A stretch of 64,000 bases of DNA, from assembly GCA_038215705.1 (NCBI GenBank), contig JBBQQQ010000012.1:6523-70522 (forward strand), read 5' to 3'. Source of the stretch: Bacteroidia bacterium (GTDB lineage: Bacteria; Bacteroidota; Bacteroidia; AKYH767-A; OLB10). Below, one piece after another: positions 1 through 64,000 of the stretch (position 1 is the stretch's first letter; each line of letters opens with the position of its first letter). The translations under genes and the position numbers were made by a program. A model generated the notes under the pieces. That model was not told the origin of the DNA and did not search any database. It saw nothing but the letters and a program-made list of their open reading frames with translations.

Positions 1-300
1 AGTGATATTCTGATTGTCAAAATCGGTATTCACAATTTCCATTTTTATTTCATCGGCCTTCCACTTTCCATTGACCATAACACCATCTTCAAAACTCCTG
101 AAAGTTCCATCAGGATCGAATTCGAGAAAGTTTTGCAGCATTTTTTTATCAGGTGTTATTTTTTTTCCTGATGCTTTTATTTCAAGTTCACTTAATTGCC
201 AGCGCTGACAGAGGTTGGTACGAAAAATATCGCGAGTTTGTGCAGTCGAATAATTAATTCCCGTCAGGATAATTATTGCGGTCAGCAGGAAATGGTTCAT
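1..300 (-). CDS. hypothetical exported protein, N-terminal part only (gene runs off the window start)
   Basis: Minus-strand frame is open from ATG (300..298) to base 1, 100 codons with no stop. The N-terminus MNHFLLTAIIILTGINYSTAQ is signal-peptide-like. It is absent from the ORF track because no stop lies in the window. Confidence 0.5.
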   Translation of the reverse strand, partial: MNHFLLTAIIILTGINYSTAQTRDIFRTNLCQRWQLSELEIKASGKKITPDKKMLQNFLEFDPDGTFRSFEDGVMVNGKWKADEIKMEIVNTDFDNQNIT

Positions 301-435
301 GGAGGTGTGTTTTTAATCCGGTGGTTGCAAAAAGCCGGGATTATATTCTGCAAAATACTAAAAATTAGAATAAATGGGTATAAAAATGATGAAAAATATT
401 ACATTTCTTCAAAGGGTCCCCAAATTCTAAAGGAG

Positions 436-492
436 CAAATAAAAAATCCATAATCATCTCACACTTTTTTTCAGTGATAATGATTATGGATT
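436..492 (-). terminator. rho-independent terminator of the cytochrome c gene
   Basis: Perfect 13-bp arms AATCCATAATCAT (445..457) and ATGATTATGGATT (480..492). On the minus strand the hairpin is followed by TTTTTTATTT, and it lies just downstream of the stop at 509. Confidence 0.65.
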
Positions 493-508
493 ATTAACTT
501 AACTAGTA

Positions 509-1468
509 TCAAACGCCCCTGTCGATTTTATTATTGATTTTCGGAACCGTTTTCAGGTACGCCCACATCGCTTTCAGTTCACTTTCGGTTAACTGCACAA
601 ACGGAAGCATGGGAGGCCGCAGGGCAGGACCGTTAGGATGTATTCCAAATTTAACTGCATTTATGAATTGCGCTTCTGTCCAATTACCCAACCCGGTTGC
701 TTCATCGGGTGTCAAATTTCTTGAAACAATTTTTGAACCGTCAGCTGTGCCTATATGATTGCCGCCGCCAAAAAAACCTTCCGACTTTTCGGGTTCAAGC
801 ATGTTCATTGTTTCGAATGATTTTGAATGACAGGCATAACATTCAAGCTGGTATAAAGCCAAATATTTCCCCCATTCCACGGGCTTGGTAGTGTCCGGAC
901 CCGGAATAGGAGCGGTAGGATAATCAAAGGGCTTAAATGCCACTAAACTTAAGAACTTTGTAAGAAAAGAGGGCTGGGATTCGGGTAATTCCGATTGCAC
1001 CGCCTGTACTTCGGGCTTGTCGGAACGCAGGTATGCAACTAACGAATACATATCTTCATCAGAAATATGTACCATTTTCGGCATATAGGGTGGCACATAC
1101 TGTCCGGTTTGCGGATGAATCCCGGTGCGTAAAAAATAAATAAGATCGCTGTCGGACCATTTGCCAATTCCGAACTCCTTATCATTAGTTATGTTTTTGG
1201 CATTGATCACTCCGAACTCAGGAATTTCAATCATGTGTTTCCCCGTAAGGGCATTTTTTTCGCCATCGAGGTGACAATGCTGACATAACATAGCGGCCAT
1301 TTTAGCGCCTCGTTCTAAACGTTCAGGAGTAACTGTTACATCTGGAACCTGCGGTACTTTTGCTTCATATTCGGGAATGCCCCTTATGGCAATAAAGGAC
1401 GCAAATCCCGCTGCTCCCGTAGCAACAATCAGGATCAGGATACCAATAATTTTCAGTAGTTTTTTCAT
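509..1468 (-). CDS. membrane-anchored dihaem c-type cytochrome
   Basis: Two CxxCH haem-binding motifs (CQHCH, CYACH) and an N-terminal hydrophobic anchor KIIGILILIVATGAAGFASFIAI. Confidence 0.8.
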   Translation of the reverse strand: MKKLLKIIGILILIVATGAAGFASFIAIRGIPEYEAKVPQVPDVTVTPERLERGAKMAAMLCQHCHLDGEKNALTGKHMIEIPEFGVINAKNITNDKEFGIGKWSDSDLIYFLRTGIHPQTGQYVPPYMPKMVHISDEDMYSLVAYLRSDKPEVQAVQSELPESQPSFLTKFLSLVAFKPFDYPTAPIPGPDTTKPVEWGKYLALYQLECYACHSKSFETMNMLEPEKSEGFFGGGNHIGTADGSKIVSRNLTPDEATGLGNWTEAQFINAVKFGIHPNGPALRPPMLPFVQLTESELKAMWAYLKTVPKINNKIDRGV

Positions 1469-1592
1469 GGTTTTTAATTTCGTGGTAAGTGATAAGTAGC
1501 GGTAAATATGAAAGAGAACTGATAAATAAAAAAATGTTCTAAATTCAGGATGTAGCCGTACGTGGTTTTTTTTATCTTATTTTGCAACTACA

Positions 1593-2501
1593 ATGGAACA
1601 GCATAATTCAATCCGGTTAAATAAATTTATTGCAGAAAGCGGTATATGTTCCCGCCGTGAAGCCGACCGGTTTATTGAGAAGGGTGTGGTGCTTATCAAT
1701 GGGCGGAAAGCAAAGGTTGGAGATCCTGTGATGCCGGGTGATAAGGTAACGGTTAACGGAATGCAACTCGAACCACGGGTTGCAGAAGATAAAATTTATT
1801 TAGCTGTGAATAAACCTGTGGGCGTTACATGCACAACGGAAGAAAATACCCGGGGTAACATTGTTGATTTTGTGAATCACAGTGCACGTGTATTCCCAAT
1901 CGGGAGGCTTGATAAGGATTCACAGGGCCTTATTTTCATGACTAACGACGGCGATATAGTCAATAAGATTTTACGTGCCGAAAATGCACATGAAAAGGAA
2001 TACCTGGTAACTGTTAATAAGCCCGTTACAGAGCAATTCCTTAGCGGGATGGCGGGCGGTGTTCCCGTATTGGGCGTTGTTACCAGGAAATGCAAAGTCA
2101 GTATGGAAACACCTTTTATTTTCCGGATCACACTGATACAGGGATTGAACCGGCAGATACGAAGGATGTGTGGACATTTCGGTTACGAAGTTACCAAACT
2201 GGAACGGGTACGAATAATGAATGTCGGGCTCAAAGGACTACCTCCGGGTGACTGGAGAGATTTAACTCCCGCTGAGTTGCAGGGAATTTTTAAACTCATT
2301 GCAGCTTCATCATCGGAAAACGTGAATTCACATCCGCAAAGACAAACTGAGGCAAGCGGAAAAAGCAGAACAGATAAACCGGTAACCAAAAAGCATTCTG
2401 CTCCTGCAGGTCGTGAAAGAAAAGGTGATAAAGGCAAGGATAGCAGGCCCACGGGTGGTGGCCGTTCCGGAAGTTCAAAGAGGGGTGGGCGAAGACGATA
2501 G
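1593..2501 (+). CDS. rluF: 23S rRNA pseudouridine synthase RluF with a basic C-terminal tail
   Basis: S4 domain ([22 protein letters not shown]) and catalytic [17 protein letters not shown]. There is long collinear similarity to the E. coli RluF core ([24 protein letters not shown]). The last roughly 65 aa are K/R/G/S-rich. Confidence 0.9.
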
Positions 2502-2555
2502 TCTCCTTTTTAAAACATAAAACAGCATTTCTTCCATTTAACAACGTCTTGGTGG

Positions 2556-2563
2556 TATCTTTG
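2556..2563 (+). promoter_or_regulatory. Bacteroidota -7 box TATCTTTG
   Basis: Exact TAnnTTTG match, 10 nt upstream of the helicase ATG at 2574. Confidence 0.5.
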
Positions 2564-2573
2564 CAGTTAATCA

Positions 2574-4136
2574 ATGACTACCATCAGCCAAAATTCACAA
2601 GGTATTGAATCAGCCGAAAGTAAAATCGGCAAACAACTTTATGCTTATCAGCATAAGGCTATTGATGAAATATTAGGCCGGCTAAAAGATCATCCATCAC
2701 GCTACAATTTGTTGTATCAGCTTCCGACCGGAGGAGGCAAGACTGTAATATTTTCAGAGATCGCAAAACGGTATATCCAGAGTACCGGAAAAAAAGTGAT
2801 GATTCTTACCCACAGGCTGGAATTATGTGCACAGACTTCACGAATGCTGGATGAATTCGGGGTGTCGAATAAAATCATCGACAGCGCAGTTAAGGAGCTT
2901 CCTGTTCCCAATGATTATATGTGTTTTGTGGCGATGGTAGAAACACTCAATAACCGCTTGCGTGATAAAATACTTAACCTCGACAATATCGGGTTGATGA
3001 TTGTTGATGAGGCGCATTATAATTCCTTTGGCAAACTGCTGCGGTTTTATGAAAAGGGAGTTGTATTGGGGGTGACCGCAACACCGCTTAGTTCAAACAT
3101 TACAATTCGCATGCGCGATAATTATGATGAACTTATTGTTGGCGAAAGTATTTCATCGCTTATCGACATGGGTTTCCTGGCGAAAGCCACAACCTATCAT
3201 TACCATGTCGGACTTACTTCGCTAAAGGTAGGACGATCCGGTGATTATACCGTAAGCTCTTCGGAACATATTTATAACAATCATGCCATGCAGGATAAAC
3301 TGCTGAGCGCATACAGGGAAAAAAGTCTTGGTAAGAAAACCCTGATTTTCAATAACGGAATTGCTACTTCACAATACGTTTTTGCAACGTTTCAGGAGGC
3401 CGGCTACGATATTAAACATCTCGATCATACACACAGCGCAAAGGAACGAAAGGAAATTCTTCAATGGTTCAAAGATAAGCCCGATGCGATACTAACGTCG
3501 GTGAGTATATTAACAACAGGATTTGATGAACCTACGGTTGATAGTATTATTCTTAATCGTGCCACGAAATCACTCACACTTTATTTCCAGATGATCGGCC
3601 GTGGTTCACGTGTGCTTCCCGATAAAAAAGAATTCATGGTAATTGATCTTGGAAATAATCTTAACCGTTTCGGTTTATGGGATGAACCTATCGACTGGGC
3701 TGCTATTTTTAAATCACCCGAAATGTATTATGCAGGTATCATCAGTGATGAAGCTATTGAGCAAAGTTACAAATATGAAATGCCGGAGGAATTATGCAGC
3801 AAATTCAGTAAGTCGAAGGAAATATATTTTGATGTACCTGCTGCACACCGGCTCGCAATAAGTAAAGGACAGCGACCCAAGGAGGTTGTTGAAAGTTCAA
3901 TTAAACAGCACTTAAACATGTGTTGGGAAAACAGTTCAAATCTCGAAGAAGCGCTGCACCTGGCAACGTTGTTAAAAGACGAAATTGAATTCCGTGTTCG
4001 TGTTTACGCACGTTGCCTTAGCAAAACTTCAGAGAGTTATGTAAAATGGCTCCAGGATGATTACAAGCGTCATTTAAAAGCAGCATTGATTCGTGTGAAC
4101 AGTCAGATGTCGCATCAGCAGAATGAGGCGGGATGA
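2574..4136 (+). CDS. SF2 DEAD/DEAH-box (ResIII/COG1061-like) helicase
   Basis: Walker A LPTGGGKT, motif II VDEAH, motif III TATP and motif VI QMIGRGSR. The C-terminal 130 aa or so have no motif I recognise. Confidence 0.8.
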   Translation: MTTISQNSQGIESAESKIGKQLYAYQHKAIDEILGRLKDHPSRYNLLYQLPTGGGKTVIFSEIAKRYIQSTGKKVMILTHRLELCAQTSRMLDEFGVSNKIIDSAVKELPVPNDYMCFVAMVETLNNRLRDKILNLDNIGLMIVDEAHYNSFGKLLRFYEKGVVLGVTATPLSSNITIRMRDNYDELIVGESISSLIDMGFLAKATTYHYHVGLTSLKVGRSGDYTVSSSEHIYNNHAMQDKLLSAYREKSLGKKTLIFNNGIATSQYVFATFQEAGYDIKHLDHTHSAKERKEILQWFKDKPDAILTSVSILTTGFDEPTVDSIILNRATKSLTLYFQMIGRGSRVLPDKKEFMVIDLGNNLNRFGLWDEPIDWAAIFKSPEMYYAGIISDEAIEQSYKYEMPEELCSKFSKSKEIYFDVPAAHRLAISKGQRPKEVVESSIKQHLNMCWENSSNLEEALHLATLLKDEIEFRVRVYARCLSKTSESYVKWLQDDYKRHLKAALIRVNSQMSHQQNEAG

Positions 4137-4206
4137 GACATTAAATAAACATTAGTCATTGGTCAAGGATTTTTATGTGAAAAGGAAAAGGTAAAATGAA
4201 AATGAA

Positions 4207-4635
4207 TTAGTGCGAATGATTGGCTTTTTGATTTCTTTTTTCGACAAGTTTCCCGGCAAGGTAAGCCATAGGAATATATGCCAATACCAGGTCAGTAATG
4301 GTAAACCAGGTTGGAGAAGGCAATAAAAATACAGCGGTTACACCACCGGCGAGATAAAATACCCCGATAAATAATGCTAATTGCAGCTTACGACTGGCCG
4401 CAATAAAGGCGGTCAGCATTGCTCCGGCGAAAGTTCCGATTGCGTGAGCTAAAAAGGGTGTCAGGAAATGTTTTGTTTCAAAGAGTGGCATGGTAGCTTT
4501 TAATCGTTCCATAGTATCCACATCACCTGGCGGGGGAAGAATAAAATTGCCTTACCCCACGATACTCATATTAATTACACTTCCAAAAATTAGTCCCGCA
4601 ATTACGGCCAGGATGTTTTTAAAAATTGGATTCAT
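4207..4635 (-). pseudogene. small 4-TM membrane protein interrupted by one in-frame TAA
   Basis: ATG at 4635 opens MNPIFKNILAVIAGLIFGSVINMSIVG, then TAA (4554..4552). The same frame continues GNFILPPPGDVDTMERLK... into the 104-aa ORF 4207..4521. The upstream 27 codons form a plausible first TM helix. Confidence 0.6.
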
Positions 4636-4711
4636 GCTTTGGGTTTTAAATAGGTTCCTGATCTAAAATTATTAAAAAATTTATTCCGGAATTCATATTC
4701 AAAAAAAATTA

Positions 4712-4750
4712 ATCTAAAAAAAAATGCCCCACTGTTAGGTGAGGCATTTT
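4712..4750 (-). terminator. rho-independent terminator of the 4768..6654 gene
   Basis: Arms ATGCCCCAC (4724..4732) and GTGAGGCAT (4739..4747) with one mismatch. On the minus strand the hairpin is followed by a run of about 9 T. Confidence 0.6.
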
Positions 4751-4767
4751 AATAAGAGGAACAATTA

Positions 4768-6654
4768 TTACTTTGTTACAGTGAAGCGCTGAGTATATTC
4801 TTTGCCGCTGCTGATAACTTTTACAGTATAGATGCCTTTTGCAAATGCAGATACATCAACTTTAGTGATACCATTAACGTTATTGATAGAGTTAACAAGC
4901 ATACCAATTGAATTGTAGATTGCGATATCAGCAGTGCTGATTGACTTATCTAATGTAATTGTAAGATCAGAAGTAGCAGGAGAAGGATACACACTAACAA
5001 GCGTTGAGTTAGCATTTACTTCGTTGATTGCTGTCGGGGTGCCGAAGTTTATACGCAGGTTGTATGTTATTGCGAATCCGAAATCTTCTGCAGCAGCCCA
5101 TCCGTTAACAGCAGGAGGTGAAGGAATTGAATTCCAGGAAACCCAAACAGTTCCGGGAGTAACAATCTGTCCTGTTGTTCCAAGAGGAACAATAGAATCT
5201 ACTTCATGAATTCCAACATAGTACTGACCTGCAGTTATTGCAAGTGATGCACCATCAATTGGAAGTGTGAACCACTGACCACCGGTAGCGATAGTTCCCG
5301 GAAGCACGTTTAATGTAGTAGTTGTTGCTAGGATAGTAGCACTTGGTGTTCCGCCAACAGGCTGAGCATGGATAGTTGCATAAACAGGTGAGCCGGCAGG
5401 ATTCGGATCAAAAGCATCAGTAAGGAAGAAAGATACTGAAGTCAGATCAGTAGCATTACTCACTTCGAAATTTTGTCCTACAATACCACTGGCAGGACCT
5501 GCACCGATACCCAATGAACCAGTTGTCTGGTTGTCATCACGTGCGAATACAGAATCTGTGATTGCTGTTACAATTGATTGTGAAACATCATTTGCAGAAT
5601 TTGCATCACCGGGATAAGTAAGGGTAATTTTAGCACGCAGGTTAGCTACTGCAGCAGGAGTAAAACTTCCTGTTGTTGAAACAACTGTAGTTGCTCCCGG
5701 ATTAATAGCAGGAAGCGTAACGCTTTCAGAGAAAACAACTGCAGCAGAAACGGTATCAATAACTTCAAATAGTGCCGAACCACCTGAAGTTGCATTCAGT
5801 CCGTTGTTTTTAACAGATCCTGAAAGAGTAGAACCTACAACCTGTGAGAGTGGAATCATTGTATACTCAGCATTAAGTGAAGAAACAGAAACTGCTTCAA
5901 CATCAAAGGCAGCAGGTGTAAATACCTCCAGTTGATCAATTCCAATCAGGTCACTGTTGTTTCCCAGTGGTCCACCCCCAACTACTGCATAACGGATTGC
6001 AAAACGGGCAGTTGTTCCTGCAGCAGGAGCAATAAACTGATCCTGTAACCAGGCACCGGTTGTATTCACCTTGAAGTTACCTAACTGCACCCATGTAGTT
6101 GCTTCCGGTGTAGAATCGCCTACGGCAGAATACATAACACGGATAGAATCAGGAAAAGTTGAGGCTGCAGGTGAGCGTGAATAGAAAGAGATCACATCTC
6201 CTGATGCAACATCAAGTGCCGGCAATACCAGCCAGTTGTCGATATCATTTAAACCGGTAACTGAATTGTAATTAGAACTTACATATTCATCAGAACCATT
6301 GTTGAAATCAGTCCAGTTGGCAGTATTTCCCTGGAACCAGGCAGCTGAAGTTCCCATTGCACCCGTTCCACGGTAATAAGGAAGGTAACCGCGGGCTTTA
6401 AGGCCGTTAGTATCACTTGGCTGACTGAAATCGTCAACATAAGCAACTGCTGCCGAAGGAGTTCCACCTTTGTTAACATAATTGTTGATTTGAACACCTG
6501 AAGATGGGTTCGTGAATGTCATAGCTGAATTTCCAGCTTTTGCGATCTGGCCATTGCGGCTCAAGGTTGATGGGTCAACATCGTTCGCAACCTGACTGAA
6601 AGCCTGCAGGCTCAGGCAGCCGGCCAAAGTAACTAGTAAAGTGATTTTTTTCAT
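4768..6654 (-). CDS. large secreted protein with T9SS type-A C-terminal sorting domain
   Basis: Signal peptide MKKITLLVTLAGCLSLQAFSQ. The C-terminus VSVYPSPATSDLTITL...GIYTVKVISSGKEYTQRFTVTK is typical of a Por secretion tail. Confidence 0.75.
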   Translation of the reverse strand: MKKITLLVTLAGCLSLQAFSQVANDVDPSTLSRNGQIAKAGNSAMTFTNPSSGVQINNYVNKGGTPSAAVAYVDDFSQPSDTNGLKARGYLPYYRGTGAMGTSAAWFQGNTANWTDFNNGSDEYVSSNYNSVTGLNDIDNWLVLPALDVASGDVISFYSRSPAASTFPDSIRVMYSAVGDSTPEATTWVQLGNFKVNTTGAWLQDQFIAPAAGTTARFAIRYAVVGGGPLGNNSDLIGIDQLEVFTPAAFDVEAVSVSSLNAEYTMIPLSQVVGSTLSGSVKNNGLNATSGGSALFEVIDTVSAAVVFSESVTLPAINPGATTVVSTTGSFTPAAVANLRAKITLTYPGDANSANDVSQSIVTAITDSVFARDDNQTTGSLGIGAGPASGIVGQNFEVSNATDLTSVSFFLTDAFDPNPAGSPVYATIHAQPVGGTPSATILATTTTLNVLPGTIATGGQWFTLPIDGASLAITAGQYYVGIHEVDSIVPLGTTGQIVTPGTVWVSWNSIPSPPAVNGWAAAEDFGFAITYNLRINFGTPTAINEVNANSTLVSVYPSPATSDLTITLDKSISTADIAIYNSIGMLVNSINNVNGITKVDVSAFAKGIYTVKVISSGKEYTQRFTVTK

Positions 6655-6826
6655 TTATTGGATTGTTAGTTAGAAATTTTAAGGGTGCAATTTAGACATT
6701 TGATTTCATGTTAAAACATTTAAATATCAATAATTATCAGATATATTTAATTAAAAATCAATGTCTTATAAGTTATTAACAGGGTTTTTTATGCCTTACG
6801 GGATAATTTTACCGGATTTAAGGGGG

Positions 6827-6887
6827 AAAGTCAGGGAAAAAGTCATTGGATCGGCAGTACGGACGCAATGCATTGCGTCCGTACTGC
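6827..6887. repeat. GTCAGGG/GTCATTG word repeat followed by a perfect 34-nt palindrome
   Basis: AAAGTCAGGGAAAAAGTCATTG (6827..6848) recurs exactly at 25423..25444. GCAGTACGGACGCAATG|CATTGCGTCCGTACTGC (6854..6887) is a perfect palindrome related to the one at 25527..25547. Confidence 0.8.
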
Positions 6888-6956
6888 GAAGTTTTTTGTA
6901 ACTAAGATTCCTTTGTTGTTTTTTAAATTTTTAATGTTGGCCATCTTGCGGCCTTT

Positions 6957-7418
6957 TCAAAACACATCCAAAATTTTTAATTCCTTACCCTGAAACTGCA
7001 TTGTATCGCCACGCATTTTATTTTTCAAAATTAATCCAATGGGCGAAGCAAGGGATATCGCATAAAAATACGTTTCACCAATTTTAATTTTTCCCATAGC
7101 AATGGAAATAAAATAATTTTCGTGATTGGTAAACACTAAACTGCCTGGCTCAATTTTCTGATGTTTACGGGAACTGTCAATCCTTGAAATTTCCTGTTGC
7201 TGTTGCAAGGCTTTTTCCAGCTGGATTTCGTTATTATCCATTTCCATCTGCATCATGGCTCTGCCGGTTTCATATTTATCACCGGCACTGCTCTTGGTAT
7301 CATTGTTCCGCGATTCTTTAACGGATTCAATAGCTTTCATTGCATCACTGACTTTCGAAGCCAGGATGTCATTTATTTGATTTAAAATTTCTTCTTTAAT
7401 GCCTGCCGGATTTTTCAT
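6957..7418 (-). CDS. GreA/GreB C-terminal-domain-like protein (Bacteroidota family)
   Basis: Coiled-coil N-terminal half with SAGDKYETGRAMMQ and a C-terminal beta-rich part SPIGLILKNKMRGD. This is family recognition from memory only. Confidence 0.45.
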   Translation of the reverse strand: MKNPAGIKEEILNQINDILASKVSDAMKAIESVKESRNNDTKSSAGDKYETGRAMMQMEMDNNEIQLEKALQQQQEISRIDSSRKHQKIEPGSLVFTNHENYFISIAMGKIKIGETYFYAISLASPIGLILKNKMRGDTMQFQGKELKILDVF

Positions 7419-7728
7419 GCATGAATTGGATTATATAAACCCTGATTTATTAAATCTATAGCAATAGTAATAAAAAAAAGTATATGTAGTTAGATGGTTC
7501 CCGGTGAATTGATTTCTTACATTTGATGCGCCTTTTTACTTCGCCTGCAGAAGTGAAAAATATTGTTTTGTTGCTTTACTTGTTTGTAATCAACTGCGTA
7601 CATGGATTTGCCCGGGAGCCAGGCCTGAAGATCCTGTTCTTTTGACTGGAATCGGTAATCTGTACAGGATGAAGAAGCGATCAGGAAATTACCCTGGAAG
7701 ATCCATTATGAAATAAAAGAATAATTCT

Positions 7729-8772
7729 ATGACTGAAAAATACGATGAATCATTTTACTCCGGAAAGGTCATTTTGGTCACTGGAGGTGCAGGAGCAATT
7801 GGAAGCAATCTCTGCCGTAAACTGTCAATGATAGGAGCTGCGCGGGTTATTATTTTCGATAACATGAGTTCAGCTTATGAATGGAATATCCCAAACAATA
7901 AAAACATTACGTTTATTAAAGGTGATATTCGAAATGAAAATGATTTGTTGCGGGCATTTTCGTACAGACCTGAAATAATTTTTCATCTTGCTGCATTTTT
8001 TGCCAACCAGAATTCAGTCAATTATCCTTTAATAAATGAAGAAGTTAATGGACTTGGTTTGATAAAAGTGTATGAATATGCGAAACTGTCGGGTAATGTA
8101 AAGCGGTTTGTGTATACCAATTCGGAAGGGGGCGCTTATGGAGCGGCTTCCAGTCTTCCCTTTCGTGAAGATGATGTTTCGATAGATTTGGGATCACCTT
8201 ATTACATTTCCAAAATGTGTGGAGAAGCTTATGGCAAGTTTTATTTTTATCATTTCGGTTTGCCCGTCACAACAGTGCGATTATTTAATAACTATGGACC
8301 CGGCGAAGTGCCCGGACAATACCGGAATGTAATTCCTAATTTTATTTATTGGGCTTTATCGGGACAACCGCTTCCGCTGACAGGCAATGATGAAATGGCC
8401 CGTGATTTTGTTTATGTAGATAATACTGTAGATGGAATATTGAGAGCAGGGTTTCATGAAAGTGCTATTGGAGGATCCTATAATATTGCATCAGGAAGAG
8501 CTGTACCCATACATGCACTTGCAGCAATCATAAATCAAAAAACAGGGAACACTGCAGGTGTACGAATTATGAATTCCAGGAAATGGGATCAGCGTCCTTT
8601 CTTTACCGGTGATACGGCCCTTTCAAAGCAAGCATTGGGATTTCATGCTGATTATAATTTTGAAAAAGGCATTGATAATACGATAAAGTGGTTCAGGGAA
8701 AATTGGGAACTGATTACAGTAAGTGCAGAATTTTCTCCGGGACAAAATCCTGCACTTGATGTCAGTCTGTAA
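7729..8772 (+). CDS. NAD-dependent sugar-nucleotide epimerase/dehydratase (SDR)
   Basis: Rossmann motif VTGGAGAIGSNL and catalytic YxxxK (YYISK), with a typical length. Confidence 0.8.
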   Translation: MTEKYDESFYSGKVILVTGGAGAIGSNLCRKLSMIGAARVIIFDNMSSAYEWNIPNNKNITFIKGDIRNENDLLRAFSYRPEIIFHLAAFFANQNSVNYPLINEEVNGLGLIKVYEYAKLSGNVKRFVYTNSEGGAYGAASSLPFREDDVSIDLGSPYYISKMCGEAYGKFYFYHFGLPVTTVRLFNNYGPGEVPGQYRNVIPNFIYWALSGQPLPLTGNDEMARDFVYVDNTVDGILRAGFHESAIGGSYNIASGRAVPIHALAAIINQKTGNTAGVRIMNSRKWDQRPFFTGDTALSKQALGFHADYNFEKGIDNTIKWFRENWELITVSAEFSPGQNPALDVSL

Positions 8773-8805
8773 CCAACACTGAAATTCGGAAAGGATAGTA
8801 CTTTG

Positions 8806-10035
8806 TTAATTATGCGTATATATTTCGGAGGTTAAAAGCTGGTGATAACAATCAATCATTTTTGTTGCGCAGGATTTATATTCGTAATGATTTATACTTA
8901 GCTGCCGTGCATTTTCTCCTATACGCCTGCAAAATTCTTTATCCGTAAAGCACCGACTCATTTGCTGAGCGAATTCCTCAGGTGTATCTGCGATTAAAAG
9001 ATTATGATTTTCTGTGTAAGCAATTCCCTGGGCACCCACAGTGGTGCTTATTATTGTTTTACCAAGTGCAAGTCCTTCAATAATTTTTGCCCTGATCCCG
9101 CTGCCTGATAATAAAGGTACTATCATCACTGTTTTATTTTCCTGCCATACCAAAGGATCGCCAACTTCGCCTGTTATAATTATATTCGTCCCCGTTTTAT
9201 TTAAAAATTTATTTTGCATTTTTCTTCCCGCAAGGTATATTTTTATATCAGTATGCATAGCAATTATCTTTAACGATACGTGATCCATGAACCACCGAAC
9301 TGCTTCTTCATTAGGAAGCCAGTCCATAGATGCTAGATGATAAAAAGATACAGCATTTTCGTACTGTCGGTCATAATTGTAACAGTCAAGTTTCTTGTGA
9401 TCATAGCCCATAGGAATGACTTCTGTAGGAGTTCCGGGAGCAAAATTTCTGAATGTTACGGCATCTTCATGGGTTAACGGGAAAATCATATCCACATTCA
9501 GGGCCACATGTTTTTCGAACAAGGCTAGACGCTCTGCCGAATAGTTAATAAAAAATTTCTTGAACGGATTATGCATTCCCTGCATATACCGTTGCCATAT
9601 TATGTGTTCAAGGTTTTGGGGTCGCAATGTAATTTTTGCAGATGATAATTTTCGAACCAGATCCATATAAATGCACATGTAAACATGCTCAAACTGGATA
9701 ATATCAAATTTTTCGTTAATTAAAATTTCAGAAAGTGCTTTGGCAAATTCTTCGGAATAAAATCTTTCAGTGAAATAGGAATCTTTCTTAAAAAGATTTG
9801 AGACGATTTTACAGAAGCTGATCCGTGTATCCACATTAACAGTTTGCTGGATTATCGGCTTGTAATTATGGCAATTCGCTGAATCCTGTGGAATTGTAAT
9901 ACGCGACGGATTAACGGCAAGGACTTTTACGGATGCGCCGTTTGCCAGTAAACCAAGAGTGGTGAAATAGGTTGCCTGTGCTCCTCCGTCAATCGGCGGA
10001 AAGGGTAATTTCTGACAAATCTGTAAAATTCTCAA
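8806..10035 (-). CDS. GT-B glycosyltransferase (family 4/1-like)
   Basis: N-terminus MRILQICQKLPFPPIDGGAQ and C-terminal sugar-donor region GSGIRAKIIEGLALGKTIISTTVGAQG. Confidence 0.75.
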   Translation of the reverse strand: MRILQICQKLPFPPIDGGAQATYFTTLGLLANGASVKVLAVNPSRITIPQDSANCHNYKPIIQQTVNVDTRISFCKIVSNLFKKDSYFTERFYSEEFAKALSEILINEKFDIIQFEHVYMCIYMDLVRKLSSAKITLRPQNLEHIIWQRYMQGMHNPFKKFFINYSAERLALFEKHVALNVDMIFPLTHEDAVTFRNFAPGTPTEVIPMGYDHKKLDCYNYDRQYENAVSFYHLASMDWLPNEEAVRWFMDHVSLKIIAMHTDIKIYLAGRKMQNKFLNKTGTNIIITGEVGDPLVWQENKTVMIVPLLSGSGIRAKIIEGLALGKTIISTTVGAQGIAYTENHNLLIADTPEEFAQQMSRCFTDKEFCRRIGENARQLSINHYEYKSCATKMIDCYHQLLTSEIYTHN

Positions 10036-10606
10036 ATCCCTTGTCTTTTAATATATAACTGGCTAACTGGTGACCTGCGGTAGTTGAACCTTTACTGCTG
10101 AAATGTACTCCATCATAAAAATCATCATCACTTAAGTTTAATTCAAAGTGACGGCACCCGTGTTCAGCTGCAAGCTTTTCTATAAGTAAATTGAATTCTT
10201 TCACTTTAGTATTCATATCATAGTGATATGGATAAAAAACTTTATTGGTGAAACGTGGAATTTTTAAACAAACAATATTATTATTTACTGAAAACAGTGT
10301 TGCCTTTACCAGCAGTTGCCGGTAAGCAATTTCAAAATCTGAAATAGCCGTTTTGTTTTTAATATCATTGGTTCCGATCATGATTGAAATCAGGCTGGGA
10401 AAAACCTGTTTATAGGAAATCAGTTCCGGATTTAACGATCGTACCAGGTCAATTGTGGTAAACCCATTGGTGGCATGATTAATAACATTCCATTTTTTTT
10501 CAAGCTTTTTTTCAAGAACGCTCCCGCAAATTTCCGGATAGCCAAGATAACTTCTCGCACCAAAAGTAATGCTGTCGCCCAGGCACAGCAATGTTTCCCA
10601 GTTCAT
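9989..10606 (-). CDS. SGNH/GDSL hydrolase (probable esterase/acyl-transfer enzyme)
   Basis: Block I CLGDSITFG, block III GTND and a late DGVH. The 3' end overlaps the downstream glycosyltransferase start by 47 nt. Confidence 0.7.
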   Translation of the reverse strand: MNWETLLCLGDSITFGARSYLGYPEICGSVLEKKLEKKWNVINHATNGFTTIDLVRSLNPELISYKQVFPSLISIMIGTNDIKNKTAISDFEIAYRQLLVKATLFSVNNNIVCLKIPRFTNKVFYPYHYDMNTKVKEFNLLIEKLAAEHGCRHFELNLSDDDFYDGVHFSSKGSTTAGHQLASYILKDKGFENFTDLSEITLSAD

Positions 10607-10728
10607 AAATTTTTTGAAATTATAATATGTTCGTTCCGGCTAATTAATTGAATGCGCATAATTAAGAATGCAGCGCATGTTCAAAGATAAGCGATTGAAT
10701 CTTATATGCAAAATCAGGATAAATTATA

Positions 10729-11178
10729 TCACAAACTCTTTTTCATGCAAACACTGGAAGCAACACTGGCATATTGCCCGTAATTGGGGATTCGATTGTA
10801 ACCGGATTTAATGTAGAGTGCAATAGCTTCAGGTTGCTTTTTGCCGGTTTCCAAAATACACTCTGAAAAACCTGATTCTTTTGCCCAGTCTTCCAGCCGC
10901 ACTAAGATTCCCGATGCTAATCCTTTTCCACGCAATGATTCTTTGACATACATTCTTTTTATTTCCACAATGCCGGTGGAATAAAATTTAAAAGCCCCAC
11001 AACCGGCAGGATGATTATCGGAATAGCAAACAATTACATTTTTAATATCGTCGGACTTGTTATACTGTGCAAAAAATGCGTGATCATCGCCATCACGCAC
11101 CTTCAGTTCCGCATCGAGCAGTTTCACTAATTCCAGGTAATCATTATCTGCTGAATCGGTTCTTTTAAAATTAACCAT
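10729..11178 (-). CDS. GNAT family N-acetyltransferase
   Basis: Motif A RGKGLASGIL and the size and pattern of a single GNAT domain. Confidence 0.75.
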   Translation of the reverse strand: MVNFKRTDSADNDYLELVKLLDAELKVRDGDDHAFFAQYNKSDDIKNVIVCYSDNHPAGCGAFKFYSTGIVEIKRMYVKESLRGKGLASGILVRLEDWAKESGFSECILETGKKQPEAIALYIKSGYNRIPNYGQYASVASSVCMKKSL

Positions 11179-11202
11179 AATAAAAACAGGTTTAATTCGA
11201 CC

Positions 11203-12849
11203 CTACTTTTTCTTGCCAGTCAGCATTTTCAGCATGTTCACTTCCATCTCCGTAAGGTATCTCCATCTTCCTCTTGGCAGATCTTTTTTAGTGAGACCGG
11301 CAAAATAAACACGATCCAGTTTGCGGACTTTATATTCCATTGCTTCAAAAATACGTCGCACCACGCGGTTGCGACCGGAATGCAATTCTACGCCAATTAC
11401 ATTTTTTTCGGTTGGAGATTCATAATGTATTTCATCAACGCTTGCAGGTCCGTCTTCGAGTTCAATACCTTCCGCAGCGCGAACCATGTCTTCCTGCGTA
11501 AGATTGCTGTCGAGTTCTACCTGGTAAATTTTCTTTACGTTACTACTGGGGTGGGTAAGGCGTTTGGTGAGTTCGCCGTCATTAGTCAACAATAAAAGTC
11601 CTGTTGTGTTTCGGTCGAGTCGGCCTACTGGAAAAATACGTTCTTTACCTGCATCGTGTACCAGGTTCATAACAGTTTTACGTTCTTCCGGATCATCGGT
11701 TGTAGTTATATAATCTTTAGGTTTATTCAATAAAACATAAACCATGGTTTCAGTTTTCAGGGTTTGATCGTTGAATTTTACTTCATCACCCGGGTTTACT
11801 TTTGTTCCCAGTTCGGTCACCACTACACCATTAACTGCAATAACTCCTGCAGTAATTAAATCATCGGCTTCCCTGCGGGAACAAATTCCTGCATTGGCAA
11901 TATATTTATTTAATCGAACGGCACCCGGTGCTGTAGTATCACCCTCACCGGCTGCTAATTTTTTCTTGTACGATTCACGTCGCTTAGGTGCTTTATCACC
12001 TGATTTGGTATCAAACCGGCCACGCATTTCTTTTGAGTGATCGCGATCGGAATATTTTTCACGCTTTTTTTCAAAAGGTTTTTTCTTGAACGGGGTGCGT
12101 GAATCTTCGCGCGAAGGGCGTGTTGATTCACCAGAATTTCTTGCCGGTCTTTCAGGGCGTTCATCGCGACCCGATCTTGCTTTGTAAGCGGCATATGATC
12201 CTTCTCTAACCTGTTTAACAGGTCCGCTTTCGCGGGATGACGATTCTTCCGGTTTGCGCGATCGAGAGTCTTCCCTGTCAGTCCTGTCTGACCGTGGTGC
12301 AATATCCGGGCGACCCCTGTATTGTGACCGGGCTGCATCACGACCTGCTCTTCCGGGTCTTGCGCCACGCTCCGGCTTATCACTTCTCTCTGATCGTTCG
12401 TCACGGGGTTTGTAATCGGGTTTCGAATCATCACGTTTTGATCGTTCGGGACGACCTTCGCGCTCTGGCCTGGATGCGTAACCGCCTCGTGAGTCATTTC
12501 GGTCTGCTCTGCCGGGACTTGTGGTTCTGTCGCCAGGCTTTTCATTGCGGTCTGAACGTTCCGGTCCTTTTGTATATCCTGACCGCGAATCGTCACGTTC
12601 GTCACGGTTTTTAAAGTCGCGTTTATCGGGTCGGGGAGCATCACTAGAGGATCCCGGGTAACCTGATTTAGAGCGTTGTGCAGGTTTGCGCTTATTAATT
12701 TCCTGGTCAGGAAAATAATCACCTTTTCGCTTGCGCAGCGGAGTTCCATCAGGCTTTACCCAACCACTTTTCTTCTTAGCATCACCTGATTTACTTCTCG
12801 GGCTGGTGCTCCTGCCCTTGCGTCCCCCTTTATCCTGTTCCCTTGCCAT
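11203..12849 (-). CDS. rluB: pseudouridine synthase RluB-like with a roughly 310-aa low-complexity N-terminal extension
   Basis: S4 domain [22 protein letters not shown] starts near aa 311, and the catalytic motif is GRLDRNTTGLLLLTNDG. The preceding 310 aa are an R/D/E/S/K/P-rich imperfect repeat region. Confidence 0.8.
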   Translation of the reverse strand: MAREQDKGGRKGRSTSPRSKSGDAKKKSGWVKPDGTPLRKRKGDYFPDQEINKRKPAQRSKSGYPGSSSDAPRPDKRDFKNRDERDDSRSGYTKGPERSDRNEKPGDRTTSPGRADRNDSRGGYASRPEREGRPERSKRDDSKPDYKPRDERSERSDKPERGARPGRAGRDAARSQYRGRPDIAPRSDRTDREDSRSRKPEESSSRESGPVKQVREGSYAAYKARSGRDERPERPARNSGESTRPSREDSRTPFKKKPFEKKREKYSDRDHSKEMRGRFDTKSGDKAPKRRESYKKKLAAGEGDTTAPGAVRLNKYIANAGICSRREADDLITAGVIAVNGVVVTELGTKVNPGDEVKFNDQTLKTETMVYVLLNKPKDYITTTDDPEERKTVMNLVHDAGKERIFPVGRLDRNTTGLLLLTNDGELTKRLTHPSSNVKKIYQVELDSNLTQEDMVRAAEGIELEDGPASVDEIHYESPTEKNVIGVELHSGRNRVVRRIFEAMEYKVRKLDRVYFAGLTKKDLPRGRWRYLTEMEVNMLKMLTGKKK

Positions 12850-12868
12850 TGTATTGAATTTGAGGGTG

Positions 12869-12876
12869 CAAAGGTA
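12869..12876 (-). promoter_or_regulatory. -7 box TACCTTTG (followed by CACCC) for rluB
   Basis: The reverse complement of CAAAGGTA lies 20 nt upstream of the rluB ATG. Confidence 0.5.
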
Positions 12877-12993
12877 GTAAATAGCAGTTACTTATTGAAG
12901 AAAGCGATTGGGTTTAAAGTCATCGTGCTAAACCGATGTTAGGCGTTCGTTCTTTTTTTTTTCTTCAGTTGTTGTTCGTTTCATTTTAGGTAG

Positions 12994-13001
12994 TAAATTT
13001 G
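12994..13001 (+). promoter_or_regulatory. -7 box TAAATTTG for the methyltransferase gene
   Basis: Exact TAnnTTTG, 32 nt upstream of the ATG at 13033. Confidence 0.45.
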
Positions 13002-13032
13002 TAACCATTGTATAAGGTTAAACTACTTGGTT

Positions 13033-14271
13033 ATGAATGAATATTTGACACTCACGGAAGTCTCTGAATTGATAGGCAAAAGCAAAGAAACTCTCAGGCG
13101 TTGGGATAGAGAAGGCAAGTTGTCTGCTGTCCGTGAGCCAATGAGTAATTACCGTGTTTATAAACGAGAACAAGTTGAAATACTGTTTGCCGACTTTGTC
13201 AATCAAGATATCGAAGATGTTGTAACCAACTATGTTGAGCCACACATTGACTATTCTGTCTTAGAGTTGTTTGCAGGTGCCGGTGGTTTGGCTGTTGGTA
13301 TGGAAAAAGCAGGTCTAAAATGTGTTGCATTGAATGAAATTGATAAATGGGCTTGTCAAACGTTGCGGAAAAATCGACCAAAATGGAAAGTGTTAGAAGG
13401 CGACATTAAGTCGTTTGATTTTTCTGAATATCATAATAAAGTTGATGTAGTTACTGGCGGTTTTCCTTGTCAAGCATTTAGTTATGCAGGAAAAAAATTA
13501 GGTCTTGCCGATGCAAGAGGAACATTGTTTTATGAATTTGCAAGAGTTGTCAATGAAGTGAACCCACCAATTTGTATTGGCGAAAATGTCCGTGGCTTAC
13601 TAAGTCACGAGAATGGAAAAACGTTACAAGGGATGATTTCAATTTTAGATGAAATTGGTTACAATGTCGTTCCAGTCCAATTGTTGAAAGCCATTAATTA
13701 TAGAGTGCCACAAAAAAGAGAACGTATAATCTTAGTTGGCATTAGAAAAGATATTGACTTTCAATATGAATATCCAAAACCACACAAAAAAATTTATAAC
13801 TTAAAAGATGCATTAAAAAAAGGTGAACTGTTTGATACTAATGTGCCAAAGTCAATTGGTGCAAAGTATCCGCAAAGCAAGAAAGCTGTTTTAGATTTAG
13901 TGCCTCAAAAAGGTTATTGGCGGGACTTACCAATAAATATTCAAAAAGAATTTATGGGAGGTAGTTATTACTTAGGTGGCGGAAAAACTGGAATTGCGAG
14001 GCGAATAGGTTGGGATGAGCCGTGTCTTACACTTACTTGTAGTCCTGCACAAAAACAAACAGAAAGATGTCACCCCGATGAAACTCGTCCGTTTACAGTT
14101 CAAGAATATGCACGAATTCAAACCTTTCCTGATGATTGGAAATTTGAGGGTTCAATGGCACAACAATACAAACAAATCGGGAACGCAGTTCCCGTTAATT
14201 TAGGAACAGAAGTTGGCTATTCTATCATTAAGTTTTTGAATCAATATTATAATTTGTCAAAACCAAGATAG
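13033..14271 (+). CDS. DNA (cytosine-5)-methyltransferase with N-terminal MerR/excisionase-type HTH
   Basis: C5-MTase motifs are present: I FAGAGG, IV GGFPCQAFS, VI ENV, VIII QKRERI, IX-X RPFTVQEYARIQTFPDDW and GNAVPV. The N-terminal roughly 60 aa LTLTEVSELIGKSKETLRRWDREGKL form an HTH. The ORF track starts at TTG 13027, but ATG 13033 is more likely. Confidence 0.9.
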   Translation: MNEYLTLTEVSELIGKSKETLRRWDREGKLSAVREPMSNYRVYKREQVEILFADFVNQDIEDVVTNYVEPHIDYSVLELFAGAGGLAVGMEKAGLKCVALNEIDKWACQTLRKNRPKWKVLEGDIKSFDFSEYHNKVDVVTGGFPCQAFSYAGKKLGLADARGTLFYEFARVVNEVNPPICIGENVRGLLSHENGKTLQGMISILDEIGYNVVPVQLLKAINYRVPQKRERIILVGIRKDIDFQYEYPKPHKKIYNLKDALKKGELFDTNVPKSIGAKYPQSKKAVLDLVPQKGYWRDLPINIQKEFMGGSYYLGGGKTGIARRIGWDEPCLTLTCSPAQKQTERCHPDETRPFTVQEYARIQTFPDDWKFEGSMAQQYKQIGNAVPVNLGTEVGYSIIKFLNQYYNLSKPR

Positions 14272-15011
14272 TAGCTATAATTTTCAAAAGTGATTTGGTC
14301 TATGATGCTTCGCTTAGAATTTTTTGTTTCGAATTTAATTTCTTCCAATGCAGAATTTGCAGCAATTTCTTCACTCTTGTCAATTGATTTCAAATAGTCG
14401 TTGATTGCAATTGGTAATGATTTGTAAAATTGAAACAATGCATCGTCTTGTCCCGAAACCAAAGCGTAAAATCGGTCACCAGAAATTTTATAAACTCTGC
14501 TGTGGCTGTATTCTTTGCCGTTGATGTCGCCGCTCCACAAATCACAAAAACTTCCTTTGGCTAAAATTTGCACCCAATAACATTTTGCTTTTTTATAGTC
14601 GTTTGCATATCGGGCTAGCTTTTGAAACAAGGCTTCGCCTGCACTACTGTTCATAGTGTTGTGCTTGTTTTTGATGTCGGCAAAAAGTGTATCGTCTTTC
14701 GTCTTGATGTCAAAGCCGCTTAAATTTCCTACTTCAAAGCCTTTGATGCCACCAATAATTTGTTCGTGAAATGTCCCGATGGAATTATTAATTGACTTGT
14801 CTATCTGTCGCAAGATTTCAGATTGGATAAGGCTTTCCTCGTCAATATCGTTAAACTTTGCATCAAAGGTCAACTTGATTGTATCCACCTTGTTTGAGTA
14901 AAAGTGCTTTTTTGTGATATTGTTCTTTGCTTTCAAATAGGCTTTGTGAAGATTGCCAATGCACTCTAATAAATGATCGTCCGAGATGAAGTTTACGTAT
15001 TTATTTTTCAT
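14247..15011 (-). CDS. candidate Type II restriction endonuclease partner (PD-(D/E)xK-like)
   Basis: It is convergent with the MTase and overlaps it by 25 nt. A possible catalytic pattern is GFD(101)...D(112)-I-K. It is visibly AT-rich, and I cannot assign the family by eye (Eco47II-like is only a guess). Confidence 0.55.
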   Translation of the reverse strand: MKNKYVNFISDDHLLECIGNLHKAYLKAKNNITKKHFYSNKVDTIKLTFDAKFNDIDEESLIQSEILRQIDKSINNSIGTFHEQIIGGIKGFEVGNLSGFDIKTKDDTLFADIKNKHNTMNSSAGEALFQKLARYANDYKKAKCYWVQILAKGSFCDLWSGDINGKEYSHSRVYKISGDRFYALVSGQDDALFQFYKSLPIAINDYLKSIDKSEEIAANSALEEIKFETKNSKRSIIDQITFENYSYYLGFDKL

Positions 15012-15114
15012 TAAATTCTGTCAAATTTGTCAGCCGCAAATATAGCATTAAAAGTTAATTTGGGTCACTTGCCCGAATGTAGCACTGTCTCCACAGAATG
15101 ATGCCTAACTCCGG

Positions 15115-15483
15115 TTACAGATTCATAAAGGGATAAAAGGCATCCGGAGTATGTTCGATGGTCCAGGTATCTCCGTGAAAAATAACGACAATTAAATCAT
15201 ACCGGACTTCCCAAACAATATTTTTAATCTCTGTATACCTTCCTGCTGCATCGTAAAGCAACCTCAGTTTTTTATTGCTGATCAGGTCATCGGTATCAGT
15301 GTAATGTTCGAGTGCGCGGGTTTTTACTTCTGCAATCACCAATTGATTCGCGTGGAAAGCTACAATATCGAGTTCTGCTTTTTGCCATACCCAGTTGCGG
15401 TCGAGGATGAGGTAGCCTGCTTTTCGTAAAAATTCAGTGGCGATCTCTTCGCCTTTTTCGCCGAGGTCATTGTGTTCTGCCAT
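15115..15483 (-). CDS. yraN: YraN family endonuclease-like protein (UPF0102)
   Basis: GEKGEEIATEFLRKAGYLILDRNW...ELDIVA...VIAEVKTR matches the family signature, and the size is about 120 aa. Confidence 0.8.
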   Translation of the reverse strand: MAEHNDLGEKGEEIATEFLRKAGYLILDRNWVWQKAELDIVAFHANQLVIAEVKTRALEHYTDTDDLISNKKLRLLYDAAGRYTEIKNIVWEVRYDLIVVIFHGDTWTIEHTPDAFYPFMNL

Positions 15484-15610
15484 AAAAAAAAGTATTGAAA
15501 AGTTTAAAAAAATAAATGGTTGTTAATGAAAAATTAATGTGTTGTTGAAAAATTGGGTTGCTATGGGCACGATAAATGTAAAAATAATTTTCTGAAATAA
15601 AAAGTTGGTC

Positions 15611-16507
15611 TCAAAAAGTAATAGAAGTTTTTTCAGCAACAACAAGTTTTATTTTCCTGCCAAAGACAATGGGATTATTCTCATCAAGATGACCTGCGTT
15701 GAAACCAAAACAAACCGGATAATTGTATTCCTTTACCGCATCTAGTATAATTTCCTCGGCTGATTTTCCAAATGGGATGGTATTATCTTTCATGTCATTC
15801 ATCGCCCCTACGATCAATCCTTTCAACGATTTTAATTTACCGGTCCGCTTTAAATTCATCATCATCCGGTCAATATGATAGAGGTATTCATCGAGGTCTT
15901 CAAGAAATAAAATTTTTCCTTTTGTGTGCACATCCGATTCCGTCCCCGCAAGGGCATATAGCAACGATAAATTACCTCCTATCAACTCGGCAGTTGCTTT
16001 TCCCGGGCGGTTGAATAAATGCGCACTTAAATCATAGTGCACTGATTTTCCGGCTAACACCAGTCTCAGATTTTCAAGAATCCTTTCAGGTGTTTTTGGA
16101 AAGTTTATTGCCATAGGCGCATGAAGCGTTTCGGTTTTACAGTGGAGGTTAATGTGAGAATGTAATACCGTTACATCGCTGAACCCGATTAACCATTTTG
16201 GTGATTTTTCAAACCGCTGAAAATCGAGTTTATCGATAATGCGTACCATTCCATATCCTCCGCGTGCAAACAAAATGGCCTTTACTGAAGCATCATCCAG
16301 CATCATTTGCAAATCTGCCCATCGTTGCTGATCGGTTCCGGCAAACTGGCGATCCGATTCAAATAAATACATGCCTTTTACTACTTCAAAACCCCAGGAC
16401 TGGAGTTTGTCAATAGCGGGTTGCATTTCCTCAGGACTGACTTTCCGCGCAGGAGCTACCAGTGCAATTTTATCACCGGGTTGTAATGGAGCTGGAGTAT
16501 ACGTCAT
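15611..16507 (-). CDS. ldcA: LD-carboxypeptidase (peptidase S66)
   Basis: GDKIALVAPA at the N-terminus, nucleophile region GFSDVTVLH and a C-terminal GH region. Confidence 0.8.
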   Translation of the reverse strand: MTYTPAPLQPGDKIALVAPARKVSPEEMQPAIDKLQSWGFEVVKGMYLFESDRQFAGTDQQRWADLQMMLDDASVKAILFARGGYGMVRIIDKLDFQRFEKSPKWLIGFSDVTVLHSHINLHCKTETLHAPMAINFPKTPERILENLRLVLAGKSVHYDLSAHLFNRPGKATAELIGGNLSLLYALAGTESDVHTKGKILFLEDLDEYLYHIDRMMMNLKRTGKLKSLKGLIVGAMNDMKDNTIPFGKSAEEIILDAVKEYNYPVCFGFNAGHLDENNPIVFGRKIKLVVAEKTSITF

Positions 16508-16543
16508 TCGTTATAATGCCCGTAAGGGATATCAAGACAGTTC

Positions 16544-16551
16544 CAAAGGTA
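16544..16551 (-). promoter_or_regulatory. -7 box TACCTTTG for ldcA
   Basis: The reverse complement of CAAAGGTA lies 37 nt upstream of the ATG at 16507. Confidence 0.45.
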
Positions 16552-16629
16552 AATATTTATCCGTATACCCTTACAAAACTCTGATTACAGTTATGTTGGT
16601 TAAACCTCAGGGCAGTGTCACAATTTTTT

Positions 16630-16637
16630 TATCTTTG
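16630..16637 (+). promoter_or_regulatory. -7 box TATCTTTG for metG
   Basis: It lies 44 nt upstream of ATG 16681 and inside the spurious 5' extension of the tracked ORF. Confidence 0.5.
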
Positions 16638-16680
16638 CGTTTTGGTTCAGTTTACCGATAAAAATCACGGAATTCTATTT

Positions 16681-18735
16681 ATGTCCAAACCCTTCCTGGT
16701 CACAGCCGCGCTTCCTTACGCCAATGGTCCTGTTCATATAGGCCACCTTGCGGGATGTTATATTCCCTCCGATGTGTTTGTCCGTTATCAGCGTTTGACA
16801 GGAGCGGATGTTAAATTTATATGCGGATCTGATGAGCATGGTGTGCCTATTACCCTAAAAGCAAAAGCGGAAGGAATTACCCCGCAACAGGTAGTGGATA
16901 AATATCATGCGATGATGAAAAAGTCGTTTGAGGAATTTGGAATTTCATTCGACATATACTCACGCACTTCCAATAAAATTCATCATCAAACGGCTTCCGG
17001 TTTTTTTAAGACATTGTATGAAAAAGGAGCTTTTACTGAGCAGGTAACCCTTCAGTATTATGATGAAGAAGCGGGACAATTCCTTGCCGACCGTTACATT
17101 GAAGGAACCTGTCCGAAATGTGGAAATGAAAAAGCTTATGGCGACCAGTGTGAAAATTGCGGAAGTTCATTAAGTCCTTCTGAACTAATTAACCCGAAGT
17201 CGAAACTCAGTGGCAACGTTCCTGTGCTGAAAGAAACCAAACACTGGTTTTTACCTTTAAATGATTATGCTCCCTGGCTTCGTGAATGGATTCTTGAAGG
17301 ACATAAAAACGATTGGAAACCGAATGTATATGGCCAGTGCAAATCGTGGCTGGATGCCGGTGACGGGTTGCAGCCTCGTGCTATGACGCGTGATCTCGAC
17401 TGGGGAGTACCGGTGCCCATTGAAGGCGCAGCGGGAAAAGTTTTGTATGTGTGGTTTGATGCACCCATCGGTTATATTTCAGCAACACGTGAGTTGTTGC
17501 CCGATAATTGGGAGCATTACTGGAAAAACCCCGATGCCCGGCTGATTCATTTTATTGGAAAAGACAATATTGTTTTTCATTGTATCATTTTCCCTGCTAT
17601 TTTAAAAGCACACGGAGGGTATGTGCTGCCTGAAAATGTTCCTGCCAACGAGTTTTTGAACCTTGAAGGGGATAAAATTTCAACTTCCCGCAACTGGGCC
17701 GTTTGGCTGCATGAGTATCTAACTGAATTTCCCGGTAAGCAGGATGTTCTTCGCTATACACTTATCGCAACCGCTCCTGAAACAAAGGACAATGATTTTA
17801 CCTGGAAAGATTTCCAGGCCCGCAATAATAATGAACTGGTTGCAATCCTTGGGAATTTTATCAATCGTGCAATGGTACTTACCGGAAATTATTATGAAGG
17901 AAAAGTTCCGCAACACGGTACACTGACTGCTGGTGATACAGAGATTATAGAATTTTTAACTACTTCAAAAAAGAATATCAGCGAAAGCATTGAAAAATAT
18001 CGCTTGCGCGAAGCACTTGCAACTTTGATGGATGTTGCCCGTGCGGGAAATAAATATCTTGCCGACAACGAACCCTGGAAACTTATTAAAACCGATGCCG
18101 AACGAACAGCCACAGTTTTATATGTTTCATTAGAAATTTCAGGTTTTCTTTCTATCATCATGGAACCCTTTCTTCCGCACACAGCGATTAATCTTCGCTC
18201 GATGTTGAATATTAAACAACCGGAGTGGTCATCTGCTTTCGCAGGAAAACTGATGACAACCGGACACCAGTTGAACAAAGCAGAATTGTTGTTCGATAAA
18301 ATAGATGATGAAATTATAGCAGTGCAAATTGCAAAATTAGAAGCAACAAAAACTTCGCAAACTTCGCCAACTGTTGTCGTGAATGAAAATACTACGCCAA
18401 CATTTAAAGATGTAACCACTTTTGATGACTTCACAAAAATGGATATTCGCATAGGAACAATTTTAGAAGCTGAACGTGTTCCCAAAACGGATAAACTTTT
18501 AAAATTATTGATTGATACCGGTCTTGACAGACGAACGGTTGTATCTGGTATTGCTGCCGATTTCAAACCAGAAGATATTATTGGGCAACAGGTAACGCTT
18601 CTCGCCAACCTCGAACCACGAAAAATAAGAGGCATTGAATCTAAAGGGATGATATTGATGACGGAGGATGCAAATGGTAAACTGGTATTCGTAGGCCCGG
18701 CAAGCCAGGTAGATAATGGTGGGACAGTCAGGTAG
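16681..18735 (+). CDS. metG: methionine--tRNA ligase
   Basis: HIGH motif (PVHIGHL), zinc knuckles CPKCG/CENCG, a KISTS (KMSKS-type) loop and a C-terminal tRNA-binding (EMAP/Trbp111-like) domain. The start is set at [16 protein letters not shown]. Confidence 0.95.
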
Positions 18736-18746
18736 TTAGCCCCTAA

Positions 18747-18787
18747 AATGAAGGTCTGAAAACCTTAAAATTCATTCATTTTTTTTC
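18747..18787 (+). terminator. probable metG terminator
   Basis: Imperfect hairpin AATGAAGGT...ACCTTAAAATTCATT followed by a T8 run. Confidence 0.45.
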
Positions 18788-18788
18788 T

Positions 18789-18796
18789 TAAATTTG
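18789..18796 (+). promoter_or_regulatory. -7 box TAAATTTG (followed by CACCC) upstream of tRNA-Arg
   Basis: Exact TAnnTTTG, 67 nt upstream of the tRNA 5' end. Confidence 0.4.
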
Positions 18797-18862
18797 CACC
18801 CTCTTAATAGAGGTAGTTATTCTTTTATTTATCATCTATCATTTATAATTTATTATTTCTCT

Positions 18863-18934
18863 GGCCTCGTAGTTCAATGGATAGAATAGAAGTTTCCTAA
18901 ACTTTTGATATGGGTTCGATTCCCGTCGAGGCTA
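18863..18934 (+). tRNA. tRNA-Arg (anticodon CCU)
   Basis: Manual cloverleaf: acceptor GGCCTCG/CGAGGCT, D-arm GTTC-AATGGATA-GAAT, anticodon arm GAAGT-TTCCTAA-ACTTT (U33, CCT, A37) and T-arm ATGGG-TTCGATT-CCCGT. The discriminator is A and no CCA is encoded. Confidence 0.93.
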
Positions 18935-19780
18935 CTAAATACAGAGCGGGAAAGAGAATGAGAAAGAGTACGAATATTTTTACGTTCCCATTCCCATTCC
19001 CATTCTCATTCTCATTCTGAAATCAGGGCGGGATTTTGTATTAAATCCATGCTTTTCAAAAGTTGACCGATCTGATTTATTCGATTCCCGATAGGGCTAC
19101 ACATACAGAGCGGGAAAGAGAATGAGAAAGAGTACGAATATTTTTACGTTCCCATTCTCCTTCTCATTCTCATTCTGAAATCAGGGCGGGATTTAGTATT
19201 AAATCCATGCTTTTCAAAGTTGACCGATCTGATTTGTTCGATTCCCGATAGGGCTACACATACAGAGCGGGAAAGAGAATGAGAAAGAGTACGAATATTT
19301 TTACGTTCCCATTCTCATTCTCATTCTGAATCAAGGCGGGATTATGGATTAAATCCATGCTTTTCAAAAGTTGACCCGATCTGATTTGTTCGATTCCCGA
19401 TAGGGCTACACATACAGAGCGGGAAAGAGAATGAGAAAGAGTACGAATTTTTACGTTCCCATTCTCATTCTCATTTTCATTCTGAATCAGGGCGGGATTT
19501 TGTATTAAATCCATGCTTTTCAAAAGTTGACCCGATCTGATTTGTTCGATTCCCGATAGGGCTACACATACAGAGCGGGAAAGAGAATGAGAAAGAGTAC
19601 GAATATTTTTACGTTCCCATTCTCATTCTCATTTTCATTCTGAATCAGGGCGGGATTTTGTATTAAATCCATGCTTTTGAAAGTTGACCCGATCTGATTT
19701 GTTCGATTCCCGATAGGGCTACACATACAGAGCGGGAAAGAGAATGAGAAAGAGTGCGAATATTTTTACGTTCCCATTCT
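18914..19780. repeat. tandem satellite (5 full units plus 1 truncated, 152-164 bp) that begins within the tRNA-Arg 3' end
   Basis: The conserved block ACAGAGCGGGAAAGAGAATGAG starts at 18941, 19105, 19262, 19414, 19570 and 19727. Each unit ends with TTCGATTCCCGATAGGGCTA, resembling the tRNA end TTCGATTCCCGTCGAGGCTA. Confidence 0.95.
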
Positions 19781-19921
19781 ATACGTGATAACAGCGTAGA
19801 GCTGATGAGTCTGCCAATTATTACAATGGCTAAGGGGAAAATTAATGGATTGGTTGAAATAGCGATTGGAAGTAATCCTCAATTCAGGTAAATAATTTTG
19901 CGAACCGGAAGAGGCGGGTTT

Positions 19922-21874
19922 TTATTTGAGGATCACAATACTCAGATAACTGGATAAAGCGCGCTTAATGGCATCCAGCTCCATCCATTCCCGTTGCAGG
20001 TTGTCGGTATCAAGATTTAACGCAGCAGCTTCCTTAATAGCATCTGCTTTTTCTTTCATGAGCCTGGCAATGTGTTTTATTTTTATGGAGTACACAGCAC
20101 TCATAACCGCATGTTTGAGTTTTTGGATTTCCTCTTTTACTGCAACTCCGCGTTCGCTCCACATCGCCAGCGGATACTTAACAGTGAGCATATCGGCAGC
20201 AATATTTCTGATCGCTGCTTGCTCATGGTTTATCAGGTTATGCGGATTATAAACTTCATTGCTATGGACCATATTTTCAAACTCACTGAAAATTTTTGCA
20301 AACACCGGGTTTTCAAATGTGATGTTATCCTGCGAAATTTCATGTACTATAAATGACTTCACCGATTCTGCTACGGTTCGGGTCTCCCTTTCATTAATTG
20401 CTTCTTCAAAAAATATATCCTGCTCGCCATAGGTTAATAAGAGCCTGATGATATCCGCTTCCTGGTATTCAGCGACATTAAAATACTCATTTATCTTTAA
20501 TTGATTATCATTATATTGGTCTTCTATTAACTCAACATCATCTACTTCAGATGCCTTACGTTTGCTTAAGACATTTTTTGTAATTATTTTGTTTGATTCT
20601 GATATTAATAATTGTTCTTCAACACCTATTAATTCTGAACAAGATTTTTGATATTGTGATCTGCTAAGAGGATCAACAATTTTTGATATTGTAGTTACTA
20701 CATCCCTAATTAATTCAGCTTTTTTTATAGGGTCATTCCCAACTAACTCAATTAACAATTTGGTTTTGAAATGGACGAAATCTTGAACTTGTTTTGCTAT
20801 GAAAGCAGCCACTTCATAACTGTTATGCTTTCGCGAGAAGGTATCCGGATCTTCCCCGTCGGGAAACAGAACAACTCTCACATTCAAACCTTCTTCCAGA
20901 ATCAGATCAATACCGCGAAGCGATGCCTTGATACCAGCCGGATCACCGTCATATAAAATGGTTATGTTTTTTGTATAACGCCCGATTAAACGTATCTGCT
21001 CAACCGTTAGTGAGGTTCCTGATGAGGCAACAACGTTTTCAATTCCCACCTGGTGCAAGGCGATCACATCGGTATATCCTTCAACCAAAAAACATTCATC
21101 CTTGGCAATAACAGACTTCTTCGCAAAGAAAATCCCGTAAAGAATATTACTCTTATGATAAATGTCCGATTCGGGCGAGTTCAGGTACTTTGGGCTCTTG
21201 GGATCGGTCTTTAAAATGCGGGCTCCGAATGCAATTACTTTACCGGTAATGTTATGTATTGGAAACATCACCCTTCCGCGAAAGCGATCAAAAGTTTTGT
21301 TTTCATTCACTATAGTCAACCCCGCTTTTTCAAGATTTTCAATCAGGAATCCCGCTTCCAGGGCAGCATCAGTTAACCCTCTCCAGTTGTCGGGTGAATA
21401 CCCAAGCTGGAATTTTTCGATCATGCCCTCGGTGAATTCCCTTTCATGAAAATAAGATAAACCTATAGCGCGTCCTTCATCTGTTTCATGCAGCTGGCGG
21501 GAATAAAACTTCCTGGCAAATTCAGTAACCACCAGTAAACTTTCCCTCTGCAATTGTTCCAGGTCGTATCCCGGTTCTTTCTCATCTTCTTCAACAGCGA
21601 TATTGTATTTACTTGCCAGGTAGCGAAGCGCTTCAGGATAACTGTACTGTTCGTGCTCCATAACAAAATTTACAGAGTTGCCACCTTTGCCGCATCCAAA
21701 ACATTTATAAATACCTCTGGTGAGGGAAACGTTAAAAGAGGGCGTTTTTTCATTATGAAAAGGACAAAGGCCAATCAGGTTGGTTCCCCGCCGTTTTAAC
21801 GAAACAAAATCACCCACCACCTCTTCAATGCGGGCAGTATCGATGATCACATCAATGGTTTCTTTTTTAATCAC
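19922..21874 (-). CDS. dnaG: DNA primase
   Basis: Zinc ribbon CPFHNEKTPSF...CFGCGKGG, TOPRIM EGYTDV...DGDPAG, and a GTG start. Confidence 0.92.
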   Translation of the reverse strand: MIKKETIDVIIDTARIEEVVGDFVSLKRRGTNLIGLCPFHNEKTPSFNVSLTRGIYKCFGCGKGGNSVNFVMEHEQYSYPEALRYLASKYNIAVEEDEKEPGYDLEQLQRESLLVVTEFARKFYSRQLHETDEGRAIGLSYFHEREFTEGMIEKFQLGYSPDNWRGLTDAALEAGFLIENLEKAGLTIVNENKTFDRFRGRVMFPIHNITGKVIAFGARILKTDPKSPKYLNSPESDIYHKSNILYGIFFAKKSVIAKDECFLVEGYTDVIALHQVGIENVVASSGTSLTVEQIRLIGRYTKNITILYDGDPAGIKASLRGIDLILEEGLNVRVVLFPDGEDPDTFSRKHNSYEVAAFIAKQVQDFVHFKTKLLIELVGNDPIKKAELIRDVVTTISKIVDPLSRSQYQKSCSELIGVEEQLLISESNKIITKNVLSKRKASEVDDVELIEDQYNDNQLKINEYFNVAEYQEADIIRLLLTYGEQDIFFEEAINERETRTVAESVKSFIVHEISQDNITFENPVFAKIFSEFENMVHSNEVYNPHNLINHEQAAIRNIAADMLTVKYPLAMWSERGVAVKEEIQKLKHAVMSAVYSIKIKHIARLMKEKADAIKEAAALNLDTDNLQREWMELDAIKRALSSYLSIVILK

Positions 21875-21897
21875 GTGGTGGAAATTGTAAAGGAGAA

Positions 21898-21905
21898 CAA
21901 ATTTA
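21898..21905 (-). promoter_or_regulatory. -7 box TAAATTTG for dnaG
   Basis: The reverse complement of CAAATTTA lies 24 nt upstream of the GTG start. Confidence 0.4.
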
Positions 21906-21975
21906 TGAAAAGTTTGCGTATTGGCGTAAAGAGTGGGAAATGAGTCGATTGGAAATGCATTGCATGGTCAACTGG

Positions 21976-22980
21976 TTAATTTACAGCCAGCCGCCTGAAG
22001 CGGGTTTTTTTTGATTTCGGTGGGAGAGAACTGCTGATAAAAGCGGCCAGTTTATCGTAATAAATTTTGCTGTTTTCGGTACCGGTTCTTTGCTGATAGG
22101 ATTTGGCATCAATATACAACCGCTTTTTATACCATGTTGAAGCATGATACACTTCGAGCGTTTCATCCATCACTTTTTTATGCATGAAATTAGCCGCTAC
22201 CATCATTTGTGGGATGTTGATTTCTGTAATCATCTCTTTGTAATTATAATCCTTCACAAGGAGCCCTGTTTGATCTTCATAACTGCGTATCAAAGCCGGA
22301 AGAATGGGAATAATGTATGTTCCCCATCGTTCGATAGCTTTATCCTTAAAATAATGCGAAAGACTGGAGGGCGGATTTTGGAGAATAACAACCTTCGCAA
22401 TTGCAGTGTCGGACACCAATTTCATAGCTATGCCCGCACCTGTACCGGAACCCATGAGTGCCACATGCTGAATGAAAGGCATTTTTTGCAGATCGAGCAG
22501 GAGTTGTTTAACGTCGTTGGCAGACACATTGCCGGGATGATAAAAAATTCCCTCGCTATCGCCTTGCCCACGCATGTTGACCACGCACACATTGAATCCG
22601 CGATCGCAGAATTGTTTCATGGCAGGAATGTAATTTATTGCGCCCTCGTTAATATCGGGGATAATGAGCAGCAATGGGGCCTGCATTCGTAAAGTATCAA
22701 TCGCCATCCAACCGCGAAGTTTTACGCTGTCGCTGAGTGTATAACTGATATTCATGTAATGAATGTTTAGTTGTTTTGGGGAATAAATAAAAATGCCCAG
22801 ACTATCTTTGCCTTTTTCCCTCATTTGTTTTTCATGCAGTATTTGCTGCTGGCTGAGGTAAGCGGAATCAATACGTACCGGGTACAATAGTTCATTGAAT
22901 GAAAGTACAGGCGTAATGATCACCATGGCAATAGTTGCCAGGAGTAATACAATAAATGATCTGAAAATGTTTTTAACCAT
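21976..22980 (-). CDS. membrane-anchored alpha/beta-hydrolase-fold protein
   Basis: N-terminal TM segment and a HVALMGSGTGAG nucleophile-elbow-like segment that is not a canonical GxSxG. The overall length and pattern fit the fold. Confidence 0.5.
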   Translation of the reverse strand: MVKNIFRSFIVLLLATIAMVIITPVLSFNELLYPVRIDSAYLSQQQILHEKQMREKGKDSLGIFIYSPKQLNIHYMNISYTLSDSVKLRGWMAIDTLRMQAPLLLIIPDINEGAINYIPAMKQFCDRGFNVCVVNMRGQGDSEGIFYHPGNVSANDVKQLLLDLQKMPFIQHVALMGSGTGAGIAMKLVSDTAIAKVVILQNPPSSLSHYFKDKAIERWGTYIIPILPALIRSYEDQTGLLVKDYNYKEMITEINIPQMMVAANFMHKKVMDETLEVYHASTWYKKRLYIDAKSYQQRTGTENSKIYYDKLAAFISSSLPPKSKKTRFRRLAVN

Positions 22981-23005
22981 TTGCCTGCATGGTTTTTATG
23001 GGAAA

Positions 23006-23986
23006 TTAATTTTCCCTGGCAATAGTAAAATGCACGAGATCAACAAGTGATGATTTATACCTGTTGTCGTTATATTGCTCGAGTAATGCTAGTGCTTTAT
23101 CACGGTAATCGCACATACGTTTTTTAGCATAATTGATACCGTCTTTTGAATTTACGAATTCAAGCACCTCTTTAACTTTTTTCATGTCGGTGCTGTGATT
23201 TTTAATAATATTGATGATGTGCCTTTTTTCTGAACCTGAAGCGACAGAAAGCGAATATATGAGAGGAAGTGTCATTTTGCTCTCTTTGATATCAATACCG
23301 GAAGGCTTACCGGTTTTGTTGTTCAATTCATAATCAAACAAATCATCTTTGATCTGGAAAGCCACTCCTATAAGCTGGCCAAATTCCCGCATGCGTGCAA
23401 TTCCTGAAGTGTCACTTCCGGCGGAAGCCGCACCTACCGAACAACACGAACCAATCAGCGTTGCTGTCTTCTGACGGATAATTTCATAATAAACAGTTTC
23501 ATCAACATCAAGTTTACGCGCTTTTTCAAGCTGCAGCAATTCTCCTTCACTCATTTCACGCACAGCCTCTGAAACAATTTCCAGCAGGGTAAAATCCTTA
23601 TTACCTACTGCAAGCAATAAACCCTTCGAAAGCAGGTAGTCTCCTACAAGTACTGCAATCTTATTTTTCCACAACGCATTTACTGAAAAAAAGCCTCTTC
23701 GTAAATTGGAATCATCCACAACATCATCGTGAACCAGTGTGGCAGTGTGCAGCAATTCAATGAGCGATGCGCCTCTGTAAGTTGCGTCATTAATTCCGCC
23801 ACACATGCCCGCTGAAAGAAAAACGAACATGGGCCTCAGTTGTTTTCCTTTGCGCTTTACGATGTAGTGCATTATTTTATCAAGCAATGAAACACTACTC
23901 CGCATCGATTCCCGGAATTTTATTTCAAACTCCTTCATCTCCACGGAAATGGGTTCCTTGATTTTATCTAACGTGATAGTTTCCAC
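23006..23986 (-). CDS. polyprenyl diphosphate synthase (IspB-like)
   Basis: First Asp-rich motif LVHDDVVDD and second motif FQIKDDLFD. Confidence 0.85.
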   Translation of the reverse strand: METITLDKIKEPISVEMKEFEIKFRESMRSSVSLLDKIMHYIVKRKGKQLRPMFVFLSAGMCGGINDATYRGASLIELLHTATLVHDDVVDDSNLRRGFFSVNALWKNKIAVLVGDYLLSKGLLLAVGNKDFTLLEIVSEAVREMSEGELLQLEKARKLDVDETVYYEIIRQKTATLIGSCCSVGAASAGSDTSGIARMREFGQLIGVAFQIKDDLFDYELNNKTGKPSGIDIKESKMTLPLIYSLSVASGSEKRHIINIIKNHSTDMKKVKEVLEFVNSKDGINYAKKRMCDYRDKALALLEQYNDNRYKSSLVDLVHFTIAREN

Positions 23987-23994
23987 AACGGGTG

Positions 23995-24002
23995 CAAAGG
24001 TA
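23995..24002 (-). promoter_or_regulatory. -7 box TACCTTTG (followed by CACCC) for the polyprenyl synthase gene
   Basis: The reverse complement of CAAAGGTA lies 9 nt upstream of the ATG at 23986. Confidence 0.45.
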
Positions 24003-24047
24003 CTTAAATTGCCGCCACAGGCAGCGAGTCAAACATGAATAATATGA

Positions 24048-25421
24048 ATGGTATTTTGTATTTTTATGGTATTATTGCCCTTGGCTATGAGACAGTATAT
24101 GATTAACCTTCCGCTTATTTGTTTCTTTTTGGCAATCGTGGTTTACGGATGTAAAAAAGATGATGATAACGACTCTCCGTCCAATCTTCCTTTCATCACA
24201 TCCATGCAGCCGCTGTCAGGAGCAAAAGGAACAATTGTAACACTCAAAGGTTCAAATTTCAGCAATGACATCTCGCTTATAAATGTGTATGTTAATGGCA
24301 AATATGCTGATGTGATAGCAGCTTCAGCTTCTGAAATACAGTTCGAGATTCCTGCCGGAGCAGGATCAGGCCTGATTTCGCTTGTGGTAGCGGGTAAAGG
24401 AACAAGCGGACCTCTTTTTAATTTTATTTATACGGTAACGGTTTCGGTTTTTTCAGGCTATTCACTTATTCCCGGCAACATTGATGGTAACCCCACCACT
24501 GCACGGTTCAATGCACCGGCCGGCATTGCGATTGATCAAAACAATAATTTATATGTTGCTGATGAGCTTAATCACACCATTCGCAAAATCACACCCGTTG
24601 GCAACGTGAGCACCTTTGCAGGAAATGGCATTGCAGGACACCAGGATGGTTTACCCGGCATTGCACGATTCAATCAACCGGTGGGAATAACTTTCGACGC
24701 AACAAACGGATTTTTTTATGTTGCCGATAAGGGAAACCATTGTATCCGAAAAATTAATCTTGCCGGAGATGTCTTCACCGTAGCCGGCATTCCCGGTGTG
24801 CCGGGATATGTTGATGCACCTGGCTTTTCGGCACGGTTCCAAAGTCCGGCAGGAGTTGCCGTTGAAGGCGAACTCGCTTCCGTGTATATCACCGACCAGG
24901 GTAATCATTGCATACGAAAACTTGATGATGTGGGTGTGGTAACAACGTTTGCCGGATCTACCATTGCAGGACTACAGGACGGAGTAGGCGGAGCCGCGAA
25001 ATTTTTGACACCTGAAGCTATCACCTGGGATACAACAGGATATTTGTATGTTACTGATGTAGCAAATCATAATATCCGGCGCATTACAAAAACTTCAAGG
25101 CTCGTGTCCACCGCAGCAGGTTCCGGTGCAGATGGGTATCAGGACGGATCCCCGGCTCAGTCAATGTTCAGTCAGCCTCACGGACTCATGGCAGAAAATA
25201 ATACTGTTATAGTTTGTGATACATACAACAATCGTATCCGCCAGATAATTTACGGTTCAAGTGTCACAACCCTTTCGGGGGATGGCAGCGCTGCTTTTTC
25301 AGACGGCATAGGTTTACTTGCTAAATTCAATAAGCCCGGAGGTATCGTAAAAGATAAAAATGGAAATTATTTTATAACAGATACAGGGAATAATGCTGTT
25401 AGAAGGATGATTGTTGATTAA
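24048..25421 (+). CDS. IPT/TIG plus NHL-repeat beta-propeller lipoprotein
   Basis: Lipobox-like AIVVYGCKKDDD, an IPT-like ITSMQPLSGAKGTIVTLKGSNF, and six or more repeats of the type FN.P.G.A.D..GN.YV.D..NH.IRKI. The true start is probably an internal Met (about 24087). Confidence 0.75.
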   Translation: MVFCIFMVLLPLAMRQYMINLPLICFFLAIVVYGCKKDDDNDSPSNLPFITSMQPLSGAKGTIVTLKGSNFSNDISLINVYVNGKYADVIAASASEIQFEIPAGAGSGLISLVVAGKGTSGPLFNFIYTVTVSVFSGYSLIPGNIDGNPTTARFNAPAGIAIDQNNNLYVADELNHTIRKITPVGNVSTFAGNGIAGHQDGLPGIARFNQPVGITFDATNGFFYVADKGNHCIRKINLAGDVFTVAGIPGVPGYVDAPGFSARFQSPAGVAVEGELASVYITDQGNHCIRKLDDVGVVTTFAGSTIAGLQDGVGGAAKFLTPEAITWDTTGYLYVTDVANHNIRRITKTSRLVSTAAGSGADGYQDGSPAQSMFSQPHGLMAENNTVIVCDTYNNRIRQIIYGSSVTTLSGDGSAAFSDGIGLLAKFNKPGGIVKDKNGNYFITDTGNNAVRRMIVD

Positions 25422-25497
25422 AAAAGTCAGGGAAAAAGTCATTGAAAAAGTCAGGAAAAAGGTCATTGGGTCATTAAAAAAATGTCATTGAATGATG
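25421..25497. repeat. 12-nt periodic AAAAAGTCAKKG array
   Basis: AAAAAGTCAGGG, AAAAAGTCATTG, AAAAAGTCAGGA, AAAAGGTCATTG, then GGTCATT...TGTCATTG. It starts at the stop codon of the NHL gene. Confidence 0.9.
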
Positions 25498-25526
25498 TTG
25501 GTTTTTTGCGATTCAAATTAGTCGTA

Positions 25527-25547
25527 GAGACGCATTGAATGCGTCTC
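25527..25547. repeat. palindromic GAGACGCATT-G-AATGCGTCTC element
   Basis: 10-nt perfect arms sharing the GACGCA..TGCGTC core with the palindrome at 6854..6887. Confidence 0.8.
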
Positions 25548-25577
25548 CGCCGCGACGGGGAAAAAGTCAAATAAAAA

Positions 25578-25984
25578 GTCAGCAAAGGGGTCAGGAAAAA
25601 TTTGCCCTGAAGTGAAGTGATTAGGAAGAAAGAATATGATCTTACTTCGAAAAATTTAAGGGCTCTATTAAATTCAATATTTGAAAAATGAAACTTCTAC
25701 TTCAGGGGTCAGGAATTGAAATTACAGAAAAATGTACTCCTCTCCTTTGGAGAGGTCGGGTGAGGCAAAAAAGGTCAGGCAAAAAGTCAGCAAAGGGGTC
25801 AGGAAAAATTTGCCCTGAAGTGTAGTAATTGGGAAGAAAGAATATGATCTTACTTCGAAAAATTTAAGGGCTCTATTAAATTCAATATTTGAAAAATGAA
25901 ACTTCTACTTCAGGGGTCAGGAATTGAAATTACAGAAAAATGTACCCCTCTCCTTTGGAGAGGTCGGGTGAGGCAAAAAAAGTC
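25578..25984. repeat. two tandem copies of a 199-bp unit (offset 208 bp)
   Basis: 25578..25776 aligns with 25786..25984 with about five substitutions. Each copy holds a long-range stem CCCTGAAGTGAAGT/ACTTCTACTTCAGGG and a CCTCTCC-TTT-GGAGAGG hairpin. Confidence 0.9.
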
Positions 25985-26070
25985 TTTAAGTCATTGAAAA
26001 GGTCAGGGAAAAGACGAGGTCCCGGAAACGCAATCAAATCCATCCGATATACCAGTTCAATCCGTGTTCC

Positions 26071-26832
26071 CTACGGCAGGCAACCTGCAACGTAACGGCC
26101 CAGATCGGGGAAGCAGTCGCCGATAATTTTGTTGGAGTTGTTTGAATTGGATGGGAAAAAAGACGTGGCATAACTGCCTGCGAGTAAACGTCCCTGGAGA
26201 TCATAAATAGTAAAATGCACCATTACTTCCCTGCGATAAATTTTGTTGGCAATATCCATACAGGAACTGTAATTGGTTTTTATTTCCATCTGGGTGATAA
26301 AAACAAAAATGTCGGTCTGGTATTGCTCATATAATTCCTGGAATAATTCAGCTGGTTTATGCACAACCGCATGCATATACATGGCGTTTTCTTTCACCGG
26401 AATATATTGCGAAGCGGTTTTAGAATCTTCGTGCTCTTTGGTATTAATTGTTTTCGTTTTTATTACAACGGCATCATCATCCATTGGTTTTGGTGTGATG
26501 GGAATGGCCTTTTCATAGCGGAAACCGGTTCGTCCAAGCACACGGTACATGGTTTCTTCAAGTATGTCGGCTGTATCATTCAGCAACGAAATACATTCGT
26601 AACTGCCTCTTACGGCACGCTGCACATTGCGATCGATGGCGTACCGGAATTCAGGGCGGAATTTTGTGGCATCGAGTTTCGATTGTTCCGCAATTTCACG
26701 GTCGGCATCTGATAAATAATACCGCGGATCATACGGAATGAGCATCACTTTATGCGCCTTGAGGGAATCAGTTTCCTGAGCGAATGAAAATTGCGTAGAA
26801 AGAAGAATTAAAAAACCCAGCAGGATCCTCAT
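26071..26832 (-). CDS. hypothetical secreted protein
   Basis: Signal peptide MRILLGFLILLSTQFSFAQ when started at ATG 26832, which removes the overlap with rseP. I recognise no motif. Confidence 0.5.
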   Translation of the reverse strand: MRILLGFLILLSTQFSFAQETDSLKAHKVMLIPYDPRYYLSDADREIAEQSKLDATKFRPEFRYAIDRNVQRAVRGSYECISLLNDTADILEETMYRVLGRTGFRYEKAIPITPKPMDDDAVVIKTKTINTKEHEDSKTASQYIPVKENAMYMHAVVHKPAELFQELYEQYQTDIFVFITQMEIKTNYSSCMDIANKIYRREVMVHFTIYDLQGRLLAGSYATSFFPSNSNNSNKIIGDCFPDLGRYVAGCLP

Positions 26833-26846
26833 AGTTTTTTTGCGTA

Positions 26847-28178
26847 TCAGTTTAAAATGTGTTTCCATACATCATTACCAATAGCAAAAAACATCAGTGC
26901 AAGCAACAGTACCATTCCCACAACCTGCGACCGTTCCATAAACTTGTCGCTGAATTTGCGACGGGTAATCGATTCAATCGTCAGGAAAATCACATGACCT
27001 CCATCGAGTGCAGGAATAGGCAATATGTTCATAAATGCAAGCACCATTGAAAGCAACCCGGTAATTCTCCAGAACCATGCCCAGTCCCAGGTGCCGCCGT
27101 AAATTTGTGCAATACCAATGGGGCCCTGAACAGCGTCGGTAGCTTTTTCTTCACCTGAAAAAATCTTTTTAAGACCTTTCACATTCGACACAAGAGCTTC
27201 CCATGCATCTGCCGAACCAAAAGCAAATGCGGAACCGGCAGTATATTTTTTCATTTTATAATCCGGACTGATCGCTGATCCCGTTTCAAAAGATATTCCT
27301 ATGGTTCCTTTTTCACTTACAGCTACCGGCAGTATCATGTCTTTGTCGCCGCGACGTAACAGCAAACTGACTTCACCATTCTTTGAACTGGCAAGTTTTT
27401 CCTGCAGGTTATTATGTCCGTTAATTTTTTTACCATTTATGCCAATGATTTTATCTCCTGCAGCAAGACCGGCTTTTTCGGCATTCTCACCATCAACCAC
27501 CATTTTCACATCATACAATAATTCACCACTTCCAATAAAATTCCATCTGCCCTGAGCAGAAATCTTTTTATAAAAATCATCGGGAACATTGATTTCCAAT
27601 TTCTGACCATTACGCTCAACCGTTAGTACCGAGCCGAAAACCACACGCGATGAAAGCAGGTCATCAAAACGCTCAAAGGGTTTCCCGTTTATCGCGGTTA
27701 TTTTGTCCCCATCCTGCAACCCGATTTCCTGACCGAGCTGGTAAGCATAAATACCATTTTTTACTTCGCTGTTAGGAAGATAATCTTTTTTGTACGCAAG
27801 CAGGGTTGCAGAAAAAATAATGATACCCAGAATTACATTCATCGTAACACCTGCTACCATAACAATCAAACGCTGCCATGCCGGTTTTGCACGAAACTCA
27901 TAGGGCTGTGGCGGACCTGCCATCTGATCCTTATCGAGTGATTCATCAACCATACCTGATATTTTCACATAGCCGCCTAACGGTAGCCATCCAATACCAT
28001 ACTCAGTATCACCCTTCGTAAAACTGAAAAGCTTGAATCCCCAGGCATCAAAAAATAAATAGAATTTTTCAACACGAATACCGAAAGCCCTTGCAGCCAA
28101 ATAATGTCCTAATTCGTGTAATACAACTAAAATAGACAATCCCAATATAAGCTGGGCCGCCATGATTAATCCTGTCAT
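26847..28178 (-). CDS. rseP: RIP zinc metalloprotease RseP (site-2 protease, M50)
   Basis: HELGHY zinc motif in TM1, PDZ-like central region and a C-terminal NILPIPALDGGH motif. Confidence 0.92.
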   Translation of the reverse strand: MTGLIMAAQLILGLSILVVLHELGHYLAARAFGIRVEKFYLFFDAWGFKLFSFTKGDTEYGIGWLPLGGYVKISGMVDESLDKDQMAGPPQPYEFRAKPAWQRLIVMVAGVTMNVILGIIIFSATLLAYKKDYLPNSEVKNGIYAYQLGQEIGLQDGDKITAINGKPFERFDDLLSSRVVFGSVLTVERNGQKLEINVPDDFYKKISAQGRWNFIGSGELLYDVKMVVDGENAEKAGLAAGDKIIGINGKKINGHNNLQEKLASSKNGEVSLLLRRGDKDMILPVAVSEKGTIGISFETGSAISPDYKMKKYTAGSAFAFGSADAWEALVSNVKGLKKIFSGEEKATDAVQGPIGIAQIYGGTWDWAWFWRITGLLSMVLAFMNILPIPALDGGHVIFLTIESITRRKFSDKFMERSQVVGMVLLLALMFFAIGNDVWKHILN

Positions 28179-28223
28179 TGAATGATATTAAAATTTGTTT
28201 ATAATAATATTAGGACATTAGAA

Positions 28224-28424
28224 ATTGGACATTGGACATTGGACATTGGACATTGGTCATTCACCTGTCACCGTCACCCTTCTCTCCGAACCGGGCAGGC
28301 TTGTCACTCGCCACTCGTTACTCGTCACTCGTCACTGCTCACCTGTCACCCGTCTCTCCGAACCGGGCAGGCTTGTCACTCGCCACTCGTTACTCGTCAC
28401 TGCTCACCTGTCACTCGTCACGTC
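28224..28424. repeat. heptamer micro-repeat region in the dxr-rseP spacer
   Basis: (ATTGGAC)x4 at 28224..28251, then ATTGGTC, ATTCACC, TGTCACC. Two direct units follow (28281..28352 and 28353..28417), each being TCTCTCCGAACCGGGCAGGCTT plus (GTCACTC-like)n, and they differ by exactly one heptad. Confidence 0.92.
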
Positions 28425-28443
28425 TAATTTTCCCCGAAGTTAC

Positions 28444-29619
28444 CTAAATCTCTTTCAAATCGGCAAATTCCATGGCAACCCTCCTGGCTTGTTCATTACT
28501 GTTAACATAATCTTCCAGGTCTGGTTTTTCCACAAACGTACTCTTTTCCATAACGTGTTCGATCAGTTCGGGTATGGTATTAAATTTTATTTTTTCCCTG
28601 AGAAAGGCAGCCACTGCAACTTCATTGGCAGCATTCACGATACAGGCAAGGTTACCACCTTTCGACATGGCTGTTTCAGCAAGGCCCAGGCACCGGAAGG
28701 TTGTGCGGTCGGGAGGTTCAAAGGTGAGAGTAGGATATTTTATGAAATCAAACCGTGGAAAAGCCGATTTCATGCGGGCAGGATAGCCCAGCGCAAACTG
28801 GATGGGTAATTTCATATCGGGTAAACCCATTTGAGCTTTCATGGATCCATCCTCAAACTGAACGATGGAATGAATTATAGATTGTGGATGAACAATTACT
28901 TCGATGCGGGAAGGATCCAGGCGGAACAGCCACTTTGCTTCAATCATTTCAAGCCCTTTGTTCATGAGGGTAGCTGAATCGATGGTGATTTTAGCTCCCA
29001 TCGACCAGTTGGGATGTTTGAGCGCCTGGGCCAGGGTAACGTGTTCAAGATCCGCCGATGTCTTTCCCCGGAAAGGGCCACCCGAGGCAGTCAGATAAAT
29101 CTTTTCAATTTTATTATGCCATTCACCCTGAAGACATTGAAAAATGGCGGAATGTTCGGAATCAACCGGCAAAATATTCACCGCATGTTCCTGCGCCAGT
29201 CGAGTGACCAGGTCGCCTGCTACTACCAGCGTTTCCTTGTTAGCCAGGCAAATGGGTTTCCCGGCTTTGATGGCTGCAAGGGTAGGTTTTAATCCGGAAT
29301 ACCCGACAAGAGCGGTAATTACCATGTCGATGGTGTCCATAATCACGACCTGTTCAATGGAATCAGCACCTGCAAAAACCTTGATATGATGGGGTTCGAG
29401 GGCGTCTTTTACCTGTGCGTATCGTGATACATCACCAATAACAACCGTATCGGGTTTAAATTTAATGGCCTGTTCAATAAGTAAATCTGCATTGTTTTGT
29501 GCAGAAAGCACCTCCACCGAAAAATGTTCCGCCTGTTCACTGACCACTTCAAGGGTTTGTGTACCTATGGAACCTGTAGAGCCGAGTATTGCAAGGCGTT
29601 TTTTAGGGATCGTTTCCAA
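28444..29619 (-). CDS. dxr: 1-deoxy-D-xylulose-5-phosphate reductoisomerase
   Basis: NADPH motif ILGSTGSIGTQTL, plus LANKE, DSEHSAIFQC and NKGLE signatures. Confidence 0.95.
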   Translation of the reverse strand: METIPKKRLAILGSTGSIGTQTLEVVSEQAEHFSVEVLSAQNNADLLIEQAIKFKPDTVVIGDVSRYAQVKDALEPHHIKVFAGADSIEQVVIMDTIDMVITALVGYSGLKPTLAAIKAGKPICLANKETLVVAGDLVTRLAQEHAVNILPVDSEHSAIFQCLQGEWHNKIEKIYLTASGGPFRGKTSADLEHVTLAQALKHPNWSMGAKITIDSATLMNKGLEMIEAKWLFRLDPSRIEVIVHPQSIIHSIVQFEDGSMKAQMGLPDMKLPIQFALGYPARMKSAFPRFDFIKYPTLTFEPPDRTTFRCLGLAETAMSKGGNLACIVNAANEVAVAAFLREKIKFNTIPELIEHVMEKSTFVEKPDLEDYVNSNEQARRVAMEFADLKEI

Positions 29620-29620
29620 A

Positions 29621-30523
29621 TTAAAAAGTCATATAATCAACAGGGTTAACCGGGCTTCCGTTATACCATAATTCAAAATGGAGGTGGGGACCGGTGGTAA
29701 GCTCCCCGCTGTTGCCGATGATTGCCAGCACCTCACCGGCTTTTACATAATCACCGGTGTTTTTGAGCAGGGCGGAATTGTGTTTATAAATCGAAAACAA
29801 ATTATTAGAATGCTGAACGGCAATTACATAACCGGTTTCCGAAGTCCAGTCTGCCATTACTACCGTGCCATCCAATGTTGATTTAATTACTTCATTCGGA
29901 GCTGCAACTACGTCGATGCCGTAATGCTTGGTTTGGGTATTGAACATACTGGTAACCGTGCCTTTTACAGGAGTAAAAAAGTAAAAACTGCTTAGGCTGG
30001 AAGCAGCAGTGGAGCCGTTGGCAGAAAGTGTAAAACGGTCCTGCGATTCTATTTGTTGCCTGATAGCTGAATCAGAGGGTGAGGCAGGCTGAAACTGAAT
30101 AGTATCATAGCGGATCAGGGTAGGTGGAATTACCGAGGCAGAATCCGTTCCCGCTGTTCCATTGATAATATTTCTGAGATTTTGCAAATATAAATCCCTC
30201 ACTTCCATGCTTTTCATCAGGGAATCGGTTTTGGAAGTGAGTGCGATCAGTTTACGCTGCATCGACACATCCGCATAACCCGGAATGTATTCCCGCAAAG
30301 GAGTAAATGCAATGATATATATGGTAAATGTAATGAGACTGATTATGATAGTACCGGCAAAAACAAAAACATTCAGAGGTGATAAAGTAAGTGAAACCTT
30401 CTCTTCAAAGGTTTGATCATTCATAATTACCAGGCGGTATTTATTCCGTAATTTCTTGTAAATTTTCTTCTTTGGTTTCTCCACCGGTTGCCCTGATTTA
30501 TTGGTTAAACCAAAAACAATCAT
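29621..30523 (-). CDS. M23 family metallopeptidase, membrane anchored
   Basis: HYGIDV and GNSGELTTGPHLHFEL motifs, with a single N-terminal TM. Confidence 0.85.
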   Translation of the reverse strand: MIVFGLTNKSGQPVEKPKKKIYKKLRNKYRLVIMNDQTFEEKVSLTLSPLNVFVFAGTIIISLITFTIYIIAFTPLREYIPGYADVSMQRKLIALTSKTDSLMKSMEVRDLYLQNLRNIINGTAGTDSASVIPPTLIRYDTIQFQPASPSDSAIRQQIESQDRFTLSANGSTAASSLSSFYFFTPVKGTVTSMFNTQTKHYGIDVVAAPNEVIKSTLDGTVVMADWTSETGYVIAVQHSNNLFSIYKHNSALLKNTGDYVKAGEVLAIIGNSGELTTGPHLHFELWYNGSPVNPVDYMTF

Positions 30524-30645
30524 TAAGTTTGCCTCGGTTTAGCAAGTTTGCAAATATCGCAAAATAACGGAACAGGCGACCTGTTAAAAGAATCACCTTG
30601 TTTCCTTTTTGCACACTAAACATGCAATTTTAAAGTTATTGAAAA

Positions 30646-33363
30646 TTGTCGGAGGCCCATAAGATCTTGAAAGCATCATTTATCAATAAGCCAACTATCC
30701 TTGCATTGCTGGCCATTTTCATTTTGTCGGGACCATCCTGTTCTGTCAGAAAAAATAATATCGTGAGCCGTGAATATCATAAAACACTGGCTCATTATAA
30801 CGGTTATTTCAATGCCCGTGAAAAAGTTAAAGAGGGTGCCAAAACCCTTTACACCGGCCAGATCGACCGGTATGACCGCATTTTGAGCGTTTTTAAGTAT
30901 GGTACAGAAGCGCAGGCCAAGGCTATTTTTCCTGAAATGGATGAGGCAATTAAGAAGGTATCCATCGTGATTCAGCGTCATTCCATGGAGATTGATGGCA
31001 AGGAAAGAAATAAATGGATCGAAGACTGTTACCTTTTGATAGGCAAGGCCCAGTTTTATAAACATGATACCTGGACAGCCATCGAGTCATTTCAGTATGT
31101 GGCCGCTCAATACCGCAGTGAACCTATACGGTATGATGCTTTACTGTGGTTGACACAATGCTACCTGCGGCTGGGTAAAATGCCGGATGCCGATTACCTG
31201 CTTTCCACCCTCAAAGATGACCAGGAATTGCCAACAGATCTGAAAGCATTTTATAATGCAACGTATGCGGATTATTATTTAATGCAGAATGATTTGCCAA
31301 AGGCTGCCGAGCATCTTGAAAAAGCCCGGGCAATGTCAAAAAAACGTATGGATCGTTACCGTTATGCATTCATACTCGGGCAAATTTACCAAAAACTCGA
31401 CAAGCATCCTGAGGCTGTTGCACGGTATGACAATGTAATAAAGTTGAGTCCTCCTTATGAAATGGCATTTAATGCAAGGGTAAACCGTGCACGCAGTGTT
31501 GATGTGAACAGTGATGACGGTAAAGAGATCAGGAAGATGTTGCAGAAAATGCTTACTGATGAAAAAAATACCGAGTATCAGGATCAGATCTATTATGCGC
31601 TTGCAGAAATTTCGCTGAAAGAAAATAATATTCCGGAAGCACTTGAGTTGTTGAAAAAATCAGCAGCTACCAGTGCGGGAAATACCAATCAGAAAGCGTT
31701 ATCATATTTGAAAATGGCTGAAATTTATTTTCAGCAACCGGAGTATAAGCTTGCGCAGATGTACTATGACAGTACAGCAGCAACTATTTCAGAGGATCAT
31801 CCTGATTATCTTGCCATCATCAACACAAAAAATAACCTGAATAAACTTATCAGGAATTTAAATATTATTTATACCGAAGACAGCCTGCAGGCCCTAGCAG
31901 CGAAATCACCTTCTGAGCGTGAAGACATCATTAACCGTTTGATAGATGATGAGAATGCTGAAAAAGCACGTTTGCTGAAAGAGAAAAAAGAACGCGAAGC
32001 GGCAGAGAAAGAAGCTATGGAACAAAATGAAGGAAGTCCGTTCTTTAATTCGCAAAACACGCAGCAGCTTCCCACAAATCAATCAGGTACCGGATGGTAT
32101 TTTTCCAATCAGTCGGCCGTGAGCTTTGGCTTTAATGAATTTATTAGGATGTGGGGAAACCGAAAGCTGGAAGATAACTGGAGACGGTCAACACGAACCA
32201 GTTTTGCAGAAGCTCAGAACCTTGAGGATATAACTGAAGAACTTGACTCCACTGAAATAGTGGACGATGCTGCACGGGATTCCATTCTTGCACTTGATAA
32301 TTCCAAAAGAAAAACTGCATACCTCTCTGCCATTCCATCCACCCCGGAGCAAAAAGCCAAGTCGGATGAAAAAATTGTTGAGGCCTATTACAATGTTGGT
32401 TTGATTTACAAGGAACAACTTAAAGACAATAAAGAATCCAACAAAAATTTCGAAACCCTGTTGCAGCGATATCCTGAAAACGATTATAGAATACCAACAA
32501 TTTATAATCTGTATCGTGTTAATCTCGCTCTTGGTGATGAAGAAAAAGCCAACTATTACAAGAATATTATACTAACGGACTACGCCGATACGGAGTACGC
32601 GAAAATAATTCTAAACCCCGATTACTTCAAGGATCAGCAACGCAAAGTTGCCATTCAAAAAGTTTATTACGAAAATACTTACCGGGCTTATCTTAATAAA
32701 CAATACGACGATGTTATAGAGCGGAAAACTATGGCCGATTCCTTGTTTCCTGCATCCGACCTTGCACCGAAATTTGAATTTTTGCGTGCTATGGCCATAG
32801 GAAAATCGCGTCCACTTCCGGAATTCGAAGCTGCTTTAAAAGGAGTGATCGCACATCATCCCGAAGATACTGTTTCATTCCGGGCTAAGGAGATCCTGGG
32901 AATGATTGATCCTTCCATGTACAACCGGGTTGATTCCGTTGAAAAACCTTCGGGTACACCTGCCCAGGTGGTTGAAGCACCCAAACCAATAACGCCATGG
33001 ACTTTCAGTCCTGATACTATTCAATATGTTGTTTTCATATATATCAACAACGTTATAAGCACAAATGATTTTAAGATCGCCGTATCAAACTACAATAATA
33101 AATTTTACAGCGTGAAAAAATTACAGATCAGCAGTTCATTTGTTGGTGAGGAAAACCAGATGATGATGATCCGGCAGTTTGATAATAAACAGGACGGGGT
33201 GACCTATCTTAACAGCTTAACCTCCGATCCTGAAGCGCTGGTCGATATTGATATCAGCAATGCAAGATATTTCACTATTACTCCCGATAATCTTTTGCTG
33301 CTGATGCAAACTAAAGACATTGACGGGTACGATAGTTTTTATGAAGAGAAGTATTTGAATTAA
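30646..33363 (+). CDS. TPR-repeat lipoprotein, SprE/PorW-like (T9SS/gliding component)
   Basis: Lipoprotein-like N-terminus ...ILSGPSCSVRKNNIVSREYHKTLAHYNGYFNA, which is the pattern I associate with SprE. It also has multiple TPRs and a central charged coiled coil. The start is uncertain (TTG 30646 or TTG 30667). Confidence 0.5.
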   Translation: MSEAHKILKASFINKPTILALLAIFILSGPSCSVRKNNIVSREYHKTLAHYNGYFNAREKVKEGAKTLYTGQIDRYDRILSVFKYGTEAQAKAIFPEMDEAIKKVSIVIQRHSMEIDGKERNKWIEDCYLLIGKAQFYKHDTWTAIESFQYVAAQYRSEPIRYDALLWLTQCYLRLGKMPDADYLLSTLKDDQELPTDLKAFYNATYADYYLMQNDLPKAAEHLEKARAMSKKRMDRYRYAFILGQIYQKLDKHPEAVARYDNVIKLSPPYEMAFNARVNRARSVDVNSDDGKEIRKMLQKMLTDEKNTEYQDQIYYALAEISLKENNIPEALELLKKSAATSAGNTNQKALSYLKMAEIYFQQPEYKLAQMYYDSTAATISEDHPDYLAIINTKNNLNKLIRNLNIIYTEDSLQALAAKSPSEREDIINRLIDDENAEKARLLKEKKEREAAEKEAMEQNEGSPFFNSQNTQQLPTNQSGTGWYFSNQSAVSFGFNEFIRMWGNRKLEDNWRRSTRTSFAEAQNLEDITEELDSTEIVDDAARDSILALDNSKRKTAYLSAIPSTPEQKAKSDEKIVEAYYNVGLIYKEQLKDNKESNKNFETLLQRYPENDYRIPTIYNLYRVNLALGDEEKANYYKNIILTDYADTEYAKIILNPDYFKDQQRKVAIQKVYYENTYRAYLNKQYDDVIERKTMADSLFPASDLAPKFEFLRAMAIGKSRPLPEFEAALKGVIAHHPEDTVSFRAKEILGMIDPSMYNRVDSVEKPSGTPAQVVEAPKPITPWTFSPDTIQYVVFIYINNVISTNDFKIAVSNYNNKFYSVKKLQISSSFVGEENQMMMIRQFDNKQDGVTYLNSLTSDPEALVDIDISNARYFTITPDNLLLLMQTKDIDGYDSFYEEKYLN

Positions 33364-33494
33364 AATACTTCCTTACGGTTGAAACGTATTTCCACGTTGA
33401 CCGATTTCCATTTCTCCACTTTCTTCATGACATAAAAAATTTCCGCATGAGATTTTTGCATGCATCCTGATAACCTTTTCTTGATAATTTCGTA

Positions 33495-33502
33495 TACCTT
33501 TG
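33495..33502 (+). promoter_or_regulatory. -7 box TACCTTTG for the bactofilin gene
   Basis: Exact match 30 nt upstream of ATG 33532. Confidence 0.5.
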
Positions 33503-33531
33503 CTACTCATTAGTATTAAAACCGGGGGAAC

Positions 33532-33963
33532 ATGTTTGACAATATTAAAAACAAAAATGGCCAGCCAAAGGGTTCTGAATCAGGAGGTTCTATTAACCTT
33601 ATTGGCGCAGGAACTGTGATTGAAGGTGAGATTAAATCGATGGGCGATATCCGAATCGATGGAACTATTATCGGCTCAGTAAGTTCAAAATCGAAGGTTG
33701 TGATTGGTACAACCGGGCAGGTTCAGGGAGATATTTATTGTCAGAATGCAGATATTTCAGGCACAATCCAGGGTAAAACCACGGTGACGGAAATGTTATT
33801 TTTAAAAGCCACATCCAGGCTCAATGGCGACATCAGCACCGGAAAACTGGTAGTTGAAGTAGGAGCGAGCTTTACCGGCAATTGCAACATGGGACCAATG
33901 ATTAAGGACATGAAAAATGCCGACAAACCAGCCGAAGTTCAGCTCAAAGAAAAAACAGCTTAA
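33532..33963 (+). CDS. bactofilin (polymer-forming cytoskeletal protein)
   Basis: Repetitive beta-helix pattern IGAGTVIEGEIKSMGDIRIDGTIIGSV...GQVQGDIYC...ISGTIQG. Confidence 0.8.
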   Translation: MFDNIKNKNGQPKGSESGGSINLIGAGTVIEGEIKSMGDIRIDGTIIGSVSSKSKVVIGTTGQVQGDIYCQNADISGTIQGKTTVTEMLFLKATSRLNGDISTGKLVVEVGASFTGNCNMGPMIKDMKNADKPAEVQLKEKTA

Positions 33964-34153
33964 CGAATATGCCCGGTACTCCGCTATGGGTTTCCAAATG
34001 GCGGTTATCATTTTTCTAAGCACCTGGGGCGGCGTGAAACTCGATGAATACCTGGGATTACATAAAATACCTGTTTTTACTCTCTTATTCAGTATTTTAT
34101 CAGTTGTACTCTCGATGTATTATTTCATCAGGGGTTTTATGAAGAAAAAATAA
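33917..34153 (+). CDS. AtpZ/AtpI family small membrane protein
   Basis: EYARYSAMGFQMAVIIFLSTWGGVKLD signature and two TM helices. It sits at the head of the atp operon and overlaps the bactofilin 3' end by 47 nt. Confidence 0.65.
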   Translation: MPTNQPKFSSKKKQLNEYARYSAMGFQMAVIIFLSTWGGVKLDEYLGLHKIPVFTLLFSILSVVLSMYYFIRGFMKKK

Positions 34154-34172
34154 TATCCCAACCAGAATACCT

Positions 34173-34571
34173 ATGAAGCCGTTTGTGAATTTTCTAGTCA
34201 GACTGTTGTTGTATTCCCTTGCCATCGCATTATTATTTTATTTTACAGAACCCCATTTACCGGCTAAAGTTGCTTTCTTCAATTTTTGGTGGATCCAGGT
34301 TGTTGTGATCCTTGCTACTATTGCTTTTCACTATGGATTAACCCGGTCGGTAAAATCGGGAGGGCAGGCTTTCGTCAGGTACTTTATGGGTGCAACTTCA
34401 TTAAAACTCATGGTTTTTATGATGGTAATGATCGTGTATGGGTTGGTTAACAGGGAGTCGGCTTTTGGATTTATCCTTCATTTTTTTATGTTCTACCTTT
34501 TCTATACCATTTTTGAAGTGGCTGTTGCCTATAAACACTTTGGGCCTGCACGTACAGATGAACAAAAGTGA
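34173..34571 (+). CDS. hypothetical 4-TM membrane protein of the atp operon
   Basis: Four hydrophobic helices, located between the atpZ-like gene and atpB. No motif. Confidence 0.5.
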   Translation: MKPFVNFLVRLLLYSLAIALLFYFTEPHLPAKVAFFNFWWIQVVVILATIAFHYGLTRSVKSGGQAFVRYFMGATSLKLMVFMMVMIVYGLVNRESAFGFILHFFMFYLFYTIFEVAVAYKHFGPARTDEQK

Positions 34572-34739
34572 CGCTATCACACGGAATCCTGCCAAATAAT
34601 TTATAATCCCGTTGTTGAATATTTCCTTTTCGGGATGTTATTTTGTTTTGACTTTCAGCAAGTTGGATTATGCTAAAAGACTTTTCAACAACCATAGTAT
34701 TATTTACCCGCTAATGGTTTTTTATTGCCTTTTCCTTTC

Positions 34740-34747
34740 TACCTTTG
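34740..34747 (+). promoter_or_regulatory. -7 box TACCTTTG upstream of atpB
   Basis: Exact match 35 nt upstream of ATG 34782. Confidence 0.5.
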
Positions 34748-34781
34748 CGGTCGTTTTAAAAAGCTAAAAGAGCGTTCCTGA

Positions 34782-35933
34782 ATGAAACCCGGTTCCTTAT
34801 TTTATACATTGAAATTCAACTATTTAATAACACTGCTTTCCCTTGTTTTTCTGCTTTTTGCAGGTAGCACTGCCTGTTACGCCGGTGCTGCGGAGCCGGG
34901 TGCTAAATTTGATCCGGGTAAAATGATTACCGATCACATTACGGATGCTTACGACTGGCATTTATGGGGCTCGGGTGATAAGTCTGTATCAATTCCTCTT
35001 CCTGTAATAGTATATTCCACTGATCTTGGTCTGAAAGTTTTTATGTCTTCAGCATTCCATCATGGTCACGATATTCATGAAGGGCTTGCGCTTAAAAACG
35101 GAAAAGTGGTAGCTGTAAATGAAATGGAAGGCGATGCTGCAACTGCTACTGTGAATGAAGAAAGAACTGCAGGACTTTGGGATATTTCCATAACAAAAAA
35201 TGTGGTGTCACTATTCGTTAGTATTATTTTGCTGATGTATATTTTCCTTTCAGTGGCCAAATCCTATCATGCCCGACCGGGACAAGCACCCCGTGGATTG
35301 CAGGGACTGATTGAACCACTTGTGATTTTTGTGAGAGATGACATTGCCAAATCATCAATCGGCGAAAAAAAATATATGAAGTTTCTTCCTTTCCTGTTAA
35401 CAGCATTCTTTTTTATATGGCTGAATAATTTACTAGGGTTGATTCCGGTTTTTCCGGGAGGAGCTAACCTTACGGGAAGTATTTCCATCACGCTTACTCT
35501 TGCAGCAATAACATTTATAATTGTTTTATTGAATGGGAGCAAGCATTACTGGCATCACATTTTTGCAATGCCGGGTGTACCGAAGTGGGTTTTATTCCTG
35601 TTGACCCCTATTGAAATTCTGGGCGTTTTTCTCCGGCCGTTTGTATTGATGATCCGACTCTTCGCAAACGTTACCGCGGGGCACATTATCGTGTTATCAT
35701 TCTTCAGTCTCATATTCATCTTTGGTGAAATGGGAGCAGGGGCAGGGTTTGCTGCGGCTGTATTCTCAATTGCATTCACTGTATTCATGACGTGTCTCGA
35801 ACTTCTGGTTGCCTTCCTGCAAGCTTATGTGTTTACATTGTTATCAGCCATTTATATTGGTGCTGCAGTTGAAGAAGCACATCACGATACTCCCGGTCAT
35901 GACGCTAAAGTTGAAGAAGCGCATATCATATAA
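34782..35933 (+). CDS. atpB: F0F1 ATP synthase subunit a
   Basis: Conserved LRPFVLMIRLFANVTAGHI with the essential Arg. There is an N-terminal extension of about 130 aa. Confidence 0.92.
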   Translation: MKPGSLFYTLKFNYLITLLSLVFLLFAGSTACYAGAAEPGAKFDPGKMITDHITDAYDWHLWGSGDKSVSIPLPVIVYSTDLGLKVFMSSAFHHGHDIHEGLALKNGKVVAVNEMEGDAATATVNEERTAGLWDISITKNVVSLFVSIILLMYIFLSVAKSYHARPGQAPRGLQGLIEPLVIFVRDDIAKSSIGEKKYMKFLPFLLTAFFFIWLNNLLGLIPVFPGGANLTGSISITLTLAAITFIIVLLNGSKHYWHHIFAMPGVPKWVLFLLTPIEILGVFLRPFVLMIRLFANVTAGHIIVLSFFSLIFIFGEMGAGAGFAAAVFSIAFTVFMTCLELLVAFLQAYVFTLLSAIYIGAAVEEAHHDTPGHDAKVEEAHII

Positions 35934-35961
35934 TATAAATAGACATTCATATATTCATTAA

Positions 35962-36261
<300 letters not shown>

Positions 36262-36364
36262 ACCTTACCTTAAAACCCGTTGTGCAGCGCTTGGCTGCAT
36301 AACGGGTTTATTAACGATCAAAGAGAATATTTAAATAATACGTTCAAAATAAGAATATCAATCA

Positions 36365-36859
36365 ATGGAATTAGTAAAACCCGCATTTGGTTTAGTTTTC
36401 TGGATGTTGATTTCATTCGGAATCATTGTTTTCCTGTTAAAGAAATTTGCATGGCCGGTCATACTTGGTGCACTCGATGAAAGAGAACGCTCCATATCTG
36501 AAGCTTTAAATTCCGCACAGCGGGCCAAGGAAGAAATGGCCGGATTGAAAGCCGACAATGAAAAATTGTTGCTCGAGGCCCGTAACCAGCGAGACATTAT
36601 TCTTAAGGAAGCACGCGATGCAAAAGATTCGATTATCAATGATGCGAAATCAAAAGCTACTGAAGAAGCAGATCGCTTACGCAAGCTGGCAAGAGAAGAT
36701 ATACAGAATGAAAAAATGGCAGCTATCACCGATCTGAAAAACCAGGTGGCAGTGCTTTCCATTGAGATCGCTGAAAAAGTGATTCGTCAGCAATTAGGTA
36801 CCGATGCCCAACAAAAAGCCCTGGTAACCGAATTGTTGAAAGATGTAAAAATGAATTGA
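36365..36859 (+). CDS. atpF: F0F1 ATP synthase subunit b
   Basis: One N-terminal TM then a long charged helix, in the expected operon position. Confidence 0.88.
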   Translation: MELVKPAFGLVFWMLISFGIIVFLLKKFAWPVILGALDERERSISEALNSAQRAKEEMAGLKADNEKLLLEARNQRDIILKEARDAKDSIINDAKSKATEEADRLRKLAREDIQNEKMAAITDLKNQVAVLSIEIAEKVIRQQLGTDAQQKALVTELLKDVKMN

Positions 36860-36878
36860 TTTTTTAGATCACCTAAAA

Positions 36879-37436
36879 ATGGCTGAAACAAAAGTAGCAC
36901 GGCGTTATGCAAAATCCCTTCTCGACCTGGGAAAGGAACGCAATATCACTGAGCTTTTATTTAATGACATGACCCTGGTTGCAAATACTATTAAAGCTAA
37001 CCGGGAATTGTCAGTGATGTTTAAATCCCCTGTGATTAACACCGATAAAAAGGATGCTATTCTAAAGGAAATGTTTGGCTCTAAAATTAATGAGGCGAGC
37101 CTTGAATTCATGCGCATCATTACCCGTAAAAAGCGTGAATATTATATTGAAGATATTGCAAAGTCATTCATTGATCTCTTTAAGGTCTATAAAAACATAC
37201 AGCCTGCCTACGTTATAACGGCAGTGCCTATGGACGAAACGCTGAGAAATGAAATGCTTTCCATAGTTAAAAATGAAACCGGAAGTTCCATTGAATTACA
37301 GGAGATAGTGGATCCTTCAATAATCGGTGGTTTTATCCTCCATTGGGGCGACAGGCAGATCGATGCTTCGGTAACCAATAAACTCAATGCACTGAGAAAG
37401 GATTTCAGTAATAATCTTTACTTAAAAGACTTTTAA
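36879..37436 (+). CDS. atpH: F0F1 ATP synthase subunit delta (OSCP)
   Basis: VARRYAKSLLDLG N-terminus and a C-terminal IGGFIL...D.S motif, in the expected operon position. Confidence 0.88.
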   Translation: MAETKVARRYAKSLLDLGKERNITELLFNDMTLVANTIKANRELSVMFKSPVINTDKKDAILKEMFGSKINEASLEFMRIITRKKREYYIEDIAKSFIDLFKVYKNIQPAYVITAVPMDETLRNEMLSIVKNETGSSIELQEIVDPSIIGGFILHWGDRQIDASVTNKLNALRKDFSNNLYLKDF

Positions 37437-37473
37437 TAAAGTAATTGTTTCAATTATTATAATACTATAAAAA

Positions 37474-39057
37474 ATGGCAGAAGTAAGACCCGATGAAGTA
37501 TCAGCAATTTTAAGACAACAGCTTGCCGACTTCAAATCAGAGAGCGAACTTGAACAGGTTGGTACCGTACTCCAGGTGGGTGATGGTATCGCCCGTATTT
37601 ACGGACTCACCAAAGTTCAGTCAGGTGAGTTGATCGAATTTAAAAGCGGCCTTCGTGGTATCGTTTTGAACCTCGAAGAAGATAACGTAGGTGCTGTATT
37701 GCTGGGTCAGTCGAACGACATCCGCGAAGGCGATGTGGTAAAACGTACAGGGAAAATTGCTTCAATCAATGTAGGTGAAGGAATGGTAGGACGTGTAGTG
37801 GATACATTGGGTCACCCCATCGATGGAAAAGGACCTATACAAGGTGAATTACTTGAGATGCCACTCGAAAGAAAAGCTCCCGGTGTAATTTACCGTCAGC
37901 CTGTGAAAGAACCGCTTCAAACAGGAATCAAAGCGATTGACGCAATGATCCCGATTGGCCGTGGTCAGCGTGAGTTGATCATTGGTGATCGCCAGACAGG
38001 AAAAACTGCGGTTGCAATTGATACTATTATCAATCAAAAGGAATTTTACGAAAGAGGTGAGACCGTTTATTGCATTTATGTAGCCATTGGACAAAAAGGA
38101 TCTACAGTTGCAAATATATTAAAGACACTGGAAGAGAATGGTGCTATGGCCTATACGGTTATTGTTTCCGCTACTGCTTCCGATCCTGCTCCTATGCAGT
38201 TTTTTGCTCCAATGTCGGGTGCTGCAATCGGTGAATATTTCCGCGATACCGGCCGTCCTGCTCTGATCATTTATGATGATCTTTCAAAGCAGGCTGTTGC
38301 TTACCGCGAAGTTTCCCTGTTGTTACGCCGCCCACCCGGACGCGAGGCCTATCCCGGTGATGTATTTTATTTACACTCACGTTTGCTTGAGCGTGCCGCT
38401 AAGATTATTGAGTCGGACGAAATTGCAAGCCAGATGAATGACCTTCCTGAAACTTTAAAAGGTAAAGTGAAAGGTGGCGGGTCGCTTACTGCACTTCCGA
38501 TTATTGAAACACAGGCAGGTGATGTGTCAGCATATATCCCTACTAACGTTATTTCCATTACCGACGGACAAATTTTTCTTGAGGCTAACCTGTTCAATGC
38601 CGGTGTTCGTCCCGCAATTAACGTAGGTATATCGGTATCGCGTGTGGGAGGTAATGCACAGATCAAATCAATGAAAAAAGTTGCAGGTACCCTGAAACTT
38701 GACCAGGCACAGTATCGCGAGTTGGAAGCATTTTCAAAATTCGGATCTGACCTGGATGCTGCTACTAAATCCGTTCTCGACAAAGGATCACGTAACGTGG
38801 AAATTTTGAAACAGGGACAGTATTCTCCAATGTCTGTTGAAAAACAGGTGGCCATAATTTATTGCGGAACAAAAGGTTTACTACGAGAAGTTCCCTTGAA
38901 GGATATAAGAAATTTTGAAAGAGATTATCTGAACGTGCTTGATGCGCAGTATCGGCCTACACTGGATGCTTTGAAAAAAGGAGAGTTTAATGATCAGATC
39001 ACCGGCGTGCTTGATAAAGTAGCCAAAGAACTGGTGGCAAAATATAGCGTTAAGTAA
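37474..39057 (+). CDS. atpA: F0F1 ATP synthase subunit alpha
   Basis: Walker A GDRQTGKT, with the alpha signature conserved throughout. Confidence 0.97.
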
Positions 39058-39105
39058 AATCATTTCTTCCCGTCCGGAATCAGGGCAGGAACATTTTAAA
39101 ACTAA

Positions 39106-39987
39106 ATGGCAAACTTAAAAGAGGTCAGGGTTCGTATTACATCTGTTAATTCAACACAGCAGATCACTAAAGCCATGAAAATGGTTTCGGCGGCTAAGTT
39201 GCGCCGTGCTCAGGATGCTATTGTACAGATGCGTCCCTATGCTTCAAAGCTCAAAGAAATTCTTGAGAATGTTGCTGAGAGTGTTGATGCTTCGGGAAGC
39301 GGAGTTTTTGCAAGTGTGCGCCCCGAAAATAAAGTGCTGGTTGTCCCGGTAACTTCAAACCGCGGACTGGCAGGTGCGTTTAATGCGAACATCATCCGCA
39401 CAGTGAACCGCATGATGAATGATACCTACAAAGAGCAGGTGAAAAATGGGAACTTTAAAATCATGTGCATTGGTAAAAAGGCAACTGATTTTTTTGGGAA
39501 GAACAAGAGCTGTTATGTTGGCAATCATAACGATATTTTTAACAATCTGAATTTTAATAATGTTGCAGTTGTTGCCGAGGAAATAATGAAGGAGTTTGCG
39601 TCCGGGAATTATGATAAAGTGGTTGTTGTTTACAACCAGTTTAAGAATGCTGCCGTGCAATATGTGATTACAGAACAGTTGCTGCCAATTACTCCTCCTG
39701 TTAAAAAGGAAAAATCTAAAGCTGCCAATGATTACATTTTTGAGCCCGATCAGGCTTCCATCGTTTTAGATCTGATCCCTAAGTCGATTAAAACGCAGCT
39801 CTATAAAGCAATACTCGATTCTTACGCAAGTGAGCATGGCGCACGTATGACTGCAATGAGCAAAGCAACCGATAACGCAGGCGAACTGATCAAAGCACTC
39901 AAACTTCAATACAATAAAGCCCGCCAGGCAGCTATCACCAATGAAATTCTGGAAATTGTTGCAGGCGCTGAGGCGCTGAATGGTTGA
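39106..39987 (+). CDS. atpG: F0F1 ATP synthase subunit gamma
   Basis: N-terminus ANLKEVRVRITSVNSTQQITKAMKMVSAAKLRRAQ and C-terminus QAAITNEILEIVAGAEAL. Confidence 0.95.
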   Translation: MANLKEVRVRITSVNSTQQITKAMKMVSAAKLRRAQDAIVQMRPYASKLKEILENVAESVDASGSGVFASVRPENKVLVVPVTSNRGLAGAFNANIIRTVNRMMNDTYKEQVKNGNFKIMCIGKKATDFFGKNKSCYVGNHNDIFNNLNFNNVAVVAEEIMKEFASGNYDKVVVVYNQFKNAAVQYVITEQLLPITPPVKKEKSKAANDYIFEPDQASIVLDLIPKSIKTQLYKAILDSYASEHGARMTAMSKATDNAGELIKALKLQYNKARQAAITNEILEIVAGAEALNG

Positions 39988-40010
39988 TTTAGAAATATCA
40001 AATAAGGAAA

Positions 40011-40043
40011 GGAGACAACGAACATTGTCTCCTTTTTGTTTTT
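40011..40043 (+). terminator. rho-independent terminator of the atp operon
   Basis: GGAGACAA-CGAAC-ATTGTCTCC hairpin followed by TTTTTGTTTTT. Confidence 0.8.
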
Positions 40044-40407
40044 GGCAACTATTTTACCAATTACAAAATTATTATTGACGAGAATTGTTTTTATTTTCAG
40101 TTAGCTGTTACTCGTTTCGGATATTGTAAAGTAATAATTACCAGGTAAAGCCAAAAATGTTCTGGCCTGTCTGGTGATCTTATTGTTATTTTAAAACTCC
40201 CGACCATAGAATAAAACAAGGAACTCCATTCCGCAACGAATAAAATTTCTCTATTTCCTTCTAAATGGAATATTTTGAGTTGAAAATATTTAATTTCTTC
40301 CCCTCCCTTTTTCCTTTGGCAGGATGTGCGGACTCACCTGACAAGGCCCGTGGATAGGGCAGATGTCCTAAAATTTTCTCCAAATTGGTGAAATTCACAT
40401 TTATTTT

Positions 40408-40415
40408 TACCTTTG
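40408..40415 (+). promoter_or_regulatory. -7 box TACCTTTG
   Basis: Exact match 36 nt upstream of ATG 40451. Confidence 0.5.
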
Positions 40416-40450
40416 TTTATGCCTGACACTTCACTTAAAAATCCAAAGTC

Positions 40451-41338
40451 ATGAATAAATGCTACATGATCCTGGTAAGTATATTATTTTTTCAGTTTTC
40501 AGTCACCGCACAAAATGCTGCAACACCCAATCCCGGTTTTGAGAACTGGACACAGGTGGGAAACCGGTGGGATCCCAATTTGTGGAATACGCTTAACCCA
40601 TCTACAGCAATAATTGGTGTACTAACCTGTACAAGAGCTTCGGGTGCAGATGCACACAGCGGATCATATGCGATAAAGTTGACTACGAAATCTGTTTTTG
40701 GAGTCACCGCCAATGGTATTGCAAGCACAGCAACATTAATCACCACGCCTCCTTATGGAGTGAGCGGAGGCATTCCTTACACGCAACGTCCCGATAGCAT
40801 TAAAGGCTGGTACAAGTACACTCCCGCCTCACCTTCCGATTCGGGTTTCATTCAGTTTGTACTTCTTGATTCAGGTAATGATACTGTTGGATTTGTAAGA
40901 AAATATACACCTAATGCACCTGTTGGGACCTACGTTCGTTTTTCAGCACCGGTAACTTATTTTTCATCAGCCACTCCTGCATTGTCATATTGGATTCTTA
41001 GTTCCAGTAACCCGGTTGCACCTGTAGTTAACAGCGCAATATTCATTGATGATCTCGACCTTGTATTTAATTCATCAGGAATTGATGAAGTAAGTAATCT
41101 CGCCCAGTTCCAGATTATGAGTAGTGTGGTTGATCCGAATATTGATGTATTAAACAGTTCCGGGCGAAATGCTGATCTGTTGATTTTCGACAGTAACGGA
41201 AAACTGGCGGTAACTAAAAGCGTAGAGCCCGGCTTTTCAAATTTTAATTTGCAGGAATTAAGTAATGGAATTTATGTGTATAAATTTTTCCAGGCAGGAT
41301 TAAAAGTTCCTGTTTATGGAAAACTCATTAAACTCTGA
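40451..41338 (+). CDS. secreted protein with T9SS type-A C-terminal domain (PCMD-like N-domain?)
   Basis: Signal peptide and NPGFENW near the N-terminus. The C-terminus LLIFDSNGKLAVTKSV...LSNGIYVYKFFQAG...GKLIKL is a typical Por tail. Confidence 0.65.
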   Translation: MNKCYMILVSILFFQFSVTAQNAATPNPGFENWTQVGNRWDPNLWNTLNPSTAIIGVLTCTRASGADAHSGSYAIKLTTKSVFGVTANGIASTATLITTPPYGVSGGIPYTQRPDSIKGWYKYTPASPSDSGFIQFVLLDSGNDTVGFVRKYTPNAPVGTYVRFSAPVTYFSSATPALSYWILSSSNPVAPVVNSAIFIDDLDLVFNSSGIDEVSNLAQFQIMSSVVDPNIDVLNSSGRNADLLIFDSNGKLAVTKSVEPGFSNFNLQELSNGIYVYKFFQAGLKVPVYGKLIKL

Positions 41339-41357
41339 TAAATCACTGGCAAACCGT

Positions 41358-43757
41358 ATGCTGGAACGAATTAGTTCAAAAGGTATAGTACTGCTGCTTC
41401 TCTCTAATTTTTTAATTTTTATTTGCGATGCACAGGATAAAAGCTCACTGCAGGGTTTAATCCTTGATGCAGCAAAAAATCAGCCTCTTCCCGGAGCATT
41501 AGTTATTAATTTGTCGGATAAAAGCAACGGGGCCGTTGCAGATGGTGATGGCAAGTACGTTATGAAACTTGTGCCCGGCCGGCATAAATTGGTTTGTTCT
41601 TTCCTGGGAATGAAATCAGATACTGCTGAAGTGGTAATTGAAGCCACCATCACAAATCAGCACAATTTTAAACTTGAATTGCTTCCTGCTGAAATGGGAC
41701 TTGTGGTTGTTTCAGCCAGCAAATATGAACAACGGCTGGATGAAGTTATTGTTTCCGTGCAGATCATCCAGCCCCGGCTGATTGAAAGTAAAAACACAGT
41801 TAATATTAAGTCTGCTCTTGAACAATCACCTGGACTCATTATACTGGATGAGGAGCCGCAGATACGGGGTGGCAGCGGATTCAGTTTTGGAGTGGGAAGC
41901 AGAGTAGCAACTTTAATCGATGGTCTTCCAATACTCACGGGTGATGCAGGTCGTACCGACTGGGCATTTATTCCAACGGAGAACATTGAACAAATTGAAA
42001 TTGTTGAAGGTGCTTCTTCAGTGTTGTATGGTTCTTCCGCTTTAAGCGGTACAATAAATTTCAGAACGAAATTTCCAACAGAAAATAGCAGCACTTACAT
42101 ACGAACCTACACCGGGTTTTACAGTACTCCAAAAAATAAAGAAGCTAAGTGGTGGGACGGCAATGCAAATTTTTCAGGATTGAATTTTTCGCATGGTATG
42201 AAAAGAAAGCAGGATGACCTTGTAATAGGAGGTCAGTTTAATTACGATCACAATTACATTGGACCGTATATTCTTGATGGAAGCATACCCATTAAAGCCG
42301 ACACTATTGATAATTCCGACGTTGCCAACCGATCGGGAAGGCTGAACATAAATTACAGGCACCGGTTTGCACGTATTAACGGATTGAGTGCGGGTATCAA
42401 TGGAAATATTATGACGGGTAAATCAAATTTTTCATTGGTGTGGGGAAATGATACCAATGGTATTTACCGTGCCTTTCCCGGAACTATGACGCTTACAGAG
42501 TTCACTGCTTTTTATGTAGATCCTTTTGTCGTTTACTTTACGCCGGGAGGGGCAAAGCACAGTATCAGAGGCCGGTGGTATAAAACGCACAATAATAACA
42601 ATAACGGTCAGGGTAATTCTGCAAATGTGTATTTGGGAAATTATGAGTTTGGAAAATCATTTCTTAAAATAGGCGGACTTAATGTTACGGGAGGGCTTTA
42701 TGTAAGTGAAACAAATTCTGAAGCCGAATTATACTCCGGAGGCGGCAGTCCTTCAAACACCCTGAGAAACCGTGCAGCATATCTTCAACTGGGACAGAAA
42801 TTTTTCAGGAAACTGCATGTTATGGCAGGTGTAAGAGGAGAATATTTTGATATGAATGGCGGTGAGGAAACTTTTAAACCCGTATTTCGCAGCGGTATCA
42901 ACCTTGCATTAACAAAGTCGACAAACCTGCGGGCTTCTTACGGACAAGGTTATCGCTATCCTACAATTGCAGAAAAGTTTATTGTAACCACTACGGGTGG
43001 CATATACGTTTTTCCGAATCCTGATGTCAGACCCGAATCAAGCTGGAGCGTGGAAGCAGGTTTGAAGCAGGGTTTCAAGATCGGTAATTTTATGGGTTAT
43101 CTTGACTTCGCTGTGTTTCAGCAGGAGTACCGCAATACCATAGAGTATGTGTATGCCCTGTGGGAACCCGATTCAGCAGGATTTAAATTTGTTAATACCG
43201 GGAACACCCAGGTTAAGGGATATGAACTTTCCATACTTGGAAACGGAAAAATATCATCTAAAATTGAAGTGAATCTGCTGTTGGGTTATACTTACGTTTT
43301 ACCCCAGACAAAAAACCCTGATGAGGTTTTTGCTACCGATAACCCGGCTGATGGGTTTATTCCTACCGAATTAACCTATTCAAATACCAGTACCGATACA
43401 ACGGATAATATTCTCAAGTACCGTTTCAGACATCTTTTCAAAGCGGATGTTGAAGCAACTTACAAAAAGAAATTTTCCATCGGCTGTAGTATGCGTTATT
43501 ATTCCTTTATGGAGAACATTGATAAAACCTTTTATGACCTCGATGAACCCTATCTGCTTCCTACAGGAATCAAAGAATACCGTAAAGAGAATAATTCAGG
43601 CACAACCGTATTTGATGCTCGCATCAGCTACCGGTTAAACGAACATTTTGCTGTAGCTTTCATTTCAAATAATATCGCCAACCTGGAATACTCATTGCGT
43701 CCATTAAAAATTGAGGCACCACGCACTCTTATTTTGCAGGTAACGGCACGGTTTTAA
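41358..43757 (+). CDS. TonB-dependent outer-membrane receptor with CarboxypepD_reg N-domain
   Basis: Signal peptide from Met 41358, a LQGLILDAAKNQPLPGALV...DGDGKYVMKLVPGRH domain, a plug (IEIVEGASSVLYGSSALSGTINF) and a terminal aromatic ...LQVTARF. Confidence 0.88.
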   Translation: MLERISSKGIVLLLLSNFLIFICDAQDKSSLQGLILDAAKNQPLPGALVINLSDKSNGAVADGDGKYVMKLVPGRHKLVCSFLGMKSDTAEVVIEATITNQHNFKLELLPAEMGLVVVSASKYEQRLDEVIVSVQIIQPRLIESKNTVNIKSALEQSPGLIILDEEPQIRGGSGFSFGVGSRVATLIDGLPILTGDAGRTDWAFIPTENIEQIEIVEGASSVLYGSSALSGTINFRTKFPTENSSTYIRTYTGFYSTPKNKEAKWWDGNANFSGLNFSHGMKRKQDDLVIGGQFNYDHNYIGPYILDGSIPIKADTIDNSDVANRSGRLNINYRHRFARINGLSAGINGNIMTGKSNFSLVWGNDTNGIYRAFPGTMTLTEFTAFYVDPFVVYFTPGGAKHSIRGRWYKTHNNNNNGQGNSANVYLGNYEFGKSFLKIGGLNVTGGLYVSETNSEAELYSGGGSPSNTLRNRAAYLQLGQKFFRKLHVMAGVRGEYFDMNGGEETFKPVFRSGINLALTKSTNLRASYGQGYRYPTIAEKFIVTTTGGIYVFPNPDVRPESSWSVEAGLKQGFKIGNFMGYLDFAVFQQEYRNTIEYVYALWEPDSAGFKFVNTGNTQVKGYELSILGNGKISSKIEVNLLLGYTYVLPQTKNPDEVFATDNPADGFIPTELTYSNTSTDTTDNILKYRFRHLFKADVEATYKKKFSIGCSMRYYSFMENIDKTFYDLDEPYLLPTGIKEYRKENNSGTTVFDARISYRLNEHFAVAFISNNIANLEYSLRPLKIEAPRTLILQVTARF

Positions 43758-43809
43758 AATTTGGGAATGAAAAAGAGTTACCGAGTTCAAAAAGCATTTT
43801 GAATCAACT

Positions 43810-44457
43810 CTAATCAATAAAATCAACCTTCGCATTCCGGTACTTCCCTCCGGCAATAATTTTTTTCAAATTATTCAGGGTATTAACAGGATGATCAACA
43901 ACCATGGTGTTTGCAAGCCATGCAGGAATTTTACCTGATGGTTCTCCGTGATATTGGTAAATAACCTCAAAAATATTTTTTCCTGTTTCAGTAACTTTCC
44001 AGTATCCTGTTCCTTTAGTCATTCTAACTACACCATCCGTAACTGGATAATTATAATCGATACAATCAAAATTTATTTGCACGAACGGGGGATAATAAAG
44101 ACATTTAAGTTCAAATATTCCTTCCCTGTCGTCAACCGGCCACGGTGCATTATTTATTAAATAATGAATGATGTGATTGTCGCTGTATTTTTTAAGTAAA
44201 CGGCTTTCCCGGATATCCGGAAAAAGCTTGTCAAAATTTTCAACATCAATCAGTATGGCTACAATTTCATCAAGACCTGTTGCTTCAATAATAAGAGATG
44301 CCCTGAAGGCTTTAAAATCTGAGTTCGCGACTTCCGATACGTATACCGTTATACTGTCTTCTTTTGTCTTATACTCCCAGTTATATTGTGAATGGACATC
44401 ATAAGAAAGAATGATAAATGAAAGTATCAGAAAATAAATTTTGTTATTTATAGTCAT
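43810..44457 (-). CDS. START/SRPBCC-fold lipid-binding-domain protein, secreted
   Basis: Started at the Met giving signal peptide MTINNKIYFLILSFIILSYDVHSQ. START-like pattern (NAPWPVDDRE, GYWKV, IPAWLAN). Confidence 0.55.
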   Translation of the reverse strand: MTINNKIYFLILSFIILSYDVHSQYNWEYKTKEDSITVYVSEVANSDFKAFRASLIIEATGLDEIVAILIDVENFDKLFPDIRESRLLKKYSDNHIIHYLINNAPWPVDDREGIFELKCLYYPPFVQINFDCIDYNYPVTDGVVRMTKGTGYWKVTETGKNIFEVIYQYHGEPSGKIPAWLANTMVVDHPVNTLNNLKKIIAGGKYRNAKVDFID

Positions 44458-44955
44458 CTGTATTTTTTTATCGACATTTACATTCATTCGAGGCAAATAA
44501 TTGTGTCTTTTATTTCCTAAATAGTCTGTTTTATCAGCTTGTCCGTCCCCGGATACCATTGATCGGGAAGAATTTTTATTTTTCATTTCAATGAGTGTGA
44601 AACTTTCCCGTGATACCGTTGTTATATCATCTATATTTTCAAGTAAGGATTAGGCATCTTCCATAGGAATAGAAACCGTTCTTACTACCTCCTGGGCAGA
44701 GCTGACCGGATAAGTGGTAACGACAGCAAACACAGAAGGGGCAGGTTCATAATGCGGTTTTAGAATGATAAATGAAGTGTTTGGCGGTTGGGTGAATGCA
44801 CCATGTTTGCTATACACAATGGTTTCATTGATAAAAGTACGTAAAATAAATTCATGAATTTAGGGGTTAATCAGGCAGTTTGCCATTTAAGGGTTCACAG
44901 GCACGGCAATTCATTTATTTACTATTTTTCGTAACGATAACCGCATATACCCTGA

Positions 44956-46071
44956 ATGAGCGAATTTAAAATCCCACCTATATCCACACTTATAGGCTCT
45001 GATATTCGGAACTTTTATCGTGTTATTAAGTTTGGTGGACGAGTTGCCCCGGCTTCTTATGGAAAACTGTTGCTGACAGCATTGGTTATACTTGTTTCCA
45101 CACCTTTTCACCTGTTTGAATGGCTTTATTTCAGGGATAAGGTCAGCGCTTTTGTTTTTCGCAAAGAACCTCTCTTTATACTGGGTCACTGGCGCAGTGG
45201 GACTACTTATTTACACAACTTGCTTTGCGCTGATCCGGGAGCGGGTTATGTAACTACCTATCATTCGGTATTCCCGAACAATCTGGCCAGCAAATTTATT
45301 TTCAAACCGTTCATGAAAATGAACATGCCTGCCAAGCGACCTTCGGATAATGTTAAGTTAGGTATTGATTTACCCCAGGAAGACGAATTCGCTATGGGAA
45401 ACCTTACACAATTTTCATTTTATCACAGTTTTTATTTCCCCTTGCTTTACAGGAATTATTATACTGCATCTGTTGATGAGGTTAACGATAATCGCCATGT
45501 GGAATGGGATAAAAATTACCGGCAGTTGATTATAAAAGCCATGTTAAATTCAAAAGGCAGGAGGGCGGTTATTAAAAATCCTGTTAATACGGCGCGGGTT
45601 AAATCCTTGTTGAGAATATTTCCGGATGCAAAATTTGTTTTTATTTACAGAAACCCCGTAACGGTTTTTTTAAGCACACAAAAATTTTTTCAGGAACTAT
45701 TTCCTGAAATGTCGTTCTCAAAGGTTAACAACGAATTTCTTGATGAAATGATATTTGAAAATTTTTTACGCCTGATGAAGGATTATGACAATCAAAAATA
45801 CCTGATTCCTTCTAAAAATTTATTGGAAATCCGGTTTGAAGATTTGGAAAAATCGCCTCTTACAGAATGCAGCAAAATTTATAAGGACATACTTGAGGAA
45901 GACTTTGAATATCCTAAAACGCATCTCGAAAAGTATCTGCAGGGTCAGCGACAGTATACTAAAAATGTTTATCAAATAAATCGTAATGTTCTTGATAAGA
46001 TCCTGTCAACATGGGGTCCCTATATGAAAGCATGGAAATACGATATTCCCGATGATGTAAAGGTTGTGTAA
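44956..46071 (+). CDS. sulfotransferase family protein
   Basis: 5'-PSB (PAPS-binding) loop ILGHWRSGTTYLHNLL and a 3'-PB-like RNPV region. Confidence 0.75.
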   Translation: MSEFKIPPISTLIGSDIRNFYRVIKFGGRVAPASYGKLLLTALVILVSTPFHLFEWLYFRDKVSAFVFRKEPLFILGHWRSGTTYLHNLLCADPGAGYVTTYHSVFPNNLASKFIFKPFMKMNMPAKRPSDNVKLGIDLPQEDEFAMGNLTQFSFYHSFYFPLLYRNYYTASVDEVNDNRHVEWDKNYRQLIIKAMLNSKGRRAVIKNPVNTARVKSLLRIFPDAKFVFIYRNPVTVFLSTQKFFQELFPEMSFSKVNNEFLDEMIFENFLRLMKDYDNQKYLIPSKNLLEIRFEDLEKSPLTECSKIYKDILEEDFEYPKTHLEKYLQGQRQYTKNVYQINRNVLDKILSTWGPYMKAWKYDIPDDVKVV

Positions 46072-46095
46072 GCTCTAACATCCCCTTTAGTTGCC

Positions 46096-47220
46096 TCAAC
46101 CCAGTTCTTTGTGATATATCCGGTACCTTTTGTGCAATTCCCCACCTAATTTTTCCATTTCTGCGCGCATCAAGTGGTTCTCCTCCAGTATCAGGTGACT
46201 GTCCATAACGGTTAATCCTTTCTTCCTGGCTGTGTCCATAAGTGAAATACCTAAAAGAACATTCAATCCGCGGCCCCTGTAATTTTTTGAAACTGCTCCC
46301 AGCAATAAATCAAGTTGTGTTGAGACTCGCATTTCCATCAGGATGTGAAGGAAGCCCAAGGGAAAAAGTTTACCCTTAGCTTTGCGTATTCCTTTGCTGA
46401 TGTTGGCCATGGCAATTACAAATGCTACCGGAGTGTTCGATGCAGTAAGTATTATTTTTACAAGCCCGGGATCAAGCACTGATAAATACTGTTTTGCCAG
46501 TTCATTCATATCTGATTCTTCCATGGGAACAAAACCGAATATATTTTGATAGGCCTCATTCATAAGTTTCATTACCGGAATAAAATACGGTTTCAATTCT
46601 TTCCTTGATGTGAATTCAATTAATTTTAATTGTTGATTTTTTAGAATCCTTTGATAAATACTATTGTAACCTGAAGGAAGTACTGCCGGAATTTCCAGTC
46701 TGTAACTTATACAATCTTTAAATTTGGTGTAACCCCATGCTTCAATTAATTTGTTGAGGTAAGGTGCATGACTGACCGATGCAATTACCGGCGGATTATT
46801 AAATCCATCCAATTGGACTCCCTGTGGATCTTTGTCGGAAAAACCAAATGACCCTATTATTTCATTCATTCCTTCCCTGACGGCCCATTTTTCCACCGCT
46901 TCGAGTAAAAAACCAGCCACACTTTCATCATTAATACAATCCAGCTGGTAAAACCTTGCCTGCTTTACATTATGCTTTTCATTCCAGGGGTAATGAATAA
47001 TCCCCATAATTCTTCCAACCGGATTATCCTCCCGGTAGGCGAGTAACGTGAGGGTTTTGCTGTGGTTTAACTGTTTATTTTTAAGAGGATCGTGAAAGTT
47101 AAGCTCGTCTTTATAAAAAGGAGGAACAAAATCAGCATAGGATGTATACAGTAGTGAAGGAAGATAAATGTACGTTTTAAGCAGTTCAGGTCCGGATGCA
47201 ACTTTAAGATTCAATGGCAT
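46096..47220 (-). CDS. GNAT-like (tandem acyltransferase-fold) protein
   Basis: C-terminal half has the acetyl-CoA motif-A-like YRGRGLNVLLGISLMDTARKKG, and the N-terminal half resembles a degenerate GNAT. Confidence 0.5.
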   Translation of the reverse strand: MPLNLKVASGPELLKTYIYLPSLLYTSYADFVPPFYKDELNFHDPLKNKQLNHSKTLTLLAYREDNPVGRIMGIIHYPWNEKHNVKQARFYQLDCINDESVAGFLLEAVEKWAVREGMNEIIGSFGFSDKDPQGVQLDGFNNPPVIASVSHAPYLNKLIEAWGYTKFKDCISYRLEIPAVLPSGYNSIYQRILKNQQLKLIEFTSRKELKPYFIPVMKLMNEAYQNIFGFVPMEESDMNELAKQYLSVLDPGLVKIILTASNTPVAFVIAMANISKGIRKAKGKLFPLGFLHILMEMRVSTQLDLLLGAVSKNYRGRGLNVLLGISLMDTARKKGLTVMDSHLILEENHLMRAEMEKLGGELHKRYRIYHKELG

Positions 47221-47349
47221 AACAGGGGTTGAAATCAGGGCTAAGTTATCGAAATTTTGGTATTAAATACTCTTGCTCTACAGGTAATTTTCCAGGGAAT
47301 AGCGATATTTACATCTTATTTATAAACTTTTCCTTACAAACTGGTTGTT

Positions 47350-48561
47350 ATGAAAAAATTTATTCCAATACTTCTCTTGTTTACTGTAATTGTATCTCCT
47401 GTTTATTCACAGGTAATGTGGCAAGTCACATCCGATAATACTGTTATGTGGAATTACCTTGATGGGGATGAGTTTTCGTCAGCAACAATTGATACTTCGT
47501 TATGGCAAAACAGTTTTCCGTGGGGAAGAAATTTGTATTGTAATAAAGAGCAGCAATATTATACTGACTGGAAAAATCATATAACCGGTAAAGGGGTTTT
47601 GCGACTGGAGGCACGTAAGGAGCAGGTAACTGAAGTGATTCTGGATTGGGAAAAAGAGGATGCGATGCTAAAGTGTAATGAACGCAATGCAGGATTTAAC
47701 AAGCGGACTTTCCCTTTTACATCCGGAATGATTTTTTCGAAAAAAAAATATCACTACGGCTATTATGAAATTCGTTTTTCAAGCAGTGCAGGCAAAGGGT
47801 TGTGGCCGGCTTTCTGGTTATATGCGGGACATGATTCTGATGAAATTGATGTTTTTGAAATTAAGGGCGAACGGAATAATGAACTGCATGTTGATGTACA
47901 TTGTTCAAGCGGTTGCAAAAATTATAAAACAACACTTGGATTGTTGCGAAAAAACTGGGGTGATTATTTGCCAGCTTCCGCAGGATGGCATGAAGGATTT
48001 AATGTAATAGGAATGGAGTGGAGGCCTGGTTTTATAAAATGGTTCCTTAACGGGGAAGGTATTGCCTACTGGAAAGGCAATTTTGTTTTCCCCATGTGGG
48101 TAATAGCAAACCTGGCCATTCCTTCCGATAACGGACCGTTCGGACCGGGACCGGATAACACTACACCTTTCCCGGCAAATTTTGACATTGATTACATCCG
48201 TATCTGGTCTGATGATGTGACATCGGCGAAAAAAAGGGAACATCTTGAAAAGTTCTCTGTTAACGCTACAGGAAATAAAGCTGCCTATCCGGCAGGCAGA
48301 AAACGTCCGGAATATAAAAGGGCAAATCTTAAAATGGAAACAGCCTGGGTTACTATGGCTGACATTTCAAATGAAGAAATTATGATACTGATAACCGGCA
48401 AAGTTGGTCTAACCTATTCCCTGGAAGTTAGTGATGCTGGAGGTAAAGTGATTTATCAGAGTAGTGACCCCGCGGTTAACGAACACATTTTCCGGAAACA
48501 TCCCGGAAAACATTTCATGAAAATGCGCATCAATCAAAATTTGATTGAGCATATATTCTGA
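47350..48561 (+). CDS. glycoside hydrolase family 16 (beta-glucanase-like) with extra C-terminal domain
   Basis: Catalytic ExDxxE motif SDEIDVFE, a GH16 beta-jelly-roll pattern and a signal peptide. Confidence 0.8.
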   Translation: MKKFIPILLLFTVIVSPVYSQVMWQVTSDNTVMWNYLDGDEFSSATIDTSLWQNSFPWGRNLYCNKEQQYYTDWKNHITGKGVLRLEARKEQVTEVILDWEKEDAMLKCNERNAGFNKRTFPFTSGMIFSKKKYHYGYYEIRFSSSAGKGLWPAFWLYAGHDSDEIDVFEIKGERNNELHVDVHCSSGCKNYKTTLGLLRKNWGDYLPASAGWHEGFNVIGMEWRPGFIKWFLNGEGIAYWKGNFVFPMWVIANLAIPSDNGPFGPGPDNTTPFPANFDIDYIRIWSDDVTSAKKREHLEKFSVNATGNKAAYPAGRKRPEYKRANLKMETAWVTMADISNEEIMILITGKVGLTYSLEVSDAGGKVIYQSSDPAVNEHIFRKHPGKHFMKMRINQNLIEHIF

Positions 48562-48565
48562 GCCG

Positions 48566-50227
48566 TTATCTTAGCAATGCAACAGTTCCTGAGCGCTTGT
48601 TGATTTGGTATCCCGCCGGAGCACTGATTTTATAACTGTAAATTCCCGCAGGACAAAGCTGCCCGTTTCTATTACCATCCCACCTTTTCCCGGAATAAAT
48701 TAATTCACCAAAACGGTTAAAAACCGATAACGTATACACCGTTTCACCGAAAACTTCAAATAAATCATTCCTGCCATCGCCATTGGGAGTGAACGCATTT
48801 GGCACCCAGGGGCCGTTGGTTGTTAAATTGCAAGAGCCTGTATCAGCAATTGAAATTTCCGCTGTAAATGAATCAATACATTGATTAGTATCTGTAATCA
48901 CAAGATTAATTTCATAATTCCCATTTTGATTAAAAATATATGAAGGAGTGGGTTGAGAAAATGTTTGATTTGCTATTACCCATTCATAGGTCAGATGCTG
49001 TGATAAAATTGAAGGTGCAAAATAAACCGGCACCCCAACGCAGTTTCCTTCCACCGAAAAGCCCGCAACCGGACCCTCTGCTACAGTGACCATCTGTGTA
49101 AAATTACTCCTGCAATTGTCGGGATTATGGACAGTAAGCATAACTTCATATGTGCCAGGAGCGTTATACGAATGGTCGGGCTGTATTGCCTGGCTGAAAG
49201 TACTATCACCGTAATTCCAGTTGAAGTACGATCCGGGATCTGCGACAGAAGTATTTTGAAAGGAGGCATCATTGTTACACCCGGTAAGTACGGTGAAAGC
49301 AGCCTGTGGTAATTCATCATTCAATATTTTCGAAAGCGTAACAGTACATCCCTCTTCGTGTGAAATATCGATTGTGTAAGGATATGCTGCTAAAGGTACA
49401 GCCAATGAAATGGAATCACCCTGGCTGCCATCAAACCATGTTCCTGATAGTCCTTCCGGTGTGAATAAAGTTATGCTGCCATCGGGAGCGCAGCCGCTTA
49501 CTAACAGTGTAGCTGGTTGCAGACCACCATCAACATACGCATAACCAAAATGTCCACCTGGCTCACAATCTCCTGTTTCAAAATGTAAGTTAACAGATGT
49601 TCCCTGCAACCCTGTTAAGTTGATGACACGTATTTGCCAGTTGAGAAGTTCATAGGCTCCTGTAATTATAAAATCATACGAAGTATCACCTGCAACAACC
49701 TGTTCCGACAAGCAGCCATCGAGAGTTGCTGATGAAGTGACCTCATAACCAAAACGTGATTGTTTTGATGGTGGATGAATACCATTTTCAAGAATTACGG
49801 CAAAACGAATAACCAGCAACAATGAATCAGAGGGCACCGTGAAACTATAATCGAGGATTTCCGATTCGGCTGAACCGGCATCATTTCCAAGGCGTGCTGA
49901 AAAAAGCGAACCCGGAGCTACCATATTGATCTGTCCGTTAGAATATGGATCCGTAAAAGTTCCTGAAGTGATTATGTGCCTGCTTGTATCTATTCCTGAA
50001 AAGGGGGTGTAAACAGGGCAACATTGTCCGGTTGCACCTATCCAGCCAGTGAAGGTTCCAGTTTCAAAACCAATGTTGACAGGTATCTGCTGGGCTTGAG
50101 CCGGATGAATATTCAATAGCAAAAACAAACATCCCGCAATTAAATTTTCAATACGGTTCTTCCGTACTGAAGTAAGTAGCAATGTTAAAAGGGAAATGGT
50201 CTTCACGGAAGCGTTTTGATTTTTCAC
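48566..50227 (-). CDS. PKD-domain surface protein with T9SS type-B (gliding-motility-associated) C-terminal domain
   Basis: C-terminus VPNAFTPNGDGRNDLFEV...GIYSYKI and a PKD unit WNYGDS...HSYNAPGTYEVMLTV. GTG start. Confidence 0.8.
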   Translation of the reverse strand: MKNQNASVKTISLLTLLLTSVRKNRIENLIAGCLFLLLNIHPAQAQQIPVNIGFETGTFTGWIGATGQCCPVYTPFSGIDTSRHIITSGTFTDPYSNGQINMVAPGSLFSARLGNDAGSAESEILDYSFTVPSDSLLLVIRFAVILENGIHPPSKQSRFGYEVTSSATLDGCLSEQVVAGDTSYDFIITGAYELLNWQIRVINLTGLQGTSVNLHFETGDCEPGGHFGYAYVDGGLQPATLLVSGCAPDGSITLFTPEGLSGTWFDGSQGDSISLAVPLAAYPYTIDISHEEGCTVTLSKILNDELPQAAFTVLTGCNNDASFQNTSVADPGSYFNWNYGDSTFSQAIQPDHSYNAPGTYEVMLTVHNPDNCRSNFTQMVTVAEGPVAGFSVEGNCVGVPVYFAPSILSQHLTYEWVIANQTFSQPTPSYIFNQNGNYEINLVITDTNQCIDSFTAEISIADTGSCNLTTNGPWVPNAFTPNGDGRNDLFEVFGETVYTLSVFNRFGELIYSGKRWDGNRNGQLCPAGIYSYKISAPAGYQINKRSGTVALLR

Positions 50228-50251
50228 CTATCTAAAGGTAAATAAAAAAAA

Positions 50252-51310
50252 TCAAAACTTCATATGTTCCAGTTTCCTGGGATCAATAATCCGGACCTGT
50301 CCGGCTTTGAGTTCAATAAGCCCTTCTTCTTTGAAATCCGACAACGTTCGAATAAGTGATTCCGTGGCAGTTCCAACAATATTGGAAAGATCTTCCCTGG
50401 AAATGTGAATACTGAACTCATCCCTGTTTTGCTCTTTGTAACGGCTGCGGAGCATTAGTAAAGCTTCAGCTACACGTTTTCTCACTGAATTATAGGCCAG
50501 ACTAAGCAACCGCTCTTCTTTTTCGATCAGATCGTCAGAAAGTAATTTAATAAATTTATTGGCAACTTCCCTGTTTGAATATAAGAGTGCCAGGAAATCC
50601 TGACGCTGTATCAGGCAAATTTCGGATTCTTCCAGCGCAGCAGCCGACTCGGTAAAATTACCATCTTCCAGTAATGCAATATAACCAATGAAATCTCCAT
50701 CTTTATACAACCCGGTTATATATTCTTTTCCATCCTCGTTGGATTTATACGTTTTTACTTTTCCTTTATTTATGAAGTAAACACCGCCGGGATGGTTTCC
50801 TTCTGAGAAAATTATTTCCTTCTTTTTATAATTTTTTGTTTTGCGGTCACCGGTAAGTTTGATAAGTGCATCAAACGATTCCACTTTTGTCATAAAATCG
50901 TTCAGTCCGTCAAGATCGCGTGAAAAATCTTTTTTTAATAAATCTGTTTTCCGGAAACGGGTTTCAATTGCATCCAGCAATTCAACATCATTAAAAGGCT
51001 TGGTAATGTAGTCGTCGGCACCAAGATTCATACCTTTTCTGAAATCATCCTTTTCTGCTTTAGCTGTTAAGAAAATAAATGGTATTCCTGCAGTCTTTGC
51101 ATTCTTGCTCAAAATATGCAACACGCCGTAACCATCCAGTTCAGGCATCATCACATCACAGATTATAAGATCGGGTGCATGTTTAATTGCAAGGTCAACA
51201 CCAATCTTTCCATTTTCAGCAGATATAACTTTGTATCCGGCCAATTCAAGTATTTCGGAAGTATTCTCCCGCATTTCAAGGTTGTCTTCAATTAATAAAA
51301 TGGTCTTCAT
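50252..51310 (-). CDS. response regulator: REC plus cNMP-binding plus Crp/Fnr HTH
   Basis: REC (DLIICDVMMPELDG, KP), a cNMP-binding beta-barrel (FSEGNHPGGVYFINKGKVK) and a C-terminal HTH (SREDLSNIVGTATESLIRTLSDFK). Confidence 0.85.
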   Translation of the reverse strand: MKTILLIEDNLEMRENTSEILELAGYKVISAENGKIGVDLAIKHAPDLIICDVMMPELDGYGVLHILSKNAKTAGIPFIFLTAKAEKDDFRKGMNLGADDYITKPFNDVELLDAIETRFRKTDLLKKDFSRDLDGLNDFMTKVESFDALIKLTGDRKTKNYKKKEIIFSEGNHPGGVYFINKGKVKTYKSNEDGKEYITGLYKDGDFIGYIALLEDGNFTESAAALEESEICLIQRQDFLALLYSNREVANKFIKLLSDDLIEKEERLLSLAYNSVRKRVAEALLMLRSRYKEQNRDEFSIHISREDLSNIVGTATESLIRTLSDFKEEGLIELKAGQVRIIDPRKLEHMKF

Positions 51311-51412
51311 GGTTGCGATTCAATAAAATGAAATATATCCGCTAAAATAGACAAATCCGATAAGCACATCATCCAAGTCGGAAATGATTGTAGTTAATTG
51401 ATTATTAATAAA

Positions 51413-53419
51413 TTACAATACTGGTATATGTAATGGAAGCGTTACTGAGAAGGTTGTACCGTTTCCGGGACGGCTTCTGAATAAAACTTCCCCATTCATT
51501 AGTTCAACATATTTTTTAACGATGTTCAATCCGAGCCCGGTACCCTGTATATTAGATGCATTATTCGCCCTGAAGAAACGGTCGAAGATATATTGTTGCT
51601 CCGATTCGGGTATTCCAATTCCCTGGTCCGTTACCTCCATCATTAATGTATCATTTTCAATGGATGTGTGAAACCGGATCTGCGTTGCTTCCTCAGAATA
51701 TTTAATTGCATTCGAAAGCAGGTTGATGCAAATATTCCGGGTAAGGTTCTTGTCAAGAAAAACAGTTGTGCCGGAACCGTTATGAGTATAGTTAATTGTT
51801 TGTCCTATTTTCGTTACTTCTTTCAGCTCCCCAATCAAATCATTTGAAAAGCTCGTAATATCAAATGTAGTGGGTGAACTCACAACTTTTCCTTCTTCCA
51901 GTTTTCCCAGTGAAAGGAAATCATTCAGTATGGAAGTGAGGTTATACACCGCGGATTTTATACGTTCAATATGTTTAAACCTTTTTTCATCCTGACCCGG
52001 TTCATTATATTTTGAAATAAGCGATACTGAAGAAAGAATGGTGCTGAGTGGAGTACGGAATTCATGAGAAGCCATGGTAACAAACCGCGATTTTAATTCA
52101 CTCAGTTCTTTTTCCTTATCAAGCGCGAGTCTGAGGTCCTCCCTGTTCTTTTGCAAAAGCGATTCAGCCTGTTTTCTTTCCTTTATTTCGACAGCCAGGT
52201 CACTGTTCATTTGTTCAAGCTTATGAATAAGTTCACCCAATTCCTCAGTCCGTATCTGAACCCGCTTTTCCAGGTCCGCATTCATCCCGAGTATTTCATC
52301 GGAATAGCGTTTTAATTCACCATTTGCCCTGTCTATTAATTCTTCCTGCTGTTTTCGTGCTGTAATATCTTCCCCTGAGCAAAGCATTGCAACGGGTATG
52401 CCGTTGTCGTCACTTATCAGCGCATTTTTCCATGTGATCAGTCGCTTTTCACCTGAGGCAGTAACAATTGCATAATCAAACGGACTACTCACGTCAATTT
52501 TTCCATCCATGAGCTTAATAAAAAGTTCACGCGACGATTCCTTTTCATTACCGGAAACAAAATCATCAAACCAGTTTTTCTCAACGATATCTTCCTCCGG
52601 AAATCCCAAAATATTGCATCCGTTTTGGTTGATCAATGAAACGGTTTGATCTTTTTCCAGTACAAGGAAAATTACCGGGGCAATGTCGAGGTACATCTGC
52701 GCAAGCTCTTTTTCCTTCGACAAAAGTTCTTCTGAATTCCGGCGTTCAGAAATGTCGATGATAAAGGCGATCACATAGCTTTCCTTGCCGGTCGCAAAAT
52801 TACTCAGACTTATTTCAACCGGAAATTCGCTGTCGTCTTTTCGTCTTCCGTAAAGCAAGCGCCCTTTACCCATCGGCCTGGGGTAAGGATCTTTTACATA
52901 ATCTTCTCGGTGTTTTACATGACGTTCTGCCATGCGTGCGGGTATCAATAATTCAATTTTCTTCCCTTCCAGTTCCCCCTTCTGGTAGCCAAATTGTTTT
53001 TCAGCCATCGGATTTATCATCACTATTTCACCTTTGCTGCCGGCGATGATCATTCCTTCCGTTGCAAATTCAAATAAAGCTTTTAGACGTTCCTTATTTT
53101 TGGATTCATCATAAGCCTGTACTTTGAATTTAATAATAAAATAAACAGCAATCCAGATTCCAATAATGGAAATTACTAAATTAACAATTCGGGTTTCATT
53201 ACCCGATGACAATAAAAATGAAATAAGTGTTAAAAAGGTACATCCTGCTGCTATAAAAATAATTATTTTCCTTTCGGGCTGAAAAAGCGTTAGTAGTACA
53301 GGAGCTACATACAAAACAGTAATGGTTGCTTCGGTAGGAATTATTAAATCGGCAAAGAATACCAATGCTGCCAGTACTATTACACCAATAAAAAGTTCGG
53401 GTCTTCTGAGGGATTCCAT
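51413..53419 (-). CDS. multi-TM PAS/PAS sensor histidine kinase
   Basis: H-box MASHEFRTPL, HATPase N and G boxes (NAIKYS, GTGLGLNIV) and two PAS-like segments. The start is placed at ATG 53419 (the ORF track begins at TTG 53455). Confidence 0.85.
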   Translation of the reverse strand: MESLRRPELFIGVIVLAALVFFADLIIPTEATITVLYVAPVLLTLFQPERKIIIFIAAGCTFLTLISFLLSSGNETRIVNLVISIIGIWIAVYFIIKFKVQAYDESKNKERLKALFEFATEGMIIAGSKGEIVMINPMAEKQFGYQKGELEGKKIELLIPARMAERHVKHREDYVKDPYPRPMGKGRLLYGRRKDDSEFPVEISLSNFATGKESYVIAFIIDISERRNSEELLSKEKELAQMYLDIAPVIFLVLEKDQTVSLINQNGCNILGFPEEDIVEKNWFDDFVSGNEKESSRELFIKLMDGKIDVSSPFDYAIVTASGEKRLITWKNALISDDNGIPVAMLCSGEDITARKQQEELIDRANGELKRYSDEILGMNADLEKRVQIRTEELGELIHKLEQMNSDLAVEIKERKQAESLLQKNREDLRLALDKEKELSELKSRFVTMASHEFRTPLSTILSSVSLISKYNEPGQDEKRFKHIERIKSAVYNLTSILNDFLSLGKLEEGKVVSSPTTFDITSFSNDLIGELKEVTKIGQTINYTHNGSGTTVFLDKNLTRNICINLLSNAIKYSEEATQIRFHTSIENDTLMMEVTDQGIGIPESEQQYIFDRFFRANNASNIQGTGLGLNIVKKYVELMNGEVLFRSRPGNGTTFSVTLPLHIPVL

Positions 53420-53458
53420 TTGAACAAACTTATTACAACGAACTGTATTTAGCAATCA

Positions 53459-54481
53459 TTACGCCCATACTTTTGTGCCTTCCGTACAATTTTTACACAT
53501 TTCTATTTCACTGCGGGAACGCAAAACAGATGCCCTGAATTTATCATACACCGGGCTTGTCCAGATTGTACGAAAATCGTTGTTCTTTAAATCTCCCATC
53601 AGGTATTCGGCGTCCTTATCAAAACAGCAGGGTACCACACGGCCATCCCAGGTTACAACGCATGAATGCCATAGTTTCCAGCAGTGATTCAACAGGTTGT
53701 TTTTAATTTCCCATTTCCCATCACCGTTAGTCCTGTAGCGGGAATACCGGTCATTGTCAGGTATTAGTTTATTTCCATTTTCATAATCATATACCTGCGC
53801 AGTTTTAAATGCCACTTCATCAATACCGATTTCCCGAGCCAGCTTTTTTACATCTTCAAGCTGATGTTCATTCGGCTTTACAACCAGAAACTGAAAAATA
53901 ATATGTGGTGTTGATGATTTCAATTCACGCTTCCACTTTACAATATTCCGGGCTCCTTCCAGTACTTTATTTAATTGCCCTCCAACACGGTAACTTTCAT
54001 AGGTTTCCTGGGTGGTGCCGTCAATGGAAATAATAAGGCGGTCAAGACCCGATTCGATAGTCTTTTTTGCATTGGTATCATTCAGGTAATGGGCATTGGT
54101 TGAAGTTGCGGTGTAAATTTTTTTTGAGACGGCATATTTTACCAGGTCAAGAAAAGCCGGATTCAGAAATGGTTCTCCCTGGAAATAGAAAATCAGATAT
54201 AACAGGTCTTTGTGGATTTCATCAATTACTTTTTTAAAAAAATCAGGATCCAGCATGCCGGTAGGACGGGTAAAAGAACGCAATCCGCTGGGACACTCCG
54301 GGCAACGAAGATTGCATGAAGTAGTTGGCTCAAAGGAAATGGCAACCGGGTTACCACGGTGATGGTTTTTGCCGGTCCATTTCGAAAAGAGATAGCTTCC
54401 TGCTACCTGCGAAACATTCCATAAACGTCTGGCAGTCAGATGCGAAGCAAGATTTTTCAGGTCGTTGAGGTTCCGGTTCAT
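53459..54481 (-). CDS. radical SAM / SPASM-domain enzyme
   Basis: CxxxCxxC cluster motif CNLRCPEC and C-terminal Cys-rich SPASM-like CWKLWHSCVVTWDGRVVPCCFD...CKNC. Confidence 0.8.
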   Translation of the reverse strand: MNRNLNDLKNLASHLTARRLWNVSQVAGSYLFSKWTGKNHHRGNPVAISFEPTTSCNLRCPECPSGLRSFTRPTGMLDPDFFKKVIDEIHKDLLYLIFYFQGEPFLNPAFLDLVKYAVSKKIYTATSTNAHYLNDTNAKKTIESGLDRLIISIDGTTQETYESYRVGGQLNKVLEGARNIVKWKRELKSSTPHIIFQFLVVKPNEHQLEDVKKLAREIGIDEVAFKTAQVYDYENGNKLIPDNDRYSRYRTNGDGKWEIKNNLLNHCWKLWHSCVVTWDGRVVPCCFDKDAEYLMGDLKNNDFRTIWTSPVYDKFRASVLRSRSEIEMCKNCTEGTKVWA

Positions 54482-54497
54482 GCGTTGAGTACTCTAA

Positions 54498-54505
54498 CAA
54501 AGGTA
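54498..54505 (-). promoter_or_regulatory. -7 box TACCTTTG for the radical SAM operon
   Basis: The reverse complement of CAAAGGTA lies 17 nt upstream of ATG 54481. Confidence 0.45.
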
Positions 54506-54583
54506 CAGAACAATACTGTATATGTTAAGATATTGATTAGTAAATTAATACATGTTATTTATAATCGATATAAATAAAAGCCA

Positions 54584-54591
54584 TAATTTTG
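54584..54591 (+). promoter_or_regulatory. -7 box TAATTTTG for sufE
   Basis: It ends only 4 nt before ATG 54596, which predicts a leaderless transcript. Confidence 0.45.
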
Positions 54592-54595
54592 TACT

Positions 54596-55027
54596 ATGGA
54601 ATCAATCATTGAAACGGAGAAGGAATTGGTGGAGGAATTTGAACTTTTCGACGATTGGGCCGATAAGTATCAATATATCATTGAACTGGGTCAGAAACTG
54701 AAACCACTTGATGACTGTTACAAAGTGGATGATAACAAGATCAAAGGTTGCCAGAGCAGTGTGTGGTTACATGCGTACAATAGTAACGGTAAGGTTTTTT
54801 TTGAAGCCGACAGCGATTCTACATTCGTTAAAGGAGAAATCGGTTTGCTGATCCGTGTGCTTTCGGGCCGTTCACCGGAGGAAGTTGTAAGTGCTTCGCT
54901 TGACTTTATTGATCAAATTGGGTTAAGACAGCATGTTGCAATTACCAGGGCTAACGGACTAGCTTCAATGATAAAACAAATGAAATTATACGCATTGGGA
55001 TTCCAGGCGCAAGTTAAGAATGATTGA
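54596..55027 (+). CDS. sufE: SufE-family sulfur acceptor protein
   Basis: Active-site context KIKGCQSSVWL, about 140 aa. Confidence 0.85.
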   Translation: MESIIETEKELVEEFELFDDWADKYQYIIELGQKLKPLDDCYKVDDNKIKGCQSSVWLHAYNSNGKVFFEADSDSTFVKGEIGLLIRVLSGRSPEEVVSASLDFIDQIGLRQHVAITRANGLASMIKQMKLYALGFQAQVKND

Positions 55028-55030
55028 TCA

Positions 55031-55366
55031 ATGAGTGATAATACAACAATTATGGAAGAAGTAAAACCACTTGAAGAACGGGTTGTGGATGTGTTAAAAA
55101 CATGTTTCGATCCGGAGATTCCGGTGAATATATACGACCTGGGTTTAATTTATGAGGTGAAAGTTACTGAGGGAAACGATGTTTTTGTAAAGATGACATT
55201 AACCTCGCCTGCATGTCCTGTGGCCGAAACATTACCTCCTGATGTTGAAAACAGAATAAGGGAACTTCCTGATGTAAACAGTGCAAAAGTTGAGATTACT
55301 TTTGATCCTCCCTGGGATAAAGAGATGATGAGCGAGGAAGCACGGCTTGAACTGGGAATGTGGTAG
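55031..55366 (+). CDS. DUF59 (SufT/PaaD-like) Fe-S assembly protein
   Basis: DPEIPVNIYDLGLIY...LTSPACP signature. Confidence 0.8.
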   Translation: MSDNTTIMEEVKPLEERVVDVLKTCFDPEIPVNIYDLGLIYEVKVTEGNDVFVKMTLTSPACPVAETLPPDVENRIRELPDVNSAKVEITFDPPWDKEMMSEEARLELGMW

Positions 55367-55400
55367 TGCAGTTTATCATGCTTAACAACATCTTCTGAAT

Positions 55401-55904
55401 ATGAATGATATCACAAATAAAGTAGCCTCTTCTGGATTGATCACTATTGATCCTGCTGACTTTTCTCCGCAAGGAAAACGTGCTGTGATTGATATTAAAC
55501 CATTACTGGTTGAAGAATTTTTGCTTCGTGAAAAAGATTTCCGTGAGTATGTGAAAACAACCGACTGGTCAGTTTATGACGGCCAGTTTATTGCCGTTAC
55601 CTGTTCGAATGATGCCATTATACCGGTGTGGGCCTATATGCTTTTAGCTGCGGCTCTTGAGCCTTTTGCTAAAAAAATTGTTTTTGGTGATGCTGAGGCG
55701 CTTGAAGAAGTGCTTTTTTCTGAGCAGCTTTCAAAAATAAAGCCCGGTGATTACCGCGATCAGCGGATTGTTATTAAGGGTTGCGGGGATGTGCATGTTC
55801 CCGTTTCGGCTTACGTGGAGCTGACACGCCTGCTTAAGCCGGTTGCCAAAACAATTATGTACGGAGAACCCTGTTCAACCGTCCCGGTTTATAAATCGAA
55901 ATAG
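55401..55904 (+). CDS. conserved hypothetical, DUF2480-like
   Basis: Its position after sufE and DUF59 is typical in Bacteroidota. The family name is from memory and there is no catalytic motif. Confidence 0.4.
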   Translation: MNDITNKVASSGLITIDPADFSPQGKRAVIDIKPLLVEEFLLREKDFREYVKTTDWSVYDGQFIAVTCSNDAIIPVWAYMLLAAALEPFAKKIVFGDAEALEEVLFSEQLSKIKPGDYRDQRIVIKGCGDVHVPVSAYVELTRLLKPVAKTIMYGEPCSTVPVYKSK

Positions 55905-56074
55905 GAATTACGCTTTTATTGAGCCATTAACTGCAGTTTGACTGTTTTTAGCTCATTTTACATCATTCCAGGGTCTGATTCCTCAAATTGTTGATAAATG
56001 CCGGTTTTATTTGGTGAATGGTTTTTTTTAATGGGTTGAATCGTTTAATTTTCAACTACCTAAACCATACAACC

Positions 56075-58288
56075 ATGAAAACAATCCGACTCTTTCTGCT
56101 GGTCCTGTTTATTAGCACTTTTGCAGCACCGGCAACAGCTTCCCATCTTGTGGGACTTAGAATTACCTATGAGTACAATGGATCAGGTTATATTTTTAAG
56201 CTGAAACTTTACCGCGATTGTGCAGGTATTCAAGCACCAACATCTCCGATAATTTGTTTTAATTCCCTTTCGGGATGTTCACCGGCTTTTACAGCTACGT
56301 TAATTATGGATACTGCTAATTCCGGATTTGAAGTGCCATTTAATTCCTGCGCCGCAGTTGGTGCTACCTATTGCCAGGGAGGAAATATATTCGCCTTTGA
56401 AGAATACAATTATACTGCCTTTGTAGCGGTTCCGCAATGTGATGACTGGGTAGTTTCCTACGATGAATGTTGCAGGAATGCTGCGATCACTAATCTTGTA
56501 GATCCTGATTTCTATAATGCTCATGTGGAAACCCGTTTCGATAATCTTAATTTCCCAACTAATAGTTCACCACAGTTTAATGCAGTGCCGTTAAATTATT
56601 ATTGTGCGGGCATTCCTGCAATAGTCGATTACAGTGCGTATGATCTTGATGGTGATTCGCTGAGTTATGAATTTACAGTCATTCAGGGAGGTGGCTGTTC
56701 CAGTCCCGTAATTATTCCTTTCAATCCACCCTACACATATGATCAGCCGTTAGCTACCCTGGCGCCAACTGTTTTCGATCCTTACACGGGTCAGATTTCT
56801 TTCATTCCATCCGCTATTCAAATTAGCGTTATAGGTTTTAAAGTAAATGAATACCGGAACGGTGTGTTAATTGGTTCCGTTCGCCGGGATGATGAAATTG
56901 TTGTGGTTGGAGCTATGGTTAATCCCGATACTATAGCAGGATCGGTTTTTTATGATCTTAATACGAATGGAATTTTTGATGGCAGTGATTATCCGGCTGC
57001 AGGAGTAATGGTACATATGGGACCTGGAAATTCATACAATCCAACACTTGTCAATGGGAAATACCTGTTCCAGACTATCCCCGGTAACTTTAATGTTGAT
57101 ATACCTGTGCTGCCTCTTTACACAACCTGTACACCTGCATCAATAGCTGTAAATACCACAGGGCCGGGTTCGTTTTTTGGACAGAATGATTTTGCATTAC
57201 AACTTGTGCCGAATATGAATGATCTTGAAGTATCACTTAACTCATCACCTGCACCCATACCGGGATTTGGATTTCCACTTTTCATTACGTATCAGAATTC
57301 CGGCACTACCAGTCAATCAGCTGTGGAAATACAGCTTACGCTGGATAGTGAAACCATTTACCAGTCGGCAACACCGGCTCCGTCTAATGTAAACGGAAAT
57401 GTGTTAACCTGGAATTTTGCCACATTGAATATGTTTTCAGGAGGAACAATTTCCGTGCTGACAGATATAGATACAACCGCCACTATTGGTGATACTGTAT
57501 TTTGTACAGTTACAATTTCCTCAACAAATAATGATAATACCCCGCTTAACAATATTGATGTGCTGACTGAACCGGTGCTCAATTCCTGTGATCCGAACAG
57601 TAAAGAAGTGGTGCCTGAAGGTGAATTATCTCCGGCATTTATCAGCAACCAGGATTATTTGCATTATACAATACATTATCAGAATCTTGGAACGGCACCC
57701 GCCAACCTGATCCGTATACAGGATCTTCTTGACGCTGACCTTGATTTAGGAACTTTTGAAGTAGTCGGCGCAAGTAAACCAACTGTAACCACTTTTACGA
57801 ATCCCAACAAAATTGAATTTATGATCTATAATGCCAGTCTGCCTCCGGCCTCTGTTAATGAGCCGGGAAGTCATGGTTTTATCGAATTCAGGATACGTCC
57901 TAAATCCGGCTTGCAGCCCGGCACTATACTGTCTAACGGTGCGCGTATCTACTTTGATTTTAATCCTCCCATTTTTACAAATATAGTTTACAATACAATT
58001 CCATCGCCTACCGGTATTCAACAGGTAGAAAGTGAGTTATTCGACGTTTTAGTTTATCCGAATCCTGCCAGTGACAGGGTCATCGTGGAATTGACAACCG
58101 GTCGCACCGACCGGTTATCATTACAGCTGTACGATGTGATGGGGAAAAAAGTCAGTGATATGGATATGCTTCTACAAAGCGGTTTCAATTCAATTGAACT
58201 ACCCGTAAAACAATTAAGCAACGGAATTTATTTCATGCGATTGAGAAGTGGTCAAACTTCTTATGAGACTAAAATTATTAGGAATTGA
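56075..58288 (+). CDS. large surface protein with T9SS type-A C-terminal domain
   Basis: Signal peptide MKTIRLFLLVLFISTFAAPATA at Met 56075. The C-terminus VLVYPNPASDRVIVEL...LSNGIYFMRLRSGQTSYETKIIRN is a Por tail, with conserved-repeat/DUF11-like middle domains. Confidence 0.8.
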   Translation: MKTIRLFLLVLFISTFAAPATASHLVGLRITYEYNGSGYIFKLKLYRDCAGIQAPTSPIICFNSLSGCSPAFTATLIMDTANSGFEVPFNSCAAVGATYCQGGNIFAFEEYNYTAFVAVPQCDDWVVSYDECCRNAAITNLVDPDFYNAHVETRFDNLNFPTNSSPQFNAVPLNYYCAGIPAIVDYSAYDLDGDSLSYEFTVIQGGGCSSPVIIPFNPPYTYDQPLATLAPTVFDPYTGQISFIPSAIQISVIGFKVNEYRNGVLIGSVRRDDEIVVVGAMVNPDTIAGSVFYDLNTNGIFDGSDYPAAGVMVHMGPGNSYNPTLVNGKYLFQTIPGNFNVDIPVLPLYTTCTPASIAVNTTGPGSFFGQNDFALQLVPNMNDLEVSLNSSPAPIPGFGFPLFITYQNSGTTSQSAVEIQLTLDSETIYQSATPAPSNVNGNVLTWNFATLNMFSGGTISVLTDIDTTATIGDTVFCTVTISSTNNDNTPLNNIDVLTEPVLNSCDPNSKEVVPEGELSPAFISNQDYLHYTIHYQNLGTAPANLIRIQDLLDADLDLGTFEVVGASKPTVTTFTNPNKIEFMIYNASLPPASVNEPGSHGFIEFRIRPKSGLQPGTILSNGARIYFDFNPPIFTNIVYNTIPSPTGIQQVESELFDVLVYPNPASDRVIVELTTGRTDRLSLQLYDVMGKKVSDMDMLLQSGFNSIELPVKQLSNGIYFMRLRSGQTSYETKIIRN

Positions 58289-58323
58289 AATAACCGGCTT
58301 TAAATTCTTACTTTATTTAAACT

Positions 58324-58355
58324 AAAACTCCTGAAATCTTCAGGAGTTTTAGTTT
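58324..58355 (+). terminator. rho-independent terminator
   Basis: Perfect 12-bp arms AAAACTCCTGAA/TTCAGGAGTTTT with a 3-nt loop and a T-rich tail. Confidence 0.7.
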
Positions 58356-58474
58356 AATGTGATTGTAAAAAATGATATAATTTATTGCAGGCTGTGATTT
58401 TTCATTACAAGTCAGTATATGACTTATTTTCCTCCGTTTTAGCTTTTAAAATCCAGAATCAATTCAGTATCGTA

Positions 58475-58482
58475 TATATTTG
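58475..58482 (+). promoter_or_regulatory. -7 box TATATTTG
   Basis: Exact match 28 nt upstream of ATG 58510. Confidence 0.45.
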
Positions 58483-58509
58483 CAGTATTGTATTATTTTG
58501 GTAGCAAAT

Positions 58510-58884
58510 ATGAAGAAGCTGGTAGCCATTTTATTATTAAGTTTGATATCGTGGTCGTTTATTAAACCAGTTGCACATTTTTTTATAAATAGTTTTTCTT
58601 TTTCCGTTTGGGAAAGTTCTCACACCCATAAAATGGAAAATATGCCTGTGAGGTCCAATTGGTTGAATGTTTTAAGTGACCTTGCTGAAAATAATAATCA
58701 GACCGCAAATAATGCAAAATCTGATTCAATTAACCAGATCAATTTTTCCGTTTTAGGAATAGTTTCAACTTTTTCACATATTTATTTTGTTGAAGATCCT
58801 GTTCGCAATACCATTAATCAGTGTTTTTCTTTTGTTCCTTCTGTTTTTAGTAAAATCAATACACCTCCTCCTAAATCGAGTTGA
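58510..58884 (+). CDS. hypothetical small exported protein
   Basis: Started at MKKLVAILLLSLISWSF (signal-like). No recognisable motif, so coding status is uncertain. Confidence 0.35.
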   Translation: MKKLVAILLLSLISWSFIKPVAHFFINSFSFSVWESSHTHKMENMPVRSNWLNVLSDLAENNNQTANNAKSDSINQINFSVLGIVSTFSHIYFVEDPVRNTINQCFSFVPSVFSKINTPPPKSS

Positions 58885-58885
58885 C

Positions 58886-58894
58886 CCCCCCCCT
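58886..58894. repeat. C9 homopolymer tract
   Basis: Nine consecutive C immediately after the TGA at 58882..58884 and 83 nt upstream of the receptor ATG 58977. Confidence 0.95.
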
Positions 58895-58976
58895 TACAGG
58901 TAGTAACACCAAAATTTTTATTGTAAATTCTTAATTCCGGTACAGACCGGTAGATCTTCTTTATTTAATAAATTTT

Positions 58977-61292
58977 ATGAAAACTATATACCAATACTTT
59001 AGCAGAGTTTTTATTGCATTATTATTATTAGGTTCCTTTAGCGAATCGGTTGCCCAAAGTGCGACACTGAAAGGGAGTGTGACTGATTCTGAAACAGGAA
59101 TTCCCATTGATAATGTGGTGGTGAGTATAAAACAAATTAATACTCATTCACATACAGATTCTTCTGGAAATTTCCTGTTCCTGAATGTTGCTCCGGGTAC
59201 ATATGATGTTGATTTTAATAAAATTGGTTATTTACGGAACAATGCTGTTGTAACCATTGCCAATGGAGAGATAAAAATAATAAACATCACTATGGTATTT
59301 CATGCGCTAACACTGCCGGCAATCGGAATCGAAATCGACAGGCCGGTCACCGCTGCTTCATCAACCTACCTGAGCAAGCTCGATTTTGAAAATCGGCCTA
59401 AAAATTCCGCTCAGGATATGTTGAAACTTGTACCCGGTTTATTTATTGCTCAACATGCCGGTGGAGGTAAAGCGGAGCAATTGCTTATACGGGGGTTCGA
59501 CTGTGATCACGGTACGGATGTAGCTACTTATGTTGATGGCATTCCTGTAAACATGCCCAGTCATGGTCATGGTCAGGGTTACGAAGATCTTCATTTTTTG
59601 ATTCCGGAAACTGTAGCAGGTATGGAGATTTTTAAAGGACCCTATTCTCCGTTATACGGAAATTTTGCAACGGGTGCAGCGGTCAGGTTTAATACGCTTG
59701 ATTCATTACAGGACAATATTATACAGTTAGAATCAGGTTTTGTGCCCGAGGTAGATGATATTGCCGCTTTCAGAGGTTTGGCAATGCTGAAAATGCCTGT
59801 TATTTCCACTAAAATTTCGTCTTATTTTGCGACTGAGGTTATTAATAACCGTGGTTATTTTGAAGAGAGTCAACAATTCAAAAGAGTGAATGTATTTTCC
59901 AAAACGACATTCGATATTAATCAGTTCAGCAAGTTGCAATTTTCGGTTTCAGGTTTCGGTTCTTCGTGGAATGCTTCCGGACAAATTCCTGAACGGGCAG
60001 TTAAAAATGGTTTAATAACCCGTTTTGGTAGTATTGTTAACACTGAAGGAGGAACCACTCAGCGAAATAATGTAAATTTAATCTATAAAACCCTACTGGG
60101 CAGTTCTGAATTTGTATCACAGGTGTATGCTTGTGATTATAAATTTAAGTTGTATTCAAATTTTACATTCTTTTTTGATGATCCCATCAATGGCGATGAA
60201 ATCGAACAGGTGGATCAGCGAACGGTACGTGGATTCAATGCCCATTATACCATTGCTCACCCTCTGGGCAAGTTGAAAAACAGCTTTACCATGGGAGTTT
60301 CTTTTCGCGCAGATGATATTGAAAACGAACTGTGGCATTCTAAAAACAGGATGCGGTTAGCGGCTCGTGCACGGGCAAATATTATTGAAAGGGCCACCGG
60401 ATTATGGGCGAATGAGATATTTCGATTCAACGATCATTTTCGTTTGGAATTAGGTGCGCGATTTGACTATTTTATATTTGATGTGGAAGATTTGTTACCA
60501 ACAGATTCCTTACGTACCAATTATTCCGGTTATAATTACCAGACTTTAGTAAGTCCTAAAATTAATTTTAGCTAATCGCCATCCTCCCGGTTGCAATTTT
60601 TTTTAAATGCCGGTAATGGTTTCCTCTCAAACGATGCGCGTTCCGTTGTTCAGCAACCACGAAATCATCAATTGCCGCTGGCACCGGGTGCAGAGGTTGG
60701 TTCATTAATGCATCTCTCCAACAGGTTGGTAGTATCTGCTGCACTGTGGTGGCTGGATTTGGAAAATGAATTAGTTTATGTCGGGGATGTTGGAGCAACA
60801 GAAAATAAGGGAGCAAGTCGGAGGGTCGGAATAGATTTTAGTGCGAGGCTACAAATAGTAAATTGGTTATTTGCCGATGGAGACTTTAATATTTCCAGAA
60901 ATCGTTTTACAGATGAAATTTTTGGAACCGAATTAAAGGAGAATTATTATATACCCCTGGCCCCAATTATTTCTTCTGCAGGTGGACTCACAGCTCAATG
61001 CAAAAATGGATTGGAAATCGGTTTACGTTACCGGTATCTTTCTTCACGCCCGGCTAATGAAACAAACACTATAAAAGCTCGAGGTTATACTATTCTTGAT
61101 TTTTCGGCTCATTATAAATTGAAAAATTTCAAATTGGGATTTGTAATTGAAAATCTTGCAAACAGGGAGTGGAATGAAGCGCAATTTGCAACTGAAACGA
61201 GAATGTTTAATGAAACTACATCCGTTGATGAGTTGCATTTCACTCCCGGCACACCGATTTCAGGTAAATTCACTGCAGGCTACCTATTTTAA
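58977..61292 (+). pseudogene. TonB-dependent receptor (CarboxypepD_reg plus plug plus barrel) broken by one in-frame TAA
   Basis: ORFs 58977..60575 and 60591..61292 are in the same frame. The read-through sequence is ...SPKINFS-TAA(60573..60575)-SPSSRLQFFLNAGNGFLSNDARS..., and the C-terminus ends ...GKFTAGYLF (terminal aromatic residue of TBDR barrels). Confidence 0.8.
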
Positions 61293-61502
61293 CCGCAACT
61301 TATATTTTAAAAGCTTTCCACAACATACTCATTGAATGCTATAATTATTCCCAGTTATTAATTCGAAAACCAAACAATAGATTCAGGCATCATAATAAAA
61401 GTCATGATGAATTGTGTAGTAAAAGAAATATTCGAGAACTATTCTAATTGCAGCTTAGTGTACTAAAGTTAAGAATAATAGAAAAATTGGATTTCAGTAT
61501 TG

Positions 61503-62162
61503 TTAAACGTTAAAAAAAGTTCTTTCAATCGTCCAGTATAATGCGATGCAACCAATTAATCCGGAAGCAGGAATAACAATTCTTTCGTGATACCAGGTTT
61601 TTTGCTTAAACCAATAGGCAATAAATAACCAGGCAAGAGCAATTACAGCTATCTGCCCTGCTTCAACACCCAGGTTAAACATTAATAACGAAGAAATATA
61701 GCTTTCCGGTGGAAGTCCTACATCCGTTAAAGCGGATGCGAAACCGCATCCATGAATTAATCCGAATATAAAAACAATAATTAACCGCCACCATTTTAAT
61801 TGTTGAGTAAATATATTTTCTATTGCAATAAATAATATAGATAATGCAATTATTGGCTCTACAATTGAGGCATCAGTCTGAATCATCCCTCCCATTGAAA
61901 GTCCAAGAGTAATGCAATGGGCGATTGTAAAAATTGTAGTTTGCGCTATTACCGACTTAATCGACGGATTTAAAAAAAATAAGCCCAAAACGAATAAAAT
62001 ATGATCAAAACCATATGGGAGAATGTGCTGAAATCCTATTTTAAAGTAAACCCAGCCGGTTTCTATATTTGACAATCCCGCTAAATCGTATCCAAATGCA
62101 TGTGCTGCAAGGGTTCTTGAGATTAGCATTAATGCACACAGAACAAAAAGCATTTTTTTCAT
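61503..62162 (-). CDS. HupE/UreJ family metal-transport membrane protein
   Basis: GFQHILPYGFDHILFVLGL signature and six TM segments after a signal peptide. Confidence 0.65.
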   Translation of the reverse strand: MKKMLFVLCALMLISRTLAAHAFGYDLAGLSNIETGWVYFKIGFQHILPYGFDHILFVLGLFFLNPSIKSVIAQTTIFTIAHCITLGLSMGGMIQTDASIVEPIIALSILFIAIENIFTQQLKWWRLIIVFIFGLIHGCGFASALTDVGLPPESYISSLLMFNLGVEAGQIAVIALAWLFIAYWFKQKTWYHERIVIPASGLIGCIALYWTIERTFFNV

Positions 62163-62182
62163 AGTGTTTCAAAATTAATGGG

Positions 62183-63526
62183 TTAATCAGATGCTATTGC
62201 CGGATCGTTATCCAAAATATTTTTTCCTTCCCAATGCAGGTCTGCCGTTATCTGCTTATTAATGTTCATTGATTCTTTAAGGAGTTTTTTTGCCGCTAAA
62301 GTGTTTCCTGCTTTAGCTTTGATTAAACCAGCCCTATATAATAGCAAAGGATTTTTAGAATTGGTTCGCATAGCTTTATCAATTAAGTCATTTGCTTTAT
62401 CATACTGGCCCCTGCGATAATGGACCCAGGCAAGAGTTTCAGAAATTTCAATATTATCAGGCCTTCTGTTATATTCTGTAAGTGCATGACTTAATGCTTT
62501 ATTGTATTGATATGTTTTTAAATACAACAACGCTAATTCTTTATCGGAATAATGTCCGTGATTTGATTCCGACTCATCGGCTTCATCATGACTTAAATAT
62601 TGAATTGCCTCTTTAAGTTGTTTCGTTGCCGATTCATGGTCGAACATAGCCATATATACTCCGGCGAGTTCCTCACTAAAATAAAAATCATGAAGATTAT
62701 TTTTGGCATTGGTAAAGTATTTTATTGATTCGTTGTAATTTTTATTGTATTTTTCAATTCTGCCCATTCCTGCCTGTGCATATGCGAAATGAGGCCGGTG
62801 AATTAACGAAATTTGATAAAGTGCAGTTGCTTCTGCAAAATTTCCCTGGATTTCATTTAAATATCCTACGTAAACCCTGGCCCATTCCGTTTGTTCAGTA
62901 CCCGGAATACCTGACTGAACTGCCATTTCCATTGCCTGAATTGCGCCATTTGTATCTCCAAATATTTCTCTAAGATAGGAAACACGGGAATAAGAACGAA
63001 GATCAGGTCGGATCATTACCATTTTATCTGCTGATTCTATTGCTGATTCGTATAAGCCTAATTCAACATACGCATCGGTGAGAATACCATAACCATATGC
63101 GCTGTAATCATTTAATTCAATTACTTTTTTCCCAACTTCAAGCGCTTCGGCAAAATGATGCTGTGATAATAATATAGTGGCTTTTCCACAAAGAGCTTCA
63201 TAATTGTCGGGTTGATCCATTAGCAGATCATCGAGTAATTGCAGGGCCGCACCATCATAGTAACCGTGATTGCCACTAATTCGTGATTCCTGTATATAAG
63301 CGAGTGCCAACTGGAGTTTCGCTTTATTATTATTTGGATCTTTTCTAAGATCGCTTAATAATTTTTCTATTGCGGATTTGGTATTGAACCATTCAGAAGA
63401 GTTCGAAATTGATCCTGTTCGTTCAACAAGTCTATTTTCCGGGATTACTTCTTTCTTCTTATTTAGAATCAATACAAAAACACATGATAGTATGATCAGT
63501 ACTGATATTACATATTTAATCTTCAT
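62183..63526 (-). CDS. TPR-repeat protein, N-terminally anchored
   Basis: Multiple TPR units. ATG 63526 (MKIKYVISVLIIL) is preferred because the GTG at 63553 lies inside the upstream gene's terminator hairpin. Confidence 0.7.
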   Translation of the reverse strand: MKIKYVISVLIILSCVFVLILNKKKEVIPENRLVERTGSISNSSEWFNTKSAIEKLLSDLRKDPNNNKAKLQLALAYIQESRISGNHGYYDGAALQLLDDLLMDQPDNYEALCGKATILLSQHHFAEALEVGKKVIELNDYSAYGYGILTDAYVELGLYESAIESADKMVMIRPDLRSYSRVSYLREIFGDTNGAIQAMEMAVQSGIPGTEQTEWARVYVGYLNEIQGNFAEATALYQISLIHRPHFAYAQAGMGRIEKYNKNYNESIKYFTNAKNNLHDFYFSEELAGVYMAMFDHESATKQLKEAIQYLSHDEADESESNHGHYSDKELALLYLKTYQYNKALSHALTEYNRRPDNIEISETLAWVHYRRGQYDKANDLIDKAMRTNSKNPLLLYRAGLIKAKAGNTLAAKKLLKESMNINKQITADLHWEGKNILDNDPAIASD

Positions 63527-63543
63527 AAATAGAATTTTTAAAA

Positions 63544-63578
63544 GAAAAAACACCTGCGGGGATTAATCCGCAGGTGTT
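63544..63578 (-). terminator. rho-independent terminator of the 63588.. gene
   Basis: Perfect 11-bp arms AACACCTGCGG/CCGCAGGTGTT, followed by a T-run on the minus strand. Confidence 0.8.
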
Positions 63579-63587
63579 TTGGCAAAC

Positions 63588-64000
63588 TTATTTATTAACT
63601 ACAAACTTAATTGATTGAACAGTTTTATTGTTATTCGCAAGTACTGCATAGTAAATTCCATTGGTAAATTTGGTTAGATTCAGGTTTATATTCTGAAGAC
63701 CTTTTTCTCTCGTCTCATTATTGACAGGAATGGCAACAATTTTTCCATTGGTATCATAAATAGTGAGTTTTACCTTTGATTTAACTCCAAGTAAAATTCG
63801 TACTGTACTTGTATTTATTGCAGGATTTGGAAACAGTTCCATCATCATAGGAGGTGATGCAATGTTTAATTCAGCTCCGGGGTTTAATGCAGTTACAATT
63901 GAACCTCCTGCACATAAACCATATCCGCTCCAGGGTGTCTGTACGTAGGGAAATATCCATTTGAATGATGTGTCATTGGATTCTATTCCGGTTGTGTAAC
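63588..64000 (-). CDS. C-terminal part of a T9SS type-A cargo protein (gene enters from beyond the window end)
   Basis: The minus-strand frame stays open from 64000 down to the stop at 63588. The C-terminus ELFPNPAINTSTVRIL...FTNGIYYAVLANNNKTVQSIKFVVNK is a Por tail. Confidence 0.75.
   Translation of the reverse strand, partial: YTTGIESNDTSFKWIFPYVQTPWSGYGLCAGGSIVTALNPGAELNIASPPMMMELFPNPAINTSTVRILLGVKSKVKLTIYDTNGKIVAIPVNNETREKGLQNINLNLTKFTNGIYYAVLANNNKTVQSIKFVVNK

Follow-up and report, generated by a model that had tools for sequence, protein, structure and literature searches.

[quoted passage not shown] We lean, with moderate confidence, towards regarding this array as a minisatellite that was born locally and is linked to the tRNA, that has been resized by recombination or slippage, and that is passively transcribed as a trailer, the tRNA-end copies being decayed relics. 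The DNA analysed was a single stretch of 64 kb (hereafter the window), and all positions are counted from its first letter. It had previously been described by a model from the sequence alone (the initial annotation).

Structure of the array behind tRNA-Arg(CCU)

Only one tRNA gene was found in the 64-kb window, tRNA-Arg(CCU) at 18863-18935 on the + strand (ARAGORN; Rfam, 64.6 bits). Tandem Repeats Finder (TRF) reported an array at 18914-19780 with a period of 157, 5.5 copies and 93% matches. Its start lies inside the T loop of the tRNA. The proposal of the initial annotation that the array is anchored on this gene was confirmed. The 28-mer ACAGAGCGGGAAAGAGAATGAGAAAGAG was present in exact form at all six positions that had been given for it (18941, 19105, 19262, 19414, 19570 and 19727), and a 27-mer resembling the tRNA end was found at 19073, 19230, 19382, 19538 and 19695; the number expected by chance was 0 in both cases. 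When the phase is set so that a unit starts right after the discriminator base, the region consists of the tRNA gene, five full units and a sixth unit that ends after ~59 nt, as follows.

tRNA-Arg(CCU): 18863..18935, + strand; genuine gene in which CCA is not encoded, its last ~22 nt forming the "unit zero" of the array (ARAGORN, Rfam).
Unit 1: 18936..19099, + strand; 164 nt, with a long hairpin at 18942-19019, a small hairpin at 19030-19048 and a tRNA-end copy with one mismatch at 19073-19099.
Unit 2: 19100..19256, + strand; 157 nt, with a long hairpin at 19106-19177, a small hairpin at 19188-19206 and a tRNA-end copy at 19230-19256.
Unit 3: 19257..19408, + strand; 152 nt, with the shortest hexamer run, a long hairpin at 19263-19328, a small hairpin at 19338-19356 and a tRNA-end copy at 19382-19408.
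Unit 4: 19409..19564, + strand; 156 nt, with a 2-nt deletion at the hairpin apex, a long hairpin at 19415-19484, a small hairpin at 19494-19512 and a tRNA-end copy at 19538-19564.
Unit 5: 19565..19721, + strand; 157 nt, with a long hairpin at 19571-19642, a small hairpin at 19652-19670 and a tRNA-end copy at 19695-19721.
Sixth unit: 19722..19780, + strand; truncated, first ~59 nt, with a break point identical to that in the related genome MDV bin73.

Pairwise identity among the units is 88-97.5%. The values form a gradient, from 97.5% between units 4 and 5 to 88% between units 1 and 3, as would be expected for local duplication. Variation in unit length had been attributed to the copy number of a hexamer; this holds for most of it, and indels of 1-2 nt contribute the rest. 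The statement that unique spacers are absent proved correct, the entire 157-nt period being repeated, and a CRISPR array was rejected on the same grounds. A conserved small open reading frame (ORF) was also rejected, because the frame is broken in unit 4 and is not conserved in a more distant relative (L092, see below).

The tRNA-end copies were then compared with the tRNA itself. From G53 to the discriminator base A73, they agree with the tRNA at 17 of 21 positions, in the order of 12 contiguous matches, four consecutive mismatches (TCGA vs ATAG) and the common sequence GGCTA. The exact run shared with the tRNA, previously described as an 11-mer, is in fact the 12-mer GTTCGATTCCCG and is found in units 2-5. 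The copy in unit 1 differs by one mismatch (TTTATTCG). Just upstream of the 21 positions, the 5' strand of the T stem has suffered a 2-nt deletion in the copies. The spacing to the next block, which had been considered equal, is 5 nt (CACAT) after each copy and 6 nt (CTAAAT) after the real tRNA.

Homology between the unit and the tRNA is confined to the last ~30 nt of the latter. The 5' two-thirds of the tRNA gave no significant match to the unit (223 of 500 shuffled sequences scored as well), and neither ARAGORN nor Rfam, even at E<=10, recognized any tRNA-like fold in the units besides the single genuine tRNA. Degenerate whole tRNAs in each unit, that is, a tandem array of tRNAs or pseudogenes, were rejected, as there is neither a cloverleaf nor full-length similarity. 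In the predicted folds of all units, the tRNA-end copy is unpaired and has no partner for its acceptor strand or T stem. Because these partners are missing, the copy does not mimic the structure of a tRNA arm. These results agree with the initial view that the copies are relics rather than spare tRNA ends, and provide no structural support for the idea that they are processed as tRNA-like substrates.

On the + strand, the unit is predicted to fold into a long imperfect hairpin of ~29 bp, in which CAGAG, GGGAA and GAGAAUGAGAA form stems with the hexamer run, followed by a small GGAUUU/AAAUCC hairpin and the unpaired tRNA-end copy. The small hairpin had been recognized in the initial annotation. 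The 11-nt complementary arms described there also exist, but represent merely the core of the longer imperfect hairpin. The folds are only moderately better than those of shuffled sequences, with z values of -2.7 (+ strand) and -3.7 (- strand). Among eight units from two genomes, double (compensatory) changes were found in 0 of 37 pairs, in a data set whose variation is too low to test the structure, and the only changes in the 3' arm of the hairpin were three substitutions from G-C to G-U on the + strand. Across all ten copies, the first 48 nt show hardly any variation. Rfam searches at the gathering score and at E<=10 detected only the tRNA and chance matches to microRNA-like hairpins.

Concerning transcription, two elements flanking the array were identified.

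Candidate Bacteroidota -7 promoter box, TAAATTTG: 18789..18796, + strand; pattern match with a putative promoter function.
Weak stem followed by a T run, AACCGGAAGAGGCGGGTTTTTATTT: 19903..19927, + strand; -7.6 kcal/mol, z -1.1, a weak putative terminator.

The box TAAATTTG is placed 66 nt upstream of the tRNA, and the motif TAAATTTGCA is also present upstream of tRNA-Arg(CCU) in four other genomes (L002, L086, L092 and L093). Between 18797 and 19892, no Bacteroidota-type -7 box (TAnnTTTG) was found on either strand. A terminator-like site was absent between the tRNA and the array, as had been noted before, and also within the array. Because the array thus has no promoter or terminator of its own, a + strand transcript would most simply result from read-through from the tRNA promoter, and the array is most likely transcribed as a trailer of the tRNA. 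Co-transcription of the array with tRNA-Arg(CCU) is plausible from this arrangement. The stem AACCGGAAGAGGCGGGTTTTTATTT, situated just beyond the stop codon of dnaG on the opposite strand, may be a first, weak candidate for the site at which the read-through transcript stops. Antisense read-through of the array from dnaG may also occur.

The array is located between metG (methionyl-tRNA synthetase) and dnaG, both of which are core genes. The 49 larger ORFs of the 64-kb window are of housekeeping type or unannotated. We found no integrase, transposase, reverse transcriptase or GIY-YIG nuclease among them, consistent with the earlier statement that the window is devoid of an integrase.

Occurrence of the unit and the tRNA-Arg locus in related genomes

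Exact-pattern scans of genome collections detected the unit outside the window in only one related metagenome-assembled genome (MAG), Bacteroidota bacterium MDV bin73; the only other hit was one unrelated, real tRNA-Glu. Scans of metagenomes gave no further copy, only a trailer of the L092 type (see below) and chance matches, and nhmmer with a profile of the unit gave no match in 83 loci. In bin73, the syntenic metG-tRNA-Arg-dnaG locus harbours one full unit and a second unit truncated at the identical position. The copy number at this locus is thus 5.3 in the window and 1.3 in bin73, both values being derived from metagenome assemblies, and the length polymorphism that had been considered in the initial annotation does exist.

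A second locus was identified on a separate contig of bin73, where two units directly follow the discriminator base of tRNA-Met(CAU). The phase of the unit is exact behind both tRNAs (...GCTA/CACATACAGAG, with the slash marking the junction). This second location in a related genome could not have been deduced in the initial annotation. Of the two units behind tRNA-Met, the first differs very little from unit 1 of the window, and the second terminates in TGATTTGTTCGATTCCCGTCGAGG, which combines a left side of the unit type with the genuine acceptor strand of tRNA-Arg, TTCGATTCCCGTCGAGG. This hybrid end ties the copies to this tRNA-Arg as their source and documents the arrival of the unit at a second tRNA gene; also at the tRNA-Met locus, it is tRNA-Arg and not tRNA-Met that the tRNA-end copy resembles. 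The right junction at tRNA-Met is real, since it was reproduced in identical form in two further independent assemblies, three in all.

These two loci were the only ones found to carry the unit in bin73. We searched for an empty tRNA-Met site and for the tRNA-Met locus of the window genome, and found neither among related contigs, which end before the tRNA. The neighbour of tRNA-Met is a lineage-specific protein of 486 aa. A Fic gene at this locus, when used as a query, recovered only the contigs confirming the right junction. Synteny between this gene and the Fic genes beside tRNA-Arg in relatives was rejected, as the Fic families differ (31% identity). Neither array displayed similarity to the unit in its right flank.

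Searches for associated mobile elements were negative. Neither a recombinase nor a transposase was present among the five ORFs around the tRNA-Met array of bin73, and no GIY-YIG gene adjoins the bin73 arrays. Scans of viral contigs with the tRNA-end copy, the unit, the hybrid junction and the genuine tRNA end returned nothing but one real tRNA-Glu, and blastn searches of phage and plasmid collections were negative. A prophage or integrative element carrying the core next to an integrase, which the initial annotation had envisaged, was accordingly not found in these collections. Its reading of the array as an iterated att scar is not supported, taking into account the lack of an integrase in 64 kb, the lack of phage, plasmid or viral matches, the native trailer at the start of the unit described below, and the core genes on either side.

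We then examined the tRNA-Arg locus in genomes whose methionyl-tRNA synthetase is 80-83% identical to that of the window. In L092 and L099, tRNA-Arg is followed by a single-copy trailer, and its alignment to the initial ~45 nt of the unit is significant, with a score of 39 that was reached by 0 of 300 shuffled sequences but may be inflated by the hexamer-rich sequence. The upstream spacers of the window and L092 gave no significant alignment. Because the single-copy trailer aligns, the start of the unit is a native trailer of tRNA-Arg and not imported DNA. The invariance of the 48 nt and the conservation in L092, next to a spacer that is not conserved, hint at a possible constraint on the trailer RNA. 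Other relatives differ at this locus, as listed below.

L086: identical tRNA-Arg, then an unrelated array of 77 nt x 3.5, based on a strong terminator hairpin.
L087, L093 and L110: the terminator-type trailer of L086 in a single copy.
L090: no tRNA at this locus; a 97-nt x 4 array after metG.

The arrays in L086 and L090 show that amplification of trailers is recurrent in this clade. Both the clade and the window also abound in intergenic micro- and minisatellites. Other duplications were seen at the same tRNA-Arg locus. L092 contains a 5' pseudo-tRNA with a small inverted-repeat insertion, L093 an 18-nt 5' duplication, and L110 a broken full-length tRNA-Arg(CCU) and a remnant of a GIY-YIG nuclease followed by the intact gene. 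A relationship between the second half of the unit and the terminator-type trailer of L086, L087 and L093 was rejected despite a suggestive MAFFT alignment, as 42-58 of 300 shuffled sequences scored as well.

Comparison with known systems

tRNA-linked repeats (TLRs) have been known in Escherichia coli since 1978. They were not mentioned in the initial annotation, although they represent the closest precedent. In E. coli, 22 copies are distributed over ten loci, with 1-5 copies per locus, and the last 18-19 bp of the repeat are identical to those of the tRNA or rRNA located upstream (PMC8144298). This repeated end has been proposed to act as a processing signal (PMC8144298). Only three TLRs, all of them linked to rRNA, have a known function. 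The TLRs RrA/B/F undergo processing and are bound by Hfq and CsrA, and 3'ETS-leuZ is an example of a trailer fragment with a function (PMC8144298).

The E. coli tyrT-tyrV locus, whose repeat of 178 bp x 3.14 (rtT RNA) typifies the class, was used as a control. [quoted passage not shown] The Rfam family RtT (RF00391) gave four matches on tyrT, with 133-138 bits. The same model gave no match in 18700-20000 of the window even at E<=10, and membership in the RtT family was therefore rejected. By architecture, the closest known system is the E. coli TLR class, with RtT being unrelated in sequence.

The architectural likeness extends to several features. In both cases, head-to-tail repeats lie directly 3' of a tRNA on the same strand, the array begins in the tRNA end, and each unit closes with a copy of the tRNA end followed by a short common trailer. 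The first block of the array starts 5-6 nt past the discriminator base, which also applies to tRNA-Arg and tRNA-Met of bin73. There are 1-5 units per locus at more than one tRNA locus (5.3 in the window, 1.3 and 2 in bin73), and an autonomous promoter is absent in both systems. On the other hand, the copy in the window is imperfect (12+5 of 21) and lacks CCA, whereas the E. coli repeats have 18-19 identical bases; by the strict measure of 18-19 identical bp, the array falls outside the class. The copy behind tRNA-Met of bin73 matches tRNA-Arg and not the adjacent tRNA. Further differences are the ~59 nt of trailer that the block in the window includes in the half-unit at its far end, the ~29-bp hairpin formed from inverted hexamer runs, and the host itself, an uncultured Bacteroidota lineage. 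The unit has no homology to the E. coli repeats in sequence or structure.

The attL/attR sites of integrases resemble the array in that direct repeats of the segment from the T loop to the 3' end lie downstream of an intact tRNA. Here, however, there is no integrase or island, the core has no match in mobile elements, the intervening DNA is 130 nt and is partly native trailer, and the copies occur five times over, always with the same spacer. A third system is found in phage T6, where the GIY-YIG nuclease SegB, encoded beside tRNA genes, drives tandem amplification (PMC13096335). In common with our locus are the tandem amplification of a tRNA-bounded segment and the GIY-YIG remnant in the relative L110. 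The phage unit is 718 bp and holds a tRNA and segB, in contrast to the 157-bp non-coding unit of the window, which has no nuclease gene in or near the array.

Origin and possible role of the array

In the scenario that we favour, the founding event would be a duplication of the last ~29 nt of tRNA-Arg(CCU) together with ~130 nt of the trailer that follows this gene. Changes in the number of units, with the 5.3 and 1.3 copies as outcomes of expansion and contraction, would subsequently have come about by replication slippage or unequal homologous recombination between units, and concerted evolution would keep the units alike. The genuine tRNA end would stay outside this homogenization, because it is under selection and has only 12 contiguous bases in common with the copies. 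The copied ends would have decayed, through the 2-nt deletion in the 5' strand of the T stem and four changes in the 3' strand of the acceptor, into relics that serve neither as working tRNA ends nor as att sites. We infer that the tRNA precursor carries the array as a long trailer, which is cut off at the genuine 3' end of the tRNA, with each transcribed unit expected to fold into the ~29-bp imperfect hairpin and the small hairpin. Such a minisatellite presumably lacks a function. The occurrence of the same unit directly behind a different tRNA, tRNA-Met, in bin73 argues against local duplication alone. Moreover, the copy number reported by TRF (n+0.5, not a whole number) would need either a later terminal deletion or dispersed founding direct repeats separated by unique sequence.

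A serious, although less probable, alternative is that the array functions as RNA, in the manner of a TLR or a 3'ETS. Transcribed together with the tRNA, it would be processed to hairpin RNAs of ~157 nt, either through cleavage of the 29-bp stems by RNase III or through an endonuclease that acts near the conserved junction ...GGGCUA/CACAU, and the products would serve as sponges, protein decoys or small RNAs at a dose that tracks transcription of the tRNA. The absence of an internal promoter or terminator fits such a role, as do folds that surpass shuffled sequences on both strands and changes in the 3' arm of the hairpin that convert G-C to G-U on the + strand. The near-invariance of 48 nt in ten copies points in the same direction, along with the ~45 nt that align with the L092 trailer next to a spacer that does not, and RrA/B/F and 3'ETS-leuZ provide precedents (PMC8144298). 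However, the alignment with L092 is subject to the inflation mentioned above, compensatory changes amount to 0 of 37 pairs in units of low variation, and the tRNA-end copy is unable to form a tRNA-like substrate. In addition, bin73 has just 1.3 copies at tRNA-Arg, the trailers of other relatives are quite different, and most TLRs of E. coli have no known function (PMC8144298). We consider it unlikely that the unit belongs, or once belonged, to small non-autonomous elements or att-type recombination products directed at tRNA 3' ends. In this case an enzyme encoded elsewhere, either a recombinase or a nuclease, would insert the unit directly after the discriminator base and, as the unit carries a copy of the tRNA end, each insertion would recreate the target, so that arrays build up. 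This would explain the exact phase behind two different tRNAs in bin73, and the hybrid end at tRNA-Met fits a recombination between real and copied T loops. The tRNA-Arg(CCU) locus is a hot spot of duplication in the clade (L110, L092, L093), and the GIY-YIG system of phage T6 is a precedent for tandem amplification (PMC13096335). Nevertheless, genes for an integrase, transposase, reverse transcriptase or GIY-YIG enzyme are lacking both in the window and beside the bin73 arrays, phages, plasmids and viral contigs gave no match, the unit occupies only two loci in the single MAG that carries it, and its start corresponds to native trailer. A core crossover or target duplication would require extra changes to account for the right junction at tRNA-Met, for which no empty comparator was found among related contigs.

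A reading in which a self-propagating repeat linked to tRNA ends is placed in exact phase behind further tRNA genes, first tRNA-Arg and then tRNA-Met, by recombination at T-loop or 3'-end sequences and its transcripts are possibly released as hairpin RNAs seems quite improbable to us. That the array or its copy number is an artefact of metagenome assembly is highly improbable. Related short-read assemblies do break at or near the tRNA-Met array, and the window compared with bin73 is a mosaic of blocks that are 70% and ~100% identical. All units can nevertheless be distinguished at 88-97.5% pairwise identity, no exact repeat in the array is longer than 102 nt, a length that an assembly with k>=127 can resolve, and independent assemblies yielded the unit and its junctions again.

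The array is a variant that extends a known kind of element to a further phylum. Its main value lies in comparisons that bear on the architecture of TLRs. The same layout in unrelated sequence of a distant phylum suggests that iteration of a tRNA end with its trailer arises repeatedly, and beyond the enterobacteria. Intermediates have been kept, namely a relative with a single-copy trailer, a sister genome with 1.3 copies and a second tRNA locus with a hybrid end, and these could help to separate passive duplication from active spread. If the repeat did propagate itself, it would represent, within Bacteroidota, a convergent equivalent of the TLRs of E. coli, and would offer a tractable route to understanding how and why families of this kind spread through tRNA and rRNA operons. 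If the trailer RNAs are stable, the array would provide an RNA tunable by copy number, with an output coupled to transcription of the tRNA. Otherwise it would be an ordinary minisatellite, of use as a strain marker and calling for caution in assembly and tRNA annotation.

The unit and its tRNA-like end

Each full unit of the array behind tRNA-Arg(CCU) is closed by a decayed copy of the tRNA 3' end, referred to here as the mimic. A 20-mer within the mimic, TTCGATTCCCGATAGGGCTA, also forms the 3' end of real tRNA-Glu(CTC) genes, at two loci.

Genuine tRNA-Glu(CTC) genes ending in TTCGATTCCCGATAGGGCTA
L003, 3341-3413: Paceibacterota MAG
L085, 1780-1852: high-GC viral contig

The match itself is most likely a coincidence. 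Nevertheless, the occurrence of this 20-mer at genuine tRNA-Glu(CTC) 3' ends shows that the mimic is plausible as a tRNA 3' strand, one that would belong to an acceptor stem beginning GGCCCTA.

We also noticed a mini-ORF of 14-20 codons, MRKSTNIFTFPF(S/P F)n, which is found in each unit and spans the (CATTCY)n hexamer run.

Mini-ORF copies in the window
18958-19020
19122-19178
19279-19329
19587-19643
19744-19788

The indels of the hexamer run preserve the frame. Because the copy in unit 4 (19431) is frameshifted and no conservation of the peptide was seen in the single-copy trailer of the relative L092, the mini-ORF is probably not coding.

The tRNA-Arg(CCU) locus in relatives

The 3' ends of tRNA-Arg(CCU) were compared among the window, L002 and the relatives L086, L087, L092, L093 and L110. 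In L086, L093 and L110 the gene itself supplies CCA behind the discriminator base, and it does not do so in the window, L087, L092 or the related MAG bin73. As the triplet is encoded in some members and not in others, the route of 3' maturation of this tRNA probably differs across the clade.

Duplications and insertions were found at the gene in several relatives. In L110 (GCA_964587075.1), positions 3136-3545 harbour, in this order, a broken full-length tRNA-Arg(CCU) copy, a GIY-YIG nuclease remnant (Pfam E-value 2e-13) whose N-terminus is interrupted by a stop, and the intact tRNA-Arg(CCU). A perfect palindrome of 20 nt is inserted in the T loop of the broken copy, and the arrangement looks like a homing-type duplication of the gene. 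L092 (4738-4865), and likewise L099, carries a 5' pseudo-tRNA-Arg fragment upstream of the intact gene. The D loop of the L092 fragment is split by ~95 nt bordered by 10-nt inverted repeats, TCCGCCCGGC and GCCGGGCGGA, and this insert resembles a miniature inverted-repeat element. In L093 (6095-6116), 18 nt of the tRNA-Arg 5' end (GGCCCTGTAGTTCAATGG) are directly duplicated, abutting the gene on its upstream side.

Mosaic identity between the window and bin73

When positions 11000-25500 of the window were compared with bin73 (L084), stretches of 98-100% identity, such as 16787-17586 and 19569-23167, were found to take turns with others in which identity is 52-88%, among them 23168-25367 and the 3' half of metG. 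The DnaG proteins are identical, and one of the switches in identity falls at the tRNA and the array. This pattern suggests either frequent recombination among diverged lineages or chimeric population assemblies. Relative to bin73, the window also has a 2.2-kb insertion at 12997-15100, in which a type II restriction-modification pair is encoded.

Genes within the 2.2-kb insertion
13027-14271, + strand: C5 cytosine methylase whose N-terminus carries a MerR-type HTH
14247-15011, - strand: Eco47II-family endonuclease

Other tandem arrays

Tandem arrays unrelated to that of the window are present at the same place in two relatives.

Arrays in relatives
L086, 6276-6545: 77 nt x 3.5, with a strong terminator hairpin as its base, directly behind an identical tRNA-Arg
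L090, 6069-6458: 97 nt x 4, behind metG, the tRNA being absent there

Further intergenic arrays occur in the window itself, at 25417-25984 and 28213-28421. They consist of a 208 nt x 2 array containing AAAAAGTCAGG motifs and of runs of the heptamers GGACATT (x 7) and GTCACTC (x ~17). Heptamer and octamer runs are also numerous in the relatives.
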